Assembly: GCA_963724125.1 (NCBI GenBank)
Contig: CAVRTJ010000011.1
Coordinates: 64,529-128,528 of the forward strand
Source: an uncultured Acidobacteriota bacterium
GTDB taxonomy: Bacteria > Acidobacteriota > UBA4820 > DSQY01
Direction of reading: 5' to 3'
DNA: 64,000 bases
In this document: positions 1-64,000 of the stretch, piece by piece
Layout of the letters: each line of letters begins with the position of its first letter
Position numbering within the stretch: position 1 is the stretch's first letter
Translations under genes and position numbers: made by a program
The notes under the pieces: generated by a model
Database searches by the model: none
Seen by the model: the letters and a program-made list of their open reading frames with translations, nothing else
What the model was told of the DNA's origin: nothing

Positions 1-797
1 TTGCCGGATGGCGCAAACCGGTCCTCCGGCAGCTTTTCAAAAACCTCTAACGCGAGATCTCCACCCAGTCTCCGGATTCTGAGTTGCCGGCCGCCCGGGG
101 CGATATAGGTGTGCCCGGGCAGGACGACCTCGCCGTCCTCGGCCTCCTTGACGACGCGTCCGGTCAGTCCGCTCAATCTTTCGGCAAAGAGGCGGGTGAA
201 CACCGCCGGCATGTGCTGGCAGATCAGGACGGGCGAGAGGATCTTTGGGGACAGTCCCATGAGGATCCGCTGCAGGGCGGGAGGGCCACCGGTCGACGAA
301 ACGAGAGCCACGATTTCCGCCCTTCGTTTGCCCGTGCCTTTGGGGAGGCTCTTGGGCGGGGTCGGCGCTTCATCGTTGAGCCGTTGCCGGATCCGATCGA
401 GCTGCAGGGTGCGAATAGCCAGGATCTTCGTCAGGAGCTCCTTTTCGATGCTGACGAGCTGCGGAGAGGCCATCCGTGTGGGTTTGACCACGAAGTCCAC
501 GGCGCCAAGGTCGAGCGCCTTGAAAACGGAGCGGTCCGATTCCCTGGCTGAAACGACGATCACGGGCAGGGGATTATTCGCCATAATCCAGCGTAGGACT
601 GCGAACCCGTCCATGTTCGGCATCTCAAGGTCCAGGGTCAACGCATCCGGTTGATATTTTATGATCTTCCTGATGGCGTCCTCGCCGTCGAACGCCTTTC
701 CGACGACCTCGACAAACCGCGATCGATGCAGGATCTCAGAGATCACCTTGCGGTTGAAAGACGAATCGTCGACCACCAGAACGCGGATGGGCTTCAT
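1..797 (-). CDS. cheB: Chemotaxis response regulator protein-glutamate methylesterase CheB (3' end truncated by window edge)
   Basis: Absent from the ORF track because it has no in-window stop. Reverse complement of 763-797 reads ATGAAGCCCATCCGCGTTCTGGTGGTCGACGATTC = MKPIRVLVVDDS (REC N-terminus). Translation continues ...PDALTLDLEMPNMDGF... then the methylesterase core ...SSTGGPPAL.... The start codon ATGA-overlaps the cheR stop. Confidence 0.8.
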   Translation of the reverse strand, partial: MKPIRVLVVDDSSFNRKVISEILHRSRFVEVVGKAFDGEDAIRKIIKYQPDALTLDLEMPNMDGFAVLRWIMANNPLPVIVVSARESDRSVFKALDLGAVDFVVKPTRMASPQLVSIEKELLTKILAIRTLQLDRIRQRLNDEAPTPPKSLPKGTGKRRAEIVALVSSTGGPPALQRILMGLSPKILSPVLICQHMPAVFTRLFAERLSGLTGRVVKEAEDGEVVLPGHTYIAPGGRQLRIRRLGGDLALEVFEKLPEDRFAPSG

Positions 798-1657
798 TGG
801 GTGGCCTTCGTATAGACGAGGTCACTGGGCAGATGAACGAGCTTGAACTTGTCGGTTATGGAAATGAGGCTCTCGGAGTGTCCCAGCAACAGGTACCCCC
901 CTTCGCGCATCTTTTCCCAAAAACGCTCTATCACCTTGACCTTGGCTTCGATATCGAAATAGATAATGACGTTGCGGCAGAAAATCACGTCGAAGGGGGT
1001 GAAGAGGCTGTACCTGTCCAGGTCGAAGAGGTTGAACCTCGAGAACTTCACCTTCCGCCGGATTTCGTCGCTGATTCTGAAACGCCCATCGGGCTCTTTC
1101 CTGAACCACCTGTTCTTGAACGCATCGTCGACGGCCCGGAAGGAACTCTCCGTGTAGAGGCCCTCCCTGGCCCTGGCCAGAACGCGGGTGTTGATATCCG
1201 TCGCCATGATCTCCACCTCGCCGTCCTTGAACAGCCCGGATTCATGGAGCAGGATCACTATAGAGTAAGGTTCCTCTCCCGTCGAACAGCCGGCGCTCCA
1301 GACCCTGATCTTCCTGTCGGGCTTCTGCTTGACCAGCAGGGGGAGGATGTCCTTCTGAAAGCACTTGAGCTGCCGTTCCTCACGCATGAAATACGTTTCA
1401 TTGGTGGTCAGGAGGTCTATGAGTCTGCCCCATTCCTGCTCCTTCTCCTGGTCGTAGAGAAGAAAGTGAATGTACTCCTCCGGCCGAATGCCTCCTAGCG
1501 CTTCGAGTCGGTTTTCCAGCCGCTTCTCCACGAAGAACCTCGAATTGTCCGAGAAGGACAGTCCGGTCCCGTCGTGAACGAGAGCGCAGAACCGCCTGAA
1601 GACATCGTCGCTCAGGAGTGCTGTGCCCAGACTGTCGAGGCTATCCCATGCGCCCAT
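794..1657 (-). CDS. cheR: Chemotaxis protein methyltransferase CheR
   Basis: 287-aa ORF with a CheR SAM-dependent methyltransferase fold: ...IRVWSAGCSTGEEPYSIVILL... and ...IFCRNVIIYFD.... Coupled to cheB. Confidence 0.9.
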   Translation of the reverse strand: MGAWDSLDSLGTALLSDDVFRRFCALVHDGTGLSFSDNSRFFVEKRLENRLEALGGIRPEEYIHFLLYDQEKEQEWGRLIDLLTTNETYFMREERQLKCFQKDILPLLVKQKPDRKIRVWSAGCSTGEEPYSIVILLHESGLFKDGEVEIMATDINTRVLARAREGLYTESSFRAVDDAFKNRWFRKEPDGRFRISDEIRRKVKFSRFNLFDLDRYSLFTPFDVIFCRNVIIYFDIEAKVKVIERFWEKMREGGYLLLGHSESLISITDKFKLVHLPSDLVYTKATQ

Positions 1658-1660
1658 GCT

Positions 1661-4000
1661 CTACCGGCTCTCCAGTTGTTTGAGTATTTCGATGAGGATC
1701 AGTTTCGTCTGAAAATCGACGGACTGTGCCTCATTCTCGATCAGCCGGAGATGTTCTCGGCCGAGAGCCAGGAAGAAGGCGTAGGCGGAGTCCTTGAGGA
1801 CGGGATCCGTGAGGTAGTTCAGCATCCGGGGCACGGCCTCCGCCGCCCTGAGGGCTATGAGGGCCTGCACAACCGTCTGCTTGACCGTCGGATCCGGGTC
1901 GCGTTCGAGTTCCTTGAGAAGCAGCGGAATGTAACGGTGGTGGTTGGATCCGCCCATCAGTTCGATGGCTGAGGATCGGACTTCCCACCTGTGGTCGGTC
2001 AGGGCCTGCTCCAGGATTCTCATACCGTCTGGGCGGCCCGATCGCGCCAGTGCCGCCAAGGCCGCCCGCCTGACCTCCAACGGATTCTGGTCGTCGTGCG
2101 CAAGCTTCATCACGGCGGGAAGAGGATCCCGCAGCCCACTTCCGCAAGGCCGCGCAAGGCGCCAAGCTTGACCGGAAGAACGTCCTGCTCGAGAAGGCCG
2201 AGGAGCGCGTCGCCCACCGACGGATCGGTACTCTGCGCAAGCGCGCAGGCCGCTTCGGAGCGGACCCATACATCCTGATCCGCAAGAAGCGTCATGAGCG
2301 TTTCGGGCTGCCGGGCAAGTAATTCCCGCCCGAGCACCGAAATGACTACGCGGCGGACCCTCGAACTGTCATCACCGAGGATGGGCAGGAGGGTCTCAAA
2401 GGCGGAATCTCCCATTTTGTGGGCGATGAGCCTCACGACGGTCTGGCGCACTGCGGGTGCGTCGTCCTGAGCCCGGGGATGAGGGGGGCCGTGTCCTGCC
2501 CCAGGCTCTCCGCGAGCAGCGTGTAGCCTGCCCTCCTCACGCCTTCTTCGGCGTCTTGTCATAGTCCTGCCGAAATAGCCCATGCGGCCCTTGTGCGAGG
2601 GATACTTGCGCGCGAGGCGCTTGATGGCTCTCAGCGCCGTCTCATGGAAGGTCGCGTCCTGCTCGCGCAGTACGGAAACGAGTTCCTGGAGGCAGCGCGG
2701 GTCATCGAGCTCTCCCAGCGCGGCCAATGCCCCATGCGGATCTGGGCGTCCACTTCTCGCGCCTGGTTGAGGATAGGCACGATGGCGTCGGGACCGTTCG
2801 ACAGCCCCACGAGCCGAATGAGCGGGATCTTGTGCCCGAGTGACTGGGTCCGGTTGAGATGCCTCACCAGGAAGGGCGTCGCCGCCTTGCCGTAAGCTGC
2901 GGCGGCCTCGAAGGCGTCCTTCTGAAGGTAGGGATTTTCCAGTCGGACAGCACCCGGTCCAGAAGAGAGAGGTCCGCAAGAAAGCCGGCGACCAGAATCA
3001 TCCCCCGGCGCTCTTCCACTTGGCTTCCTCCCATCGTTCGTCCAGGGCCTCCACCAACTCCATGGGAAAGTGTTTCTAAGAGCTGTGCCATCTCCGCCTG
3101 GTGCCTTTCGAGCAGGGCGGCGGGGATACCGGCGTAAAGGTGCGCGCGATGGCGTCAAGTAGGTCCATGAGCGGGCTGCCGGGTTCCCCGGCTTTTTCCA
3201 TCAGGAAGGGGATCACCCGCAGGTCGGCCATGTGGCCCATGGCCTTGAGGACTGCTTTTCGAAATTTCCGGCTGTCGTAGAGTTCGAGCAGTTTGGTCGT
3301 GGCCACGGGGCCGCAGATGTTGCTGAGGGCGTCTATAGATGGAACCAGAGCCAGTCGTCCTGCCGCTTGAAAATGTCCAGCAGCACGGGGAGGCCGTATC
3401 CCGCAAACGGCCGAGGCTGGTGATCGCCGCAGAACAGATATTTTTGTCCTGATGGCTTAGATAGTAGATGAGATGGGGTGCCGAGTTCCTGCTCGGGACT
3501 TCGCCGAGAAGCGTGATCAGTGCAAGCTTGACGTCCACGTCCCCTTCCACCAGATGGTCGTAGATGTGAGGCAGGGCCGCCACCCCCTCCTTGATGAGGG
3601 CTTCGACCGCCGAATTCCGCTTTCCCCGCGTCGCGGAGTGGTAGAGTGCCCGGAAGAGCAGCGGCAGTACCGGTTCCGCCGGAAAGATGATGATCGACTC
3701 TACGGCGGCTTTTCGAACGCCCAGTTCCCGTCGCCTAAAAGAGCGTCGAGGATGGGCAAAGCCGTGTCGATAGACTCATCGGCCAGGGCGAGCGCCGCCT
3801 TGCGTGGGCTCTCGACGTCCTTCGAGACGGCCAGTCTTTCCGCATCATGGCCTGAAGGATTCCCCCTGAATTCAAGACGCCCCAGGTATCGGTCAACCAC
3901 TTCACGGAGCAGGTCGCCTGCGCCGGCTTCTTATCATCGAGGTAGCGTCTGGCCTCCGTGGTCTCGTCCGAGAACACGAGGAAAAAATCCTCCGCGTTCT
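1661..4000 (-). CDS. HEAT / PBS-lyase repeat protein of the chemotaxis cluster, broken into at least 6 frames (probable sequencing frameshifts, possibly a pseudogene)
   Basis: Consecutive minus-strand ORFs 1661..2269, 2110..2979, 2631..3158, 3076..3306, 3155..3583 and 3700..3900 all carry HEAT/PBS-lyase repeat sequence: ...VRRAALAALARSG..., ...VWVRSEAACALAQSTDPS..., ...ALITLLGEVPSRNSAPHLIYYLSHQD..., ...ESIDTALPILDALLGDGN... in shifting frames. Confidence 0.5.
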
Positions 4001-4061
4001 TGACCTGGCCATCTTGTTCGGGTGATAGACGATAAGGTCCGGAAGACGCTCCTGGCCATTC

Positions 4062-4618
4062 TCATGGCGTCGTGTTCGCGTTCCGGGCCAAGGCCTCGGA
4101 GGCAAGAGGCTGGCGGAAATGGAATTCCAGTTTCTTGACCATGGAACCTTCGTCGATTCCTTCGTCCAGATAGTCGTCGGCCCCGTAGAGGGAACCGGGC
4201 CTGCGGCGGTAGCGCCTGGCGTCGTGAATCGCCCCGAGCAACACAATCGTCTGCGGGGCGTTCTGCTCCGCCCTCAGGCGCGCGATGAGGTCCATGCCCA
4301 TGAGGCCGGGGAGGTAGGGATTTACTAGGAGCAACTCCGGTTTTGTCGACACGACGATTGTATGCCTTCGCCCGTCTTCAACGACATAGAGGTGAAAATG
4401 TTGCCTGGTCAGTGTGTCGATGATCAGGTTCCTGAAGTCCCGCTGTATATCCGCAACCACGGCCGATACCGCTTTCCGTGCCCGCTCTCGTGGCTCATCT
4501 CCCGCGAAGGGCTCACCAGGAATTCGTGTCCGCAACTCCGACAGCGGACCCTCAGCAGCTTGTCCTGGTCCGACGGCAGACGGTACTGCTTCAGGCAGCT
4601 CGGACATTGAACGTTCAT
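4062..4618 (-). CDS. MJ0042-type zinc-ribbon plus CheY-like receiver protein (frameshifted); may be the N-terminal part of the downstream HEAT-repeat gene
   Basis: The ATG at 4618 (RBS GGGAGG) opens MNVQCPSCLKQYRLPSDQDKLLRVRCRSCGHEFLV, a zinc ribbon with two CxxC pairs. The overlapping frame 4062..4607 then gives REC-like ...KPELLLVNPYLPGLMGMDLIARLRAEQNAPQTIVLLGAIHD...GADDYL. Confidence 0.5.
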
Positions 4619-4631
4619 GAGCCTCCCGGGG

Positions 4632-5395
4632 TCAAAGCTGAATGTCGAGGAAAAGGGGCAGGTTGTGAAAAGCCCTGGCCTGTCCCGTGTGATGAAAAAC
4701 ACCCGCAACGAAGTCCTGCGCGACAGCCTTGAAGCCTTCGGGCGGTGGTTCGAGAGACTGAAGATGACAGCTACGAGCTGGTGGATGGCGTCGACCAGCA
4801 GGCCGAAGTGGTCCGCGCCCATGTCCAGCACGATGATCTTCCGTCCATCCGCCGAGGTGTTCCGGCTGGTTTGCAGCCGCGCGGCCACGTCCAGCACGCT
4901 CACGACCTTGCCGCGCAGGGATATGATACCCCGGAGGTAGGCCGGGGCGTTCGGCACCGGAGTGATGAGCGGCTCCTCGATGATCAGTGCGATCTCGTGT
5001 ATCGGAATGGCGTACTTTTCCTTGCCGAGGCTGAAGATGAGCAGCCTCTCGCCGGAATCCCGGGCTTGCGCGTCGGCCTGCACCCCTGTCGGTCCTCGTT
5101 CCTCCGGAAGACCCTCATTCAGGATGTCCCGTGACTCGGCGCCGGGCAGGCCTGCAGCCGCGCTGAGCGGGAGTCCCTTTTTCTCCCCCGGGGAATCGGA
5201 CGAGCTCTTGCGACGGGATTTCACCGCCTTCTCAGGCTGTTTCCCGGATGGCGCCTTTGATGCGCCCGTCCTTCTCTTCTTGGGGCGGGGCTGTTCGGAA
5301 GTGGCCGTCTGCCGCGCTTTCTTACGGATTTTGGCAAGATCCACTGACGCCTCCGTTGACCTATCAATTATACGGGAGCGCCCTACGCTCTGCAA
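4632..5395 (-). CDS. cheW: CheW-like coupling protein with a basic N-terminal extension (one frameshift near 4770)
   Basis: The ORF 4424..5395 has a CheW core ...ERLLIFSLGKEKYAIPIHEIALIIEEPLITPVPNAPAYLRGIISLRGKVVSVLDVAARL...KIIVLDMGADHFGLLVDAIHQLV. The true C-terminus is in the +2 frame: SLEPPPEGFKAVAQDFVAGVF...LPLFLDIQL, with its stop at 4632. Confidence 0.7.
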
Positions 5396-5629
5396 TCACG
5401 CTCGATTCGATACGGACAGGGCGGCCCTCGCAGAGAAACGGCCTGGCGGTTGGAATCCGCGGTACGGCGCGGGTGTTATCTAGCCATATCGGAGGAACGG
5501 GAGCCATGGCGGACAGGGAAAGCGATCGATGGGAACCTCTCCCGAGGCCCTACCCCTGGATTGAGATTCTTCTTGATCTGGGCGATCGTTTCGTGCTGGA
5601 AGATCAAGAATCGAGGCCAGGATCAACAT

Positions 5630-6707
5630 ATGGCGCATGCTGATCGTTTCGATATCTCTTTCATCCCCCTCGCGAACATTTTGGTGTACGGCCCCAGAAC
5701 CCGCACGTGGCGGGTCTGTGGCGGTCGCACTGATCGTGACGGTGTCCTCGTCTTCCTCTTTCTCCTGAAGTTCCCCAGGCTCCTGCCGGTCATTCGGTAC
5801 GCTTCGGTGACCCTGGACGTGACGACCGTAACTGTTCTCCTGCTGAACTACATGCTTCAGGGAGACGTGCTCATGGCCACGAACAGCCAGGTCACATTCC
5901 TGATTTACTTCCTGGCCCTCGCCCTGATAGCGAGCAGGTACGACGAAAAGCTGGCCATCTACGGGGCCTCCCTGGTGGTCGTGGAATACCTCCTCCTGAT
6001 CGCCACGGGCTACCTCTTTTTCGGCCTGCCCGCGGTGAAGCCGGACCCGGGCTACGGCGGTTTTGCGTGGACGAGCCAGATAGGACGGCTCATCATTCTC
6101 GGGGCTGCCTCGGCCATCGCGATCACGGTCGTGAGAAACGCGAGACACCTGCGCGAGAACTCCATCAGGGATTCGCTGACCGGCGTCTACAACAGGGGCT
6201 ATTTCCAGGACGTCCTTCGGCTGGAAATGGCTTACAGCAAACGGCAGCGTACTCCCCTGTCGGTGGTCATGATGGACATCGACAACTTCAAGTCTTCAAC
6301 GACAGCTTCGGTCATCTGAAGGGGGACGGCCTCCTGGTGGCCGTCGGGGACTTTCTCAACCGAAACCTCAGGCGGAGTGACGTGCTGGCGCGGTACGGCG
6401 GCGACCAATTCGTTCTGCTTCTGCTGGAAACAAAGGCCTGCGACGCCTGCCGGACCCTTCTCCGCCTCCAGGGGATGATGGGCGACTGGCTGCGGGGCCT
6501 GATTCCGGAATCCTCGCCCAACATCACATTTTCCCTCGGGGTGGCGTCGATGCACCCGGAGGACGAGGCTCCACCGCCCTCATCGAACGGGCGGATGCCG
6601 CCCTCTACAGAGCCAAGCAGGCGGGCGGGAACGCTGTGTGCGGAGAGGAGCAAGGCATCCTGAAACCCGGGGACCCGTCGCCGCGAAGGCAGGAGGGGCC
6701 CGTCTAG
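5630..6707 (+). CDS. Membrane-anchored GGDEF diguanylate cyclase (two homopolymer frameshifts)
   Basis: MAHADRF... then TM helices then DSLTGVYNRGYFQD...VVMMDIDNFKS. Shifting frame gives FNDSFGHLKGDGLLVAVGDFL...RYGGDQFVLLL (GGDQF active-site motif). Shifting again gives ...TALIERADAALYRAKQAGGNAV. The shift at about 6300 is a TT where TTT is needed (aagtcTTcaacgac). Confidence 0.8.
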
Positions 6708-6731
6708 CGCCCCCGCCTTTGCTCTGCACCC

Positions 6732-7364
6732 TCAACCGCCGGGGCAGGGCGTCAGGTTCCCAGGTAGGAATGAACGCCTCTTAGCCAGAGACGCGTGCCT
6801 TCTTACGGTCGTTTCGCGGATTGAGAGCAGCCCGGCGATTTCGGTGTCGTCGTGCCCGAGAATCTCTCTGAGGATGAAGACAACGCGCTGGCGGGGAGGC
6901 AGGACCTTAACCCACGAATACACCTTCTCGAGGCTGACGGGCGAGCCAAGAAGGTCGAGATCCGGGAGTTCGCTCGGGAGGTCCTCGAGGGAAACGTGGT
7001 CCCGCCTGCTTCGTCGGATGAACGTGTAGGCCCTTCTTACGGCGATCGTCTTGAGAAAGGGCAGGGGATCTTCTCCAGGGCGCAGTCTGGGCAGCGCCTT
7101 GTGAAACCTGAAGAATGTATCCTGGAGAATGTCTTCTACATCCTGGAAGCACGGGACTATCTGAAAGACGAGCCTGAAGACGGCTGGGTAGCAGGCGTTG
7201 AGAAGGCGGCTGAAAGCCGCTTGATCGCCGTTCCGGGCGGAGGCCAGATACTCGACGATTGCTGCGTCGTCGTGGGACTTTTCTTCAGGGGTCAAGGTCC
7301 CTCCGCTAGCCTTTCTATCCTCTGCAAAAACACGCGACCGTCCGTCCGGTTCCCGCGTCTCCAT
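6732..7364 (-). CDS. ECF (sigma-24 family) RNA polymerase sigma factor
   Basis: Region 2 ...AAFSRLLNACYPAVFRLVFQIV... and region 4 ...LPPRQRVVFILREILGHDDTEIAGLLSIRETTVRRHASLAKRR. No adjacent anti-sigma factor is evident. Confidence 0.8.
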   Translation of the reverse strand: METREPDGRSRVFAEDRKASGGTLTPEEKSHDDAAIVEYLASARNGDQAAFSRLLNACYPAVFRLVFQIVPCFQDVEDILQDTFFRFHKALPRLRPGEDPLPFLKTIAVRRAYTFIRRSRRDHVSLEDLPSELPDLDLLGSPVSLEKVYSWVKVLPPRQRVVFILREILGHDDTEIAGLLSIRETTVRRHASLAKRRSFLPGNLTPCPGG

Positions 7365-7394
7365 CGCAAAGTCCCGCCGGACAATCGAAAAGCG

Positions 7395-10300
7395 TTACGG
7401 AAGAACGTGCCAATTCCTGGTTGTTCGGTTGTAGCTCACGGTGACGGATCCTCCGTCACCGTTGACGATTCTGATGGAGACGTCCGTGTCGTGCGGAAAT
7501 ACCGCCTTGAGCGAAGCGCCACTTTTGAGAACGAGCTTGCCCGGGCTCTTGACCTTCACATTCGGCCACGGAGCGCCTCCCACGGTGACCGACGCGTCCT
7601 GGCTGAACCCGCTTCCCTTGAGAATGACTCGGAATGGACTCCTGCGCTTCTTGACGATCTGCACCGTGGGAGGAGCGCTTATTGTGATCGTCCCGCCTTT
7701 GGAGCACGTGGCGCCGGGCAGAGTGGCGGCCATGGACCAGCTGTAAGTTCCTACCGCCGAGTAGACGTGGGTCGCCGAGCCGCCGCCGGATAGGGGGGAC
7801 CCGTCACCGAAGTCCCATTCGTACGTGGGTTCTCCGGCGCAGTTCTGGGTGACCGCGGAGGCGGTGAAGGTCACGGTGTTCCCGATGGCAGCCGCCTGCG
7901 GTGCCTGGGCCGTGCAGGACAGCGTGCAGGGAAGATCAGTGGGTGTCGCCGAGACGACAGGACCGGGGGCGCCCTCGAAGCCCTCCCCGTCTATGCTCGT
8001 CACCACGTAGTCGTAGGTTGTGCCGTTCTGGAGCCCCGCGTCTTCGTAGGTGTCCGCCGAACCGGGAACCGTGGCGATGAACGTCCAGATTCCGCCGCCG
8101 TCGTCAGAGCGATAAACGGCATACTGGGACACCAGGTCCGGCGAAGGGGACCAGAAAAGGCCGACGGCTGAGTTCCCCGCCTGGGCCCGGGGCGAGAGGG
8201 GCGCCTTGGGCGCGGGCATTCGCAGGCGCATCGAGGGATCGCCGAGCAGCACGTTTCCGTCGACGATTCTGGGGGTGGTCGAAGGGGACGCGAACCGGCC
8301 GGCTTCGACCAGGTCGCCCGAGTCTCCGGATTTTTTCAAAGCCGAACGCCTGGCCGAAGACGGCGTCGTTGAACGTTTCTTCTTCGTCGGGGTAGGCGAT
8401 GGTGGAGAAGCCGCAGGAGCCTATGGAGCCCCTGTCGGGGCGGTTGATCGAGCGTCTTCCATGAGCGCGGGATCCCCGACTTCGTCGAATGCCGAATTGT
8501 AACAGCTGCTGTTGACGACGAACGGCAGCGGGACGGACGAGGCCGTGACGGTCGGCAAGCAGGTCTACGTCGGAGTCCTCGCATGTCCCCGATGCGCAGT
8601 TTCGCGACTGGAAAGGCCGTGAAAATCGCATAGTCGGTTTCCCCAGAACGAAACGCCGCTGTGCCCGTCGTAGTGGACCAGGACGGCCTGGTTCCAATCC
8701 GCCCTGATGTCAGATGCACAGGCGTCGGCGTCCGTTCCGTTATAAGGGGGATCGTGGAAGTAGACGTGAAGGTCCTGCCACGGTGGAAGCGTGTAGGTGG
8801 TGCGCAGGTAGTCGTTGTAGGTCTCGAAAACCTGCTCCCACGCACTCGTGTAGGTGTCCGCCACGAATAGTCCCGTCTTGTACCAGTTTCCACTTAACGA
8901 TTGGTCCTCGTAATCCATGATCTTGGTCAGGACACCCGCCAGTTCATCGTAGGACCGCACGGGTAGCCTGCCGACCGCCATGTCCGGGTACCCGTCGCCA
9001 TTCACGTCCGCAAACCAGGCGTCCGAGGGGTAGCGCCCCATGTAGGTACTGTCCGACGTGTCCTCGAACATCATGGTGGGCACCCAGTCCTTGAACGTGG
9101 AATCCTGCATATAGTTCTTGTAGTCGTACGAGGCGTCGCCTATGAGGAGCACGTACTTCGGGACGGGATTCCAGTTCGCGGCGGCGGCCGTCAGGAAGGA
9201 CCGGATGGCTGTGGGGTCGAAGATGCCGTAGGAATAATTGTCGTAGATATCCTGGATGTCCACGACCTTCACGGACATTTCGGATGAGCGCCTGGCGAGG
9301 TAGGCCTGCCAGACGGCGTCGTTCCCGGCGGGGTGAAAATCCGGGTGGGTGATGATGAGCAAATCGGCTCCCAGCGAAGGGGCCGATAGGTCCGGGGGCG
9401 TGACCGTCTGCGCGTCGTCCGGGGAGAAGGGGACTGCTCGATCAGAAAGACACGGCGCGCCGATCACGGACGGATCGGCGGCCATCTGGAACGTGGCCAC
9501 CCCGTCCGAGAAGTCCGCTCCAATTAACAACGTGGGGATCTTTAGTCCCGTCTCGGCATCGCTCTTGGACAGGTCCAGGATGTAAGGGGCCGAGGCGTAG
9601 CCGGCGCTTGAATACTGGGCATTCTGATTCGGGGCGGTAAAAAGGAGCGTTCCCGAATCGGCGTCGAAGGTCCGGGTGTAGGTCACGTTGAAGTAGTCCG
9701 GAATCTGGTAATCTCCGCAGATGCCGGTATGGTTAGTGAGAGCGCGTTTCCGGCAGGTGAAGGCGGGCCGTCGAAGGTCCAGTCGAAGGTGGCGAGGGCC
9801 TTGCCCGTCCACGTGGCGGGATCGGGACCGGAAGACGGAGATGCGCCGTTCAGCGTGGCCTGCAGGGTGTGTGTGCCGTCTGTAAAACTGGCCATGAGGG
9901 CATCGACCGTGCACACCCGTTCCCGGCCGCGGGGTGGGGAAGCACAAGAGTGTATGTCCCTGGCTGAGGTCGAGGCCGAGAGAACGGGTCCCCAGAACCA
10001 GAGGTCGCCATCGGGACGCAGGTGGTAGATGCAGTAGAAGAAGTCGTTCTTCTCGAAGTGCACCGTCGCGTCGAAGCTCGTCTTCTCGGGATACCCTGAG
10101 ACGGGAGCGGCGTCCGCGGATGTCATTCGCAGACCCGGGCTGGAATCTTCGTAGAGCCAGTAGACTGGGTATCGGTGAAAGTCGCCGCCATTGAAGACGG
10201 GGCGGTCCTTCACGTCCATCTTCTGGCCGTAGAAGACGATGGCGTTGCCCGGCGCCGAAGGACCCCGTCTGCGGCCCTTCGATGACGATGGGAATCTCGA

Positions 10301-11031
10301 TGCCCCGGCACATCAGGTGCAGGTTCGCGGGATCGATTCCGTCGACGGGGAAATCCGTGATCGACAAGGTAGGCGTAATCGAGGCGGTAGAGGCCGTCCC
10401 TTGAGACTTTGATCCGGAGCTTGGGCGCCGCCGGCGCGTAGGCGATCACGGGATTCAGCTGGACTGCGGGGGACGATTGTGGGACGGACGGGCGATGCCG
10501 GGGCGATTCCCGCATCTTCGGGATTGAGAAAAAGGTCCGCACCGGCGGGACGGGTGCATCCGCCCGTCGCGCCCGTCTTTCGAACCTTGATCCAGGCCGG
10601 GAACTTCGACCCGGACCGTGAGGCTCGTCAACAGAGAGGCCGTGCCGCCCGTATCGCCGGCCTTGAGCGGATAGATGAGGATCTCCTGGAAATCCGTCGC
10701 CCGCCACCTGCCTCGCGTGCCGAGGACCACCGCGGATCCGGTCCGGCACGGGAGAGTGCCGGCGATAATCGGCGTCCAGCTCTCGGCGACAACCCGAACC
10801 GTAGGCTGTCCCGCCCCGGGGGGAAGCGCCACCTTGAGAGAAACCACGGGCGGGCGGGTGCGATGTTCCTGGACTCTCCGGGGAGGTCCAGGCCGCTATC
10901 TGTCCCGCGTCGGGGCTCCAGCGGACGAGAAGGCCGCCATCCGTGCGGACGGCCGTCGAGGCGGCGCATACCGCGTTACCCGCACAAGCCAGGATGACGA
11001 TGATGATCCATGCAGAGAGACTGCGCCTCAT
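7395..11031 (-). CDS. Secreted gingipain-like cysteine peptidase (peptidase C25) with FN3, PKD and a C-terminal IPT-like domain; at least 5 frameshifts
   Basis: Signal peptide MRRSLSAWIIIVILACAGNAVCAAS from the ATG at 11031. C25 N-terminal and catalytic region: ...LLIITHPDFHPAGN...KVVDIQDIYDNYSYGIFDPTAIRSFLTAAAANWNPVPKYVLLIGDASYDYKN...MAVGRLPVRSYDEL...AVLVHYDGHSGVSFWGN. FN3: LFWSPSPDLVSQYAVYRSDDGGGIWTF...YDYVVTSID. PKD: YEWDFGDGS...THVYSAVGTY. The C-terminal roughly 85 aa is shared with the protein at 30030..31745. Pieces lie in ORFs 10210..11220, 10455..10847, 9683..10219, 8565..10367, 8104..8697 and 7395..8339. Confidence 0.7.
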
Positions 11032-11164
11032 GGCTACATGATAGGAGGAAAGACGGTGAAAAACAACGGCGCGGAATGGCCAATGAAAGACGTCGAAGCA
11101 ATTGATTGAGGACTGCGTGGGAGACAAAGCGAGACTCGTGGGAGATCCTGTGATGTTGCCTCTA

Positions 11165-11290
11165 TCAGCTGACGTAAGGACCCGAACCGCAACTGGGGCT
11201 TCCGCTTCCGGCTTTTGCACAGGATCCCGCCTTGGCCTCGATCTTTTCCTTGTAAACGACTGCGGGCTTCTCGTATTTCTTCTTCTTCAT
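11165..11290 (-). CDS. Candidate RiPP precursor peptide, 41 aa: MKKKKYEKPAVVYKEKIEAKAGSCAKAGSGSPSCGSGPYVS
   Basis: Not in the ORF track (too short). Reverse complement of 11165-11290 translates cleanly ATG to TGA. SD-like GGAGAGAGGGA sits 5 nt upstream of the ATG. It begins 54 nt downstream of the radical SAM/SPASM gene stop, in the same direction and frame. The N-terminal half is Lys-rich and leader-like. The C-terminal half is a Gly/Ser-rich core with two Cys. Confidence 0.55.
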   Translation of the reverse strand: MKKKKYEKPAVVYKEKIEAKAGSCAKAGSGSPSCGSGPYVS

Positions 11291-11344
11291 CAATCCCTCT
11301 CTCCAGGAGCCAGCATCTAATATACGGGGCGGCCGCTCATGGTG

Positions 11345-12457
11345 TCAACCATTTCTCCGTATGGGAACTAAGTTCACAGTGCTTCGCCCCGTCAAAGTCT
11401 TCTCGTCGTCCGCGACCCGTTTACGGATCTTCGCGATTCGGAGGTACTGCTCGTCGGGCCGCATGGGGTCGCCGTTCCTGAGCTGGGAGAGGCCCGGGCA
11501 GGAAAAGCAGAAAGCGTGATCGTCGACCGTCCTCTTGATGGCGGCCGGCAGGTTGCGGTTGACCTCTCGCACCTTCTCGAGGAGAGGGGAGTTCTGCCAG
11601 ATATCGGCGATCCTGTGGTCGCGCACGTTCCCGATGGACTCCTTCCACTGGGTGCACGGCTGGATGTCGCCGGTAGGGCGTGATGTGGATGGTGCCCGTG
11701 CCGACCGTGCAGTTGAATTGGCCCGGCTCACGCTCGAAGGGGGAATTGCCGATATCTAGTCCCGAGGCGCTGTAGAGACTGCCGGATGGTCTCATCGGAG
11801 GCCATGAGGTCGAGCGGGTACTCCTGACCGTCGTCCGAAATGGTCAGATACCGGGTCGAAAAAGACGGGAAAGTCGAACCGGTCGCCGATGGCCTTGATC
11901 TGTTCGAGCTGGTCTTCCACCAGCCGGGTGACCACGCACTTGAGGTAGACCCTTAGGTGCCGTTCCTTCAAGAGGGCCAGCGCCTTCATCTGGCGTTCGA
12001 AAGACCCCTTGGACTGGGTCAGCGCTTCGGCGGTTGCCGCGTCGGCCCCGTGCAGGGAGAGTTCGATGCAGTTGGGCGCCAGCTCTTCCAGCCGGTCGGC
12101 CACGCGCTCCGTGATCGATGCGCCGTTCGTGAATATCCTCAGGGCGAAGGATCGGTCCTTGGCGGCGTTTGCGATGTCCCAGAACCTTGGGTGGACAAGG
12201 GCCTCTCCGCCGGTCAGCGTGAGGTAGAGGACGCCCATGTCCCTGAGCTGGTCCATCACGTCCACGACCTCCTCGAAGGTCAGGGGAGGCGAGGCCGGTT
12301 CGGGCGGGGGGGCGATCCGGGCCTGGTTCTTCCGCTGGACCGGGTTGTAGCAGAAGCGGCAGGCCAGGTTGCAGGCGTAGGTCAGTTCGATGGAGGCGAA
12401 GATCGGATGGGCCTTGTGGATCGCCTTCCCGAAAAGTTCAGCCAGAGGTGAATCCAT
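11345..12457 (-). CDS. Radical SAM / SPASM-domain peptide-modifying enzyme (two frameshifts)
   Basis: N-terminus MDSPLAELF...IELTYACNLACRFCYNP (CxxxCxxC). Middle frame ...DIGNSPFEREPGQFNCTVGTGTIHITPY. Third frame ...GDIQPCTQWKESIGNVRDHRIADIWQNSPLLEKVREVN...HAFCFSCPG gives the SPASM auxiliary-cluster cysteines. Covered by ORFs 11792..12457, 11421..11795 and 11345..11731. Confidence 0.75.
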
Positions 12458-12459
12458 GC

Positions 12460-12732
12460 TCAGTCCGCATCCTTGAGGAGGGCTCCCGACGCAAGCATTT
12501 CGGCCACGAAGGTCCTGGCGTCGGCCAGCGCTTCATCGAAGGTAACCTCGTAGGTCTCCGCGATATTTCCCGCGATGTCTTCGAGCGCTTCTTCGGCGTG
12601 TTCCCAGACGAAGGTCCCGATCTCGTTCAGGACCTGCACTTCGCCTTCCCGGTTGAAAATGAGGACGGCCTGGCCTTCGATCGTGCGCCAGGACACGTCC
12701 GGGTTCCTCTTGAGCTTCAGGGGCTCATCCAT
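12460..12732 (-). CDS. PqqD-family peptide chaperone (RiPP recognition element)
   Basis: 90 aa: ...VSWRTIEGQAVLIFNREGEVQVLNEIGTFVWEHAEEALEDIAGNIAETYEVTFDEALADARTFVAEMLASGALL. Its stop ATGA-overlaps the rSAM start. Its start overlaps the upstream kinase stop. Confidence 0.75.
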   Translation of the reverse strand: MDEPLKLKRNPDVSWRTIEGQAVLIFNREGEVQVLNEIGTFVWEHAEEALEDIAGNIAETYEVTFDEALADARTFVAEMLASGALLKDAD

Positions 12733-13612
12733 TGCGGTCCTCCCGGTCTACGGCCCCCCAGAAGGAGGCCGCCTTGCGGAAGTATAACGTCTTCGGCGGG
12801 ACTGAGCGACAGCAGGCCTGGACGAGAGGCGCCAGCCTGTCGGCGCGGGCCGCCGGATCGGCGACAAAGGGGCAACAGGCCAATACCTGCACCATGGCCA
12901 CGGCAGGCGGCAGGCTCTCTACCCCGTCCTCCATCGCCTGGCTCAGTCTGTAAAGTCCCCTCAAGGGGTAGGTGCCGCGCTCTTTGATTCGCTGCGGAAA
13001 GCTTCCTGCAAAGGGCGTCGTGGACGCCAGCCAGCGTCCGGATTCCCGGGTGACGAGCACGAGATCGTCCGACAGGACGGCACAACCCGGGCTGAAGGCC
13101 ACAACCGTCGATTTGCCCGCTCCGGACGGGCCGAAGAAGAGGAAGGCCCGGCCGTCGCGGACGACGCCCGCGGCGTGCAGGACGAAGCCCCCGTAGTCGA
13201 GGGCCAGGTCGGCGATGATCCACCGGAGATAATTCTCCATGGCTCTCAGTGAGACCTTCGTGTCACAGGAGTGGGAGAGGCGGAGAAGGCCCTTCGCACC
13301 TTGCCGAAAGGCTGCGAAATCGTGCGAAAGCAGGCGCCTGCCTTCTCCCAAAGGGGTGTCCTCGAGACGTAAGAAATGATCTTCCGCGGGCTGGAGGTAG
13401 GAAGGCGCGCCGGCCGTTATGCGGACTGTGTGGAGCGGCGTGGCTTCGGACAGGAAAGGCCCGTATTGCTGGAGGGCGGCGTTGTGAATGGTCTCGTCGA
13501 GTCCCGCAAAACAAACGGCCAGGCGGCCTACCTCGACAACGAGGTTCAGGCCGCCCGGCGTGGAAAGGTCTTCCGCAAAGTGGTCGAGCGCGGGACGGTA
13601 GTCCACGGGCAA
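12725..13612 (-). CDS. HprK-related (HPr kinase C-terminal-like) P-loop kinase
   Basis: 295 aa with ...GGFVLHAAGVVRDGRAFLFFGPSGAGKSTVVAFSPGCAVLSDDLVLV..., a Walker A loop in the HprK_C-like arrangement. It is the first gene of the kinase-PqqD-rSAM-peptide unit. Confidence 0.55.
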   Translation of the reverse strand: MPVDYRPALDHFAEDLSTPGGLNLVVEVGRLAVCFAGLDETIHNAALQQYGPFLSEATPLHTVRITAGAPSYLQPAEDHFLRLEDTPLGEGRRLLSHDFAAFRQGAKGLLRLSHSCDTKVSLRAMENYLRWIIADLALDYGGFVLHAAGVVRDGRAFLFFGPSGAGKSTVVAFSPGCAVLSDDLVLVTRESGRWLASTTPFAGSFPQRIKERGTYPLRGLYRLSQAMEDGVESLPPAVAMVQVLACCPFVADPAARADRLAPLVQACCRSVPPKTLYFRKAASFWGAVDREDRNG

Positions 13613-13666
13613 TCGGTCTCCTGTGCCTGAGACAGGGCTCGAAGCCGTGTCTCAGAACGCGAGCGG

Positions 13667-14182
13667 CTACCTCTCCCGGATTCTCGGAGGACGTTGCAGG
13701 TCGGAGGTGGGGGGCGTCGCTCCGCCCTCGTGCTCCGATGCCGTCCTGGAATCCCCGGACGAGACCGCCACGAGATCGAGTTCGGGGAAGAAGAAGCCCA
13801 CTTCCCTCTGCGCGTTCTCAGGGCTGTCGGAACCGTGGATCGCGTTTCGCTGGATGTCCGTCCCGAACAAGCCGCGGACGGTGTCCGCAGGGGCCTTGGT
13901 CGAATCCGTGGGTCCCATGACTTCGCGCAAACGGGCCACCGCGTTTTCTCGCTCCAGACACGCGGCGACGATGGGCCCGGAGGTCATGAATGCGACCAAC
14001 TCGGCGAAAAAGGGCCTCTCCCTGTGAACCGCGTAGAAAGCTTGTGCCTGCTCAACCGTCAGGTGCAGCATCCGCAGGCCTCTCACGACGAAACCCTCGC
14101 CGAGCAGGTGTTGGAGCATGTGGCCGTATGCCTTGTTTTCCACGGCGTCGGGTTTGAATAGGGTCAAGGTCCTTTCGATCAT
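13667..14182 (-). CDS. ndk: Nucleoside diphosphate kinase (C-terminus extended about 30 aa, possibly by frameshift)
   Basis: MIERTLTLFKPDAVENKAYGHMLQHLLGEGFVVRGLRMLHLTVEQAQAFYAVHRERPFF...NAIHGSDSPENAQREVGFFFPELDLV. Confidence 0.85.
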   Translation of the reverse strand: MIERTLTLFKPDAVENKAYGHMLQHLLGEGFVVRGLRMLHLTVEQAQAFYAVHRERPFFAELVAFMTSGPIVAACLERENAVARLREVMGPTDSTKAPADTVRGLFGTDIQRNAIHGSDSPENAQREVGFFFPELDLVAVSSGDSRTASEHEGGATPPTSDLQRPPRIRER

Positions 14183-14195
14183 GATTCGTCGGTCC

Positions 14196-14765
14196 TCACT
14201 TTCCCAGGAGCGCGGCCCCGTATTCGTGCGCCGCTTCTCGGCCGAGCCGCAGGGCCTTCTTGTTCAGTTCCTCGGTGCCCTTCGGGACCCTGCCCATGAC
14301 GGCCTTTTCGAGGGCCTCCGGGGAAACCACCGTGGTGAGTTCGCATATCAGGCCCAGGGCGACGATGTTGGCCACGAACTCTCTTCCCACCTCCTCGCGG
14401 GCGATGCGGGTGATGGGGGCCTTCACGAAACGCAGGCCTTCGGGCATTTCCGTGGGCACGAGGTCGCTGTCGGCGATCACGAGCGCCGATTTCGGCACGT
14501 CCTTGAGATACTTCGCGGCCGCTGCTTCGGTCATCAGAAGCATGAGGTCGATCTTGGTCGCCTTGGGGTAGTCGATCTCTTCGTCCGACAGGATGATCTC
14601 GCTCTTGCTCGCGCCGCCGCGGGATTCGGGCCCGTACGACTGGCTCTGCACGGCGTTCTTGCCTTCGAAAATGGCAGCCTCCGCCAGGATGACGCCGCCG
14701 AGCACGAGACCCTGTCCGCCGGATCCCGCCAATCTTATTTCATATCGCTTGCCCATGAGTACCAC
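14196..14765 (-). CDS. korC: 2-oxoacid:ferredoxin oxidoreductase gamma subunit
   Basis: 189 aa: ...EIRLAGSGGQGLVLGGVILAEAAIFEGKNAVQSQSYGPESRGGASKSEI.... Confidence 0.8.
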   Translation of the reverse strand: MVLMGKRYEIRLAGSGGQGLVLGGVILAEAAIFEGKNAVQSQSYGPESRGGASKSEIILSDEEIDYPKATKIDLMLLMTEAAAAKYLKDVPKSALVIADSDLVPTEMPEGLRFVKAPITRIAREEVGREFVANIVALGLICELTTVVSPEALEKAVMGRVPKGTEELNKKALRLGREAAHEYGAALLGK

Positions 14766-14876
14766 TCCTTAGTCAGCTCCTTACCCTGCGTCGGCATGCG
14801 TGACGCCTGGACAGGCAAGTCCGAGGCGTCCACGCGCTTTCCGCACGGTCCCGCTTGAGCGGGATGGCCGGGTTGC

Positions 14877-15716
14877 TCACACGTTGGCCGCGGCCTTGGT
14901 CTCCTGCGGGCGAACGCGCTCGATCAGCTTGTCGTACTCCTCGCAGAACTCGGGGCGCGTAGCCTGGTAGAGAACACCCACGGGATACTTGCCCTCTTTC
15001 TCCTCCTCGGAGAGTTTATCGGAAAGCCGCACGTTGTAGGTCATGCCCTTGTAGCGCTGCATCATGTCCGTGGCGTCCCCCCACTTGTTCTGGCGTCCGA
15101 AGTACGTCGTGCACTGGGACCAGGCGTCCACGACGGAGAATCCCTTGTTCTTGAGGGAAGCGAGGATGACGCGGTCCATGGCCACGGCGTCCATGTCGAG
15201 AGCACGTCCCACGAAGGTGGCGCCGGCGCCCTGGGCGAGCCCGCACACGTCGAAAGGTCGTTCGATCGCGCCGTAAGGTGCAGTCGTTCCGCGGGAGCCC
15301 GTGAAGGTCGTGGGCGACGCCTGTCCGCCCGTCATGCCGTAGATGTTGTTGTTGAAGACGATCAGGCTGATCTCGATGTTGCGCCTGCAGGCGTGGATGA
15401 AGTGGTTCCCGCCGATGGCCATGGCGTCGCCGTCGCCGGACACGACGATCACGTGGAGCTTCGGGTTGGCGACCTTGACGCCCGTGGCGAAGGGGAGCGC
15501 GCGCCCGTGGGTCGTGTGGAGCGTGTTGAAATCCAGGTAACCCGGCGTGCGGCTGGAGCAGCCGATGCCGCTCACGACGACCACGTCGTCCTTGTTCCAC
15601 TGGAGCTTATCGATGGCGCGCAGGATGGACTTCATGATGGTGCCGTGGCCGCAGCCGGGGCACCAGATGTGCGGCATCTTGTCCTTGCGCAGGTATTCGA
15701 AATAATCCATGGACAT
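14877..15716 (-). CDS. korB: 2-oxoacid:ferredoxin oxidoreductase beta subunit (TPP-binding)
   Basis: ...IWCPGCGHGTI...VVVSGIGCSSR...VSGDGDAMAIGGNHFIHACRRN.... Confidence 0.85.
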   Translation of the reverse strand: MSMDYFEYLRKDKMPHIWCPGCGHGTIMKSILRAIDKLQWNKDDVVVVSGIGCSSRTPGYLDFNTLHTTHGRALPFATGVKVANPKLHVIVVSGDGDAMAIGGNHFIHACRRNIEISLIVFNNNIYGMTGGQASPTTFTGSRGTTAPYGAIERPFDVCGLAQGAGATFVGRALDMDAVAMDRVILASLKNKGFSVVDAWSQCTTYFGRQNKWGDATDMMQRYKGMTYNVRLSDKLSEEEKEGKYPVGVLYQATRPEFCEEYDKLIERVRPQETKAAANV

Positions 15717-15719
15717 GGC

Positions 15720-16856
15720 TCAGTCTCCCATTATGGCGGAGAGGATGAGAGAAGGCTGGATGGGCTCGCCGTTGACCCTGTTCAGGCCTTCGACGGGAAT
15801 GGCCTTCCCGAGCACCCGTTCCACTTCGAGCTTGTATTGGCCGAGGTTCATTTCCGGCACGATGACCTTCTTGGCGTGCGCCGCCGCCGCCAGGATCTGC
15901 TTCTCGGGCAGAGGGAAGAGCGTGATCGGCCTGAAGAGTCCGGCCTTGACGCCTTTTTCCCGCGCTTCTTCGACGGCCCTCTTGGCGGAGCGTGACGTCG
16001 AGCCGTAGGCCACGACCAGCACTTCCGCGTCGTCGGTCCGGTGGTTCTCGACGAGTGTCAGTTCGTCGATGTGCTTGTCGACCTTGTCCAGCAGGCGACG
16101 GTTTCCCGACTCCAGGAGTTCGGGATTGCCCGTCGGGAAACCGGTCTTGTCGTGGTTGAGGCCCGTGACGTGGAAACGGGCGCCCTCGCCGTAATTCATC
16201 ATGGGCGGGATGAGATTCTCGGTTGTCTCGTAAGGATAGTAGGTGTCGCCGGGCTTGAAGGAAGGCTTGTGCCTGTTCTCGATCTTGATCTCGGAGGCCG
16301 GCGGGATCACCAGCTTCTCGCGCATGTGCGCGACGACCTCGTCGATGGCCAGAACCACGCACGTGCGCATCTTTTCCGCGAAGTTGAAGGCGTGCACCGT
16401 CGTGTCGAAGACCTCCCTGATCGTCGCGGGCGACAACACCACGGCCGGATGGTCGCCGTGCGTCCCCCAGCGCGTCTGGAGCACATCAGACTGGGATGGT
16501 CCCGTCGGGTTACCCGTGGATGGTCCGCCGCGCATGACGTTGACCACCACGCAAGGCACTTCGGCCATCATGGCGAAACCGATGTTCTCCTGCATGAGGG
16601 AGAATCCCGGTCCGGACGTGGCGGTCATGGCCTTCTGTCCCGCCAGGCTGGCGCCGATGATTGCGCCGATGGAGGCCAGTTCGTCCTCCATCTGAATGAA
16701 CTTGCCGCCCAGTTTCGGAAGGCGCCCGGACATCTTCTCGGCGATTTCAGAAGAGGGAGAGATGGGGTAGCCGGCGAAGAAACGGCAGCCGACTGCAAGC
16801 GCGCCCTCTACGCAGGCTTCGTTTCCTGCAAGGAACTTGATATTGGGGGTTGTCAT
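15720..16856 (-). CDS. korA: 2-oxoacid:ferredoxin oxidoreductase alpha subunit
   Basis: 378 aa: ...GNEACVEGALAVGCRFFAGYPISPSSEIAE...TATSGPGFSLMQENIGFAMMAEVPCVVVNVMRGGPSTG.... Confidence 0.85.
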   Translation of the reverse strand: MTTPNIKFLAGNEACVEGALAVGCRFFAGYPISPSSEIAEKMSGRLPKLGGKFIQMEDELASIGAIIGASLAGQKAMTATSGPGFSLMQENIGFAMMAEVPCVVVNVMRGGPSTGNPTGPSQSDVLQTRWGTHGDHPAVVLSPATIREVFDTTVHAFNFAEKMRTCVVLAIDEVVAHMREKLVIPPASEIKIENRHKPSFKPGDTYYPYETTENLIPPMMNYGEGARFHVTGLNHDKTGFPTGNPELLESGNRRLLDKVDKHIDELTLVENHRTDDAEVLVVAYGSTSRSAKRAVEEAREKGVKAGLFRPITLFPLPEKQILAAAAHAKKVIVPEMNLGQYKLEVERVLGKAIPVEGLNRVNGEPIQPSLILSAIMGD

Positions 16857-16867
16857 GGTTTTAATCC

Positions 16868-17179
16868 TCAGTCAACAAATATGGCGAAATCGGGACACCG
16901 GATCTCGCAGAGCATGCACTTGGTACAGGCGTCGGCGTCCACCACCTCGGCGTGGCGAAAGCCCATGCCCAGGACCTTTTCGGGGCATAGCGCGACGCAG
17001 ATATTGCAAAGGCTGCCTTTGCAGTGGCCGGGGATGACTGTAATCTGGAGGTCCTTCTTGACCTTTCGGCCGTGGCCGGATACGGCAATTTTGTCCTTGT
17101 GGATATCCTTGAGGCGCGGCGAGCCGACATCGGCCCCCTCCTCCAGGGTGCCGCTGTGGCGTTCGAGAGTGGTTGGCAT
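16868..17179 (-). CDS. korD: 2-oxoacid:ferredoxin oxidoreductase delta subunit (2x[4Fe-4S] ferredoxin)
   Basis: Two CxxCxxCxxxCP motifs (CKGSLCNICVALCP, CTKCMLCEIRCP). The D-A-B-C gene order matches OorDABC/KorDABC, and sucCD is adjacent. That favours 2-oxoglutarate as substrate, with pyruvate not excluded. Confidence 0.7.
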   Translation of the reverse strand: MPTTLERHSGTLEEGADVGSPRLKDIHKDKIAVSGHGRKVKKDLQITVIPGHCKGSLCNICVALCPEKVLGMGFRHAEVVDADACTKCMLCEIRCPDFAIFVD

Positions 17180-17239
17180 GGTCTATCTCCTCACTGTGGG
17201 CCGCATGCGTCCGGCTGGGCCCCGGAGCCGTTTGGAACG

Positions 17240-17272
17240 TAAACAGGGTGGGTAACCGCAGCTACCCACCCC
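17240..17272 (-). terminator. Putative intrinsic terminator between sucD and korD
   Basis: Minus strand reads GGGTGGGTA-GCTGCGGT-TACCCACCC (9-bp perfect stem) followed by UGUUUACGUU. Moderate support; the U-tract is short. Confidence 0.35.
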
Positions 17273-17306
17273 AAGGTTCCTAAATATAACTCCCGTCCTT
17301 GATTTT

Positions 17307-18182
17307 TCAAGCTTTCAGGGCCTTCTGCATGGCGTCGCCGATCTCGGTGGGCGATTTGACCACGGTTGCGCCGGCCTCGGCCAGGGCGGCCATCTTTTCG
17401 GCGGCCGTGCCCTTGCCGCCGGCGATGATGGCGCCGGCGTGGCCCATGCGGCGTCCCGGAGGCGCCGTCTGCCCGGCGATGAAGGCCACCACCGGTTTCG
17501 TCATCGTGTTCTTGATGTAGGCCGCGGCCTCCTCCTCTGACGTACCGCCGATCTCGCCGATGAGGACAACGCCTTCGGTGGCCGGGTCGGCGTTGAAGAG
17601 TTCGAGCGCGTCCACGTGGGTCGTTCCCGGGACGGGATCGCCGCCGATTCCGATGCATGTGGTTTCGCCGAGGCCGGACTCGGTCAACTGCCACACGGCC
17701 TCGTAGGTGAGGGTGCCGGAGCGGGAGATGACGCCCACGCGCCCGGGCTTGTGGATGTAGCCGGGCATGATGCCCATCTTGCATTCTCCTGGCGTGATGA
17801 TGCCGGGGCAGTTCGGCCCGATGAGGCGGGTCTTCGTCCCGCACAGGGCTGCTTTCACGCGGGCCTCGTCTTTGGCCGGAATTCCCTCGGTGATGCAGAC
17901 CACCGTGCCGACGCCGGCCGCGGCCGCCTCCAGGATCGCATCCGCCGCGAAGGGCGGCGGGACGAAAATGAGGGCGGCATCGACGCCCTGCTGTTTGACC
18001 GCCTCCGCGACCGTATCGTAAACGGGGACCTTGTCGTCCCAGGACGTTCCGCCCTTTCCGGGCGTGACGCCGGCCACGATCTTGGTTCCATATTCCAGGC
18101 ACTGGCGGGCGTGGAAGGAGCCTTCCTTGCCTGTGATTCCCTGGACCACAACGCGTGTCTCTTTATTAACAAGTATGCTCAT
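17307..18182 (-). CDS. sucD: Succinyl-CoA synthetase alpha subunit
   Basis: [27 protein letters not shown]...[14 protein letters not shown]...GIGGDP.... Confidence 0.9.
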
Positions 18183-18189
18183 GACGCCC

Positions 18190-19368
18190 TCACTTTACGG
18201 AGGCCACGGCCATCTGAGCCGCTTCCTTCAGGTTGTTGGCCACGGCGAACTCCAAGCCGGAGTCCCTGAGCATGGCCTTTCCTTTGTCCACGTTGGTCCC
18301 CTGCAGGCGGACCACGACGGGCAGGCTCACGCCGATTTCCTTTGCGGCGGCGATGACGCCCTCGGCGATTACGTCGCAGCGCACGATGCCGCCGAAGATG
18401 TTGATCAGAACCGCCTTGACGTGCTTATCCGAAAGGAGGATCTCGAAGGCGTGCTTCACGCGTTCGGTAGTGGCGCCGCCGCCCACGTCCAGGAAGTTGG
18501 CGGGCTCGCCGCCTTCGAGTTTGATGACGTCCATGGTGGCCATCGCAAGACCGGCGCCGTTGACCATGCAACCGATGTTGCCGTCGAGGCGGATGTAGTT
18601 GAGGTCGAACTTGCTGGCCTCGGTCTCCAGGGGGTCTTCCTCGGAAAGGTCCCGCATCTCGAGGACGTCGGGATGCCTGTGCATGGCGCTGTCGTCGAAG
18701 TTCATCTTTGCGTCGAGCGCCAGGACGTGGCCGTCGTCCGAGAGGATGAGGGGGTTGATTTCCGTGAGGGTGGCGTCCGTTTCCTCGTGGGCTTTGTACA
18801 GCGCCATGACCAGCTTGACGCACTCCTTGAAGGCCTGGCCCTTAAAGCCGAGTCCGAAGGCGACCTGCCTGGCGTGGAAAGGTTGGATGCCCAGCAGGGG
18901 GTCGACCCACACCTTCAGGATCTTCTCGGGTGTCTCTGCGGCGACCTTCTCGATCTCGACACCGCCCTCGGTGGAAAACATGATCGCGTTGCTCTGTTTC
19001 GACCGGTCGAGTACGATCCCCAGGTAGTATTCCTTGGCGATGGTGCTTGCTTCGGTGACGTAGACCTTCTGGACTTCCTTGCCCTCCGGGCCGGTCTGGT
19101 GGGTCACGAGGGTGTTGCCGAGCATCTTCTTTGCGAACTCGGCGGCCTCGTCCGCCGTCGGGGCGAGCTTCACACCGCCCTTGAAGCCGTCGGTGAATGT
19201 ACCCTTGCCCCGGCCTCCGGCGTGGATCTGGGCCTTGATGACCACCGTCCCGCCAAGTTCCTTGGCGATCGCGTAGGCCTGCTCCGCCGAGAAGGCGACC
19301 TTCCCCCGCGGCACGGCTACGCCGTAGCGAGTGAGTATTTCCTTGGCCTGATATTCGTGAACTTTCAC
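18190..19368 (-). CDS. sucC: Succinyl-CoA synthetase beta subunit (GTG start; the 623-aa track ORF has a spurious N-terminal extension)
   Basis: AGGAGACTTACA-GTG-AAAGTTCACGAATATCAG gives (M)[21 protein letters not shown]..., ending ...AQMAVASVK. Confidence 0.85.
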
Positions 19369-19653
19369 TGTAAGTCTCCTGAAAAACAGCCAGTTGGAAG
19401 TGTTAGTGGGAACCCCCTGTAAAAAGGTCAAAAGTATTTCACAATCACGGGGTTGTGTCAATGAGACGGGATCGGTAATTGCGTGCTTTCTGCGTGCGCC
19501 CCACGGCGCTAAAATCTGCTTCGAGAACCGGGGTTCCTCACGCTGCGGCCCACCGGCCGGCATCGCCGGCATCTTCCTGATTGCCGTCTGCGGCCTTCCC
19601 AGATCGGCGAGCTCGAACTCCTGTCTCTGAACGGCCCCTACCAGCTTAACAGG

Positions 19654-20055
19654 GTGGCCGGCTTTCTGGGCGTGAGCGGGCCGGCCGCGACGAAGGCCGT
19701 CGACAAGCTGGAAAGGCTCGGCCTCGTGGTTTGTTCGTTTCAGATCGGGGACCGCCGCGTGGTCCTGCTTTCCTTGACCGTCGAAGGGCTGCGGCTCGTG
19801 CTCGACAACGAAGAACGCCAGGCGGTGCTCAATATGTACGCGCTCGAGGGATACGACAGCACGGAGATCGAGGCCTTTGCGAACCTGCTGGAGCAGGACC
19901 CTTGGCGATCTTTGGCGGCCTGGCGAGAAAAAGCCCCGTCGTTCGGGGAATCGCAGGATTTTAGGAAATACACTACCTACCGAAGTGCAATCCTCCGTTT
20001 CACGACCCTTCAGGCCCTCCCGCGAGAATTCTGGCCATCGCAGCGGAAAATATAG
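19654..20055 (+). CDS. MarR-family transcriptional regulator (N-terminus uncertain; the in-frame upstream sequence looks MarR-like, suggesting a frameshift near 19560-19600)
   Basis: ...GFLGVSGPAATKAVDKLERLGLVV...DRRVVLLSLTVEGLRL.... The upstream in-frame run ...RPSQIGELELLSLNGPYQLNRVA also reads as MarR helix alpha1-2 but has no start codon. Confidence 0.6.
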   Translation: MAGFLGVSGPAATKAVDKLERLGLVVCSFQIGDRRVVLLSLTVEGLRLVLDNEERQAVLNMYALEGYDSTEIEAFANLLEQDPWRSLAAWREKAPSFGESQDFRKYTTYRSAILRFTTLQALPREFWPSQRKI

Positions 20056-20057
20056 GG

Positions 20058-20654
20058 TCATTCCATGGCGGGTAGGTAGCTGGCTGCCATGGACTCCATG
20101 GCTTCCCAGATGTGCGACACGTCGTTGGACATGATGATTAGATCGTGGGGCCGGCCGAATATGTCCTTGACGTGATTCTTGAGCACGGCCTCCTTGTGAA
20201 ATCCCAGTTTTTCAAAGGCACGCTGGGCGGCGACCTGGTTGTCCACCACCTGGGCGATCATCTTGTCCAGCCCCATGTTTATGGATATTCTCACCAGGCC
20301 TCGGGCTAGTTCCGTGCCCAATCCGTTGCGCTGAAATGTCCGCGCCACGACAACTCGGATCTGGGCAACGTGGACGGTCCACCCGTGCCGCGTCCTGTAG
20401 AGGGTGGCGTTTCCGACGATCGTGCCGTTGTGCTCGGCGCAAAGGGGCACCATCGTGTCGTAGTCGATCTTCCTGATGAAGCCCTCCATGAACTCGGGCT
20501 TGGTCACGTCGTCCCGGAGGAAGAGTCTGTCCTCTTCGGGCAGGCCGCGGAAGAACTCGAGCAGGGCGGGGCCGTCTTCGCGTTTCAAGTACCTGATCGT
20601 TACCTTCGCGCCGTCCCGCAAGGTCACTACCTGAGGATAATCCGTCATTTTCAT
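20058..20654 (-). CDS. GNAT family N-acetyltransferase
   Basis: From GGGGAGAAAACA-ATG: MKMTDYPQVVTLRDGAKVTIRYLKREDGPALLEFF...IAQVVDNQVAAQRAFEKLGFHKEAVLKNHV.... Confidence 0.75.
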   Translation of the reverse strand: MKMTDYPQVVTLRDGAKVTIRYLKREDGPALLEFFRGLPEEDRLFLRDDVTKPEFMEGFIRKIDYDTMVPLCAEHNGTIVGNATLYRTRHGWTVHVAQIRVVVARTFQRNGLGTELARGLVRISINMGLDKMIAQVVDNQVAAQRAFEKLGFHKEAVLKNHVKDIFGRPHDLIIMSNDVSHIWEAMESMAASYLPAME

Positions 20655-20984
20655 TGTTTTCTCCCCATGAAAGTCTTCGTCGGTACAATTCCGCACGTTC
20701 AAGAAAGGCGGCTCGCTTCCGGCGAAAGGAACCCGATCCTCCGCAATCGAGCGGTTGCGGCGCCAAAAGTCAAGTCCACGCACGAGATGTAAAGGTCGAA
20801 AAACTATTAACCCTCTGTACAAATCTTATAACGGGGATTCGAAAGTTTCCACCCCACGTCATGCGGGGCAGTACCTTGAGGCGTCCCGGCGACGGTTCGG
20901 CGCGGCCTCAGGAGCATTTCGGGGCCGGGCTATTCTTGCCGCCGCCCGGACCGGTGGTATACACTGCGGACTTTCAGGGGGAGC

Positions 20985-22727
20985 ATGGTGGACAAATGCC
21001 GTGCCGCGGCGGTTTTCCTTTCCGCCGCGCTTGCAGTTGCTTTGCTGTCGGGGGGATGTTCGCGCGAGTCGGACGGGCGTTTCAATACGGGAGCCCAGGG
21101 TCCGGAGCCGGCGTCTTCGCAAGACGGCTCGTCTGATCAGGCCGCGAAGGGACGGCCGGAAGACGGCGGGACGCTTATCCGGGCCATTCCGGCCGATCCG
21201 GTCGCCCTGAATCCCGTCATTGCCAGCGACCAGGGCTCCTATGACGTCTACAAGTGGATCTTCGATCCCCTCATCGACATGGACCGGTCCATGCACCCGG
21301 TGGGTGTACTGGCCGAATCCTGGGAGACCAGCGCAGACGGCCTGACGACCGTATTCCACCTGCGGCGAAACGTGACCTGGCAGGACGGTGTGCCCTTCAC
21401 GGCGGATGACGTTCTCTTCACATATCGTGCGGCCATGGATCCGAACGTCGATGCGGTCAGCCAGCGACCTGCCTTCGCGAAGGTGGCGAGCGTTGAGAAG
21501 AGCGGGGCATACGCGGTCGTGGTTCACTGGAAGGAGCCGTACGCCCCGGGACTGGCTTCCTGGGTCTTTTACATAATGCCAGAACACCTCTACGACTATC
21601 CGCGGGGCAAGGGTGTGCTCTTCAATCGGAATCCCAGAAACGCCGAGCCCGTGGGCACGGGTCCGTACAGACTCTCGGAGTGGGACCGCGGGAGAAAGGT
21701 CGTCCTCACGGCCAACGATCATTATTTTGCGGGGAGGCCGCACCTCGACAGGCTGGTTTTCAAGATCATCCCCGAGCGCCAGACGAGGCTGGCGGCTTTC
21801 GAGACGCACCAGCTCGACGTGGTGGACCTGTCCGCGGAGCAACTGAAGCGCTTCGGACGGGACCCGCACTTCACGCGTTCCGCACACGTCTACGAGTACA
21901 GCGTGAGGCAGTTCCTCTACCTGGGCTGGAACATGGACGGGAGCAACCCCTTCTTCGCCGACCGGAGGGTTCGAAGGGCCATGACCCTGGCCATCAATCG
22001 ACGGGGAATCGTCGACAAGCTCCTCGACGGCCACGGCATGCTGGGGTCGAGCCCCCTTTATCCGGGCGGTTGGGCGAAGAACCCCGGGGTGAAGCCCCTG
22101 CCTTTCGACCCCGCGCGATCCGCCGCCCTGCTGGACCGGGCGGGGTGGAGGGACTCCGACGGCGACGGCGTTCGAGACAAGAACGGACGGCCTTTTTCTT
22201 TCGTGTGTCTGGTCCCCGCCGAGGCGCCCCAGTACGTGCGCTTTCTCCAGATCGTTCAGCAGGATCTGGAACGGGTGGGCGTGACCCTGTCCATCCGCAA
22301 GCTGGAATGGAGCGTTTTTCTGGACAGGACCGAGCGCCACGAATACCAGGCCTACCTCTCGGGCTGGGGCGTGGGCGACGATCCCGATCCCTACCAGCTT
22401 CTCGCTTCCTCGCAGTCCAGGATTCTGCCTTCGGGGGTCGGCGCGGGGCAGAACGACATGTCCTACCGCAGCGGAGAGGCGGATTCGGTGATGGATGCGG
22501 AGGAGAGAACCACGGATCCCGAAAAACGGCGGAAGATCTTCTGGAAGCTGGACAGGGTCGTTTCCGCAGACCAGCCGGTGACGGTTCTTTTCTGGGCGAA
22601 TCAGATCGTGGCCGTGCGCAGCCGGTTCCGGGGCGCACAAGTCAGCCGCTCAGGCTACGGGCTTTTCGGCTGGTACCCCTCTCTTCTGGAATGGTGGATA
22701 CCCCGGAAAATGCAGCAAATACGCTGA
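20985..22727 (+). CDS. ABC transporter substrate-binding lipoprotein, family 5 (peptide/nickel, DppA/OppA-like)
   Basis: Lipobox ...AVALLSGGCS. SBP_bac_5 fold over 580 aa (...YKWIFDPLIDMDRSMHPVGVLAESWETSADGLT...). Confidence 0.85.
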   Translation: MVDKCRAAAVFLSAALAVALLSGGCSRESDGRFNTGAQGPEPASSQDGSSDQAAKGRPEDGGTLIRAIPADPVALNPVIASDQGSYDVYKWIFDPLIDMDRSMHPVGVLAESWETSADGLTTVFHLRRNVTWQDGVPFTADDVLFTYRAAMDPNVDAVSQRPAFAKVASVEKSGAYAVVVHWKEPYAPGLASWVFYIMPEHLYDYPRGKGVLFNRNPRNAEPVGTGPYRLSEWDRGRKVVLTANDHYFAGRPHLDRLVFKIIPERQTRLAAFETHQLDVVDLSAEQLKRFGRDPHFTRSAHVYEYSVRQFLYLGWNMDGSNPFFADRRVRRAMTLAINRRGIVDKLLDGHGMLGSSPLYPGGWAKNPGVKPLPFDPARSAALLDRAGWRDSDGDGVRDKNGRPFSFVCLVPAEAPQYVRFLQIVQQDLERVGVTLSIRKLEWSVFLDRTERHEYQAYLSGWGVGDDPDPYQLLASSQSRILPSGVGAGQNDMSYRSGEADSVMDAEERTTDPEKRRKIFWKLDRVVSADQPVTVLFWANQIVAVRSRFRGAQVSRSGYGLFGWYPSLLEWWIPRKMQQIR

Positions 22728-22776
22728 ATCGGCAGGGGGGCTGAGTGACCGTGCGGCGGGCGCCGGAAAGTACTCG

Positions 22777-23883
22777 ATGCACGCGTTGGAGCCGGCACCC
22801 GGCATCTGTCGGGACCTTGCCGTGCTGAAGTATGCGCTGCGCCGCCTGCTTCTCATGGTGCCCACCCTCTTTCTGATCATGACGGTCGTCTTCGCGGTCG
22901 TGAAACTCGCGCCCGGAAATCCCTTTTCCTTCGCGCGTTACGGGGGGGGAAGGGCGGCTGCGCGCCTGAATCCGTCGGACTACGAAGTCCTTCTCCACAG
23001 GTACGGACTGGATAAGCCGTGGTACGTGCAATATGGCATCTGGTTGAAAAACCTCGCCACCGGATCCTTCGGCGAATCTTTCGGCCAGAAGCGTCCGGTG
23101 ATGAACGTGTTTCTGGGCCGGACCTTCGGGCCGGAGCCCGGTTCGGACGGACACACGGCGGCCGGGGAACCGATTTTCGAACGCTTCGTCCAGAGCCCCC
23201 TGGGAGCGACGTTTTTCCTGAATGGCATGGCGCTCCTTCTCGTTCTGGCCCTGGCCGTGCCCGCGGGGTTGCGCTCCGCCGCGAGGCCTGGGGGCAGGTT
23301 CGACAGGCTGAGCGGAGGTTTTATGTACGTGCTCTACGCCCTGCCTAATTTCTGGCTTGCCGTTCTGCTCATCATGCTCGTCGGCGTTCATTGGAAACTG
23401 CTGCCCTTCATCGGGATGCAGTCCGACGGGTATGCCGCCCTCACCCTGCTGGGCAAGGTCGCGGACCTGGTCCGGCACTCCGTTCTGCCCGCCCTGTGCC
23501 TGGCTTGCGGAGGTCTGGCCTACATCGCACGGTATACGAGGGGCGCCGTCCTCGACGTCCTCGGCCGTGATTTCATTCGAACCGCGCGGGCCAAAGGTCT
23601 GCGGGAGAGAACCGTGCTGGTGCGGCACGGTCTTAGAAACGCGCTGGTTCCGATGTTGACCCTGGCCGGCCTGCTCGTTCCCGCGCTCGTGTCGGGCAGC
23701 GTTATCATCGAGCCGATCTTCGCCTGGCCGGGGCTGGGGCAGCTCTATCTGCAATCGATCTACTCGAGAGACTACCCCGTGATACTGGCCGAATCCCTGC
23801 TGGGAGCGGTCGTGGTGCTGGTCAGCATGCTGGCCGTGGACCTCGCCTATGCCTGGGCGGACCCGAGGGTGAGGGTGGAGTGA
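22777..23883 (+). CDS. ABC transporter permease (DppB/OppB-like)
   Basis: ...FIRTARAKGLRERTVLVRHGLRNALVPMLTLAGL... carries the BPD_transp_1 EAA-like loop. Confidence 0.85.
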   Translation: MHALEPAPGICRDLAVLKYALRRLLLMVPTLFLIMTVVFAVVKLAPGNPFSFARYGGGRAAARLNPSDYEVLLHRYGLDKPWYVQYGIWLKNLATGSFGESFGQKRPVMNVFLGRTFGPEPGSDGHTAAGEPIFERFVQSPLGATFFLNGMALLLVLALAVPAGLRSAARPGGRFDRLSGGFMYVLYALPNFWLAVLLIMLVGVHWKLLPFIGMQSDGYAALTLLGKVADLVRHSVLPALCLACGGLAYIARYTRGAVLDVLGRDFIRTARAKGLRERTVLVRHGLRNALVPMLTLAGLLVPALVSGSVIIEPIFAWPGLGQLYLQSIYSRDYPVILAESLLGAVVVLVSMLAVDLAYAWADPRVRVE

Positions 23884-24046
23884 GATTTGGGATTAGGGAT
23901 TTGGGATTGCGGATTTAGAAACGGCTCGGGACGAGCCGTTGTGGCGGCCGGCGGGAGCCGGCCGGCGCCTTTACCTCCTGACCCTTCACCAGGCGGGCTT
24001 CTTCGAAGCTGTTTCTTCCGCCGACTTCACCGCGCCGTCAGGCGCA
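23884..24046. repeat. Mosaic intergenic repeat, copy A: heptad array, hairpin and GC palindromes, sitting inside the dpp operon between the two permease genes
   Basis: gatttgggattagggatttgggattgcggattt-AGAAACGGCTCGGGACGAGCCGTT-gtggcggccggcgggagccggccggcgcc...cttcttcgaagc.... Near-identical in reverse orientation at 60301-60480. Track ORFs 23887..24072 and 60297..60521 are translation artefacts of the repeat. Confidence 0.8.
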
Positions 24047-24084
24047 CAGGGTTCCGTGATCCCTTTGGCTAGAACGAGGCTTTC

Positions 24085-25197
24085 GTGATGAAGCGGAATG
24101 TGAGCATGGAAACGGGAGCGGGGCTCGTCTGGCGCAGGCTCCTGAAGAACCGGGCGGCGGCGGCGGGCCTTATCTTCCTGACCAGCATCGCCGTCGTGTC
24201 CTGGTGCGCCCCCCTCATTGCCAACAACAAGCCCCTGGTCGTCAGCTATCGGGGCCGCGTGACCTTCCCCGCGTTTCGCGATCTCTTCCCCTTCCGTTCT
24301 CTGCGAGCACGGGACCCGGTGGCGCGCAGGCTCCAGGCGGATCCTGACTGGCTGATCGACCGGCATTTCAGGACGGGCGGATCGATCGGCCTGCTGCTCA
24401 TGCCCCCCGTTCCCTATTCTCCATTCCAGACGCGGCTCGGGGACGCGCACCGCCCGCCCTCGGTATCTGACCGGCACTTCCTGGGGTGCGACGGGGAAGG
24501 CAGGGACGTTTTGTCGCGCATGGTCCACGGGGCGAAGGTATCCCTGCTCGTGGGCGTCTGCTCCGTCGGTCTGGCCTCCCTGGTCGGCCTGGTGCTGGGC
24601 GGGGCCGCCGGAATGCTGGGCGGGTGGTTCGACACGGTGATTGTTTCCCGGCTCATCGAGGTGATGCTCTGTTTCCCTTCCTTTTTTCTCATTCTCACGG
24701 TGGCGGCCGTCATGGACCAGCGCTATCTCAACATATGGACGATCATGCTGGTCATCGGGCTGACATCGTGGCCAGCCCCGGCTCGCTTCGTCAGGGGTGA
24801 GTTCATGCGTTTCAAGGAGACCGAGTTCGTTGCCGCGGCGAGGGCCCTCGGAAGCAGCCGCGTCGGCGTGGCCCGGCGGCACCTCGTGCCGAACGCACTG
24901 ACGCCGCTGATCATCAACGCCGCCTTCGGCATGGCCGGCGCGGTGCTGGTCGAGGCGGCGCTCTCCTTCCTGGGGGTAGGCGTCCAGCCTCCCGATCCGT
25001 CCTGGGGCAACGTGATGAGCGAGGTGATGCTCTTCTGGCGGGACTGGTGGCTGGGTGCTTTTCCCGGGGCCGCCATTTTCCTCACCGTTCTGTCGTACAA
25101 TCTGATGGGCGAGGGGCTGAGAGACGCCCTCGACCCGCAGGTCCGGTTCAAGGCCCGGCAGACCTCAGTGGTGGAAGGTGACCGACATGGCAGATAG
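24085..25197 (+). CDS. ABC transporter permease (DppC/OppC-like)
   Basis: ...HFLGCDGEGRDVLSRMVHGAKVSLLVGV...RALGSSRVGVARRHLVPNAL.... Confidence 0.85.
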   Translation: MMKRNVSMETGAGLVWRRLLKNRAAAAGLIFLTSIAVVSWCAPLIANNKPLVVSYRGRVTFPAFRDLFPFRSLRARDPVARRLQADPDWLIDRHFRTGGSIGLLLMPPVPYSPFQTRLGDAHRPPSVSDRHFLGCDGEGRDVLSRMVHGAKVSLLVGVCSVGLASLVGLVLGGAAGMLGGWFDTVIVSRLIEVMLCFPSFFLILTVAAVMDQRYLNIWTIMLVIGLTSWPAPARFVRGEFMRFKETEFVAAARALGSSRVGVARRHLVPNALTPLIINAAFGMAGAVLVEAALSFLGVGVQPPDPSWGNVMSEVMLFWRDWWLGAFPGAAIFLTVLSYNLMGEGLRDALDPQVRFKARQTSVVEGDRHGR

Positions 25198-26155
25198 AGG
25201 TTCCCCCAGAAAAAAAATGCCGCAAAATTGGTTACTCTGGGCCGATGACGCTCGGTACATGGAGGTGCCTTCCGGAGAGTGGAGCCTTCTCTGGGGAGGG
25301 GAGGACGGAGTTACGGACGTCAGCGCAGCCGATGCGGACGCAGCCAGATTTACGAATGAGGTACGGAGTCTCCCCATGTGGAGAGACGTGCAGGTCGTCC
25401 GTCTGCGCCACGCGAACCAGTCCTCGCCTGAACTGATCCAGGCGATCGCCTCCTATCTGGATTCGCCATCCGAGAAGACCGCCCTGTTGATCGAGTTCGT
25501 GGGGAATCTGGGCAGACCGTCCGCGGCCTGGAAGAACGTCCTGAGCAAGGTCCAAAGCCGTGGATGCACGCCCAGGAACGCGAGGGACCTCATCAGGGAG
25601 AAGGCCGGCGAAGCCGGGTTCACCATCCGCCCCGACGCCGTGTCCGCCTTGGAGGACTGGGCGAGCGGCGATTTCGGGAAACTTGCCTCGGCCATCGATC
25701 TCCTCTTCGTCTACAAGGCGGGAGAGGGCGTCATCGCCGCAGAGGACCTGGCGCGTCTCCTGGGGGCGGGAGGAACGCCGAGGCAGTGGGACGTGCAGGA
25801 TGCATTCCTGAAAAAGGACAAGAGGACCTTCGTCCGCCTGGTTCACCGGATCCAGCGGGACGGCGACGCCGTGCCCCTGGCCGTTCTCGGGATGATGGCC
25901 AAGCAGTTTCGCGCGCTCCTGCTCTTTCACAGCTTCAGGGCACGCGGGATGCCCTCCCAGGGGATAACCGCAAAAATGCTGGGATTGAATTACGACTGGC
26001 AGGCACGAAAACTCGGCGATACGGCCGGGATGTGGCCGGAATCCCGGGTGCGCGAAACGATCGGACGGTTCTACGACCTGGATCTTGCCTTGAAAGGTGC
26101 GCCGGGCGAGCCCTGGGCCATATTCGAGCGCCACCTTCTGCACGCGATGGCATAA
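25178..26155 (+). CDS. holA: DNA polymerase III delta subunit (start uncertain; alternatives at 25217 or 25259)
   Basis: ...WSLLWGGEDGV...LPMWRDVQVVRL...TALLIEFVGNLG...AIDLLFVYKAGEGVIAAEDLARLLG...FDVQDAFLKKDKRTFVRLVHRIQRDGDAVPLAVLGMMAKQFRALL. Confidence 0.65.
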   Translation: MTDMADRGSPRKKMPQNWLLWADDARYMEVPSGEWSLLWGGEDGVTDVSAADADAARFTNEVRSLPMWRDVQVVRLRHANQSSPELIQAIASYLDSPSEKTALLIEFVGNLGRPSAAWKNVLSKVQSRGCTPRNARDLIREKAGEAGFTIRPDAVSALEDWASGDFGKLASAIDLLFVYKAGEGVIAAEDLARLLGAGGTPRQWDVQDAFLKKDKRTFVRLVHRIQRDGDAVPLAVLGMMAKQFRALLLFHSFRARGMPSQGITAKMLGLNYDWQARKLGDTAGMWPESRVRETIGRFYDLDLALKGAPGEPWAIFERHLLHAMA

Positions 26156-26162
26156 AGCGCCG

Positions 26163-27797
26163 TCATGCCGGCGGCCGGACCATCACGACGCCGGGTTCAC
26201 CCCCCTTCAGGGCCTCCCTCAGGGCTCCGTCCGCCAGATCCAGCCAATCCTTGAGGGTCTTGAGGCCCGGGCCCGTCATGGCGGCGCCGGCCGCGAAGGC
26301 ACCCCTCATCCCCTGACCGCCGTCGCCGACGTGCTCGAGGGTTGAGAATTCTGCCTGCAGTCTGTTTAAGAGTGTGCGGGCGTCTTCTTCCGTCAACTGT
26401 TCGAGGACGAGGGCCACCAGGTCGTCGGCAAAGCGTCCCATGACGTCGGTCTGACGAACCCGGCGCTGCAAAAATTTGGCAAGGCCCTGGATGAGCAGGT
26501 TCCTGGTTCTCGGGGAGGGGGCGTCCTCCTCGTTCACCGGGTACACCTGGAGGAGAACCAGGGCGTAGGGGATCTGGTGCCTGGAGTAGCGGGACAGGCA
26601 GAGCCTCGCCTGCTGGAGGAAGGGCGTGTGGGCGAGCAGGGCGGTCAGCTCGTCGTGGTCCATCATGGCGCGCAGGCTGTGGTACCGGATCAGGCGGGAA
26701 CGGATGGTGCCCAGAAGTTCGCTGGAGGACACGGGCTTGATAAGGTAGTCGTCCCCGCCCGCCTCGGCGCCCTCTATCTGCGTCTGGCTCCTCGTCTCGG
26801 TGGTCAGGTAGACGACCGGAATGGCCGAAAAGCCCTCTTCCTGCCTGAGAAATCGTACAAGATCAAAACCTGAGACCTTCGGAAGCAGTACGTCCATCAG
26901 CACGAGGTCGGGCCGGAAGGTGTGGATCTCCGTTTCGAACAGCGCGGGGTCCGTGATGACGTGTGCCTGATAACCCGCTTTGTCGAGTGTGGTCTGGATG
27001 AATTGGGCCTGGGCCTTGTCGTCCTCCACCGCTATTATGCGGCCGTTGGACGCCTTCCGACGGCCGAGCAGGCTCTTTAACTTGCGGAGGAGAGTCGCCG
27101 GGTCCGGGGGATCGTTGACGAAGCCGTCGGCTCCGCAGCTGATGGCTTCCACCCTGTCCAGGAAACGTTGGTTGGATCCCAGGAGGATGACCGGAATGGA
27201 CCGTTCCGTTTCCATGTCGCGGATCTTCCTCACCAGGGACTGCCCCGGGCCGTCCGGGAGGTCTGAGGCAATGGCGGCCATATCCGGAAAATTAGCGCTC
27301 AGGATCCGATCCGCCTCCTCCAGGCTCCCCGCCGTTTGCACCTGGAGACCTCTCTTGGCGAGGAAATCAGAGAGGCCCGATCGGGCAGCGGAGGGGTGGT
27401 CGACGATGAGCGCCAGAGGTACGGCACGAACGTTGGCGGATTCGGGGGTTGCGGATCTGGGAGCCGACTCGGCGAGTGCCTGGAAGGCCAGGCGCAGACT
27501 TCGTGCGAGAACGCTGATCTGCTGGAGTTCGCTCCGGGTAGGGGGGCGGTCCGCCATGGTTGCCCCGTAACACAGGAATTCGCCCTCGCCGCCCAGTTCG
27601 CTCACCTTGGGTGCGCCGAAGATTTTGCCCGAGCCGGAGAAGTTGTGGAAGATTCGCTCCACGGTCTCGAAGTCGTCCTTCAGGCCCGGGTCCACCATAA
27701 GTCCACCGAGAAGTCTCTCCAACTCCGTTAGGTTCTGGCGGCTGTTCCGAAAATAGGTGACCCACGGCGCTTCCCTTTTCTCCTTCCGGTCAGCCAT
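26163..27797 (-). CDS. Response regulator with two receiver domains and a degenerate GGDEF domain
   Basis: REC domains ...IPVILLGSN...GADGFVNDP and ...PDLVLMDVLLPKVSGFDLVRFLRQ...AGGDDYLIKP. GGDEF-like ...HDELTALLAHTPF... but with RFADD in place of GG(D/E)EF. Confidence 0.7.
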   Translation of the reverse strand: MADRKEKREAPWVTYFRNSRQNLTELERLLGGLMVDPGLKDDFETVERIFHNFSGSGKIFGAPKVSELGGEGEFLCYGATMADRPPTRSELQQISVLARSLRLAFQALAESAPRSATPESANVRAVPLALIVDHPSAARSGLSDFLAKRGLQVQTAGSLEEADRILSANFPDMAAIASDLPDGPGQSLVRKIRDMETERSIPVILLGSNQRFLDRVEAISCGADGFVNDPPDPATLLRKLKSLLGRRKASNGRIIAVEDDKAQAQFIQTTLDKAGYQAHVITDPALFETEIHTFRPDLVLMDVLLPKVSGFDLVRFLRQEEGFSAIPVVYLTTETRSQTQIEGAEAGGDDYLIKPVSSSELLGTIRSRLIRYHSLRAMMDHDELTALLAHTPFLQQARLCLSRYSRHQIPYALVLLQVYPVNEEDAPSPRTRNLLIQGLAKFLQRRVRQTDVMGRFADDLVALVLEQLTEEDARTLLNRLQAEFSTLEHVGDGGQGMRGAFAAGAAMTGPGLKTLKDWLDLADGALREALKGGEPGVVMVRPPA

Positions 27798-27929
27798 GAA
27801 GATCCTCCTTCATCCATATTATCCATATTACGGATAAAAGCCGGGAACATCCAGCCAGCATTGACAGGGCGGGGCGCCGATGGTAGTGTATGCGTCTGCA
27901 TTGCCCGGGGGGCAATTAGGAGGTATCCG

Positions 27930-29000
27930 ATGCGTCGTTTCTTTTTTCTAGCGATGATTGTGACTCTAGTGGGACTGGTTTCCTTGGGGGCCTTCGCGAG
28001 GAGTAGCAAGGACAAGGACAACCAGAAGAAAGCCGCCGAAAGCCTGAAAATAGAAGATTTCATCAAAAAGGGTGAGTACGACAAGGCGATCGATCTGGCC
28101 AAGAAGTTCGAGGCCGCCGGCAAGGTCACCGAAGGCCTCTACATAGACCTGGGTGTGGCCTATTACAATAAGAAGGATTACCCGAACGCCATAGCCGCTT
28201 TCGAGAAGGCCGTCGAACAAAATCCGTTCGGGACGAAGGCCCTTCTCTACGAGGTGACCTGCTACAACGACATGAAGCAGCCGCAGAAGATCCTGGATAC
28301 ACTGCAGAGGGTTCTGGACATCGACCCGACGAAAACAGACGTACAGTACGACGTGGCCCAGCTCTGCGAGAAGATCGCCCAGAACCAGAACCTCATCGCG
28401 ACAATCAAAGTCAAGGATTCCGCCACGCCGGACGCCCCAGCCAAAACTCTCACTCAAAAGGAGTGGGTGGACAAGGCGCTTGAAGACTACAAGGCCATCT
28501 ACGACGAAAACGCCGGCTACAAGGACGTGGCGTTCGCCACCGGTCTCATCTATTTCAACCGCGGCGACTTCGAGAAGGCCCAGCCTTACCTTGAAAAGGC
28601 CGTCTCGGTCGATCCCAGCAACGACAATATTGTTCTGGCTCTCGGCCAGGATCAGCTGAAGGGCCAGAAGTACAAGGACGCTGTCACCACCCTCGCCAAA
28701 TATCTCGAGATAACCAAGAACGACACGCTCAAGCCGGCCGTTATGGACCAGATCGCGGTCGCCTACGAAAAAATCGATGACTACAACAACGCCCTGGTCT
28801 ATTACGGAAAGATCCTCGAACTCCGTCCCAGTAGCGAGAGGGCGCTCCTCGGCAAGGGCAACGCGCTGCTCCAGCTCAAGAAGTACGACGAAGCGCTTCC
28901 CGTCCTCGAGGAGTACATGAAGGTGTCGCACAACGACGCCAAGAAGCAGCAGGTTGAGAAAGTCATCCAGCAGCTCAAGGGGAGCAAGAAGCGTCGCTAG
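27930..29000 (+). CDS. Tetratricopeptide-repeat secreted protein
   Basis: RBS TTAGGAGGT then ATG at 27930. Signal peptide MRRFFFLAMIVTLVGLVSLGAFA. Repeated TPR units follow (...LGVAYYNKKDYPNAIAAFEKAVEQNP...). Confidence 0.8.
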   Translation: MRRFFFLAMIVTLVGLVSLGAFARSSKDKDNQKKAAESLKIEDFIKKGEYDKAIDLAKKFEAAGKVTEGLYIDLGVAYYNKKDYPNAIAAFEKAVEQNPFGTKALLYEVTCYNDMKQPQKILDTLQRVLDIDPTKTDVQYDVAQLCEKIAQNQNLIATIKVKDSATPDAPAKTLTQKEWVDKALEDYKAIYDENAGYKDVAFATGLIYFNRGDFEKAQPYLEKAVSVDPSNDNIVLALGQDQLKGQKYKDAVTTLAKYLEITKNDTLKPAVMDQIAVAYEKIDDYNNALVYYGKILELRPSSERALLGKGNALLQLKKYDEALPVLEEYMKVSHNDAKKQQVEKVIQQLKGSKKRR

Positions 29001-29025
29001 CCTCTTGTTCGAATGCAGTCCCAAA

Positions 29026-29051
29026 GGGGGGCCCTCCGGGCTCCCCTTTTT
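29026..29051 (+). terminator. Rho-independent terminator after the TPR gene
   Basis: GGGGGGCCC-tcc-GGGCTCCCC (9-bp stem with one G·U pair) followed by TTTTT. Confidence 0.7.
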
Positions 29052-29109
29052 GCGTCCCGCGCCTCCCGCACGAGGGCATACGGCAGCGACCCACCTGTCT
29101 CCGCGCTCT

Positions 29110-29146
29110 CCTTCTGCGACATTTCATCATTTGGTATAATATAAAA
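29110..29146 (+). promoter_or_regulatory. Sigma-70-type promoter with extended -10 (TGGTATAAT) for the zinc-ribbon/GspG-like gene
   Basis: catttGGTATAATataaaaatt sits about 35 nt upstream of the RBS GGGAGG and ATG 29176. The -35 element is weak. Confidence 0.5.
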
Positions 29147-29175
29147 ATTAGACGCACGCTCAATGGGAGGTGACA

Positions 29176-29973
29176 ATGGACTGGACGTGTGAATGTGGAA
29201 CGCAGAATCCGGACGGGACGAAGTTCTGCAACCAGTGCGGAGCGCCGAGGCCGCCCGTTCACCCCCCCAAGAACACTCCGTCCGTTCCGGCCGCTCCGCC
29301 GAAGGAGTCCGCGGCGAAGGCAATCCCCCCGCCGGAACCGCCTCAATCGGGCCCTGGCGGTCCTTCCGCGGGGTCCACCGGTCCGTCCGGGGCGGGAAGC
29401 GTTTCCCGGATCCCACCGGCCACCGTTCCTCCGCCGGCGGGACAGGGCGTACCCAAGAAGAAGGGCAAGGGCTGCCTGTTGTGGACCGTCGTGATCCTCG
29501 CCGTCCTCCTCGTCTTTTGCCTGATCGCGGCGGCGGTCGGCTATTTCGTCGTATGGCCGAAACTCAAGGGGAGCAACAGGATCAAACAGGCCACCGCAGT
29601 GGCCGAAATGACCAAGATTTCGGTCGCTTTGGAAAGGTACAAGACCTCGAGCGGCGCATATCCCTCTCCCGGTCACAACCCAGACAGTTACTACAGTATC
29701 GTCGACCTGGGAAAGCTCGCCCCGCAACTGGCCCCGGCTTACCTCAAGACGGTGCCTCTGGATCCCTGGGGCCACCCCTACGAATACGGTACCAGCCCGG
29801 ACGACGGCTCATACGTGCTGATATGTAGCGGATCGGATGGGGTCAATTCACTGGAACAGATCCCCGCCGAGCCCAAGGACACACATTGTTACGAGGACGA
29901 GATAGTCCTGGAAAATGGTGCCTTCATGCAGAAGCCGGGCGGCAGACAGGAGTCTTGTTCCAAAGGCGGTTGA
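29176..29973 (+). CDS. Zinc-ribbon / Pro-rich linker / TM helix / GspG-like (type II secretion pseudopilin core) fusion protein
   Basis: N-terminus DWTCECGTQNPDGTKFCNQCGAP (zinc_ribbon_2-like). Pro/Ser-rich linker. TM helix LLWTVVILAVLLVFCLIAAAVGYFVVW. Then a pseudopilin-like globular domain ATAVAEMTKISVALERYKTSSGAYPS...LAPAYLKTVPLDPWGHPYEY...YVLICSGSDGV. No prepilin (G/FTLIE) leader. Confidence 0.65.
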   Translation: MDWTCECGTQNPDGTKFCNQCGAPRPPVHPPKNTPSVPAAPPKESAAKAIPPPEPPQSGPGGPSAGSTGPSGAGSVSRIPPATVPPPAGQGVPKKKGKGCLLWTVVILAVLLVFCLIAAAVGYFVVWPKLKGSNRIKQATAVAEMTKISVALERYKTSSGAYPSPGHNPDSYYSIVDLGKLAPQLAPAYLKTVPLDPWGHPYEYGTSPDDGSYVLICSGSDGVNSLEQIPAEPKDTHCYEDEIVLENGAFMQKPGGRQESCSKGG

Positions 29974-30029
29974 AGGCTCTGGGGTTTGTCGGACCACGCC
30001 ATGCCCCGGGCAGCGAGGAGGTTTGCGGA

Positions 30030-31745
30030 ATGAAGGCGGCAAGGTTCGTGCTCTGGATGCTCATCGGCACCCTTCTTTTCGGCTTCGCGGCCAGAGCCCA
30101 GGCCGTCTATCAGGCCGGGCGGAGCGGTGGAGGGTACGCTCTCGTAGCGGGCGATCACGTGCGTTTCACTCCGGGGAGCAATCCCATCCCCGACTTCCTC
30201 TATCTCTATGTCGAATCCGGCGAGGGAAATGTGATCGTGTCCGATGGTGTGGGAGACGTAAGCACCGGGTTATATTTCAGCACTGGCGATCTCATCCTGC
30301 TCGGTACGCCCGGGCCGTTCGACCTCTATTTCCAGGGCGGCGCCATCCAGATCGTTTACGGAGGAGCGCAGGTCGGGGCCCTGCCGGCACCGGTATGCGG
30401 GACCGGCGTTCAAGGTCCGGTCATTCTGCTTCCGGACAAAAAATACAGTGCGGCGGTCCAGTCGTCGTCCGAGACTTCGATCAAGGTCGGGGTGTACGCT
30501 ACCCTCCAATCCTTCTACAGCGGGAGCCTGCCCTATCTCCTCGCCAGCGATTACACGCGGACCGGTTCGTATGCGGTTCCCACGTGCACGGGATCGGAGT
30601 GCTGCAACCCGACCTCGCTCGTCTTCACGGTGAACAACATCACCGGGTCCAGTTTCGAAGTCGTTCAGTTGGATGCGGACCCCGCCGCGGACTTCGACTA
30701 CGCCCTGTCCCAGCCGGTCCCTCTGGCCGCCGCGGCACATGCCAGCCCGACGAACGGTGCACCGCCCCTGACCGTCGACTTCCAAGGTAAGGCCTCAGGG
30801 GGATCGCCGCCCTACAACTACACCTGGGACTTCGGGGACGGAAGCGCCAAGAAGACGTCCCAGAACCCCAGTCACACGTACGACACCGCCGGGACCTTCA
30901 ATCCCGTCCTCAAGGTAACCGATTCCGATGGCGGTGTGGCCAAAGACGAGAGCCTGTCCATCGACGTGAACACTCCGATCACCGTGACGGCCAATGTTAC
31001 GCCGTCTTCGGGCGATATCCCGCTGACCGTGACGTGCACCGCGAGCGCATCGGGCGGCACGCCGCCCTACACCTACGATTGGGACTTCGGAGAGGGCGGC
31101 CAGGGATCGGGGGCAAGCACCACGCACATCTACACGAAAGCGGGCGCCTACAGCGTGTCCCTCTCCGTGGAGGACAGCGTGGGAGTCGTGAACCAGGAAT
31201 TCGGCGTCGTGGTCCGCGCCATCGATCCCAATGCCCTTTACGCCTCGGCACAGGCCGACGTGACAGCCGGTTCCGTTCCGCTCACGGTGCACTTCACCGG
31301 TTCGGCCTCGGGGGGGGCACCTCCCTACACCTACGCGTGGAACTTCGGCGACGGCGGACAGTCGACGGAGCAGAACCCCACCCATACCTACACGACCGTC
31401 GGGACATACCACCCGGTTTTCACCGCGACCGATTCCACGAGTGCCTACACGACCGACAACCTGACCGTTCAGGCCAACCCGGGCGAGAGCGTCCCAGTTA
31501 TCTTCCAGGTCAAGAAGAAGGGGAGTCCCTTCCGGCTGAAAATACTCGGGAGCGGTTTCGCTCCGGGGTGCCAGGTGCTGATCGACGGCGTCACGGTGCC
31601 GATGGTGAGCTACAAGACGGCCAACAAGGTCGTGGCGAAGAATGGCCGCGCGCTCAAGGACATGGTCCCCAAGGGAACCGCGGTGTGCGTCACCGTCCGT
31701 AACCCCCAGGGCTCCGAGTCGCCCTGTTTCAGCTTCACGCGCTAG
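30030..31745 (+). CDS. Secreted protein with 4 PKD domains and the shared C-terminal IPT-like domain
   Basis: RBS GAGGAG then ATG 30030. Signal peptide MKAARFVLWMLIGTLLFGFAARAQA. PKD motifs YNYTWDFGDGS, YTYDWDFGEGG, YTYAWNFGDGG. C-terminus VIFQVKKKGSPFRLKILGSGF... is homologous to the C-terminus of the C25 peptidase. Confidence 0.8.
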   Translation: MKAARFVLWMLIGTLLFGFAARAQAVYQAGRSGGGYALVAGDHVRFTPGSNPIPDFLYLYVESGEGNVIVSDGVGDVSTGLYFSTGDLILLGTPGPFDLYFQGGAIQIVYGGAQVGALPAPVCGTGVQGPVILLPDKKYSAAVQSSSETSIKVGVYATLQSFYSGSLPYLLASDYTRTGSYAVPTCTGSECCNPTSLVFTVNNITGSSFEVVQLDADPAADFDYALSQPVPLAAAAHASPTNGAPPLTVDFQGKASGGSPPYNYTWDFGDGSAKKTSQNPSHTYDTAGTFNPVLKVTDSDGGVAKDESLSIDVNTPITVTANVTPSSGDIPLTVTCTASASGGTPPYTYDWDFGEGGQGSGASTTHIYTKAGAYSVSLSVEDSVGVVNQEFGVVVRAIDPNALYASAQADVTAGSVPLTVHFTGSASGGAPPYTYAWNFGDGGQSTEQNPTHTYTTVGTYHPVFTATDSTSAYTTDNLTVQANPGESVPVIFQVKKKGSPFRLKILGSGFAPGCQVLIDGVTVPMVSYKTANKVVAKNGRALKDMVPKGTAVCVTVRNPQGSESPCFSFTR

Positions 31746-32085
31746 CAGGCTGCCTGGGCGTTCGGCAGGTCCCCTCTATCTCGATACCCTGATCACCCAC
31801 CGCTATCGGTATCGGGTCTCGGTATCGCCATCGAAGTCGATTTCCGGATCCCCCGTTCTCCGGCCGGCCTTTGTATGGCTTCTGCGAGGCCCTCTTTGAA
31901 AGGCCGGGAGAGTCCGGGCGATCTCGGGCGATGGGCGGTGGCAAGCCCGGGCTAGGGATGCGATCCCGATTCCGATCCCGATTTCAATTGCCGCAACGTA
32001 AATTCTGGGGGATCCGGTGTGCCGGTGCAGTTAGATTTTTCGGCAGTTTAGTCTTATAATCTAGGGCTTTAGGAGGCCCGATAGT

Positions 32086-34542
32086 ATGCCCTACGATCCG
32101 CACGCCGTCGAGACCCGCGTCCAGAAACTATGGGACGAATCGGGTGTGTCTGCAGTGGAAGAAGACCGGAACCGAAAGAAATTCTATTGCCTCGAGATGT
32201 TCATGTACCCTTCGGGCAGGATTCACATGGGCCACGTGCGCAACTACACCATCGGTGACGTGGTGGCGCGCTTCCGTCGGATGCGCGGGGAGAACGTCCT
32301 GCACCCCATGGGTTTCGACGCCTTCGGCCTGCCTGCCGAGAACGCCGCCATAAAGGGGAACGTCCACCCGAGCGAGTGGACGGAGGCCAACATCCGTGCA
32401 ATGAAGGGCCAGCTCAAGCGCATGGGCTTTCTCTACGACTGGAACCGGGAAGTCCGGACTTGCGAGCCCGAGTACTACCGTTGGAACCAGTGGTTCTTCC
32501 TGAATATGTTCGAAAAGGGCCTGGCCTACAAGGCGAAGCGGGCCGTGAACTGGTGCCCGGACTGCGCCACCGTTCTGGCCAACGAGCAGGTGGAGAATGG
32601 CACCTGCTGGCGGTGCCACAACGAGGTCGCCGTGAGGGAGATGGACCAGTGGTTCTTCCGCATCACGGACTATGCCCAGGAACTGCTGGACGACCTGGAC
32701 GGTCTCGCCGGCTGGCCGCCCGAGGTCGTGGCCATGCAGCGCAACTGGATCGGACGCTCTGAAGGCGCCCTCGTGGACTTCGCCGTGGACGGGGCGGACG
32801 AGAAAATCCGCGTCTTTACCACCCGCATCGATACCATCTATGGTGCCACCTACATGGTGCTCGCGCCCGACCACCCCGAAGTCGACGACCTCACGACCGA
32901 AGAACACAGGTCGGAGGTTGAAGCATTCAGGAAGAAGGTTGCCGCCTTGAGCACCCACGAACGGGCCACGTCGAGAGAGAAACTCGGCGTCTTCACCGGC
33001 GCGCACGCCGTCAACCCCTTTTCGGGCGAGAAGATCCCCGTGTACATCGCCAACTTCGTGCTCATGGACTACGGCACGGGGGCGGTCATGAGCGTTCCCG
33101 CGCACGATCAGCGCGACTTCGAATTCGCCCGGGCCTACGGCCTGCCCATCCGGGTGGTGGTCCGCAGCGAAGACACGGAGAACGGCGAACTGGCCGAGGC
33201 CGTCCCGGCCGATGGAACTGTGGTGGAAAGCGGTCCCTACTCGGGCATGCCGAATCGGGAAGCCATGGAGAAGATGGCGGCTTTCGCCGAGTCCGAAGGC
33301 TTCGGAAAAAGGACCGTGACCTACCGCATCAAGGACTGGGGCATCTCCCGGCAGCGCTACTGGGGGACACCCATTCCCATCGTTTACTGCGAGCGGTGCG
33401 GCACAGTGGCAGTGCCCGAATCGGATCTGCCGGTCGTCCTTCCCCGGGATGTCGTTTTCACCGGAAAAGGCGAGAGCCCACTCGCAAGGGACGAGGGCTT
33501 CGTCAATACGATGTGCCCCAAGTGCGGAAAAGCCGCGCGGCGCGAAACGGACACCATGGATACTTTCGTGGACTCGTCGTGGTACTTCCTCCGCTACTGC
33601 AATGCCCACAACGACGCAGCCGCGCTGGACAGGAAGGCCGTGGACTACTGGGCGCCCGTGGACTTCTACATCGGCGGCATAGAGCACGCAACCATGCACC
33701 TCATCTACTGCCGGTTCTTTACGATGGTCCTCAGGGACCTGGGCCTCGTGCCGTTCGACGAGCCCGTCAAGCGCCTCATGTGCCAGGGCATGGTCATCAA
33801 GGACGGCGCCAAGATGAGCAAGAGCCTCGGGAATCTCGTGGAACCGGACGAGATGATCGAGCGCTACGGCGCGGACGCCGTCCGTCTGAACATCGTCTTC
33901 CTGTCGCCGCCCTGGGACAGGCTCGACTGGGCCGAAAGCGGCGCAGAGGGCGCCTTCCGCTTCCTGCACCGCGTCTACGGGCTGGTGGAAGAACTAGCCG
34001 AAGACCTCAAGGGGCAATGCGCCGAGCCGGCGCCGGACGACGTCCACCCCCTGCGCCGCAAGACCCATCAGACCGTCGGGCGCGTCACGTCCGAACTCCA
34101 GGACCGCCTCAAGCTCAACACGGCCGTAGCCGCGCTCATGGAGCTGGTGAACGCCATCCAGGCGTTCCTGCCGTCCTATAACGGCACCCCCGAACAGCGC
34201 TTCATCCTCAAGGAGGCGGTGGAAAGCCTCGTTCAGATGCTTTCGCCCTTCAGCCCCCACGCCGCCGACGCCATGTGGCAGATGCTGGGGCGCGACGGAT
34301 TCCTGGTGGACGGCCCGTGGCCGGTCTTCGACCCGGCCATCGCCAAGGAGGACGAGGTCACGCTGGCCGTGCAGGTCAACGGCAAAGTCCGGGGGCAGAT
34401 CATCGTTCCGGCCGATGCCGACGCGCGGACCGTCCTCGACGCGGCCCGGGCGAACGGGAAAGTCCTCGCGCACCTCGAGGGCAAGACCGTGGTCAAGGAA
34501 CTCGTGGTACCCGGCCGGATCGTCAACTTTGTCGTGCGGTGA
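32086..34542 (+). CDS. leuS: Leucine--tRNA ligase
   Basis: 818 aa, intact. HIGH (HMGHVRNY) and KMSKS motifs present. Confidence 0.95.
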   Translation: MPYDPHAVETRVQKLWDESGVSAVEEDRNRKKFYCLEMFMYPSGRIHMGHVRNYTIGDVVARFRRMRGENVLHPMGFDAFGLPAENAAIKGNVHPSEWTEANIRAMKGQLKRMGFLYDWNREVRTCEPEYYRWNQWFFLNMFEKGLAYKAKRAVNWCPDCATVLANEQVENGTCWRCHNEVAVREMDQWFFRITDYAQELLDDLDGLAGWPPEVVAMQRNWIGRSEGALVDFAVDGADEKIRVFTTRIDTIYGATYMVLAPDHPEVDDLTTEEHRSEVEAFRKKVAALSTHERATSREKLGVFTGAHAVNPFSGEKIPVYIANFVLMDYGTGAVMSVPAHDQRDFEFARAYGLPIRVVVRSEDTENGELAEAVPADGTVVESGPYSGMPNREAMEKMAAFAESEGFGKRTVTYRIKDWGISRQRYWGTPIPIVYCERCGTVAVPESDLPVVLPRDVVFTGKGESPLARDEGFVNTMCPKCGKAARRETDTMDTFVDSSWYFLRYCNAHNDAAALDRKAVDYWAPVDFYIGGIEHATMHLIYCRFFTMVLRDLGLVPFDEPVKRLMCQGMVIKDGAKMSKSLGNLVEPDEMIERYGADAVRLNIVFLSPPWDRLDWAESGAEGAFRFLHRVYGLVEELAEDLKGQCAEPAPDDVHPLRRKTHQTVGRVTSELQDRLKLNTAVAALMELVNAIQAFLPSYNGTPEQRFILKEAVESLVQMLSPFSPHAADAMWQMLGRDGFLVDGPWPVFDPAIAKEDEVTLAVQVNGKVRGQIIVPADADARTVLDAARANGKVLAHLEGKTVVKELVVPGRIVNFVVR

Positions 34543-34573
34543 GTTAGAATGCAGACTTGCGGGTGAGGTGATC

Positions 34574-35116
34574 ATGAAAAAACGGGCCGGAAAAGCGCTC
34601 CTCTTTCTTGCCGCCTTCCTGTGTATCCTGGCGACCGCCGCTTGTGGCTACCGCCTCCTCGGATCGGCTGGCGCCCTGCCACCGACGGTCAAGACCATCG
34701 CCGTTATGCCCTTTGAGCGGGGGGTCCCGGTCCTCCAGCTAGACCAGCGCGTCACGGAGGCGGTGACCCGCGAGGTGGCCCAGCGTATGAGGGTGAAGGT
34801 CCAGTCGACCAAGGCCGGGGCGGACGCGGTCCTCAGCGGGGCCATCACCGCCTACAACGTGGCGCCCCTGTCCTACGACGCCGAGGGGAGGGCGAACCGC
34901 TACCAGGTCAACATGGCGGCCAGCGTGAAACTCGTCGACTCATCAGGCAAGGTCCTCTTTCAGTCGCCTTCCTACCGCTTCAGCCAGGTCTACGAGCGCT
35001 CGGGAAGCCCGTCCTCCTACATCAATCAAGAAGTCGTTGCCTACGACGTGGTGGCGCGAGATTTCGCCCGGGCCCTGGTGGCCTCCATCCTGGAGGGCGG
35101 GTCCGATGGCCGGTGA
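34574..35116 (+). CDS. lptE: LPS-assembly lipoprotein LptE
   Basis: MKKRAGKALLFLAAFLCILATAACGYRLLG... (lipobox). Conserved position immediately after leuS. Confidence 0.7.
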   Translation: MKKRAGKALLFLAAFLCILATAACGYRLLGSAGALPPTVKTIAVMPFERGVPVLQLDQRVTEAVTREVAQRMRVKVQSTKAGADAVLSGAITAYNVAPLSYDAEGRANRYQVNMAASVKLVDSSGKVLFQSPSYRFSQVYERSGSPSSYINQEVVAYDVVARDFARALVASILEGGSDGR

Positions 35117-36166
35117 CCAGACGCCGCGTCACGAGGAACACGCGCATCCAGGTTCCTGGGTGGTCTACAGCCTCACGCCCAAGGGCCTTCTCAAGGAAGA
35201 GTTCACGTCCGGGGTCAAGACCCACACGGACCTCATCTATTACGACGAAATCTGGGACACCTTCAGGGCCCGCCGCCTCCACCGCCGCGGGACCTGGCTG
35301 CTGGCCTGGGTGACGCTTCTTTCCGCCATCGTTCCCGGTCTCCCGAGTGTGTCCTGGGTCATGTTGCTTCCTGTCTGGGGGACGCTCACGGCCGGGTGGG
35401 TGCTTTTGGTCCTCGCCCTCCGGAACGTCGTGGTGACGCTCTACGATTTCGATGGACAGGATCTGGCCACGCTCCACGGCCCATCCAACAGCGCCTTTAT
35501 CGAGTTTCTGGGCGAATTAGACGTGCGGGTCCGGCACGCGAGATATCCGCTGCAGGGTACGCTTGAGGGTCTCGATCTGGGCTCGTGCAGTTGGAAGGGG
35601 TTCCGCCGGCGCTGGTCCTGTCGCTATCTCTACGACCGCGTCGTATTCGAAAGCGAGGGACCGTTCGGCTTTGAGGTCAGGGAATTCTACGGTCTGAACA
35701 CGCTCAACCCGCCGGTGCGCCTGGCCTGGAAGGTCCCCAAAATTGCGCTGGCGGGTTTCCTCTGCGGGGTCCTCTTCGCCGGTCCTCTTTCCTACATGGC
35801 GACGGGCGGGGGGGGCACGCCCTGGATCTGGCCTTCGGGGGACTCGCCGTCCTCGCGGCCGCGTGTGCGATCTGGCTCCTGCTTTTCCTGCGCGTCGCCG
35901 TGTCGGTGTCCACAGGGACGGGAACCGTCGAATCGGTTGCGCTGCCCTGGTGGCAGACCAGCCAGCGGCGGAGCATCCTCACGTGGTTCGCGCGCATCGT
36001 CCGCCTCGCCGACCGCACCGCCTTGATCGACTACGACGACTACTGGGAGTTTCATCGCGCCAAGCTCGAAATCCTCCGCGAAGAAAGTTTCCTCGACACC
36101 TGGCCCTACCGCTCCGCCCTCTCCCGCCTCAACAGCCAGGAGCGAGAGGACCTCGGGGGAGAATAA
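35106..36166 (+). CDS. Hypothetical membrane protein (frameshift in an 8-G homopolymer at about 35809)
   Basis: ATG overlaps the lptE stop (ATGGCCGGTGA). Two TM helices. Shifting frame after acgggcGGGGGGGGcacg continues ...LDLAFGGLAVLAAACAIWLLLFLRVAVS...DYDDYWEFHRAKLEILREE.... Confidence 0.5.
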
Positions 36167-36538
36167 AAAGACAATTTGGGAATTGGGATTTGGGATTGCG
36201 GATTTAGACTGCGGTTGGGGACGGGCCTTCGAGGGCCCGCTCAGCTTTACCCCTGACTTTCTCACCCCCCCGGTCTTCGAAGGCCGACCAGGGCACAAAA
36301 CACTAGACACTAGACACTGCGCCGGGGCGCAAGGGATTTGGGATTTAGAAACGGTTCGGGCCGGCCGTTTCGGCCGATTGCCATCGTCCGCTACGTTAGA
36401 ATGGTAGCTGGCAACCCTTCGAAGGCCCGCCTTCGCCGTCCCGTATCTCTTTTAGCCTTTAGAATTTAGCCCTTCGCCCTTGCCACCTTCAGAGGCCTAC
36501 CCCCGCCTCGATCACTCGGTCACTCGATCACCAGATCA
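36167..36538. repeat. Mosaic intergenic repeat array
   Basis: Modules in order: aaagacaatttgg, (GGGAATT/GGGATTT/GCGGATT) heptads, GGGCCTTCGAGGGCCC and GGTCTTCGAAGGCC palindromes, ACACTAGACACTAGACACTG, a second heptad/hairpin unit (aaacggttcgggccggccgtttcggccg), CCCTTCGAAGGCCCG, and CGATCACTCGGTCACTCGATCACCAGATCACT. Confidence 0.8.
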
Positions 36539-38224
36539 CTACAAGAGACACGTCGCACAGGCCTGGGCCACGGCCTTGAGGCCGACATCGAACGGGTTTG
36601 CCACGAATGGGTCGTCGGGCAGGATCCGGATCGGCTGTCCGCGCCGGGCCATGAGCTGTTTGAATGTCTCGAGGCTGCGCGCCTTGCGCATGGTGACGCC
36701 GGCCAGGAAGGACGCCGTGAGCAAGACCCGCGGGTCGAGCCCCGTCTCCGAGGCCGCGGACCTCAGCTCCTTCTGGTGTCCTAGGATGTAGCTGAGTTTC
36801 ACCTGGGCGTCGGCCAGGGGCAAGTCCCCGCACGGCACGCCGCCCGCTTCCAGCAGGCCCAGTCCCGTTTCGTACTCGGCGTCGTAGGATTCCAGCGGGA
36901 CCTGAGAGGTCACGGCCACGAAGATGCCCGACTTGACGGCTTCCGACAAAGCCGGCAGGACCGAACGGACCGAATCCGGGAGGATGTTGGCGTTGCCGCC
37001 GCCGTAGGCCGCGAAGATGGCGCCCCGCCCGCAGGCCTCGAACTGGGCGGCGTAGTCCCGGGTGGTGAAGAGGGGATTGGCGAAGACGGGTTTGACCGAG
37101 TGGTCGAAGCTCGTGTCCGCGTCTGCCACGCCGATCTTTTCGATCTCGCGGGCCAGCTTGGCCCAGTGCTCGAAGGACATGTTGGACGAATCCAGCGCGA
37201 ACAGGTCGTGCCGGTGCGGGTTTACAAAGAACGACGAGAGCGAGTCGTTCAGGTACTTCCACACGAAATCGCCCGTGGGTTTGAGTCCGCCCATCTCCTC
37301 GCCGTTTCGCTGGGACTCGATGGTGCCTCCCGTGCGTATGAGGTGGAGGTCCTCGAGACGCTGGTCCTCGTATGGCAGGAAGGCCCAGTCCTTCCTGAAC
37401 GACTCCACGCCCTCGGGCGTCGCGCTCGCAGCCACGCGCCCTTCGAAGGCGTCCATGTCCCACTTGCGGTACTTTGTCAGCCTGCCGGAAAAGACCCGCC
37501 GGCCGTTGTTGAAGACCGCGAAGAGGTGGGCAGGCCTGAGCCTGTTGATAAGGTACAGGGCGGTCTTGAGGTTCCCAAGGGCGTCGGAGATGGAAAAGTA
37601 GCCCTCAAGCGGGACCTGCGAGCCCGTCACCGCAACGTTGGCCTTGAGGTTCTTGAGGGCGTACCGGAGGTAGCACAGGCCCCACGCCATGGTGTCCGTG
37701 CCGTGGGTGATGAGGATGCCCGTGTCGTTGGCCACCCGGCCGTGTTTGAACAGAGCCCTGACGATATGCCATTCGAGCACGTCGAAGCGGCCGCTCGTGA
37801 GGATTTCCTCCTTGAAGAGAAAGCCCTCCGGGTCCAGCTCCTCCACGGTCATGTCGTCCGTGATGGTCTCCGAGATGAATGCGTCGCGGATGATGCGGGC
37901 GTCCTGGATGTCGGTCAGCATGATGACGGGCGTCTGGGGCAGGTGCCGGCGCACGTGGTACAGGAGCCCCATGCCCTCCCGTCCGCCGGGCGTCAGCTCC
38001 ACGTCGAGGACAACGAGGTCCGGGCGCTCGGACTTCAAGAGGTCCAGAGCGTCCTTTTCCGTGCGGGCGAAGCGGATGGCCCAGTCCGGCTGGGCCGCCG
38101 CGAAGTAATCGGCGATCTTCTTCTCGTAACCGTCCAGGTCGTCGTCGACGAAGTGGATCTTGAACGTCCGTCGCCATACCGCCTGTCCTCCTCCGCACGC
38201 CCCGTTGGGCGCCGGAAACAACAT
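36539..38224 (-). CDS. Response-regulator receiver domain fused to L-asparaginase (type II-like N- and C-terminal domains)
   Basis: REC: ...KIHFVDDDLDGYEKKIADYF...PDLVVLDVELTPGGREGMGLL...PVIMLTD.... Asparaginase: ...GILITHGTDTMAWGLCYLRYALKNLKANVAVTGSQVPL... and ...IFAAYGGGNANILPDSVRSVLPALSEAVKSGIFVAVTSQV.... The start taken is the ATG at 38224 with a weak RBS. Confidence 0.65.
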   Translation of the reverse strand: MLFPAPNGACGGGQAVWRRTFKIHFVDDDLDGYEKKIADYFAAAQPDWAIRFARTEKDALDLLKSERPDLVVLDVELTPGGREGMGLLYHVRRHLPQTPVIMLTDIQDARIIRDAFISETITDDMTVEELDPEGFLFKEEILTSGRFDVLEWHIVRALFKHGRVANDTGILITHGTDTMAWGLCYLRYALKNLKANVAVTGSQVPLEGYFSISDALGNLKTALYLINRLRPAHLFAVFNNGRRVFSGRLTKYRKWDMDAFEGRVAASATPEGVESFRKDWAFLPYEDQRLEDLHLIRTGGTIESQRNGEEMGGLKPTGDFVWKYLNDSLSSFFVNPHRHDLFALDSSNMSFEHWAKLAREIEKIGVADADTSFDHSVKPVFANPLFTTRDYAAQFEACGRGAIFAAYGGGNANILPDSVRSVLPALSEAVKSGIFVAVTSQVPLESYDAEYETGLGLLEAGGVPCGDLPLADAQVKLSYILGHQKELRSAASETGLDPRVLLTASFLAGVTMRKARSLETFKQLMARRGQPIRILPDDPFVANPFDVGLKAVAQACATCLL

Positions 38225-38422
38225 AGCACCAGCCCGCGCCGTTGGAAAGGCGGGGCGGGGTTGCACAGTGAGGCGGTGAGGCTGTGAGATGTGAGAAAAG
38301 ATGGGTTTAATCGGTGAGACGCTGAGAACGCAGAGAAAAGATTGCGAAAAAAGCCTCCTTGATTTGATCGAATGCCTTTGCGGGTTGGAAGGAAATTGAA
38401 CCACAGAGAACACAGAGGGCAC

Positions 38423-39340
38423 AGAGGAGGGGAGTAGATTGAGGATTTCGGTTTTGGACTTCGGCAGACGGGAGGCCCTCGAAGGCCTGCCCGCGACCCG
38501 ATCACTGGATTACTCGGTCACTTGATCACCTTCTAATAACAGGGAGGACGGGAGGAAGGGAGTAAAGGCGGATTCAACCGCGGAGGCGCGGAGGACGCAG
38601 AGAAAAGAAGGAGGAAGACGGATCTGGGGTGGAGAACGGCTCGGGACGAGCCGTTGTAGCGGCCGGCGGAAGCCGGCCGAATTCTTGCGCCGCTATTGTG
38701 CAGGCTCCGGCCGTTGCCCGTTCCCCGCGGGCCCTTGGCCCGCGGCGCCTCTTCGCGGGTCGCCATCCGGAAAGCAAGCTTTCCCGGCCGTCGCCCCGCG
38801 CGGGGCACCCCGCGTCGTTGACGCGGCGAGGAACGGGCAACTGGGGGGGTGCAAGGATGTCCCCTAAGAGCGTCCCCCACACACCCTATCGGAAGTGCCG
38901 ACGGGAGTGGACCATCCACTTTGTAGGCCTGCGCCGCCCACATCCTCGACGTACATAGTGAAGTGATCAAGACAAAACACTGCGAATGAACAGCCTGGTC
39001 CACATTTGGGACCGCGATGGCGCGGGTCCAAAATGGCGAAGTAGCGCGAGGGAACGGGGAAGTCCCCTCGCGCATGGGCCTTCCCGCGCAAGGGCAGGAA
39101 GAAGCAGCGTGGAAAGCGAGCATCGAGGAGGGCCGGTCGAGGCCCTCCTTGAAAGGCATCCCCGTGCGGCCTGCGTCGGAACGCAGCTTTCGATGCTCCG
39201 GGTCGAAAGACCTCTATCCGGGCCGGGTCTTCCAAGCAGTCGTCGGCACTGGATTGCTTCAAGCAGAGTGTAGGGTGGGCACTCATGCCTACCGCCACGG
39301 GCTTTGCATCTATGACAACAATGAAGGATAATACTTGAGT
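38423..39340. repeat. About 0.9-kb non-coding, highly structured GC-rich region containing repeat modules (candidate structured RNA or repeat cluster)
   Basis: No credible ORF (track ORFs here are repeat-derived or Arg/Pro-rich). Contains GATCACTGG/TACTCGGTCACTTGATCACC, GCAGAGAAAAGA repeats and the AACGGCTCGGGACGAGCCGTT hairpin. A long-range inverted pair CCGTTGCCCGTTCC(38711)...GGAACGGGCAACTGG(38831) encloses the CCGCGGGCC-ctt-GGCCCGCGG, CCGGAAAGC-aa-GCTTTCCCGG and CCCCGCGCGGGG hairpins. The segment CGACGGGAGTGGACCATCCACTTTGTAGGCCTGCGCCGCCCACATCCTCGACGTACA is also found at 46960-47020. Confidence 0.6.
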
Positions 39341-39360
39341 ATTTGACTTCGGGGGACCCA

Positions 39361-41586
39361 ATGATATTGAAGGCACGCTTTCGAAGTGTACTCATCCCTG
39401 TTGCACTGTTCCTGGGGTTTGTGGCAACCATGTCAACCCAGGCCCAAAACGTATCCTATGCTCTTACGCCTGTGGGGCCACAGGGACTCGGGAGCGGGTT
39501 CCTTTTTCGATATTTCTACACAGCGACCCCCTGCGGCTATCCAACGCATCTGTTTCTAGGCAACTGGTTCGAGTCATCGGACCAAGGAGATACCTGGACT
39601 CCGATGCTGTCCCGTTATCAGGGTGTCGCAGGCCAAGTTATCGAAGACAGGAACGACCCCCAGACGGAGTACATGAGCTGCCACCCTGGCCCATTTGCCG
39701 TATCGAACGATGGTGGTCAGTCCTGGCAGGTCATCAGCACCCCCTTTGACGGGAACAACCGCGGCTGGAGCCTCGCACAAGATGCGGCGGGGGTCCTTTA
39801 CTTGCAAGCAAGCCGGGATGGCACAACGTTCTATCTCTACACCTCCTCGGATGGAGGTGCCACCTGGAAGCAGGTCTCCTTGAAGCACGGGCGGAACAAG
39901 CTGCGGGACGGCTCAAACATTATCCCCTTTTGGGCTGATCCCGTGACACCAGGTATGCTTTACGCCTTTCATGTTTCCCATAATAATAATGCTTTCCTAG
40001 TTACGAAAGACGGAGGCAAGAACTGGAAACGGAGGGAGCGGGGCATGCCGCATCGGCCCAATGGACGGCTGCCCAAGGTCTTCTATCCGACATGTTTCGC
40101 CCAGAGTTCCGTTCCTCCGTATTCTATCTATGCCTTGGGCAACCTCAAACAGGGCGCCTACTATAGCGACGATCGGGGTAAGCACTGGCACAACATCAGA
40201 ACCATGTCCGGCATGATGGGCTATTTCAGAGATGGGAGCTTGCATGTAAAGCCCGGAACCAACGATACGCTCTGGGCCTTGGCGGCCGAGAATGGAACGG
40301 GATACTCCCGGCTTGCAGAGAGCCGGGATAAGGGGAAGACCTGGACCATAAGAGGCACTCTCTTGCCCTCGGAGGGATGGACCCAGGATCAGCTTTGCGG
40401 ATGGGTGTGCCCGGCGCTTGTTCCGGACTATGCCGCCTACAACCTCATGGTCACCCAAAACGGCAACATTCTGCTCAATAAACCTCCACAAGGACTGCTG
40501 CTCTCCACCGACGGGGGAACCACATTCCAGGTGCACAATGCGGGGGCCTCCGGCTGGAGTTTCGACCAGCTGTATCGTGCAACTGACGGAACCATCTATG
40601 CCTCCAGCCATGATCCCTACTTGTGGAAGAGCAGCGACAACGGCCGATCCTGGACGTTGTGTGATTGGGCTCCCTACATTTCGGTACGGGAGCGGTCGGA
40701 TGGCGCGATTGTGGGCCCCGACTGGGGAGGCGAACTCTGGAGCTACAACCAGGGCAAGCTGGACATGGTCAGTACGGGACCACAGGGCCGGGGCGGCAAT
40801 CCCGTGATGGAACTGGTTGGCTCCGGCTCTGCTCAACGGATCATACTGGGTGGTTGCCAAGGTTACGCGTCGTTCTTCCAGTCAGACGACATGGGTTCCA
40901 CCTGGACAGCCCTGGGGACGGTGCCCGGCTTGACCGGACTTACTGAACTATTCGCCGATCCCCGCAATGCCAACAATCTCATCGTGGCCGGATGGAATGG
41001 AAATCCGGGATGCGGACCCTACGACAGCCCTTACGATTCTCTGGCGGGTGGAATCTATTACAGCTCCGACGGCGGCGCCACGTGGACCGCCGCCTTGGAT
41101 GGCAACACCATCGGGGGTGTGACGTGCCTGTTCCGCGACAAGAACAACCCGGATATCCTCGTCGCCTCGGCCATGGGTTACGCCCAATTCCCTGGCGCGC
41201 AAGGGGGCATCTTCGTGTCCATGGACGGGGGAAAGTCCTGGCAGAAGCGGGATGACGGCTTGCCGTCCTTTGTGACCAGCAATGACGATCCGCAAATCTC
41301 TGCCGTAGTGTCGCCTCCCGACGGCCAGACGCTCTATGCCGCAGTGCAGCTCAACGGTGGTATCTACCGATCGGACGATCTGGGGCTAACTTGGACCAAG
41401 ATCGCCGATCTGCCTATGCCCATGCCGGAGGATTACATACAGAACCATCTATGTGACCTTACGATTCGCCGCACGGCCGTGACCCAGATTTTGCCCCTCA
41501 ACGACGGCACCGGTGATCTGCTCATAGCCACCATGGGCCAGGGACTCTTCATCGGAGAGCCGTCAGCCCCAGATCCCGTTCCTTAG
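39361..41586 (+). CDS. Secreted BNR/Asp-box repeat (beta-propeller) protein
   Basis: Signal peptide MILKARFRSVLIPVALFLGFVATMSTQAQN. At least 12 SxDxGxTW-type boxes (SDQGDTWT, SNDGGQSWQ, SSDGGATWK, TKDGGKNWK, SDDRGKHWH, SRDKGKTWT, STDGGTTFQ, SSDNGRSWT, SDDMGSTWT, SSDGGATWT, SMDGGKSWQ, SDDLGLTWT). Confidence 0.8.
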   Translation: MILKARFRSVLIPVALFLGFVATMSTQAQNVSYALTPVGPQGLGSGFLFRYFYTATPCGYPTHLFLGNWFESSDQGDTWTPMLSRYQGVAGQVIEDRNDPQTEYMSCHPGPFAVSNDGGQSWQVISTPFDGNNRGWSLAQDAAGVLYLQASRDGTTFYLYTSSDGGATWKQVSLKHGRNKLRDGSNIIPFWADPVTPGMLYAFHVSHNNNAFLVTKDGGKNWKRRERGMPHRPNGRLPKVFYPTCFAQSSVPPYSIYALGNLKQGAYYSDDRGKHWHNIRTMSGMMGYFRDGSLHVKPGTNDTLWALAAENGTGYSRLAESRDKGKTWTIRGTLLPSEGWTQDQLCGWVCPALVPDYAAYNLMVTQNGNILLNKPPQGLLLSTDGGTTFQVHNAGASGWSFDQLYRATDGTIYASSHDPYLWKSSDNGRSWTLCDWAPYISVRERSDGAIVGPDWGGELWSYNQGKLDMVSTGPQGRGGNPVMELVGSGSAQRIILGGCQGYASFFQSDDMGSTWTALGTVPGLTGLTELFADPRNANNLIVAGWNGNPGCGPYDSPYDSLAGGIYYSSDGGATWTAALDGNTIGGVTCLFRDKNNPDILVASAMGYAQFPGAQGGIFVSMDGGKSWQKRDDGLPSFVTSNDDPQISAVVSPPDGQTLYAAVQLNGGIYRSDDLGLTWTKIADLPMPMPEDYIQNHLCDLTIRRTAVTQILPLNDGTGDLLIATMGQGLFIGEPSAPDPVP

Positions 41587-41613
41587 GCAGAGTGAAATGT
41601 GAGGTGAAAGACG

Positions 41614-41844
41614 ATGACGAAAGAGAAGTGGAAATACATCCTGATCGGGTTCCTGGCGGCGCTGGCGCTGGTCGTCTCGCTGGGCGCGGTTGGGGCCAGT
41701 GCGAAGGGCAAGTACAGCATTGCGTGCACGCGAACCACCGCATTCGTCCTCAACACGCAAACGGGCGAGGTGAAGGTCGCGTGGGCCGAAGCGAACGGCT
41801 CTCAGTTGAACAAGCCCTTCACCGAAATGAAAGCGCGGCCCTAG
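41614..41844 (+). CDS. Small secreted/membrane hypothetical protein (76 aa)
   Basis: MTKEKWKYILIGFLAALALVVSLGAVGASA... signal-like N-terminus. No homology recognised. Confidence 0.35.
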   Translation: MTKEKWKYILIGFLAALALVVSLGAVGASAKGKYSIACTRTTAFVLNTQTGEVKVAWAEANGSQLNKPFTEMKARP

Positions 41845-41904
41845 CAGGCGGGTTAGTAAGGAAGAGCGAAAAGGAGAAAGGTGTCGGCCGACGGGGATCG
41901 GCTG

Positions 41905-41975
41905 CTGTAACGGTTCGTCCCAGGCCGCTTCTAAATCCCAAATCCCAATTCCAAAATCGCAAATCTTCCCCCCTC
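41905..41975. repeat. Mosaic intergenic repeat (reverse orientation heptad module)
   Basis: gtaacggttcgtcccaggccgcttcTAAATCCCAAATCCCAATTCCAAAATCGCAAATCttcccccc is the reverse complement of the heptad-plus-hairpin module. Confidence 0.7.
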
Positions 41976-42111
41976 CGCATCCGCCCGCCGTGTGCTTGTG
42001 CTAAGCTGGAACCTGAATTCATTGCCGCCGCAGTTTTGTACTTACGGCGGGAGCATGACAAATCGTGCGGCGCGACAGGCGCCCGGTGTTTGATCGACAG
42101 GAGTGAAAAAC

Positions 42112-42723
42112 ATGTTCAAGTGGATAGCCCTCGGGCTGATAGCGGTTCTTCTTGTTGTGGGCCTCGGGTGCGCGGCGTACGTGGCCAGCACCTACAACCA
42201 CCTCGTGCGCCTCGACCAGGCCGTGCAGGCCCAGTGGGCGCAGGTGGAAAACGTCTACCAGCGGAGACTCGATCTTATCCCCAATCTCGTCGCGACGGTC
42301 AAGGGCGCCGCGAATTTCGAGAAGAGCACCTACACGGCGGTCACCGAAGCGCGATCCCGCGTGGGGCAGATCTCTCCCGAAACCATCCAGAAGGCCGCCA
42401 ACGACCCGGCCGCGTTCAAGCAGTTCACGCAGGCGCAGGCGAACCTGGGCTCGGCGCTTTCGAGACTGCTCGTGACGGTGGAAAGATACCCGGATTTGAA
42501 GGCCACCCAGAATTTTCGGGATCTCCAGGCTCAGCTCGAGGGAACGGAAAACAGAATCGCAGTGGAACGGATGCGTTTCAACCAGGCGGCGCAGGCCTTC
42601 AACAGCACGCGGCAGAGTTTTCCCACGAACATGGTCGCGGGCTTCTTCGGCAGCCGATTCAACGAGAAACCCTATTTCAAGGCGGAGGCCGGGGCCGAGA
42701 AACCTCCAACGGTGAAGTTCTAG
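42112..42723 (+). CDS. LemA family protein
   Basis: MFKWIALGLIAVLLVVGLGCAAYVASTYNHLVRLDQAVQAQWAQVENVYQRRLDLIPNLV.... RBS CAGGAG. A GTG alternative start lies at 42103. Confidence 0.85.
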   Translation: MFKWIALGLIAVLLVVGLGCAAYVASTYNHLVRLDQAVQAQWAQVENVYQRRLDLIPNLVATVKGAANFEKSTYTAVTEARSRVGQISPETIQKAANDPAAFKQFTQAQANLGSALSRLLVTVERYPDLKATQNFRDLQAQLEGTENRIAVERMRFNQAAQAFNSTRQSFPTNMVAGFFGSRFNEKPYFKAEAGAEKPPTVKF

Positions 42724-42726
42724 TCG

Positions 42727-43476
42727 ATGAGACGGTTTTCCGGTCTACTGCTAACCATCCTGCTGGCGTGCTTCGCGCTGTCCGTCGCCGCCGCCGAGGT
42801 GCCCGTTCCCCCTTCGCCGCACCAGTGGGTCACGGACACCGCCGGCTTTCTTTCCCCCGGTACCGCACAGGCCTTGAATTCCAGGCTCCGCGCCTTTGAT
42901 AAGGCCACGGGCGACCAGGTCATTGTCTACATAGGCCAATCCACCGGCGACACGCCGCTCGAAGACTGGTGCGTCAAGGCCTTTAAGAAGTGGGCCGTGG
43001 GACAGAAGGGCAAGGACAACGGCCTCGTGATCTTCATCATGGCCAGGGACCAGAAGATCCACATCGAAGTCGGCTACGGCCTTGAAGGGACGGTACCGGA
43101 CGTCATCGCCTTCCGGATTATCCAGGAGATCATGTTGCCCCGCATCCGGGCCGGCGACAGGGACGGGGCCGTGACGGCGGGCGTCGACGCCGTGCTCCAG
43201 ACCATAAACCCGAAGCTCGCGGCGGCGACGAAGGGTGGCGCGCCCGCCGCGGCGCCGGTCGTGAGGACGAGGCGCAGCATCAGCCTCGGCCAGATCATCC
43301 TGTTCGTCATCCTGGGGATAGGATTTCTGATACTCCTTGCCACGAACCCTTCGCTCGCGCTCTTCCTGCTCTTCAGCATCCTGTCCGGCGGGCGGGGCGG
43401 GGGCATGGGAGGAGGCGGCGGTTTCAGCGGCGGCGGCGGGAGCTCGGGCGGCGGCGGCGCCTCGGGAGGATGGTGA
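42727..43476 (+). CDS. TPM-domain (YgcG-like) secreted/membrane protein with Gly-rich C-terminal tail
   Basis: Signal peptide, then ...VTDTAGFLSPGTAQALNSRLRAFDKATGDQVIVYI...GLVIFIMARDQKIHIEVGYGLEG..., a TM helix, then a (G)n tail. Confidence 0.8.
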   Translation: MRRFSGLLLTILLACFALSVAAAEVPVPPSPHQWVTDTAGFLSPGTAQALNSRLRAFDKATGDQVIVYIGQSTGDTPLEDWCVKAFKKWAVGQKGKDNGLVIFIMARDQKIHIEVGYGLEGTVPDVIAFRIIQEIMLPRIRAGDRDGAVTAGVDAVLQTINPKLAAATKGGAPAAAPVVRTRRSISLGQIILFVILGIGFLILLATNPSLALFLLFSILSGGRGGGMGGGGGFSGGGGSSGGGGASGGW

Positions 43477-43494
43477 TTTCATGAGGAGCGGACC

Positions 43495-43950
43495 ATGTTC
43501 GGAATAAGCAGGCGGAAGCTTCGTCGGCTGATCGATACCGACAAGGTCAAAGAGGCCATCGTCCGGGCCGAGCACATGACCTCGGGCGAGGTCCGCGTGT
43601 CCGTGTCGTCCTTCTTCTGGGGCAACGCACACAAGGTGGCGGAGAAGGCCTTCGTGAGGATGGGCATGGCGAATACCGAGCACCGTAACGGCGTGCTGAT
43701 ATTCGTCGTCCCGTCGAGGAAGCGGTTCGTCATACTCGGCGATAAGGGCATCCACGAAAAGGTCGGACAGAGCTTCTGGGACGACGTGCGGGACGCCATG
43801 TCGGACAGGTTCCGCGAGGGGGACTTCACCGGTGGACTGGTTCACGGCATCACCGAGGTGGGCCTCAAACTCAAGGATCACTTCCCCTACGAGGGGGAGA
43901 AGGACGTCAACGAACTGCCCGACGACGTGGATTTCGGCGGGGACGACTGA
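43495..43950 (+). CDS. TPM-domain protein (cytoplasmic paralogue of the LemA-TPM-TPM triad)
   Basis: ...AEHMTSGEVRVSVSSFFWGNAHKVAEKAFVRMGMANTEHRNGVLIFVVPSRKRFVILGDKGIHEKVG.... Confidence 0.75.
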   Translation: MFGISRRKLRRLIDTDKVKEAIVRAEHMTSGEVRVSVSSFFWGNAHKVAEKAFVRMGMANTEHRNGVLIFVVPSRKRFVILGDKGIHEKVGQSFWDDVRDAMSDRFREGDFTGGLVHGITEVGLKLKDHFPYEGEKDVNELPDDVDFGGDD

Positions 43951-43976
43951 GCCGCCGGGGGGCGAGGGGGGACCCG

Positions 43977-44729
43977 ATGTCGCAGAAAAGACTGCTGCTG
44001 CTCAGCAATTCGACGAACCCCGGCGAACCGTACCTCACGTGGCCGCTGGGCCACATCGGGGACTTTCTGGGCGGCGGGATCAAGCGGGTCTTCTTCGTGC
44101 CCTATGCCGGCGTGAGCATCACCTGGGACGACTACACGGCCAGGGTGCGGGAACGCTTCGAATCGTTGGGGATCGAAGTGACGGCGGCCCACGAGACCGG
44201 CCAACCGGCCGAGGCGGCCCGCCGGGCCGAAGCGGTGGTCGTCGGCGGGGGCAATACGTGGAACCTGCTCAAGACCCTCTATGAAACGGAAGTCCTCCAC
44301 GCCGTCAAGACCCGCGTCGAAGAAGGCGCTCCGTATATCGGATGGAGCGCTGGCTCGAACGTGGCGTGCCCCACGATCAAGACGACCAACGACATGCCCA
44401 TCGTCGAGCCGCCTTCGATGACGGCCCTCGGCCTCGTACGCTTCCAGATCAATCCCCACTTCACCGCGGGGCGGCTTGAAGGTCAGCCGGGCGAGACGCG
44501 CGAGGAACGCATCGCCGAGTTCCTGGAAGCAAACCCCGGCATCCCCGTGATCGGCCTGCAAGAGGGCACGGCGCTGCGCGTCGAGGGCCACGGAATCGAG
44601 TTCCTCGGGAGCAAGCCGGCAAAGGTATTCCTCAAAGGTGCCGCACCCCTGGAATGTGGAACGAATGATTCTCTCCAATTTCTTATGACAGTGACAGGCC
44701 CCGGGAAGCGGGCACCCCGGCGTCCCTGA
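43977..44729 (+). CDS. pepE: Dipeptidase E (peptidase S51)
   Basis: MSQKRLLLLSNSTNPGEPYLTW...AEAVVVGGGNTWNLLKTLYE...YIGWSAGSNVACPTIKTTNDMPIVEPPS.... Confidence 0.85.
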   Translation: MSQKRLLLLSNSTNPGEPYLTWPLGHIGDFLGGGIKRVFFVPYAGVSITWDDYTARVRERFESLGIEVTAAHETGQPAEAARRAEAVVVGGGNTWNLLKTLYETEVLHAVKTRVEEGAPYIGWSAGSNVACPTIKTTNDMPIVEPPSMTALGLVRFQINPHFTAGRLEGQPGETREERIAEFLEANPGIPVIGLQEGTALRVEGHGIEFLGSKPAKVFLKGAAPLECGTNDSLQFLMTVTGPGKRAPRRP

Positions 44730-44977
44730 GTCCCGCGGTCTGCGGCTTTCGGCGCAGGCCGTTTCGTGACGGCACGCCCCGCGCCGCCTCCGGCGGTCTT
44801 CATGGTACAATGCCGCCAGATCGAACCCTGTTGTCGCGTTTGGCACATGGGTGGACGAACTCGGAGGTTGGATGGCCGATTGCCCTTTATTGCACCCCGA
44901 AGGCCAGAATGGCAAAATTTCGAAGGACGCCGTAAACGCCTTGCCGCTCGGGCGGTTTCGAAGGCCACGTCCACCTG

Positions 44978-45526
44978 GTGCGATCGGAGCACCAGCTCGC
45001 GAAAGCCCTTCGGGAACTCAAGGGTGAGAGGCTGCTGGGTTTCGATACCGAGACCAAGCCATGCTACAGAAAGGGCGAATTCAACCCCGTCTCCCTGCTC
45101 CAGCTCGCCGGGTCCAGGGACGTTTACCTCTTTCAACTCGGGGAGTCCTGGGGCTGCCGGAAGGGACTCCGCGGACTGCTCTCCAATCCCGCCGTCGTGA
45201 AGAGTGGCGTGGCGATCGATCAGGACGTCAGACAACTGACCGCCCTCGAGCCTTTCGAGCCGAGGGGGTTCCTGGACCTCGCCGAATGGGCGCGCGAGCT
45301 GGGCATCAAGACGGGCGGGCTTCGCGGCCTTGCCGCTCTGCTTCTCGGTTTCCGCATAAGCAAGGGCGCACGAACGAGCAACTGGGCACGCGAGAACCTG
45401 ACGTCCGCCCAGGTCCGCTACGCGGCGACTGATGCGTGGGTGGGACGGGAGACTGCTAGTCTGAGGCCGCGATCGAACGCCTGCGAGAGCACCCGGCCCC
45501 CGCCGCGCCTCACACCTGAATCGTAA
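44978..45526 (+). CDS. 3'-5' exonuclease domain protein (RNase D / DnaQ-like fold), GTG start
   Basis: ...LLGFDTETKP...PVSLLQLA...VYLFQL...VKSGVAIDQDVRQL...YAATDAW are the DEDDy exonuclease motifs. Its 3' end overlaps the convergent chrA ORF. Confidence 0.6.
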   Translation: MRSEHQLAKALRELKGERLLGFDTETKPCYRKGEFNPVSLLQLAGSRDVYLFQLGESWGCRKGLRGLLSNPAVVKSGVAIDQDVRQLTALEPFEPRGFLDLAEWARELGIKTGGLRGLAALLLGFRISKGARTSNWARENLTSAQVRYAATDAWVGRETASLRPRSNACESTRPPPRLTPES

Positions 45527-46725
45527 GTCTTGCACGCGGCCCATACGAGCGACTGCCAACACCAGCCCAGCACTGCGCTACCGAACATTATCCAAATCGG
45601 ACTGATCTTGTAGCGGATTAGCAGGAGGGTGGCCAGAGGGATGATGGTCAGTACCTCCCAGCCGTGAATCCCGCCGAACATGAGGTGGACGGCGGCCGAC
45701 CCCATCAACCCTACCACAGCCGGGCGGACACCGTTCAGAAACGACGCCACGGCCGGGTTGTTCTTCCACCGGTCCAGCGAATAGCCGAACAGAAGGCTCA
45801 ACACGTAGGATGGCAGAAAGACCGCCGTCGAAGCCACCCACGCGCCCACGAGCCCCGCGACCTTGTAGCCCACGAAGGTCGCGGTGATGACGACGGGCCC
45901 GGGCGTGAGCTGCCCCAGGGCCATGCCGTCCGCGAACTGCTTGGCCGTGAGCCAGTGGTAGTGGTTGACGACCTCCTTCTGGATCATGGGGATCATGACG
46001 AAGCCGCCGCCGAAGGTGACGAGCCCCACCCGGACGAAGAAGAGCCCCAGAGCCCCCAGCACGGCCAAAGTGCCCGCCGTGCCCAGCAGCGCGGGCCAGG
46101 CGGTTTTGAAGCCTCCCACGATGGCCGGGATCCTGCAGGAGGGCCCCGCTTCGTCCTCGTCTTTTCCGTTGCCGTTCCGCCTTTCCGGGCAGAGGACCAT
46201 GCCCGCGGCCCCGGAGCCCAGGACGATTTCCACGATCCCGATCTGCGGGACCAGCGAGGCCACGAAAGCGAGGAAGGCCATGATCCAGCCGAAGCGGCAC
46301 CGGATGGACTCGGGCTTGGCCAGCTCCCAGGTCACGGCCAGGATGAGTCCCACGACACCCGCGACCATGCCGTTGAGCATCTGGCTGACCAGCGACAGGT
46401 GGCTGATGGAATCGTAGGCCATGGACAGGCCGATCATGAGGATGAAGGACGGCAGCATGAAGCCCCAGCCAGCGAGCGTGGCGCCCCAGAAACCCTCCAT
46501 CCGGAGGCCCAGGTAGGTCATGGCGTTGAAGGAGATGGCGCCGGGCAGGGACTGGGAGAGCGCGGCCGCGTTGAGAAAGTCGTCTTCCGAGCACGTTTTC
46601 TTTCTCTTCACGAACTCGCTGTGGATAAGCGACAGCACGGCCATGCCGCCGCCGAACCCTATGCAGCCGAGCTTCAGCGACGTGAGAAGGAGCCTCAGTT
46701 TTCGCTTGAACTCCCCCTTCTCCAT
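45418..46725 (-). CDS. chrA: Chromate transporter ChrA (two CHR domains); C-terminal extension possibly artefactual
   Basis: MEKGEFKRKLRLLLTSLKLGCIGFGGGMAVLSLIH...TLAVLGALGLFFVRVGLVTFGGGFVMIPMIQKEVV...LTPGPVVITATFVGYK.... Confidence 0.8.
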   Translation of the reverse strand: MEKGEFKRKLRLLLTSLKLGCIGFGGGMAVLSLIHSEFVKRKKTCSEDDFLNAAALSQSLPGAISFNAMTYLGLRMEGFWGATLAGWGFMLPSFILMIGLSMAYDSISHLSLVSQMLNGMVAGVVGLILAVTWELAKPESIRCRFGWIMAFLAFVASLVPQIGIVEIVLGSGAAGMVLCPERRNGNGKDEDEAGPSCRIPAIVGGFKTAWPALLGTAGTLAVLGALGLFFVRVGLVTFGGGFVMIPMIQKEVVNHYHWLTAKQFADGMALGQLTPGPVVITATFVGYKVAGLVGAWVASTAVFLPSYVLSLLFGYSLDRWKNNPAVASFLNGVRPAVVGLMGSAAVHLMFGGIHGWEVLTIIPLATLLLIRYKISPIWIMFGSAVLGWCWQSLVWAACKTYDSGVRRGGGRVLSQAFDRGLRLAVSRPTHASVAA

Positions 46726-46929
46726 GACGAGGATAAGGTACCCGGAACCGCGCTCTGGTGCAAGCCGCCGCGCGGAAGGGCTAAGAGCTAAGGCCAAAGG
46801 GCTAAAGGCAGGACGGTAGGCGGGGTGCCTTTGTATCGGCCGATTCCTATCAACCCAAGGTCCAGATGAACACGGCCACGCCGGCCCGACGTTTCGCGCA
46901 CCGCGGCCTGGTGCCATCACCTCGTGACG

Positions 46930-47240
46930 CAGCCCCCACCCCTTGAAAGAAGCATCGACGGGAGCGGACCATCCGCTTTGTCGGCCTGTGCCGCCCTCAT
47001 CCTCGACGTACAAAAGTACGACTGCGGTGTGAGCGGCTTGCCCTTCGCGCGCCTGGCCCACTCGCGTCGAGATGCGGCCTTTCGGTCGATCTTCGATCAG
47101 CCGAAAGCCCTCTTGAGGGAAGAACCTTCGAAGGTCAACCACCGACCAGATCCCTTGGTCACTCGATCACTCGATCACTGCGCCAACAGGCGCACAAGAC
47201 ACTAAACCCTGGACACTAAACACTGCCTGCCCGCAGGCAG
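46930..47240. repeat. Mosaic intergenic repeat array (divergent chrA / hypothetical-gene intergenic region)
   Basis: CGACGGGAGCGGACCATCCGCTTTGTCGGCCTGTGCCGCCCTCATCCTCGACGTACA (also at 38897-38955), CCTTCGAAGGTCAACC, GGTCACTCGATCACTCGATCACTG, and ACACTAAACCCTGGACACTAAACACTG. Confidence 0.75.
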
Positions 47241-47429
47241 CCGACTACAACTCTGGTTGGGGGTCAAATGGGTTCGGAGGTATTATATTAGGCGTCTTCA
47301 GGAAACTGCAGAGGAGGGAAGAGCGCAAGAAACCAGCCCTGACACTATTTGTGCTTGACACTGTTCTTGCTTGGTGTGAAAGAACGGGAAAGCAAGTCGA
47401 GGAGCCAGCGAATTCGAGGAAGAGCAATC

Positions 47430-48041
47430 ATGAGAAAACGCCTGTCATCACTCCCGGTAGTCTTCATCCTATGCGTACTAACCGCACCGTGCTTCGGCGC
47501 CGGCCCCGATGTTCGGGATGTCGTGACCAATCCGATCACCGGCGTTGCTCTTGGCGACTTTGGAGGCTGGATCTATAAAAGTTCCAGCGACAAAAAGGAA
47601 TGGGCCAAGCTCATCCCCGGCATTTGTCCGCAGTGGTATCCTGACGGCAAAAGATTTGTTTTCTTTTTACCCATTGGCTACAGTGTTTCCGCGCAACTGT
47701 GGAGCGCTGATGCAACCGGTGAGGCCCGGTATATCCTCAGCAAGTCTGAGTACTTCATTGCGTCTGGAGACAGCCCGGTTGTATCGATGGACTCAAAGGA
47801 AATTGCATATCACTATTCTACGTGTCACCAATCCGGATTCTACGAGGATATCGTAGTGATCGACCTCCGTGAGATGCGCTATCCTTCGATGATCTGCGAT
47901 GCGAAGGTGGTCTATCGGGCCAAGCCGTATTCGTCCATCCGAGGGTTGCGCTGGATCGACAGGTACCGTTTGCAAGTGACCGTGAACGGCAAGACCATCA
48001 TGATCGATACGCACGTCAAAGGTGAGGAACAACGCTCCTAG
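47430..48041 (+). CDS. Hypothetical secreted protein (about 52% GC, atypical for this genome)
   Basis: RBS AGGAAGAG then ATG. Signal peptide MRKRLSSLPVVFILCVLTAPCFGA. No recognisable domains. GC clearly below the 63-65% of flanking genes. Confidence 0.6.
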   Translation: MRKRLSSLPVVFILCVLTAPCFGAGPDVRDVVTNPITGVALGDFGGWIYKSSSDKKEWAKLIPGICPQWYPDGKRFVFFLPIGYSVSAQLWSADATGEARYILSKSEYFIASGDSPVVSMDSKEIAYHYSTCHQSGFYEDIVVIDLREMRYPSMICDAKVVYRAKPYSSIRGLRWIDRYRLQVTVNGKTIMIDTHVKGEEQRS

Positions 48042-48554
48042 TGTGCACGATGGGGTCACGGAGGAAACGGTGCCGGGTCTTGTTTCTTGCACTTGAACCG
48101 TTGTCCACTCCACCGCCCCTTGGCCTGGGGTAGGCGCTTTGCGCTCACGGGAGGCTCCCGCATTTATGCTGGGGAGAGCACGATTACAAACGTGAATGGC
48201 TTGAAAAATTACGCCTATGCATTACGTTTTTTAATACAGGTCATGCTGTGTGTGCGGTGGAAAGTTACAGGGTGGGCGTGGTTGTTTCAACGAGTGGTGG
48301 TTACCAGTAGGCTATGAGACCGAAGCGGAAGAATATGCACGTGTTGTTTTCGAATCGTTAGTTGGACAGTGGGTACGGCTCATGACTTAGAGTGCGCCTG
48401 AAAAAGCCCTGACCCGACATTCAAGAGGGACGAACTAAAGTGCGCTGCTTAATTCACGCCAGGCCAATGAAGGGGAATTGCGACAATCCGTGTACAAATC
48501 GACAGGAAGAAAAGGCTGGAGCAAGAAAGCAGTTGCAATAGGAGAATATAAGCT

Positions 48555-49955
48555 GTGCGGCTCTACCTGATCAATCCTTCCAACCCGCTTGTCGGCATCG
48601 TCAGAGTCCGGGAAAGCCGCTGGAACCGTTACCGGCTGTGGAAGCCGCTCAGCCTGATGGTTCTTGCGGGCCTGACCCCGCCGGAGTGGGAAATCTCGAT
48701 CATCGACGAGAACTGCGGCGTGCGGGACTATCCGTCGATGCCCCTGCCGGACTTGGTGGGCATCACTGCGTTCACCTCGCAGGCGAGCCGGGCCTATGAA
48801 GTGGCCGCTTGCTTCCGGCGGCTTGGGGTGCCCGTCGTCATGGGCGGCATTCACGCAACCATGTGCATGGACGAGGCCATGGCGCGGGTGGATTCGGTGG
48901 TCACGGGGGAGGCCGAGAGGGTCTGGCCGCAGGTGCTGGAGGACGTCAGGCACGGTCGTCTGAAGGATCGGTATGACGGAGGACTAGCCGACACCAGCGA
49001 TATCCCAGCCGCTCGTCATGATTTGTTGCCTACTGAGTATTCCTTTGGATCCATCCAGACCACACGCGGCTGCCCCTTGAACTGCAGCTTCTGCAGTGTG
49101 ACGGCATTCAACGGGGCCAAGTACCGGATGCGACCCATTGAGGACGTTGTTCGCGAATTCCGGCTGATCCGCGAGAAGCTGGTTCTTGTGGTGGACGACA
49201 ACCTCGTGGGCACACGCCCTGAACATCTCGCTCGCGCCAAGGATCTGTTTCGCGCCATGGCGCAGGCGAATCTGCGAAAGAGGTGGGTCGCACAAGCCAC
49301 CATCAACTTTGCCGATGACGAGGAACTCCTGACTTTGGCCGCGAAGGCGGGCTGCGGGGGCGTTTTTATCGGCTTCGAATCCCCGACGCCGGAGGGGCTC
49401 AGGGAAGTGAAAAAGAAGTTCAACCTTCTGAAGGCCCGGGACTTCCGGGCCTCTGTGCGGCGCATCCAACGGCACGGAATCATGGTCGTGGGTTCCTTTA
49501 TGATCGGTTTGGACGTCGATGAACCGGGCATCGGAAAACGCGTCGCCGAGGTAGCCAGCCATTACGGAGTGGACAGTATGAACGCGCTGTTCATGACGCC
49601 CTTGCCCGGCACGCACCTGTGGAACCAGATGAAAGCGGAGGGCCGCATCGCTCTCGATACGTTCCCGGAAGACTGGAAATACTATACGCTGACCTTCCCG
49701 ATAGCCCGATATAAGCATCTGTCCATGGATGCCATCAGCGACGAAATGCTCTCCTGCCACCGAGCTTTCTTCTCCATGCCGCACATTTTACGCAGGGTAT
49801 GCGGCAACCTGTTGGGTCGCCGCCAGCCGCTGATGAGTCTTGTGGGCAATCTCTCGTATAGGAGAAATTTCCAGTTGAATCATGAAGCATACCAGGCCTT
49901 CAGGAGTTATCTGGGCAATAGGCGCGACAGTGAGCCCCGGCAACACAACACGTAA
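48555..49955 (+). CDS. Cobalamin-binding (class B) radical SAM enzyme with C-terminal DUF4070-like region
   Basis: GTG start after AGGAGAA. N-terminal B12-binding-like region, CPLNCSFC radical SAM triad, and ...FMTPLPGTHLWNQMKAEGRIALDTFPEDWKYYTLTFP.... Confidence 0.8.
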   Translation: MRLYLINPSNPLVGIVRVRESRWNRYRLWKPLSLMVLAGLTPPEWEISIIDENCGVRDYPSMPLPDLVGITAFTSQASRAYEVAACFRRLGVPVVMGGIHATMCMDEAMARVDSVVTGEAERVWPQVLEDVRHGRLKDRYDGGLADTSDIPAARHDLLPTEYSFGSIQTTRGCPLNCSFCSVTAFNGAKYRMRPIEDVVREFRLIREKLVLVVDDNLVGTRPEHLARAKDLFRAMAQANLRKRWVAQATINFADDEELLTLAAKAGCGGVFIGFESPTPEGLREVKKKFNLLKARDFRASVRRIQRHGIMVVGSFMIGLDVDEPGIGKRVAEVASHYGVDSMNALFMTPLPGTHLWNQMKAEGRIALDTFPEDWKYYTLTFPIARYKHLSMDAISDEMLSCHRAFFSMPHILRRVCGNLLGRRQPLMSLVGNLSYRRNFQLNHEAYQAFRSYLGNRRDSEPRQHNT

Positions 49956-49989
49956 CTATTGACTGAAATAGCAGGGCCACATCTTGTAA

Positions 49990-50162
49990 TGTCGCAAGCA
50001 ATCGCTCGGTGCGCCTTCGAAGGCCCGGTCCCTACCGTCATCTAAATCCGCAATCCCAAATCCCAATTCCCAAATTCCAGCCCTCGCCGCGTCACTGTCC
50101 AATCCCGAGTGCTTTTCCGCGCCTCACTCTCATTTCCTAATCGCCCGATCACTGGTTACTAT
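49990..50162. repeat. Mosaic intergenic repeat
   Basis: GCGCCTTCGAAGGCCCGG, TCTAAATCCGCAATCCCAAATCCCAATTCCCAAATTCC (reverse heptads), CCCGATCACTGGTTACTATTCACTC. Confidence 0.75.
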
Positions 50163-51398
50163 TCACTCATACCGCAGGGCATCGATGGGGTTTAGGTCGG
50201 CGGCGCGCAGGGCGGGGTAGAGGCCGGAGAGGACGCCGACGGCGATGGAGACGCCGAAGGCGAGCACGACCGAGAATACCGTGACGACGGTGGGCCAGCC
50301 GGCGGAGAGGGCGATGATCTTGGCAATGACCACGCCCATGACGACGCCCGCCGACCCGCCGATGAGGCTGATGGTGGCGGACTCGCTGACGAACTGGAGC
50401 GCGACGTCCCGGCGCTTGGCGCCGACGGCAAGGCGGATTCCGATCTCGCGCGTGCGCTCGAGGACGGATGCGAGCATGATGTTCATGATGCCGATGCCGC
50501 CCACCAGGAGGGAGATGCCGGCGATACAGCCCATGACGATGCTGAACAGACGCTGGGTTTTCCGGCTCTGCTCGAGCAGGGCCTCGGGCACCGTGATGTC
50601 GAAATCTTTCGCGCCGCCGTGGAGGCGGTTCACCAGCGTGCCGATCACTGCGGCGGCGGCCTGGGGACGGACCCCGTTCTTGAGCCGCACAACGATCTCG
50701 TCCACGGGCGATTTGAGGGGGTCCCGGTCGAACTTCCGCATCGCCGTCGTGACGGGGATGTCTACGTCCCGGCCTATGGAACTGATCTGCACGCCCTGGA
50801 AGGAGCCGCCGCCCGCTTCGGGAGCGGCGAGCACGCCGACCACCGTCAGCCAGACGTCGTCGACCTTGAGGTCCTTTCCGACCGCGGGGCCGTAGCCGAA
50901 GAGGTCCCTCCGGACATCCGGACCGATGACGCAGACCTGCGCGTTGTCCTTTTCGTCCAGCTCGTCGAGAAAGCGTCCCTCGGAAAGCTCCAGGCCGAAA
51001 AGCTCCGGCTGGCGCCAGGAGACGCCGAAAACGCTGGCGTCCGTGCTCGTCCCGGCGGCCATGACGCCGTAGGTGTGCACGCGGACGATCGGTGTGACGA
51101 AGGCGACGCCCGGAACGGCCTCCTTCACGGCCTCCCCGTCCCGCGGCGACACGCCCGGCGACTTTTTGCGGATCTCCTGGAGCTCGTCCTTTTTCAGGTC
51201 CAGGTTCCGGATGAGAACGTTCCTGAGACCCAGCCGCTCGATCATGGCCAGCGCCTGTCGCTCGGCGCCCGCGCCTATGGCGAGCATGGCGATCACGGCT
51301 CCGACGCCGAAGAGCATGCCAAGCATGGACAGTGCGGAGCGGAGTTTGTGCGAGAAAAGGTTCCGGAAGGCACTGACGAGGGCGTCTCTCGGGTTCAT
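50163..51398 (-). CDS. ABC-type efflux permease, FtsX/MacB-like with no fused ATPase (DevC-like)
   Basis: 411 aa. N-terminal TM, large periplasmic domain and three C-terminal TM helices (...IGIMNIMLASVLERTREIGIRLAVGAKRRDV...). Confidence 0.8.
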   Translation of the reverse strand: MNPRDALVSAFRNLFSHKLRSALSMLGMLFGVGAVIAMLAIGAGAERQALAMIERLGLRNVLIRNLDLKKDELQEIRKKSPGVSPRDGEAVKEAVPGVAFVTPIVRVHTYGVMAAGTSTDASVFGVSWRQPELFGLELSEGRFLDELDEKDNAQVCVIGPDVRRDLFGYGPAVGKDLKVDDVWLTVVGVLAAPEAGGGSFQGVQISSIGRDVDIPVTTAMRKFDRDPLKSPVDEIVVRLKNGVRPQAAAAVIGTLVNRLHGGAKDFDITVPEALLEQSRKTQRLFSIVMGCIAGISLLVGGIGIMNIMLASVLERTREIGIRLAVGAKRRDVALQFVSESATISLIGGSAGVVMGVVIAKIIALSAGWPTVVTVFSVVLAFGVSIAVGVLSGLYPALRAADLNPIDALRYE

Positions 51399-52672
51399 GA
51401 GGGGCCTCCCGCGAGGGGTCCGGTGCCGCCTTTCGGCGCCTTCTCCTCCTGTGAACGGGCGGTGGGGTCGAGGAGGGCGATGACGTCCCCATCCCTCAGC
51501 CCCTTCGTGACCACGACGCGACCCGGAACGCCTTGTCCCAGCTCGACGGTCACGGGTTGGAACCCTCCGAGAAGGCGCCTTTTGTAGACCACGGGCTTTC
51601 CCCCTTTCTGAAAAACGGCCTGCCGGGGCACGACCAGCGCGCTCTTCATGTCGGCCGTGGTGACCACCGCGTGCAGCCTCTGACCGGGGCTCATGTGAAG
51701 CGTGTCCGTTTTCCGGAAGGACAGGGTGACGCCGAAGTACTGGACCGGAACACCCGGGTACCTGGGCTGCGCAAGCGTATCGACCCTTTCCACGCGAGCC
51801 TTATAGACGGTGCCGCTGTGTGCGTCGATAGTCACCTGCGCGCGCTGCCCCTTGGCAAGCCCGCCCGCGTCGGCTTCGAGAACGAAGACCTTTGCCTGCA
51901 TGGCGCCCGTCTCCGGGATCTCGGCGAGCTTCTGCCCGGGAAAAACCGTGGAACCGATGCGAAGGGGATTGCCCCTCCAGTCCCTGTGGAGCACGACCAC
52001 GCCGTCGTGAGGCGCCTTGACCACCATGGACGCGAGGGCCTTTTTGGCTTCGCCGATTTCCACCTGCGCCTTCTGGGCCTCGATGCGAAAGAGATCGACG
52101 TCCGTCCTGGAAACAGTGTCCTTCGTTTGTCGCACGGCCTCGGCGTGGTCGAGGCGGCTCCTGGCCAACTTCGTGTCGATCTTGGAATTGACGATGTCGA
52201 ACCGGGAGAAGATGTCCGCGTCGGTCGTCTTGAAGGCCTCCGCCTGGGCGAGCCGTTTCTTCGATAGCTTCGCGTCCAGGTCGAGTTCCCGGTTCGAGGC
52301 CTTCATCTGCGCCTCGGCCTTGGCGATCTTCGCGCGGGCGGACGCCGCGTCCGCCTCTCCGTCAAGAAGCTTCTGGCTGAAATCGGCAGGATCGAAGCGG
52401 GCGACGACGGCGCCGGACTCTATCGGCGCGCCGTCCTGGGCTATCCAGGCCAGGGTCATGCGCGCGTGGACTGAAATCGGGGCCGTGACGGGCGTCGCCT
52501 TGACCGCCTTGAGAATTCCGTCGGCGGTGACGGTAAGGTGAAAGGGGCTGGCCTTGACCTTGAACGTCGGAGTGTCCCCGCCGGACATCGCGTGGAAGCC
52601 GTAGATTCCGGCGCCCGCGAGCGCCAGCAGGATTCCGGATCCGGCGAGGAGTCTCAGCCTGGAAAGGGTCAT
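51395..52672 (-). CDS. HlyD-family periplasmic adaptor (membrane fusion protein) 1
   Basis: From the ATG at 52672, which ATGA-overlaps the upstream gene's stop: MTLSRLRLLAGSGILLALAG..., coiled-coil region, then beta-barrel/lipoyl regions. Confidence 0.75.
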   Translation of the reverse strand: MTLSRLRLLAGSGILLALAGAGIYGFHAMSGGDTPTFKVKASPFHLTVTADGILKAVKATPVTAPISVHARMTLAWIAQDGAPIESGAVVARFDPADFSQKLLDGEADAASARAKIAKAEAQMKASNRELDLDAKLSKKRLAQAEAFKTTDADIFSRFDIVNSKIDTKLARSRLDHAEAVRQTKDTVSRTDVDLFRIEAQKAQVEIGEAKKALASMVVKAPHDGVVVLHRDWRGNPLRIGSTVFPGQKLAEIPETGAMQAKVFVLEADAGGLAKGQRAQVTIDAHSGTVYKARVERVDTLAQPRYPGVPVQYFGVTLSFRKTDTLHMSPGQRLHAVVTTADMKSALVVPRQAVFQKGGKPVVYKRRLLGGFQPVTVELGQGVPGRVVVTKGLRDGDVIALLDPTARSQEEKAPKGGTGPLAGGPS

Positions 52673-53940
52673 GGCCGATCCTTTCCAGGCCAGCGTTCGA
52701 GAATCCTGTCCCCCGGGGCCAGGCCCGAGACGATCTGAACGGCCTTTCCGGCCCGGGTCCCGATGACGACCGGGGTCTTCCTCCAGCCGAAGAAGGAACG
52801 GCGCATGACCTCCGGACCTGCAGGGCCCACGACGACCGCCGCGGCGGGAACGGTAAGGACGTTCTTCACCACGCCGGTGTCGATGGTTCCCGTGAAACGC
52901 ATACCGGGCATCATGCGGCGCGTATCGGTCCTGTCGAGGACGATGTCCAGCTTGACCACTTTGAGGGGATTGGCGGGGGACTTTGCCTGAAGGGCCCCCC
53001 ACACGGACCGGATCCGTCCCGTATAGGTGCTGTCGGGCGCGGCGTCGAGCTTCAGGGTGGCCCGCTGGCCGGGCGCGACCTTTCCCGAGTCGACCTCGTC
53101 CACTTCGCCTTCGGCCTTCATGTGTTGCAGGTCGGCCACTTCCAGCACCTTCTCACCGACCCAGCACTGGTCTCCGACCGCCTTCTTATTGCCGTTCCAA
53201 TCGACCTGGTAGATGACCGTCCCGGGTCTCGGCGCCTTCACGTCCATCCGCCGGATGGCGTCTTCTAACTCACGAACGCGCTCGTCAGCTCGCTTTTTCT
53301 TCTCCGCGAGAGAGGCGAGTTCCTCCCGGCCGGCCCGGAGCGACGCGGCAAGCGAGGTCCTAAGGCTCGCGACCCGGGCTTCGGCGGCGCGCAGGTCGAG
53401 CTTCGTCTTCTTGAGGTCGTTGGCGGCCTTGAGTTCCGGGGGCACGTCGAGAAGCATCCGGATCTTCCTGAGGTCGGCCTGGGCTTCCGCCTGCTTGAGC
53501 GTGCTGTCCTCCTTCTGGACCTGGAGTTCGGCCTTCTTCTTCTCCATCTGCTTGGACGCCTCGGCGCTTTCGGCCTGTTTCTCCTTCAGCTCGCGGAGAA
53601 GGTTGCTCGTGTCGAAGACGAGAACCGTTGCGCCTTTCTTGACCACCGAACCTTCGGGGGCCATCCTGGCTATGTTGAAATTCCACATGCGGGCCACGGC
53701 GGGCGGCCCAAGCAGATCTGCGTTCACGGCTTTCAAGGTTCCGGTGACGGCGACCGTGGTGACGAGATCGGCCCTCTTGACCCTGGCGGTTGTGGCTGCC
53801 GAACCGGAGGCACCCGCGGCGACCGCGCCGAGCAGTACGAGAATGACCGCCGCCGCGCCCCAAAAGAGGGGGCCGCGCGTTGCGGCCGCGTACATCGCGT
53901 CCCGAACCCTCCGGGCCGATCGGTCAACGGCGTCAGCCAT
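52669..53940 (-). CDS. HlyD-family periplasmic adaptor 2 (long coiled-coil)
   Basis: 423 aa. TM anchor, extended coiled-coil (...LRELKEKQAESAEASKQMEKKKAELQVQKE...), and C-terminal beta-domains. Confidence 0.75.
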   Translation of the reverse strand: MADAVDRSARRVRDAMYAAATRGPLFWGAAAVILVLLGAVAAGASGSAATTARVKRADLVTTVAVTGTLKAVNADLLGPPAVARMWNFNIARMAPEGSVVKKGATVLVFDTSNLLRELKEKQAESAEASKQMEKKKAELQVQKEDSTLKQAEAQADLRKIRMLLDVPPELKAANDLKKTKLDLRAAEARVASLRTSLAASLRAGREELASLAEKKKRADERVRELEDAIRRMDVKAPRPGTVIYQVDWNGNKKAVGDQCWVGEKVLEVADLQHMKAEGEVDEVDSGKVAPGQRATLKLDAAPDSTYTGRIRSVWGALQAKSPANPLKVVKLDIVLDRTDTRRMMPGMRFTGTIDTGVVKNVLTVPAAAVVVGPAGPEVMRRSFFGWRKTPVVIGTRAGKAVQIVSGLAPGDRILERWPGKDRP

Positions 53941-55186
53941 GATGTGCCTCAGGAGCCTCCAGCCGCTGGCCCGCCTTCAGCCCTGCGAATACGACGCATT
54001 GGAGAGGGGAGCAGGGGCCGATCCTGATTTTCACCGTGCGGCCGCCGGGCAGCCGGGCAACGGGCGGATTCACCGACAGGTCGAGACCGGTACGCGGCGC
54101 GATGAGGACATCCTTCATGCGGCGGGTCAGGACGGACACCCTGACGGACATGCCGGACCGCATCTTGTCCGGATAGCTTCGATCGAGCGCTATCCTCACA
54201 TCAAACGCCCTTCGCGCGGGGCTCTTCGGGATCTCTTTGGCCACCGAAGATACGACCGCGACGTAGCCGTGGATCGCAAGATCGGGAAACGCGTCGAGCG
54301 TGCAGAGCGCCTTCATGCCCGGCTGGATCCTGCCCTGGTCCACGTCCGAGAGCCGGGCGTCCACCAGCATCGTGGAAAGGTCCGGGATACTCATCACGGT
54401 CCAGCCGACGAAGACGGTGTCTCCGACCTGGAGCTTCCGGCCTTCCCAGGGATGTTCGGCGATTTCCACGATGCCGTCCCTCGGGGCGTAAGCCACCATC
54501 TTCTTCAAGGCGTCCTCGGCGGACGCCGCCTCTCTCCGGGCCTTATCGAGGGCCAGTCTCTTGATCTCGAGGTCCGCTCTGCCTGACACTTCAAACGCCT
54601 TGACGTCCTCCCGGGCCTTGTCGTATTCGGTCCGCGTGGCGTCGACAGCGAGCTGCCGGTCCTCGTAGTCCTTTCGCGAAAAGAGTTGCCTGGGAATCGA
54701 GGCGTCGATCCGCGCCTTCTCGTAGGCCGAGCGAGCCTGCTCAAGCGCGAGCTTCAGCTCGTCGCTTCGGGCGGCGTTCAGCGCCTTCTGCTGGGCGAGG
54801 TCGCCGGCGGCCTCGGTGGCTGCGAGTTTCTTCTCTTCGAGGTTGCTCGCCAGCGACGTGTAGTCCAGCTCGAGAATCTTTTCTCCCTTATGGACGCGTG
54901 ACCCGTCTCTTATCATCCACGTGATCTGGGTGCGCCACTGTGGCAAAGAGGGAACGATGATGTCTTCCGACTTTTCGGCCTCGAGCCGTCCGGTGAGCAG
55001 AAACCTGTCGGTGAAAGTCCCCCGGTGGACGGTCAGCGCCTGGTGACCTCCGCGGGCGCATCCGGCGGCGCACAGCAGAACCGCCGCGCTCATGAGCAAG
55101 CGGGAACTGGCTGACAATGGACTCCTGCGGGACGGGCCGGTGGCGGTTTTTCTCATTCTCAACATGAGCGCGTGCGCGGTGATCAC
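53933..55186 (-). CDS. HlyD-family periplasmic adaptor 3 (possible lipoprotein start at about 55093, MSAAVLLCAAGC)
   Basis: ...FTDRFLLTGRLEAEKSEDIIVP..., coiled-coil region, ...GDTVFVGWTVMSIPDLSTMLVDARLSD.... Confidence 0.7.
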   Translation of the reverse strand: MITAHALMLRMRKTATGPSRRSPLSASSRLLMSAAVLLCAAGCARGGHQALTVHRGTFTDRFLLTGRLEAEKSEDIIVPSLPQWRTQITWMIRDGSRVHKGEKILELDYTSLASNLEEKKLAATEAAGDLAQQKALNAARSDELKLALEQARSAYEKARIDASIPRQLFSRKDYEDRQLAVDATRTEYDKAREDVKAFEVSGRADLEIKRLALDKARREAASAEDALKKMVAYAPRDGIVEIAEHPWEGRKLQVGDTVFVGWTVMSIPDLSTMLVDARLSDVDQGRIQPGMKALCTLDAFPDLAIHGYVAVVSSVAKEIPKSPARRAFDVRIALDRSYPDKMRSGMSVRVSVLTRRMKDVLIAPRTGLDLSVNPPVARLPGGRTVKIRIGPCSPLQCVVFAGLKAGQRLEAPEAHHG

Positions 55187-55466
55187 CCCTCCTTCAATTG
55201 TAAGACGTCTGAACCGCCTGTTTGTCTACGATGATACCACACCGCGGCGGGGGGAATCCGATGCGGGGCACCGGACATCGCTAAATGGTTCCGCACGGGA
55301 TCCGGTGGTGTGAAGTCGAGACCGTGTCCTGGAGGAGCTGGGCGACCACGGCCGCTGGATCCGTTGTGCCTCAAGCAGCGCGGAAGCGGAGCCTTCACGG
55401 TCCGGGGGCGGCCCGTCGTCCTGGCAATTCAGGGAGGGTGTCAGCGGACTGTGACCGCGGTTCCCG

Positions 55467-56933
55467 TCAGGCCTCTCCGCCTTCGGTGTCCGCTGGCGCC
55501 ATCCCGTTCAAGCCGCTGTTCCAGAAGCCGTACGTGAAGTAGATGACCAGGCCGATGGCGAGCCAGATGACGAACCTGGCCCAGGTTACCCAAGGCAGGC
55601 TGAACATGAGGTAGCCGCAAAGGGCGATGCCGATGGCCGGGACCACCGGCGCGAAGGGCACCTTGAAGGGCCGTATCAGGTCGCGTACGAGTATACCTCA
55701 GATACGATGACGCCCGCGCACACGATGATGAAGGCGAAAAGCGTCCCGATAGAGCAGAGTTCGGCCACGACTATTGATCGGCGTGAGCGCCGCGGCCGTG
55801 GCCACGATGCAGCCCGTTACCCACGTCGTGACGTAGGGCGTCTGGAATTTCGAATGGACTTTCGACAGGAGCCCGGGCAGCAGTCCGTCTCTCGACATGG
55901 CGAACAGGATCCGCGGCTGGCCCATGAGCAGGACCAGGAGCACGCTGGTGATCCCCGCCAGCGCGCCGACGCTGATCAATGCACTGGCCCATCGCATGTG
56001 CAGGACGTTGAGCACCAGGGCTATGGGGTCGGCCACGCCGAGCTGCGCATAGGGGACCACGCCGGTCATGATGGCCGCCACGGCCATGTAGAGAACGGTG
56101 GCGATCACCAGGGATGCCATGATGCCGATGGGCAAGTCGCGCTGGGGATTACGGGCTTCTTCGGCGGTGGTCGAGACGGCGTCGAAGCCTATGTAGGCGA
56201 GGAATACGATTGCGGCTGCCGTCATGACGCCCTTCCAGCCGAAGGGCGCAAAGGGCACCCAGTTCTCGGGCTTGATGTACCAGGCGGTGAGGAAGATGAA
56301 TATCAAGATCACCGAGACCTTGACTATCACGACGGCCAGGTTGAAACGGCTGCTTTCCTTGATGCCCCGAACGAGAAGGAACGTTATGGCCAGCACGATG
56401 AAGGCGGCGGGCAGGTCGAGGTAGCCCGGGTCGGGGCCGAATGGCGCGGTGATGAACTCGTGAGGCAGATGCAGTCCCATGCCCTTCAGCAAGTTCACGA
56501 GGTAGGCGGACCAGCCTATGGCTACCAGAGAGGCCCCTACCATGTATTCGAGCACCAGGTCCCATCCGATGATCCAGGCGAGGATTTCGCCCAGCGTTGC
56601 GTACCCGTAGGTGTAGGCGCTCCCCGAAACGGGGATCATGGCCGCGAGTTCGGCGTAGCACAGCGCCGAGCAGGCGCAAGCCACCGCCGCCACGGCGAAG
56701 GACAGGATGATGGCCGGGCCCGCATGCTCTGCGGCCTCCACGCCGGGCAGGACGAAGATGCCCACGCCGATGATGCACCCGATGCCGATGGCGGTCAGAT
56801 CCCACGCGGTCAGGACTTTCTTCAGGCGCCGCCCCTCCTGCTGTGTTTCGGCGATCAGGCGACCAAGGGACTTGGTTCTGAATACTCCGTGAGCCATAGC
56901 CTCCCCCGTTTCGATAAGCGATACCGTCTCCAT
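55467..56933 (-). CDS. APC-family amino acid permease (frameshift near 55700)
   Basis: MAHGVFRTKSLGRLIAE...LTAWDLTAIGIGCIIGVGIFVLPG.... The C-terminus continues in the frame of ORF 55467..55661 (...RPFKVPFAPVVPAIGIALCGYLMFSLP...). Confidence 0.8.
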
Positions 56934-57140
56934 TGGCCGTTCAGAAGATGACCATTATCCCTCAAATGGCCTTCAAAGCCAAGCTCCGCCTGAGGGGCGG
57001 AGCGACGCGCTTCCGCAGGCCCGACGCACCTGCCTGTGCGCAGAGGGGCCTGGGACGAGCGGCGTTTCCATCCTTCGTCCCGGGTTCGCGCCTCAGACTA
57101 TTTCGGTGGATCACTTCGGGCGGGGGCCCGGCCTTCGGTA

Positions 57141-57593
57141 TTACTTGACGCCGTTCTGTGCCTGGAGGTAGTCGGCCAGGGCCTCGATCTGCTTGTTCGA
57201 GAGGCGTCCGTCGAAGCTGGGCATGGTCAAACCACGTCCCTGGTGGATGGTCGTGATGAGCAGGTCCCGATTGTTCTTATAGGGCCAGTTGGGTCTCTTG
57301 AGGGCCGGAACCGTGCCGCTGCCCTGCATGTTGTCGCCATGGCACTTGGCGCAGTTCTGGCGGTAGATAACCTCCGGATTCAGGGCGGCGGAACCGCTGA
57401 CGGGCATGCGTCCGTTCTTCGCGTAGTCGGCGGGCGCGGCCTCTTTTGCCGGCGCGCCCAAGTCTGCCCAGCCGCCGACGGCGGGGGTCGTGCGCCAGAA
57501 GATGACGGCCAGAGTGCACGGAACCACGATGGCTATGATAACGGCGATGATCCGCCGGTTTTTCTTCGTCTCTTCGTTTTTCTCTTCAGGCAT
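57141..57593 (-). CDS. Membrane-anchored mono-haem cytochrome c
   Basis: N-terminal TM helix. CAKCH haem-binding motif. Distal Met in ...RGLTMPSF. Confidence 0.8.
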   Translation of the reverse strand: MPEEKNEETKKNRRIIAVIIAIVVPCTLAVIFWRTTPAVGGWADLGAPAKEAAPADYAKNGRMPVSGSAALNPEVIYRQNCAKCHGDNMQGSGTVPALKRPNWPYKNNRDLLITTIHQGRGLTMPSFDGRLSNKQIEALADYLQAQNGVK

Positions 57594-57639
57594 TCATTGC
57601 TCCTCGGTCAAATGAGTATAACCCCGATTCCGTAAAAGT

Positions 57640-57777
57640 ATGCCCGATTGGGCGGATTAATGAAAGGGAAGGACAATTTGGAAGTCGGGATTGGGATTTC
57701 GGATTTAAAGGACCGCCGCGACCGCGCACTCTCGAAGCCGCGCACTTCGAAGGCCTACTCCCGCACTCGATCACTGT
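57640..57777. repeat. Mosaic intergenic repeat
   Basis: aaggacaatttgg-(AAGTCGG/GATTGGG/ATTTCGG)ATTTAAA...CTCTCGAAGCCGCGCACTTCGAAGGCC...CACTCGATCACTG has the same module order as 36167-36538. Confidence 0.75.
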
Positions 57778-58764
57778 CTAAATCAGATAGGCGATCGCCA
57801 GCCCCACCTGGGCGGCCATCATCATGGCGTACATGTGGGTCCAGGCGGGGTGGTTTCGGCTCGAGGCGAGGTCTTCGGGCCTCCTCAGCAGGAGAATCAC
57901 GGTGTAGGCGCCCCACAGGACCAGGATCGCGCCGAGGGCGTCCAGGAGGACGGGATTGCCGGTGAGCAGGCGGCCACCGGAGGGAAGCCGGATCAGCGTC
58001 CCCAGCGGCAGCATCAGCCAGGGCAGGACGAAGAAGGGCGCGATCATCCAGGCGGCGGTTCTTGGTCCGTAGACCACGGGTAGCGTTCGGCACCCGTCGA
58101 GCGCGTCGCCCCGTATGTCGGAAAAGTCCTTGGTGGACGTGGCGCCGAGCAGGAAGAGGAAGAAGACGGCGCCGAGATACCACGGCTCGAACATGGCCGT
58201 GGAGGCCACCATGGACCAGCCGGCGACCTTGAGCAGTTCGCCGCGGGCCGTAGCGACGGTCGCGTTGGCCCATATCCCGAAGCGCTTGGTGCGCCCCAGG
58301 AAGGGGGCCGAGTAGATGAAGGTGCAGAGGAGCCCCGCCAGGAACACCCAGAAGCAGGCATGGGCGTACCAGGGTGCGAAGGTCCTCGACGCGAAAGCGT
58401 TGTCGTAGGGAGGCGGCACGATCCACCACGTCGGTGCCAGGGAGACGGCGTACAGAACGAACGAGACGCGGACGGCGGACCGGACACCGATCTGTCCCGT
58501 GCAGAGCGGGCGGCCCGGTTTATTGATGCGATCTATGGAGAGGTCGAATACCTGGTTGATCATGTTGGACGCCGCATTCATCAGCGACGCGCAGACGGAA
58601 CCCGCAAGGAGTGTCCAGAAGAGTCCGGGGGTCGGGCCGGGGTGGAGATTGTGCGCGGAACCGAAGGCGCAGGCGGAGCCGGCGAGAATCCCCAGCAACG
58701 GAGGCACGAGCGTAAAGGGGCGGGCAAGCGCGATCCAGGACCTCATGCTCATTTCATCAGCCAC
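57778..58764 (-). CDS. UbiA-family polyprenyltransferase
   Basis: Nine-TM protein with NQVFDLSIDRIN (NxxxDxxxD) and DFSDIRGD second Asp-rich motif. Confidence 0.8.
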   Translation of the reverse strand: MADEMSMRSWIALARPFTLVPPLLGILAGSACAFGSAHNLHPGPTPGLFWTLLAGSVCASLMNAASNMINQVFDLSIDRINKPGRPLCTGQIGVRSAVRVSFVLYAVSLAPTWWIVPPPYDNAFASRTFAPWYAHACFWVFLAGLLCTFIYSAPFLGRTKRFGIWANATVATARGELLKVAGWSMVASTAMFEPWYLGAVFFLFLLGATSTKDFSDIRGDALDGCRTLPVVYGPRTAAWMIAPFFVLPWLMLPLGTLIRLPSGGRLLTGNPVLLDALGAILVLWGAYTVILLLRRPEDLASSRNHPAWTHMYAMMMAAQVGLAIAYLI

Positions 58765-59555
58765 ACGGGAGGCAGAAAATGAGGCGCACCGATAACCGCG
58801 GCGAGAAGGAAGGGGAGCCCACCCGCCAATGCGCCGATGAACAGGTGCACCACGATCTTGGGAAACCAGGCTTTCGCGACGACCGTTTCATTGAGTACGG
58901 ATTCCAGGAAGAAGCACGCCAGCACCGAGAGGAACAGGCCGAGAACAACGAGCGGCATCCACCCCCCCAGAACGCCCGAGCCGGTGGGGACGCCGAGCCG
59001 CTCCAGATCGCTCCGGAGAAAAGCCACGTGAAAACGCGTGAGGGCCTTGCCGGCGAGATTTTCCTGGACCAGGAAGCTGGCGTAGAAGGCGCCGCAAAAA
59101 AGGAGAAGTGTAGCCCCTCCCGCCAGACTGCCCAGAAAGCTCACTCCGCCGGGTTCCCCGGCCCGCGCTTTCCTGCGGCCCCACAGCAGCCACGTCCCGG
59201 CATCGGAGAGCTTGCCGATCTCGGAGGCGACCGTGTCGGCCGCGTAGGCCGCCAGGGCGGCCACGAAGGCAAGAGGAGAGACGAGGGCGAAAAGCGCGGG
59301 GAAGAGTCCCTTCGAGAAGACCGATGTCATGCCTCTTCGCCCCCCATCCTCTTCGGCTATCTTGCGGGCCCGCTTTCGGTCGCGGCCCACGTAGGTGCTC
59401 CCGTTTGCAGCGAGGTAGAAGAGCAGGAGGAAGCCATAACCCTCCCAGCCGAGGCCCGCGGCCACGAGAGTGCCCCAGAGTATTCCCAGCAGGGCCGAAG
59501 GGCCCGTGACCCATCGGAAGCGCCACGCCGCCGTGCCGAGCGCGGCGTTCAGCAC
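58749..59555 (-). CDS. DUF92 / TMEM19-family integral membrane protein (VTE6-like candidate polyprenyl-phosphate kinase)
   Basis: 268-aa polytopic membrane ORF overlapping the UbiA start. Probably the C-terminal part of, or a partner to, the upstream prenol-kinase-like ORF (frameshift around 59600). Confidence 0.5.
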   Translation of the reverse strand: MLNAALGTAAWRFRWVTGPSALLGILWGTLVAAGLGWEGYGFLLLFYLAANGSTYVGRDRKRARKIAEEDGGRRGMTSVFSKGLFPALFALVSPLAFVAALAAYAADTVASEIGKLSDAGTWLLWGRRKARAGEPGGVSFLGSLAGGATLLLFCGAFYASFLVQENLAGKALTRFHVAFLRSDLERLGVPTGSGVLGGWMPLVVLGLFLSVLACFFLESVLNETVVAKAWFPKIVVHLFIGALAGGLPFLLAAVIGAPHFLPPVWLMK

Positions 59556-59639
59556 CAGCAGGGCGACGAGCGAAACGCCCAGGCTGCCGCCGAAAGTGCG
59601 CAGGGCGGGTTCGAGGTCGTAATGAAAGAAGTCCAGCCA

Positions 59640-60300
59640 AGGAAAGACGGCCGAAGAAGATCAGCACGAGACCGGAGGCCAGCGGGACGGTCAGGTTGTC
59701 GTCAATCTGGCCGGGGAGGCTCTCGACGACCGCGCCGACGAGGGTGGCGAGAAGGCAGGTCGGCCCGAGGTGCCAGAAGCCCGGCGCCGAGAACCGCAGG
59801 TCTCCGAACGCGACGAAATGGGCGAACAAAGTCGAAAACAGGGTGCCGAACACGATGAAACCCGCGAGGCCGGTCCATCTCTTTTCCCGGTTCCACGGGA
59901 GGGTGGGGCCTCTAAAGGCAAGTCCGCAGAGGGCGGCGAAGGCGTCGCCGAAGGCGAGAATGGCCCAGGCTCCCGCCACCGCCCACAGGACGTGCGGCTG
60001 AGCCCCTCCGGCCGCCCGTCTGACGGGATCCAGGCCGGGCGTGACGGCGGGAAAAAGCAGGCAGAGCAGAAGGACGACGGCGGGGTATCCGATCATGCCC
60101 GAGTATCCACGGGCCTTCTCCTCCGGACGTTCGAGCTTCTTCATCCCGTAACGGGGAAACAGCCAGAGGTTGTGGGCGAGGGCGATGAAGGCGCACAGGG
60201 CGCCCTCGAGGGGCGTCAGCCAGTACAGGACCAGTGCGAACAGGCCCATGGCCATGTGAAGGAGTTTTCGAATGACCTCGCGCTTCGTGTCCGCCTTCAT
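59640..60300 (-). CDS. CTP-transferase-superfamily polyprenol (phytol/dolichol)-kinase-like membrane protein
   Basis: MKADTKREVIRKLLHMAMGLFALVLYWL...GDAFAALCGLAFRGPTLPWNREKRWTGLAGFIVFG...ESLPGQIDDNLTVPLASGLVLIFF. Beyond this point the track ORF runs into a wrong frame. Confidence 0.5.
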
Positions 60301-60540
60301 TCAGGCTCTGCGCCTGACGGCGCGGTGAAGTCGGCGGGAGAAAGAGCTTCGAAGAAGCCCGCCTGGTGAAGGGTTAAGAGGTGAAGGCGCCGGCCGGCAT
60401 CGGCCGGCCGCTGCAACGGCCCATCCCGAGCCGTTTCTAAATCCCAAATCCCAATTCCCAAATCCCAAATTCCCCCCGTCTGCCGCTTCATAAATCCCAA
60501 ATCCCGAATCCCAATTCCCAAATCCCCAATAACCGCTTTA
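60301..60540. repeat. Mosaic intergenic repeat, copy B (inverted, near-identical to 23884-24046) plus an extra heptad array
   Basis: gcgcctgacggcgcggtgaagtcggcgggagaaagagcttcgaagaagcccgcctggtgaagggtt...ccatcccgagccgtttCTAAATCCCAAATCCCAATTCCCAAATCCCAAATTCC...ATAAATCCCAAATCCCGAATCCCAATTCCCAAATCC. Confidence 0.8.
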
Positions 60541-62739
60541 CTAATAGTTCCCCGTCGCTCCGTAGAGGTCGACGACGGTTCCGGCGCCCTTGAGGCTCAC
60601 GAGAAAGCGGTACTCCGAATCGCGAAACCCGCCGATCGTGCGTCGCCCGGCTTCGAACCCGACCGAGTAGCACGAGCCGCGGTACCAGAAAATGAGACGC
60701 TGGTTGCGCCAGTCGCCCTTCAGGAGGTCCCTTTCGAGGTAGGGGGTTACGGTGACGTGTCCGTCGGCGAGGGTGAACGACGCTGCGAAACGCAATTCCC
60801 TGGCCGCCGGGTTGACGACCTGCGAAGCGTTCAGGCTGGTGCTTAGGTTCTGGGTCTTGAGATAGGAGAGCGTGATGAAGTCGTCCCTCTTTGAGCTCTT
60901 CGGGCGGTAGGTCAGGGACAGAAACTGAGAGTCGACGGCGTGGTTCAAAACGTCGTAGCGAAGCCGGAAATCGGCGCTCCAATCCACGCTGGGCCATGCA
61001 CGGACGAGCAGCGAGACCGGAGAGAAGCGGCTCGAGCTGTCGCCGGTGACGGAGAGGCCGCGGCCGAAACTGTGTTCCTGGTACAGTGAGCTGTCGAAAA
61101 CGAGCCTGCCCTTCTGCCCGTAGATACGGTTGCGGACGCCGTAGCGGACGAGGTCCTGGTCCAGGCCGACCTGGTCCACCTCGTCGAAGACCGGCGCGTG
61201 CAAGGCGTTGGCGTCGCGCGAGACGTACGTGTAGGTGAAGAAGGGCTCGATGACGTGCTTGAGCCCGCTCGAGTATTTGCGAAAGAGGCGCGGACCGCTC
61301 ACGTCCACGGAGGCGTGGGCGTAGTTCCTCCAGAGCGATCCGCCGTCGTATTTGCCCGTGTACGGATCCAGGCTGCTGGTGTACCCGGTTGACCTGAGTT
61401 CCAGGCGCGGCGTCACATCCATCCACAGGGTGGGGTGGAGAGGCCACTCGAAAAACGGGTGGAGATCGAGGCGCTGGTAGGTGAGGGAGTGCTTGACGGG
61501 TTGGGGCAGGTAGTCGGCATAGTCCTTCTGAAACGCGTCCGCGGAGGTTTCAAATCCAAAGTACAACCCGTGGCCGATGGACTTGAGGCTCGAGCGCAGC
61601 TCGATCCCCGGGAGCGTCTTCTGGGTGAGGTCCCTGTCCTCCGTGAAGTACTGGAGCCGCCTTTCGAGCTTGGCCGTAAAGGCGTAGGGCCCCCAATTCC
61701 TGATCAGGAAGATGCGGGAATCGGTGCCGGACACGGTTCCCTTGTAATAATCGCGCTGGTAGTCGCGGGGAAAGTTGATGTCGGAAAGCAGGTTTACGTC
61801 CGCCACGAAATACCAGCCCTTCCTGAAATTCTGTATGTGCGTCCACGTGAAGTCCCACCGCTTCTTGTGGTTGGTTTTCTGGCGGATGTAGTACCCGTGA
61901 AACCACCCGTAGGTGGCGGTGGAAGGAACGTAGCGAAACTCCTCGCCCACGCCCACGCCCATCGTGCTGAAGGTGTCCAGGTACACGGTGTCGTCCCACC
62001 AGTCCTGCGGGGCGATGAACAGGGCGTTGTTCAGGGTGAATCCCTTGCTCGTGGAGTTGCCTATTTCCGGGATCAACAGGCCTGTCGAGCGCTCGGGTTT
62101 AATGGGCCAGATGAGATAGGGAAGGTAGATGATCGGCGCTTGCCGGATATGGAAGCGGGGATTCGTGAGGAAGGCGTAGTGGTCCACGTGGAACTTCGCT
62201 GTGCTCACCTTCATGCTCCATGGCGGCACAGCCGCGGCGCAGGAAGTGAACGTTCCGTCGATTACCTGAAACCACCCGTCGCCTATCTTCTTGATGGCCT
62301 TTCCGTAGACCGTGAAATCCCCGTTCTTCTGCACTCCGTAAGCATCCATCAACGTGCCCGTGCCCTTCTTGAGGTCGTAATGGAGTTCGGAGCCGGAGGC
62401 CGTGAAGTCCTCGAAGTCGACGGCCACCTGTCCGGTCGCCCAGAGCGTTCCTTTGTTCGTGTCGTAGGTGACGGAATCGGCCGTGAGAAACATGCCCTGG
62501 TTGGAAAAGCGCACGTTGCCTTCGGCGACGTAAACGCCGGGGGTGAGGGTCGTGATTTTGTCGAACGTCATGTGGAACTTGGAGGGCGCGGTTTTTTGAA
62601 TCTTTCCTTCGCCCTTCCCGCCCTTAAGAGCTTTTGGAGACGGTGCAGGCATCTGGGGATGCCAGGGGATCGGCGTTATCTGGCCGTGGACGGCAAGCGT
62701 CGCCATGAGAAGGCACAGGACGCCCAGGATGCGCCTCAC
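60541..62739 (-). CDS. lptD: LPS-assembly outer-membrane protein LptD (OstA)
   Basis: GTG start overlapping the Memo-like gene stop (GTGA). Signal peptide VRRILGVLCLLMATLAVHG. OstA N-terminal domain (...YVAEGNVRFSNQGMFLTADSVTYDTNKGTLWATGQVAV...). Long C-terminal beta-barrel. Confidence 0.8.
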   Translation of the reverse strand: MRRILGVLCLLMATLAVHGQITPIPWHPQMPAPSPKALKGGKGEGKIQKTAPSKFHMTFDKITTLTPGVYVAEGNVRFSNQGMFLTADSVTYDTNKGTLWATGQVAVDFEDFTASGSELHYDLKKGTGTLMDAYGVQKNGDFTVYGKAIKKIGDGWFQVIDGTFTSCAAAVPPWSMKVSTAKFHVDHYAFLTNPRFHIRQAPIIYLPYLIWPIKPERSTGLLIPEIGNSTSKGFTLNNALFIAPQDWWDDTVYLDTFSTMGVGVGEEFRYVPSTATYGWFHGYYIRQKTNHKKRWDFTWTHIQNFRKGWYFVADVNLLSDINFPRDYQRDYYKGTVSGTDSRIFLIRNWGPYAFTAKLERRLQYFTEDRDLTQKTLPGIELRSSLKSIGHGLYFGFETSADAFQKDYADYLPQPVKHSLTYQRLDLHPFFEWPLHPTLWMDVTPRLELRSTGYTSSLDPYTGKYDGGSLWRNYAHASVDVSGPRLFRKYSSGLKHVIEPFFTYTYVSRDANALHAPVFDEVDQVGLDQDLVRYGVRNRIYGQKGRLVFDSSLYQEHSFGRGLSVTGDSSSRFSPVSLLVRAWPSVDWSADFRLRYDVLNHAVDSQFLSLTYRPKSSKRDDFITLSYLKTQNLSTSLNASQVVNPAARELRFAASFTLADGHVTVTPYLERDLLKGDWRNQRLIFWYRGSCYSVGFEAGRRTIGGFRDSEYRFLVSLKGAGTVVDLYGATGNY

Positions 62740-63570
62740 ACGGTCTCCTTGTAGATGCGTACGCCTGCGTAGGACACGACTTCCCTGTCGTCGCCCGTGA
62801 CCATGCCCGAGTGGGTATAGTCCACGAGCTCCGATCGGTCGGCGCCCAGCTCTTTCGCGGCAAACAGGGCCGCGACGGCGGGCGCGAACCCGCACATGGT
62901 GATACGGTTCTTCATGACGACGCGGTGGAGTTCTTCGGGTGCGAGGCGCTGGAGCGCGTCCAGTGCAATATCGTCCTTCCTTCGGTTGGTTTCGGCGTCC
63001 TCGTAGTGGTTCATGTCGCTCGAAACGACGATGCCCACCGGTTCCCCGGAAGCCGCTATGACGGCTGCCATGCCGCATCCCGAGGGCTTCCAGGAGTTTC
63101 ATGTCCTGGGTTCCCACGCAGACGGGAACGATACTGAAGCTTTCGAGCATGACCTGGAGGAAGGGGAGTTGAACCTCGATGGCGTGCTCGCGCATGTGGG
63201 CGATCTCGTCGGCTTCGATTACAGGCGTCGAGGCCATGAGCGCGTCGCTCAATGCCTCGTTCACGGGAACCGTCCCCAGGGGAGTTTCCCAGGCACCCTT
63301 CGCCCAGCAGGAGATCGGGGTGCCGAGACCCGTGTGATTGGGGCACAGGATGATGAGCTTATCCGGCAGTGTCGCGGCGGCGAAGGTCTTTCCCGCAGTG
63401 GCGCCGCTGTAGATGTAACCCGCGTGAGGCACGAGGACGGCGATGGACGCGACGGGCTCCATCATGCGGACCAGCAGGCGTTCGACCGATGTCTTCAACT
63501 GGAGGGGGTGGTCCGGGTAGAACATCCCGGCGACGGCGGGCTTCCTTACCGGGTTTCGTCCGAAAACCAT
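62736..63570 (-). CDS. Memo1-like (AmmeMemoRadiSam system protein B family) protein, one frameshift near 63060
   Basis: MVFGRNPVRKPAVAGMFYPDHP...LVPHAGYIYSGATAG.... The C-terminal part is in ORF 62736..63071 (...VSSDMNHYEDAETNRRKD...RITMCGFAPAVAAL...). Confidence 0.65.
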
Positions 63571-63711
63571 GGGACACCTCCTCGTCCGGATCGGGCGGCT
63601 GCGTGCCGGTGAGGCGCATCGTGCCGGGCATCCCGGCGCCCGCCCATAAGATAACACCGGACCGGTGACGCTTCAACGCCGACGGAAAAGGCGGATAGCC
63701 GCCCGGCGGTG

Positions 63712-64000
63712 TCAGATGAGGAAGAGAGGGAGAAGCCCCGCGGCCGTCAGGATGGCGAGCGCGGCAAGACTCATGACGCCGGTCTTCCTGTCGGCGAAGG
63801 CGAAAGCGTAGAGGCCTTTGACGAAATTGTTGCTGGCCGAGGCGATGACAATGCCTGCGGCGGCCGTGTGGAAGGCCGTGGCGGCACCGGCCGTCTGGGT
63901 CAGGCTGAGGATGAACGGGTCGACGTCGGTGACACCCATGAGTGCAGACAGCGCGTACAAGGCGCCGATGCCGAGGTGCTTGACGGTGAGGTCGGTCAGG
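63712..64000 (-). CDS. Membrane protein fragment (partial at window edge)
   Basis: Hydrophobic ...TAAAGIVIASASNNFVKGLYAFAFADRKTG.... Identity unclear. Confidence 0.3.
   Translation of the reverse strand, partial: LTDLTVKHLGIGALYALSALMGVTDVDPFILSLTQTAGAATAFHTAAAGIVIASASNNFVKGLYAFAFADRKTGVMSLAALAILTAAGLLPLFLI

What the first reader, a model, noticed from the sequence alone, without database searches (positions are those of the whole stretch)
47250..50162. Low-GC islet (secreted hypothetical protein plus B12-radical SAM/DUF4070 enzyme) bounded by repeat arrays, inserted where an efflux ATPase gene would be expected
GC drops from about 64% to 48-52% across 47250-48555 (intergenic DNA and the 204-aa secreted hypothetical), then a class-B radical SAM enzyme follows. 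Both ends (46930-47240 and 49990-50162) are mosaic repeats. Immediately to the right is a DevC/MacB-like permease with three HlyD adaptors but no ATPase gene. In DevBCA or MacAB systems the ATPase normally follows or is fused. So the islet may have displaced the ATPase, or may represent horizontally acquired tailoring genes, for example a C-methyltransferase acting on a lipid or metabolite.
Basis: partly seen in the sequence, partly recalled or inferred. Interest (0 to 1): 0.6.

Follow-up and report, generated by a model that had tools for sequence, protein, structure and literature searches.

The report
Decayed integron cassette carrying radical SAM gene
The low-GC patch is foreign DNA whose radical SAM gene is a worn-down copy of a roughly 1.6-kb integron gene cassette shared almost unchanged by bacteria of more than ten phyla, and it did not replace a transporter ATPase gene.

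Summary
The GC dip is real: 47250-48555 is 51.7% GC against 62.2% for the window. The gene calls are right, except that no DUF4070 domain is detectable. The flanking "repeat arrays" belong to repeat families found in many intergenic gaps of this window, so they do not mark the islet.

The ATPase-displacement idea is refuted. Three relatives carry the same four-gene operon (three adaptors plus a MacB-type permease) with no ATPase next to it. A close relative (L001) keeps the radical SAM (rSAM) gene but has deleted the whole operon.

The B12-dependent rSAM gene belongs to a very tight clade, 75-85% amino-acid identity across more than ten phyla. Synonymous divergence is unsaturated (dS 0.04-1.0) and the gene keeps 53-66% GC in flanking DNA of 36-67% GC. 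Elsewhere it is a canonical integron cassette. The 5' end starts at G|TTAGGCC, joined to at least 13 different upstream sequences. An 86-nt attC follows the gene, and integron-integrase remnants lie beside it.

The window copy keeps the cassette leader (48461-48554), but its core site is mutated (GCCAGGC) and its attC is lost. The coding sequence is intact and under purifying selection.

The neighbouring 203-aa secreted protein is a rare PD40-type partial beta-propeller. One homolog sits in a cassette-like array. The enzyme's substrate is unknown.

The parts
46933..47179 (.). Host-type dispersed intergenic repeats upstream of chrA. One copy of an 80-nt family lies at 46933-47012. A copy of a 56-nt family, with a TCACTCGA octamer array, lies at 47124-47179.
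   Evidence: families D7 and D2, with copies at 38876, 36485 and 38475; 10 octamer-array matches at 5 sites, against 1.2 expected.
47206..47429 (.). Low-GC non-coding DNA where the foreign-looking segment begins.
   Evidence: GC falls to about 52-54% from about 62-64%.
47430..48041 (+). Gene for a 203-aa secreted protein that is a PD40-type partial beta-propeller. The family is rare.
   Evidence: Only 14 homologs (30-47% identity) among 5.8 billion proteins, three of them with PF07676. The motif KLIPGxCPQW.PDGK is conserved. The AF2 model has pLDDT 84 and is all-beta, and Foldseek matches propeller domains. GC3 is 64%. Homolog P0255 lies in a four-ORF array with attC-like hairpins between the ORFs.
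48042..48182 (.). Spacer present in the window but not in the close relative L001. The left breakpoint of shared DNA is at 48183.
48183..48460 (.). Non-coding segment shared with L001 at about 87-93% identity. No convincing ORF or RNA family.
   Evidence: Rfam found nothing. The small ORF here shows mostly non-synonymous differences.
48458..48464 (+). Degenerate integron core site. It reads GCCAGGC where intact cassettes read GTTAGGC (GTTRRRY).
48461..48554 (+). Cassette 5' leader (AGGCCAATGAAGGGGAATTGCGACAATCC...), homologous to the 5' end of the rSAM cassette family. It includes the ribosome-binding site.
   Evidence: 3 mismatches in 29 nt to the motif. The motif occurs in 21 of 81 loci at -90 to -98 and in 0 of 240 control stretches. 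27 metagenome loci carry it.
48555..49955 (+). Gene for a cobalamin-dependent (class B) radical SAM enzyme, 466 aa, with a GTG start and the cluster motif C173-x3-C177-x2-C180.
   Evidence: Homology to the cassette family runs 48544-49932 at 83-84% nucleotide identity. dN/dS against L001 is 0.27.
49933..50162 (.). Replaced 3' end of the cassette. The last 7 codons and the downstream DNA are unrelated to the cassette, and no attC is present. The stretch contains a host heptamer array (50004-50079) and an octamer unit (50140-50154).
50163..51398 (-). MacB-type permease (MacB_PCD plus FtsX), the last gene of an ancestral operon that has no ATPase gene.
51395..55186 (-). Three consecutive HlyD/MacA-type periplasmic adaptor genes at 53933-55186, 52669-53940 and 51395-52672, with overlapping start and stop codons.
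   Evidence: The same three-adaptor order occurs in L088-L090.
50203..55377 (.). Segment absent from the close relative L001. It covers the permease and the three adaptors. L001 keeps about 40 nt of the permease 3' end, so the difference is a deletion in L001.

Best explanation
The islet is two pieces of acquired DNA lying at a rearrangement-prone intergenic junction of what is probably an Acidobacteriota chromosome. It sits beside an operon of three adaptors plus a MacB-type permease, which is ancestral and never had an ATPase gene at this position.

The right-hand piece is a decayed integron gene cassette.
- Shown: in its intact form the unit is about 1.6 kb. It consists of TTAGGCC, a 97-nt leader, the 463-aa B12-dependent radical SAM gene, a 48-nt spacer and an 86-nt attC. 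It is found behind many different upstream sequences, always joined at G|TT, and sometimes next to integron-integrase remnants.
- Shown: it has spread recently among more than ten bacterial phyla, and into genome bins labelled archaeal, from mostly sediment and groundwater samples.
- Inferred: an ancestor of this genome and of L001 acquired the cassette, by IntI-type site-specific recombination or inside a larger element carrying it.
- Shown: the core site then mutated (GTT to GCC), and the attC and the last codons were replaced, so the copy can no longer be excised by an integrase.
- Shown: the coding sequence stayed intact and is under purifying selection.

How the enzyme probably works:
- Shown: it has the CxxxCxxC motif and an N-terminal cobalamin-binding domain.
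- Inferred: it binds a [4Fe-4S] cluster and cleaves SAM, and most likely methylates an unactivated carbon or phosphorus centre.
- Inferred: because it travels alone, without partner genes, it probably confers a self-contained trait on a universal or environmental substrate. Modification of a toxic compound or of a conserved cellular target is one possibility.

The left-hand piece is the low-GC segment with the 203-aa secreted PD40-type protein. It is probably a second acquired cassette-type gene, but that is less certain.
For: Cross-phylum spread:
- The 120 best database homologs are 78-85% identical and carry names from six phyla.
- 380 stretches in species-representative genomes encode a relative. 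The best 80 (75-84% identity) include Desulfobacterales, Bacteroidales, Terriglobia, Planctomycetota, Verrucomicrobiia, Nitrospiraceae, Sumerlaeia, Actinomycetes and two bins labelled archaeal.
- Nucleotide identity to Terriglobia and Bacteroidota-like loci is 83-84%.
- dS has a median of 0.62 and falls to 0.04 between bins labelled Deltaproteobacteria and Acidobacteria. dN/dS is about 0.18.
- On long contigs (38 kb up to a complete chromosome), dS between different phyla is 0.26-1.05.
- Gene GC stays at 53-66% while flanking GC ranges from 36 to 67%.
- There is no conserved neighbouring gene.

Cassette anatomy:
- In low-dS pairs, homology covers only the coding sequence plus a short flank on each side, typically about 30-140 nt upstream (up to about 480 in three pairs) and at most 131 nt downstream. 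It then stops abruptly.
- The leader motif occurs in 21 of 81 loci and in 0 of 240 controls.
- In 27 metagenome loci the motif is preceded by GTT in 21 and ATT in 4, with at least 13 unrelated upstream contexts.
- Canonical attC sites (GCCTAAC...GTTAGGC, -44 to -49 kcal/mol) follow the gene in L008 and L062, and L009 and L053 carry near-identical copies.
- Upstream attC sites occur in L022 and L051, and attC-like hairpins in L102 and L109.
- Integrase remnants beside the cassette score best against the integron-integrase model. In L009 they score 123 and 84 bits, against 68-69 for XerC/XerD. In L116 the remnant scores 143.7 bits, against 87 for XerC.

Window copy:
- The leader is at 48461, and the core site reads GCCAGGC.
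- Homology ends at 49932, and the downstream alignment scores no better than shuffled sequence.
- The nearest non-self copies are the Desulfobacterales cassettes, at dS about 0.4.

Operon:
- Searches show the ATPase-less module in relatives.
- Searches show its deletion in L001.
Against: - The window has no attC and no integrase. Its cassette origin therefore rests on homology of the leader and gene to intact cassettes elsewhere.
- Only about a quarter of the genome loci keep the recognisable leader, and about a tenth keep attC sequence. Other transfer routes may also operate.
- The recombinase fragment beside the L001 copy scores slightly better as XerC/XerD than as IntI.
- A cassette origin for the 203-aa gene rests on one homolog in one array (L092).
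- The taxonomic labels of genome bins were not verified independently.
- The AF2 model of the enzyme is poor (pLDDT 50), so nothing about the substrate could be inferred.
Confidence: 0.8

Rival explanations
1. One reading: the islet inserted where the ATPase gene of a DevBCA- or MacAB-type exporter used to be and displaced it.
For: There is no ABC ATPase motif anywhere in the 64 kb. The islet abuts the 3' end of the permease gene.
Against: The same module of three adaptors plus permease lacks an adjacent ATPase in L088, L089 and L090, which also lack the islet. In L089 the permease is followed directly by the cytochrome c and UbiA genes that also lie nearby in the window. The permease start overlaps the adaptor stop, so there is no fused domain.
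Confidence: 0.03
2. Functional coupling: the rSAM enzyme tailors a lipid, peptide or metabolite that the adjacent adaptor and permease system exports.
For: The genes are adjacent. Class B rSAM enzymes often tailor natural products (established knowledge). NCBIfam gives weak hits to RiPP and hopanoid enzymes.
Against: The two are transcribed convergently. L001 keeps the rSAM gene but has deleted the exporter. Relatives keep the exporter without the rSAM gene. Across about 80 loci no exporter, precursor or other partner recurs. All named families score far below their cut-offs.
Confidence: 0.04
3. The rSAM gene is an old, vertically inherited and extremely constrained housekeeping gene. Its low dS would then reflect selection on codons or mRNA rather than recent transfer.
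For: Amino-acid identity is very high across phyla. GC3 is uniformly high.
Against: Non-coding leader and attC sequences are equally conserved, for example 96.8% over positions -75 to +131 between bins labelled Deltaproteobacteria and Acidobacteria. Pattern scanning found a relative in only 380 stretches among 185,579 species-representative genomes. Nearest neighbours by dS cross phyla. Flanking genes differ everywhere. A dN/dS of about 0.18 is not unusually low.
Confidence: 0.03
4. The whole patch (about 47200-50000) arrived as part of a larger integrative element, such as a phage or ICE-like island using a Xer-type or phage-type recombinase. The rSAM cassette would have been a passenger rather than being inserted directly by an integron integrase in this genome.
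For: L001 has a tyrosine-recombinase C-terminal fragment 500 bp upstream that scores slightly better as XerC/XerD (83 bits) than as IntI (71 bits). RHS/YD toxin genes lie next to it. The window has no attC. The DNA to the left of 48183 differs between the window and L001.
Against: There is no integrase, tRNA gene or terminal direct repeat in the window. The cassette leader begins at the position expected for a cassette boundary. This rival concerns only the last step of delivery and is compatible with the cassette identity of the gene.
Confidence: 0.12

Closest known systems
Integron gene cassettes and attC clusters lacking an integrase (CALIN), as defined in the integron literature (my own knowledge of it)
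   Same: The family is a single-ORF unit. Its 5' end starts at the TT of GTTRRRY. At the 3' end is an imperfect-palindrome attC with RYYYAAC and GTTRRRY ends. It is joined to many unrelated upstream sequences and lies next to IntI-like remnants.
   Different: The window copy has a mutated core site, no attC and no integrase, so it is a fossil rather than a mobile cassette. The 97-nt leader is long for a cassette. The integrase remnants lie on the same strand as the cassette. I recall this 'inverted' arrangement for some environmental integrons, but I did not test it.
Cobalamin-dependent (class B) radical SAM enzymes, such as the MCR glutamine C-methyltransferase QCMT (PDB 9CCB), TsrM, HpnJ, HpnR and BchE
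   Same: It has an N-terminal B12-binding Rossmann domain and a radical SAM core with CxxxCxxC. The best solved relative is QCMT, at E = 1e-16 over the core only (identified through PMC12931638).
   Different: It scores 60-90 bits against family cut-offs of 360-650 bits, so it belongs to no named family. No DUF4070 is detected. At 50% clustering the clade collapses to a single full-length representative (63% identical to the query). The next full-length relatives are at most 47% identical.
MacAB-TolC, DevBCA and YknXYZ tripartite ABC exporters
   Same: The permease has MacB_PCD plus FtsX domains, and the adaptors are of the HlyD/MacA type.
   Different: There are three tandem adaptor genes and no ATPase gene in the operon. 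This arrangement is conserved in relatives. The ATPase must be encoded elsewhere, or is not needed.
Cross-domain cassette transfer by integrons in Archaea (reported in the literature; recalled from memory, not checked here)
   Same: Near-identical cassette genes occur in bins labelled Halobacteriota or 'archaeon' and in Planctomycetota, at dS 0.17-0.25.
   Different: The archaeal assignment of those bins was not verified. No archaeal IntI was examined.

Membership tests
Integron gene cassette | The 5' boundary lies at the crossover point G|TTRRRY, and the same cassette end is joined to unrelated upstream DNA. | tested here: met
   Met for the family: GTT precedes AGGCC in 21 of 27 metagenome loci, with at least 13 different contexts, and several genome loci agree. 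In the window the site reads GCCAGGC and is degenerate.
Integron gene cassette | A 3' attC site, which is an imperfect palindrome with RYYYAAC (R'') and GTTRRRY (R') ends. | tested here: not met
   Not met in the window. No candidate follows the gene, and the downstream alignment to intact cassettes scores no better than shuffles. Met elsewhere in the family: L008 and L062 have an 86-nt attC at -44 to -49 kcal/mol, and L009 and L053 carry near-identical copies.
Integron gene cassette | Association with an integron integrase (IntI). | tested here: inconclusive
C-terminal remnants that score best against TIGR02249 lie beside the cassette in L009 and L116, with an IntI1-like match in L115. All are fragments below the full-length cut-off. 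The L001 fragment scores better as XerC/XerD.
Class B (cobalamin-dependent) radical SAM enzyme | A radical SAM core with the CxxxCxxC cluster motif. | tested here: met
   PF04055 at 58.3 bits, cut-off 29.5. The motif is CPLNCSFC, at window position 49071. C173, C177 and C180 are invariant in 34 homologs.
Class B (cobalamin-dependent) radical SAM enzyme | An N-terminal cobalamin-binding domain. | tested here: met
   PF02310 at 32.4 bits, cut-off 32.1, which is marginal. Cobalamin binding itself cannot be tested here.
HpnJ, HpnR, BchE, PhpK and other named B12-rSAM families | A score above the NCBIfam curated cut-off. | tested here: not met
   Best scores are HpnJ 88.9 against 577.6, HpnR 71 against 650, BchE 68 against 481, and PhpK 79 against 600.
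   No hit even at E<=10.
MacB/DevC-type ABC exporter | A permease with a MacB periplasmic core domain and an FtsX domain, plus a membrane-fusion adaptor. | tested here: met
   PF12704 at 136.8 bits and PF02687 at 77.7 bits. The three adaptors hit HlyD_3, HlyD_D23 and RND_mfp models.
MacB/DevC-type ABC exporter | A cognate ATPase, either fused or encoded in the operon. | tested here: not met
   No ABC signature, and only one unrelated Walker A motif, in the 64 kb. No ATPase next to the module in L088-L090. The rest of the genome could not be searched.

The most novel reading that the evidence does not exclude
The rSAM cassette encodes a self-sufficient adaptive trait that has recently swept through anaerobic bacteria of many phyla, and possibly archaea, by way of integrons. 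The trait could be enzymatic inactivation of a natural toxin or antibiotic, protective modification of a conserved cellular target, or a one-gene anti-phage function. It would be the first cobalamin-dependent radical SAM enzyme known to act as a mobile resistance or defence determinant. It would also be one of the most widely disseminated non-clinical integron cassettes.
Probability: 0.2. Interest if true: 0.8.

Novelty: new member of a known kind. Interest (0 to 1): 0.55.

Why it matters
Most environmental integron cassettes encode proteins of unknown function, and their ecological reach is rarely measurable. This gene gives a concrete case. A single 1.6-kb cassette carries an intact cobalamin-dependent radical SAM enzyme. 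It is found at 75-85% amino-acid identity in at least 380 stretches of species-representative genomes, across more than ten phyla. Its synonymous divergence is far below what those phyla show. That makes its selective value directly testable, for example by expressing the cassette in an anaerobe and challenging it. It also offers a marker for recent gene flow in sediment and groundwater communities.

For this window specifically, the result corrects the annotation logic. The ATPase-less operon of three adaptors plus permease is an ancestral and conserved arrangement, not a damaged one.

Tried and rejected
- Exact-sequence look-up of the rSAM protein to recover the source contig failed. The 203-aa protein returned only a 1-kb Logan contig.
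- Rfam found no RNA family in 46500-50500. Promoter and terminator scans were at chance level.
- PADLOC gave only a 19-bit hit to a candidate family, which is not evidence of a defence role.
- The AF2 model of the rSAM enzyme was too poor (pLDDT 50) to use for fold search.
- Sequenced plasmids and phages hold only relatives below 60% identity, at best about 35%. One IMG/VR contig has a 74% relative, which I did not pursue.
- My strict and relaxed attC pattern scans have low sensitivity. They recovered 1 of 4 hairpins in the positive control L092. Their negative result in the window is therefore weak by itself.
- I considered that inverted copies of the heptamer repeat (50004-50079 and 57675-57709) mediated the inversion of the exporter block relative to L089. 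The right-hand copy lies beyond the cytochrome c gene, not at the breakpoint, so I dropped this idea.
- A small ORF in 48250-48390 shared with L001 shows mostly non-synonymous changes and was rejected as a gene.
- A literature search for integron cassettes encoding radical SAM enzymes found nothing relevant.
Full report
OBSERVATION

The window averages 62.2% GC (sd 3.9 for 300-nt windows). The stretch 47250-48555 is 51.7% GC and is the longest low-GC run in the 64 kb.

- chrA, about 45418-46731, minus strand.
- A signal-peptide ORF at 47430-48041. It is 203 aa, and the source annotation also aa.
- A 513-nt gap.
- A B12-binding plus Radical_SAM protein at 48555-49955.
- A MacB_PCD/FtsX permease at 50163-51398, minus strand.
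- Three HlyD-type adaptors, 51395-55186, minus strand.

Three details do not hold.
- The rSAM gene is only mildly low in GC (59.6%, GC3 75%). The small ORF has GC3 of 64%, and the correctly framed neighbouring genes have 77-89%.
- DUF4070 is not detectable, even at E<=10.
- The repeats at both ends belong to dispersed families. GGGATTT heptamer arrays occur at seven intergenic sites and TCACTCGA octamer arrays at five, both far above shuffle expectation. Longer composite copies also occur elsewhere. These repeats decorate many intergenic gaps of this genome and do not delimit the islet.

THE ATPASE QUESTION

No ABC signature occurs in any frame of the window. The only Walker A motif lies 35 kb away. 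More decisive evidence comes from relatives found with the permease.
- Loci L088, L089 and L090 (80%, 75% and 67% permease identity) all carry the same four-gene module: three adaptors followed by the permease, with overlapping start and stop codons.
- L089 and L090 have no ATPase within 7 kb on either side. L088 has none upstream or in the 365 nt held after the permease. None has the rSAM gene beside the permease.
- L089 is syntenic with the window on both sides: TPM-domain genes on one side, and cytochrome c, UbiA, DUF92 and LptD on the other. There the permease is followed directly by cytochrome c.
- Relative to L089, the block from the amino-acid permease through the adaptors to the MacB-type permease is inverted in the window. 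In addition, 43977-50162 is extra DNA. It carries an S51 peptidase, an exonuclease, chrA, the 203-aa gene and the rSAM gene.

A much closer relative, L001, is 93-96% identical in nucleotides. It keeps the rSAM gene with its flanks (window 48183-50202) and joins them directly to window 55378. It retains about 40 nt of the permease 3' end. So L001 has deleted the permease and all three adaptors.

The ATPase-less operon is therefore ancestral, conserved and dispensable. Nothing was displaced by the islet.

THE RADICAL SAM GENE

It belongs to no named family. HpnJ, HpnR, BchE, PhpK and the others score 60-90 bits against cut-offs of 360-650 bits. The nearest solved structure is the MCR glutamine C-methyltransferase QCMT (9CCB), matched over the core only.

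Its distribution is unusual.
- The 120 best database hits are 78-85% identical and are named from Sumerlaeia, Calditrichia, Acidobacteriia, Deltaproteobacteria, Verrucomicrobiia and Nitrospirota.
- In species-representative genomes, 380 stretches encode a relative. The best 80 (75-84% identity) also come from Bacteroidales, Planctomycetota, Nitrospinaceae, Actinomycetes, Hydrogenedentota and two bins labelled archaeal.
- At 50% clustering the clade collapses to a single full-length representative, 63% identical to the query. The next full-length relatives are at most 47% identical.
- Nucleotide identity to Terriglobia and Bacteroidota-like loci is 83-84%.
- Across 75 copies, median dS is 0.62 and dN/dS is about 0.18. 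Cross-phylum pairs go as low as dS 0.04.
- Among copies on long contigs (38 kb up to a complete chromosome) from different phyla, dS is 0.26-1.05.
- The gene keeps 53-66% GC while its flanks range from 36 to 67%.
- No neighbouring gene is conserved. The commonest neighbour, in 11 loci, is another B12-rSAM paralog.

Together this is the signature of recent and repeated horizontal transfer of a single gene.

THE VEHICLE

In low-dS pairs, homology covers the coding sequence plus a short flank on each side. The upstream flank is typically about 30-140 nt (up to about 480 nt in three pairs), and the downstream flank is at most 131 nt. Homology then ends abruptly.

The upstream end.
- It is a conserved leader that begins AGGCCAATGAATAGGAATTACGACAATCC, about 97 nt before the start codon.
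- It is present in 21 of 81 loci, including the window and L001. It is absent from 240 control stretches.
- An exact-pattern scan of metagenomes returned 27 more loci. The three bases before the motif are GTT in 21 and ATT in 4. Further upstream there are at least 13 unrelated sequences.
- GTTAGGC is the integron core site GTTRRRY. A constant end joined to many partners at G|TT is what integrase-mediated cassette insertion produces (established knowledge of integrons).

The downstream end.
- L008 and L062 carry an 86-nt imperfect palindrome 48 nt after the stop codon. It runs from GCCTAAC to GTTAGGC and folds at -44 to -49 kcal/mol. This is a textbook attC. L009 and L053 carry near-identical copies with slightly altered core sites.
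- Truncated versions occur in several more loci.
- Upstream attC sites, belonging to a preceding cassette, are visible in L022 and L051. L102 and L109 show attC-like hairpins in the same position.

The integrase.
- Remnants lie just upstream on the same strand in L009, L115 and L116.
- They score best against the integron-integrase model TIGR02249. In L009 the scores are 123 and 84 bits, against 68-69 for XerC/XerD. In L116 an 81-aa fragment scores 143.7 bits, against 87 for XerC.

I conclude that the gene circulates as an integron cassette of about 1.6 kb.

THE WINDOW COPY

- The leader is present at 48461-48554, with 3 mismatches in the 29-nt motif.
- The core site reads GCCAGGC at 48458-48464.
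- Homology to intact cassettes stops at 49932, which is 23 nt before the window's stop codon.
- The last seven codons and the downstream DNA are unrelated to the cassette and contain host-type repeats.
- No attC can be found.
- There is no integrase or tRNA gene in the window.
- The coding sequence is intact and keeps every residue that is invariant in 34 homologs. It differs from the L001 copy at dS 0.09 and dN/dS 0.27.
- Its nearest non-self relatives are the Desulfobacterales copies that still have cassette ends, at dS about 0.4.

The copy is therefore an immobilised cassette. It was acquired before the window and L001 lineages split, and the gene is probably still functional.

THE SMALL ORF

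- The 203-aa protein has a signal peptide and only 14 homologs among 5.8 billion proteins, at 30-47% identity. Three of them carry a PD40 repeat hit.
- The alignment shows a conserved KLIPGxCPQW.PDGK...SPVVS pattern.
- The AF2 model is confident (pLDDT 84) and all-beta. It matches propeller domains of S9 peptidases, sortilin and similar proteins.
- One homolog, P0255, sits in a row of four small same-strand ORFs. They are separated by 72-101-nt gaps that fold as attC-like hairpins with CTAAC and GTTAG ends (L092).
- This makes a cassette origin plausible for the window gene too. However, no attC-like structure is recognisable between 48042 and 48460.
- The stretch left of 48183 differs completely in L001. 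There it carries RHS/YD-type genes and a tyrosine-recombinase C-terminal fragment that scores slightly better as XerC/XerD than as IntI.

I give the cassette reading of this gene about even odds.

MECHANISM AND FUNCTION

Shown:
- The CxxxCxxC motif.
- The cobalamin-binding domain, which is marginal against the Pfam cut-off.
- An intact reading frame.
- Purifying selection.
- Carriage as a solitary gene.

Inferred:
- Reductive cleavage of SAM at a [4Fe-4S] cluster, with cobalamin-dependent chemistry. Methylation of an unactivated centre is the most likely reaction.
- A trait that needs no dedicated partner genes and is useful in very different hosts.
- Most of the sample names seen point to sediment and groundwater, which fits an oxygen-sensitive, B12-requiring enzyme. 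I did not survey this systematically.

The substrate is unknown. A resistance or defence role is a hypothesis only. PADLOC gave no meaningful hit.

VERDICT

- The horizontal-transfer idea is right and can now be given a mechanism.
- The ATPase-displacement idea and the exporter-tailoring idea are not supported.
- The locus itself is a fossil of a known kind of element.
- The cassette family it reveals is, as far as the held literature shows, undescribed. It is unusually widespread for a non-clinical cassette.

Noticed in passing
window 50163-55186; L088, L089, L090: An operon of three tandem HlyD/MacA-type adaptor genes plus one MacB_PCD/FtsX permease, with no ATPase gene, is conserved across relatives down to 67% permease identity. 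Named relatives are Acidobacteria, Thermoanaerobaculia and Polarisedimenticolaceae. It is cleanly deleted in the close relative L001. How a MacB-type permease with three adaptors is energised is unexplained.
   Followed up: partly
window 23885-24049 and 60306-60470; also 36173-36363, 38475-38680, 38876-38955, 41878-41971, 57675-57775: A family of composite intergenic repeats. They combine GGGATTT heptamer arrays, TCACTCGA octamer arrays and GC-rich hairpins such as AACGGCTCGGGACGAGCCGTT. One pair of 165-nt copies is 90% complementary in inverted orientation, 36 kb apart. These could be REP- or MITE-like elements of this genome.
   Followed up: partly
window 55687-55773 (amino-acid permease gene, 55698-56933, minus strand): Relative to L001, the permease gene has three separate 1-nt insertions within about 90 nt. 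This gives a frameshifted stretch with a stop codon, so the ORF is 411 aa instead of 487 aa, and the frame is restored afterwards. It is either a real pseudogene or a cluster of sequencing or assembly errors.
   Followed up: partly
window 43977-57140 compared with L089: The block from the amino-acid permease through the adaptors to the MacB-type permease is inverted relative to the syntenic relative L089 (GCA_027388625.1). About 6.2 kb of extra genes (S51 peptidase, 3'-5' exonuclease, chrA, the 203-aa gene and the rSAM gene) lie at one inversion boundary.
   Followed up: partly
L037 440-895 and 2420-2704; L025 5212-5664: In two Thermodesulfobacteriota-type loci the rSAM gene is flanked on both sides by direct copies (90% identical, about 230-290 nt) of another sequence. 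This suggests insertion into, or recombination between, a repeated host element. Not explained.
   Followed up: no
L024 5840-5925: A CCCTGATTT-type short tandem array lies immediately upstream of the cassette boundary in a Deltaproteobacteria bin. It resembles the heptamer arrays next to the window copy.
   Followed up: no
L116 about 1700-2000; L009 4726-5850: The integron-integrase genes beside the rSAM cassette are truncated to their C-terminal 55-90 residues. In L116 an unrelated ORF runs up to the remnant. In L009 one remnant shares a 374-aa ORF with a region that weakly matches an MntA-type antitoxin model. The integrases therefore seem to have been disrupted after cassette capture.
   Followed up: no
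window 11792-13612, minus strand: A second, unrelated radical SAM gene (PF04055, 221-aa ORF, possibly truncated) lies next to a 295-aa ORF that has a Walker A motif and no Pfam hit. Upstream of them is a C25 peptidase gene.
   Followed up: no
L039 and L069: One genome bin (Meg19_1012_Bin_441) carries two copies of the rSAM gene on different contigs, with different nearest relatives. This is consistent with independent acquisitions.
   Followed up: no
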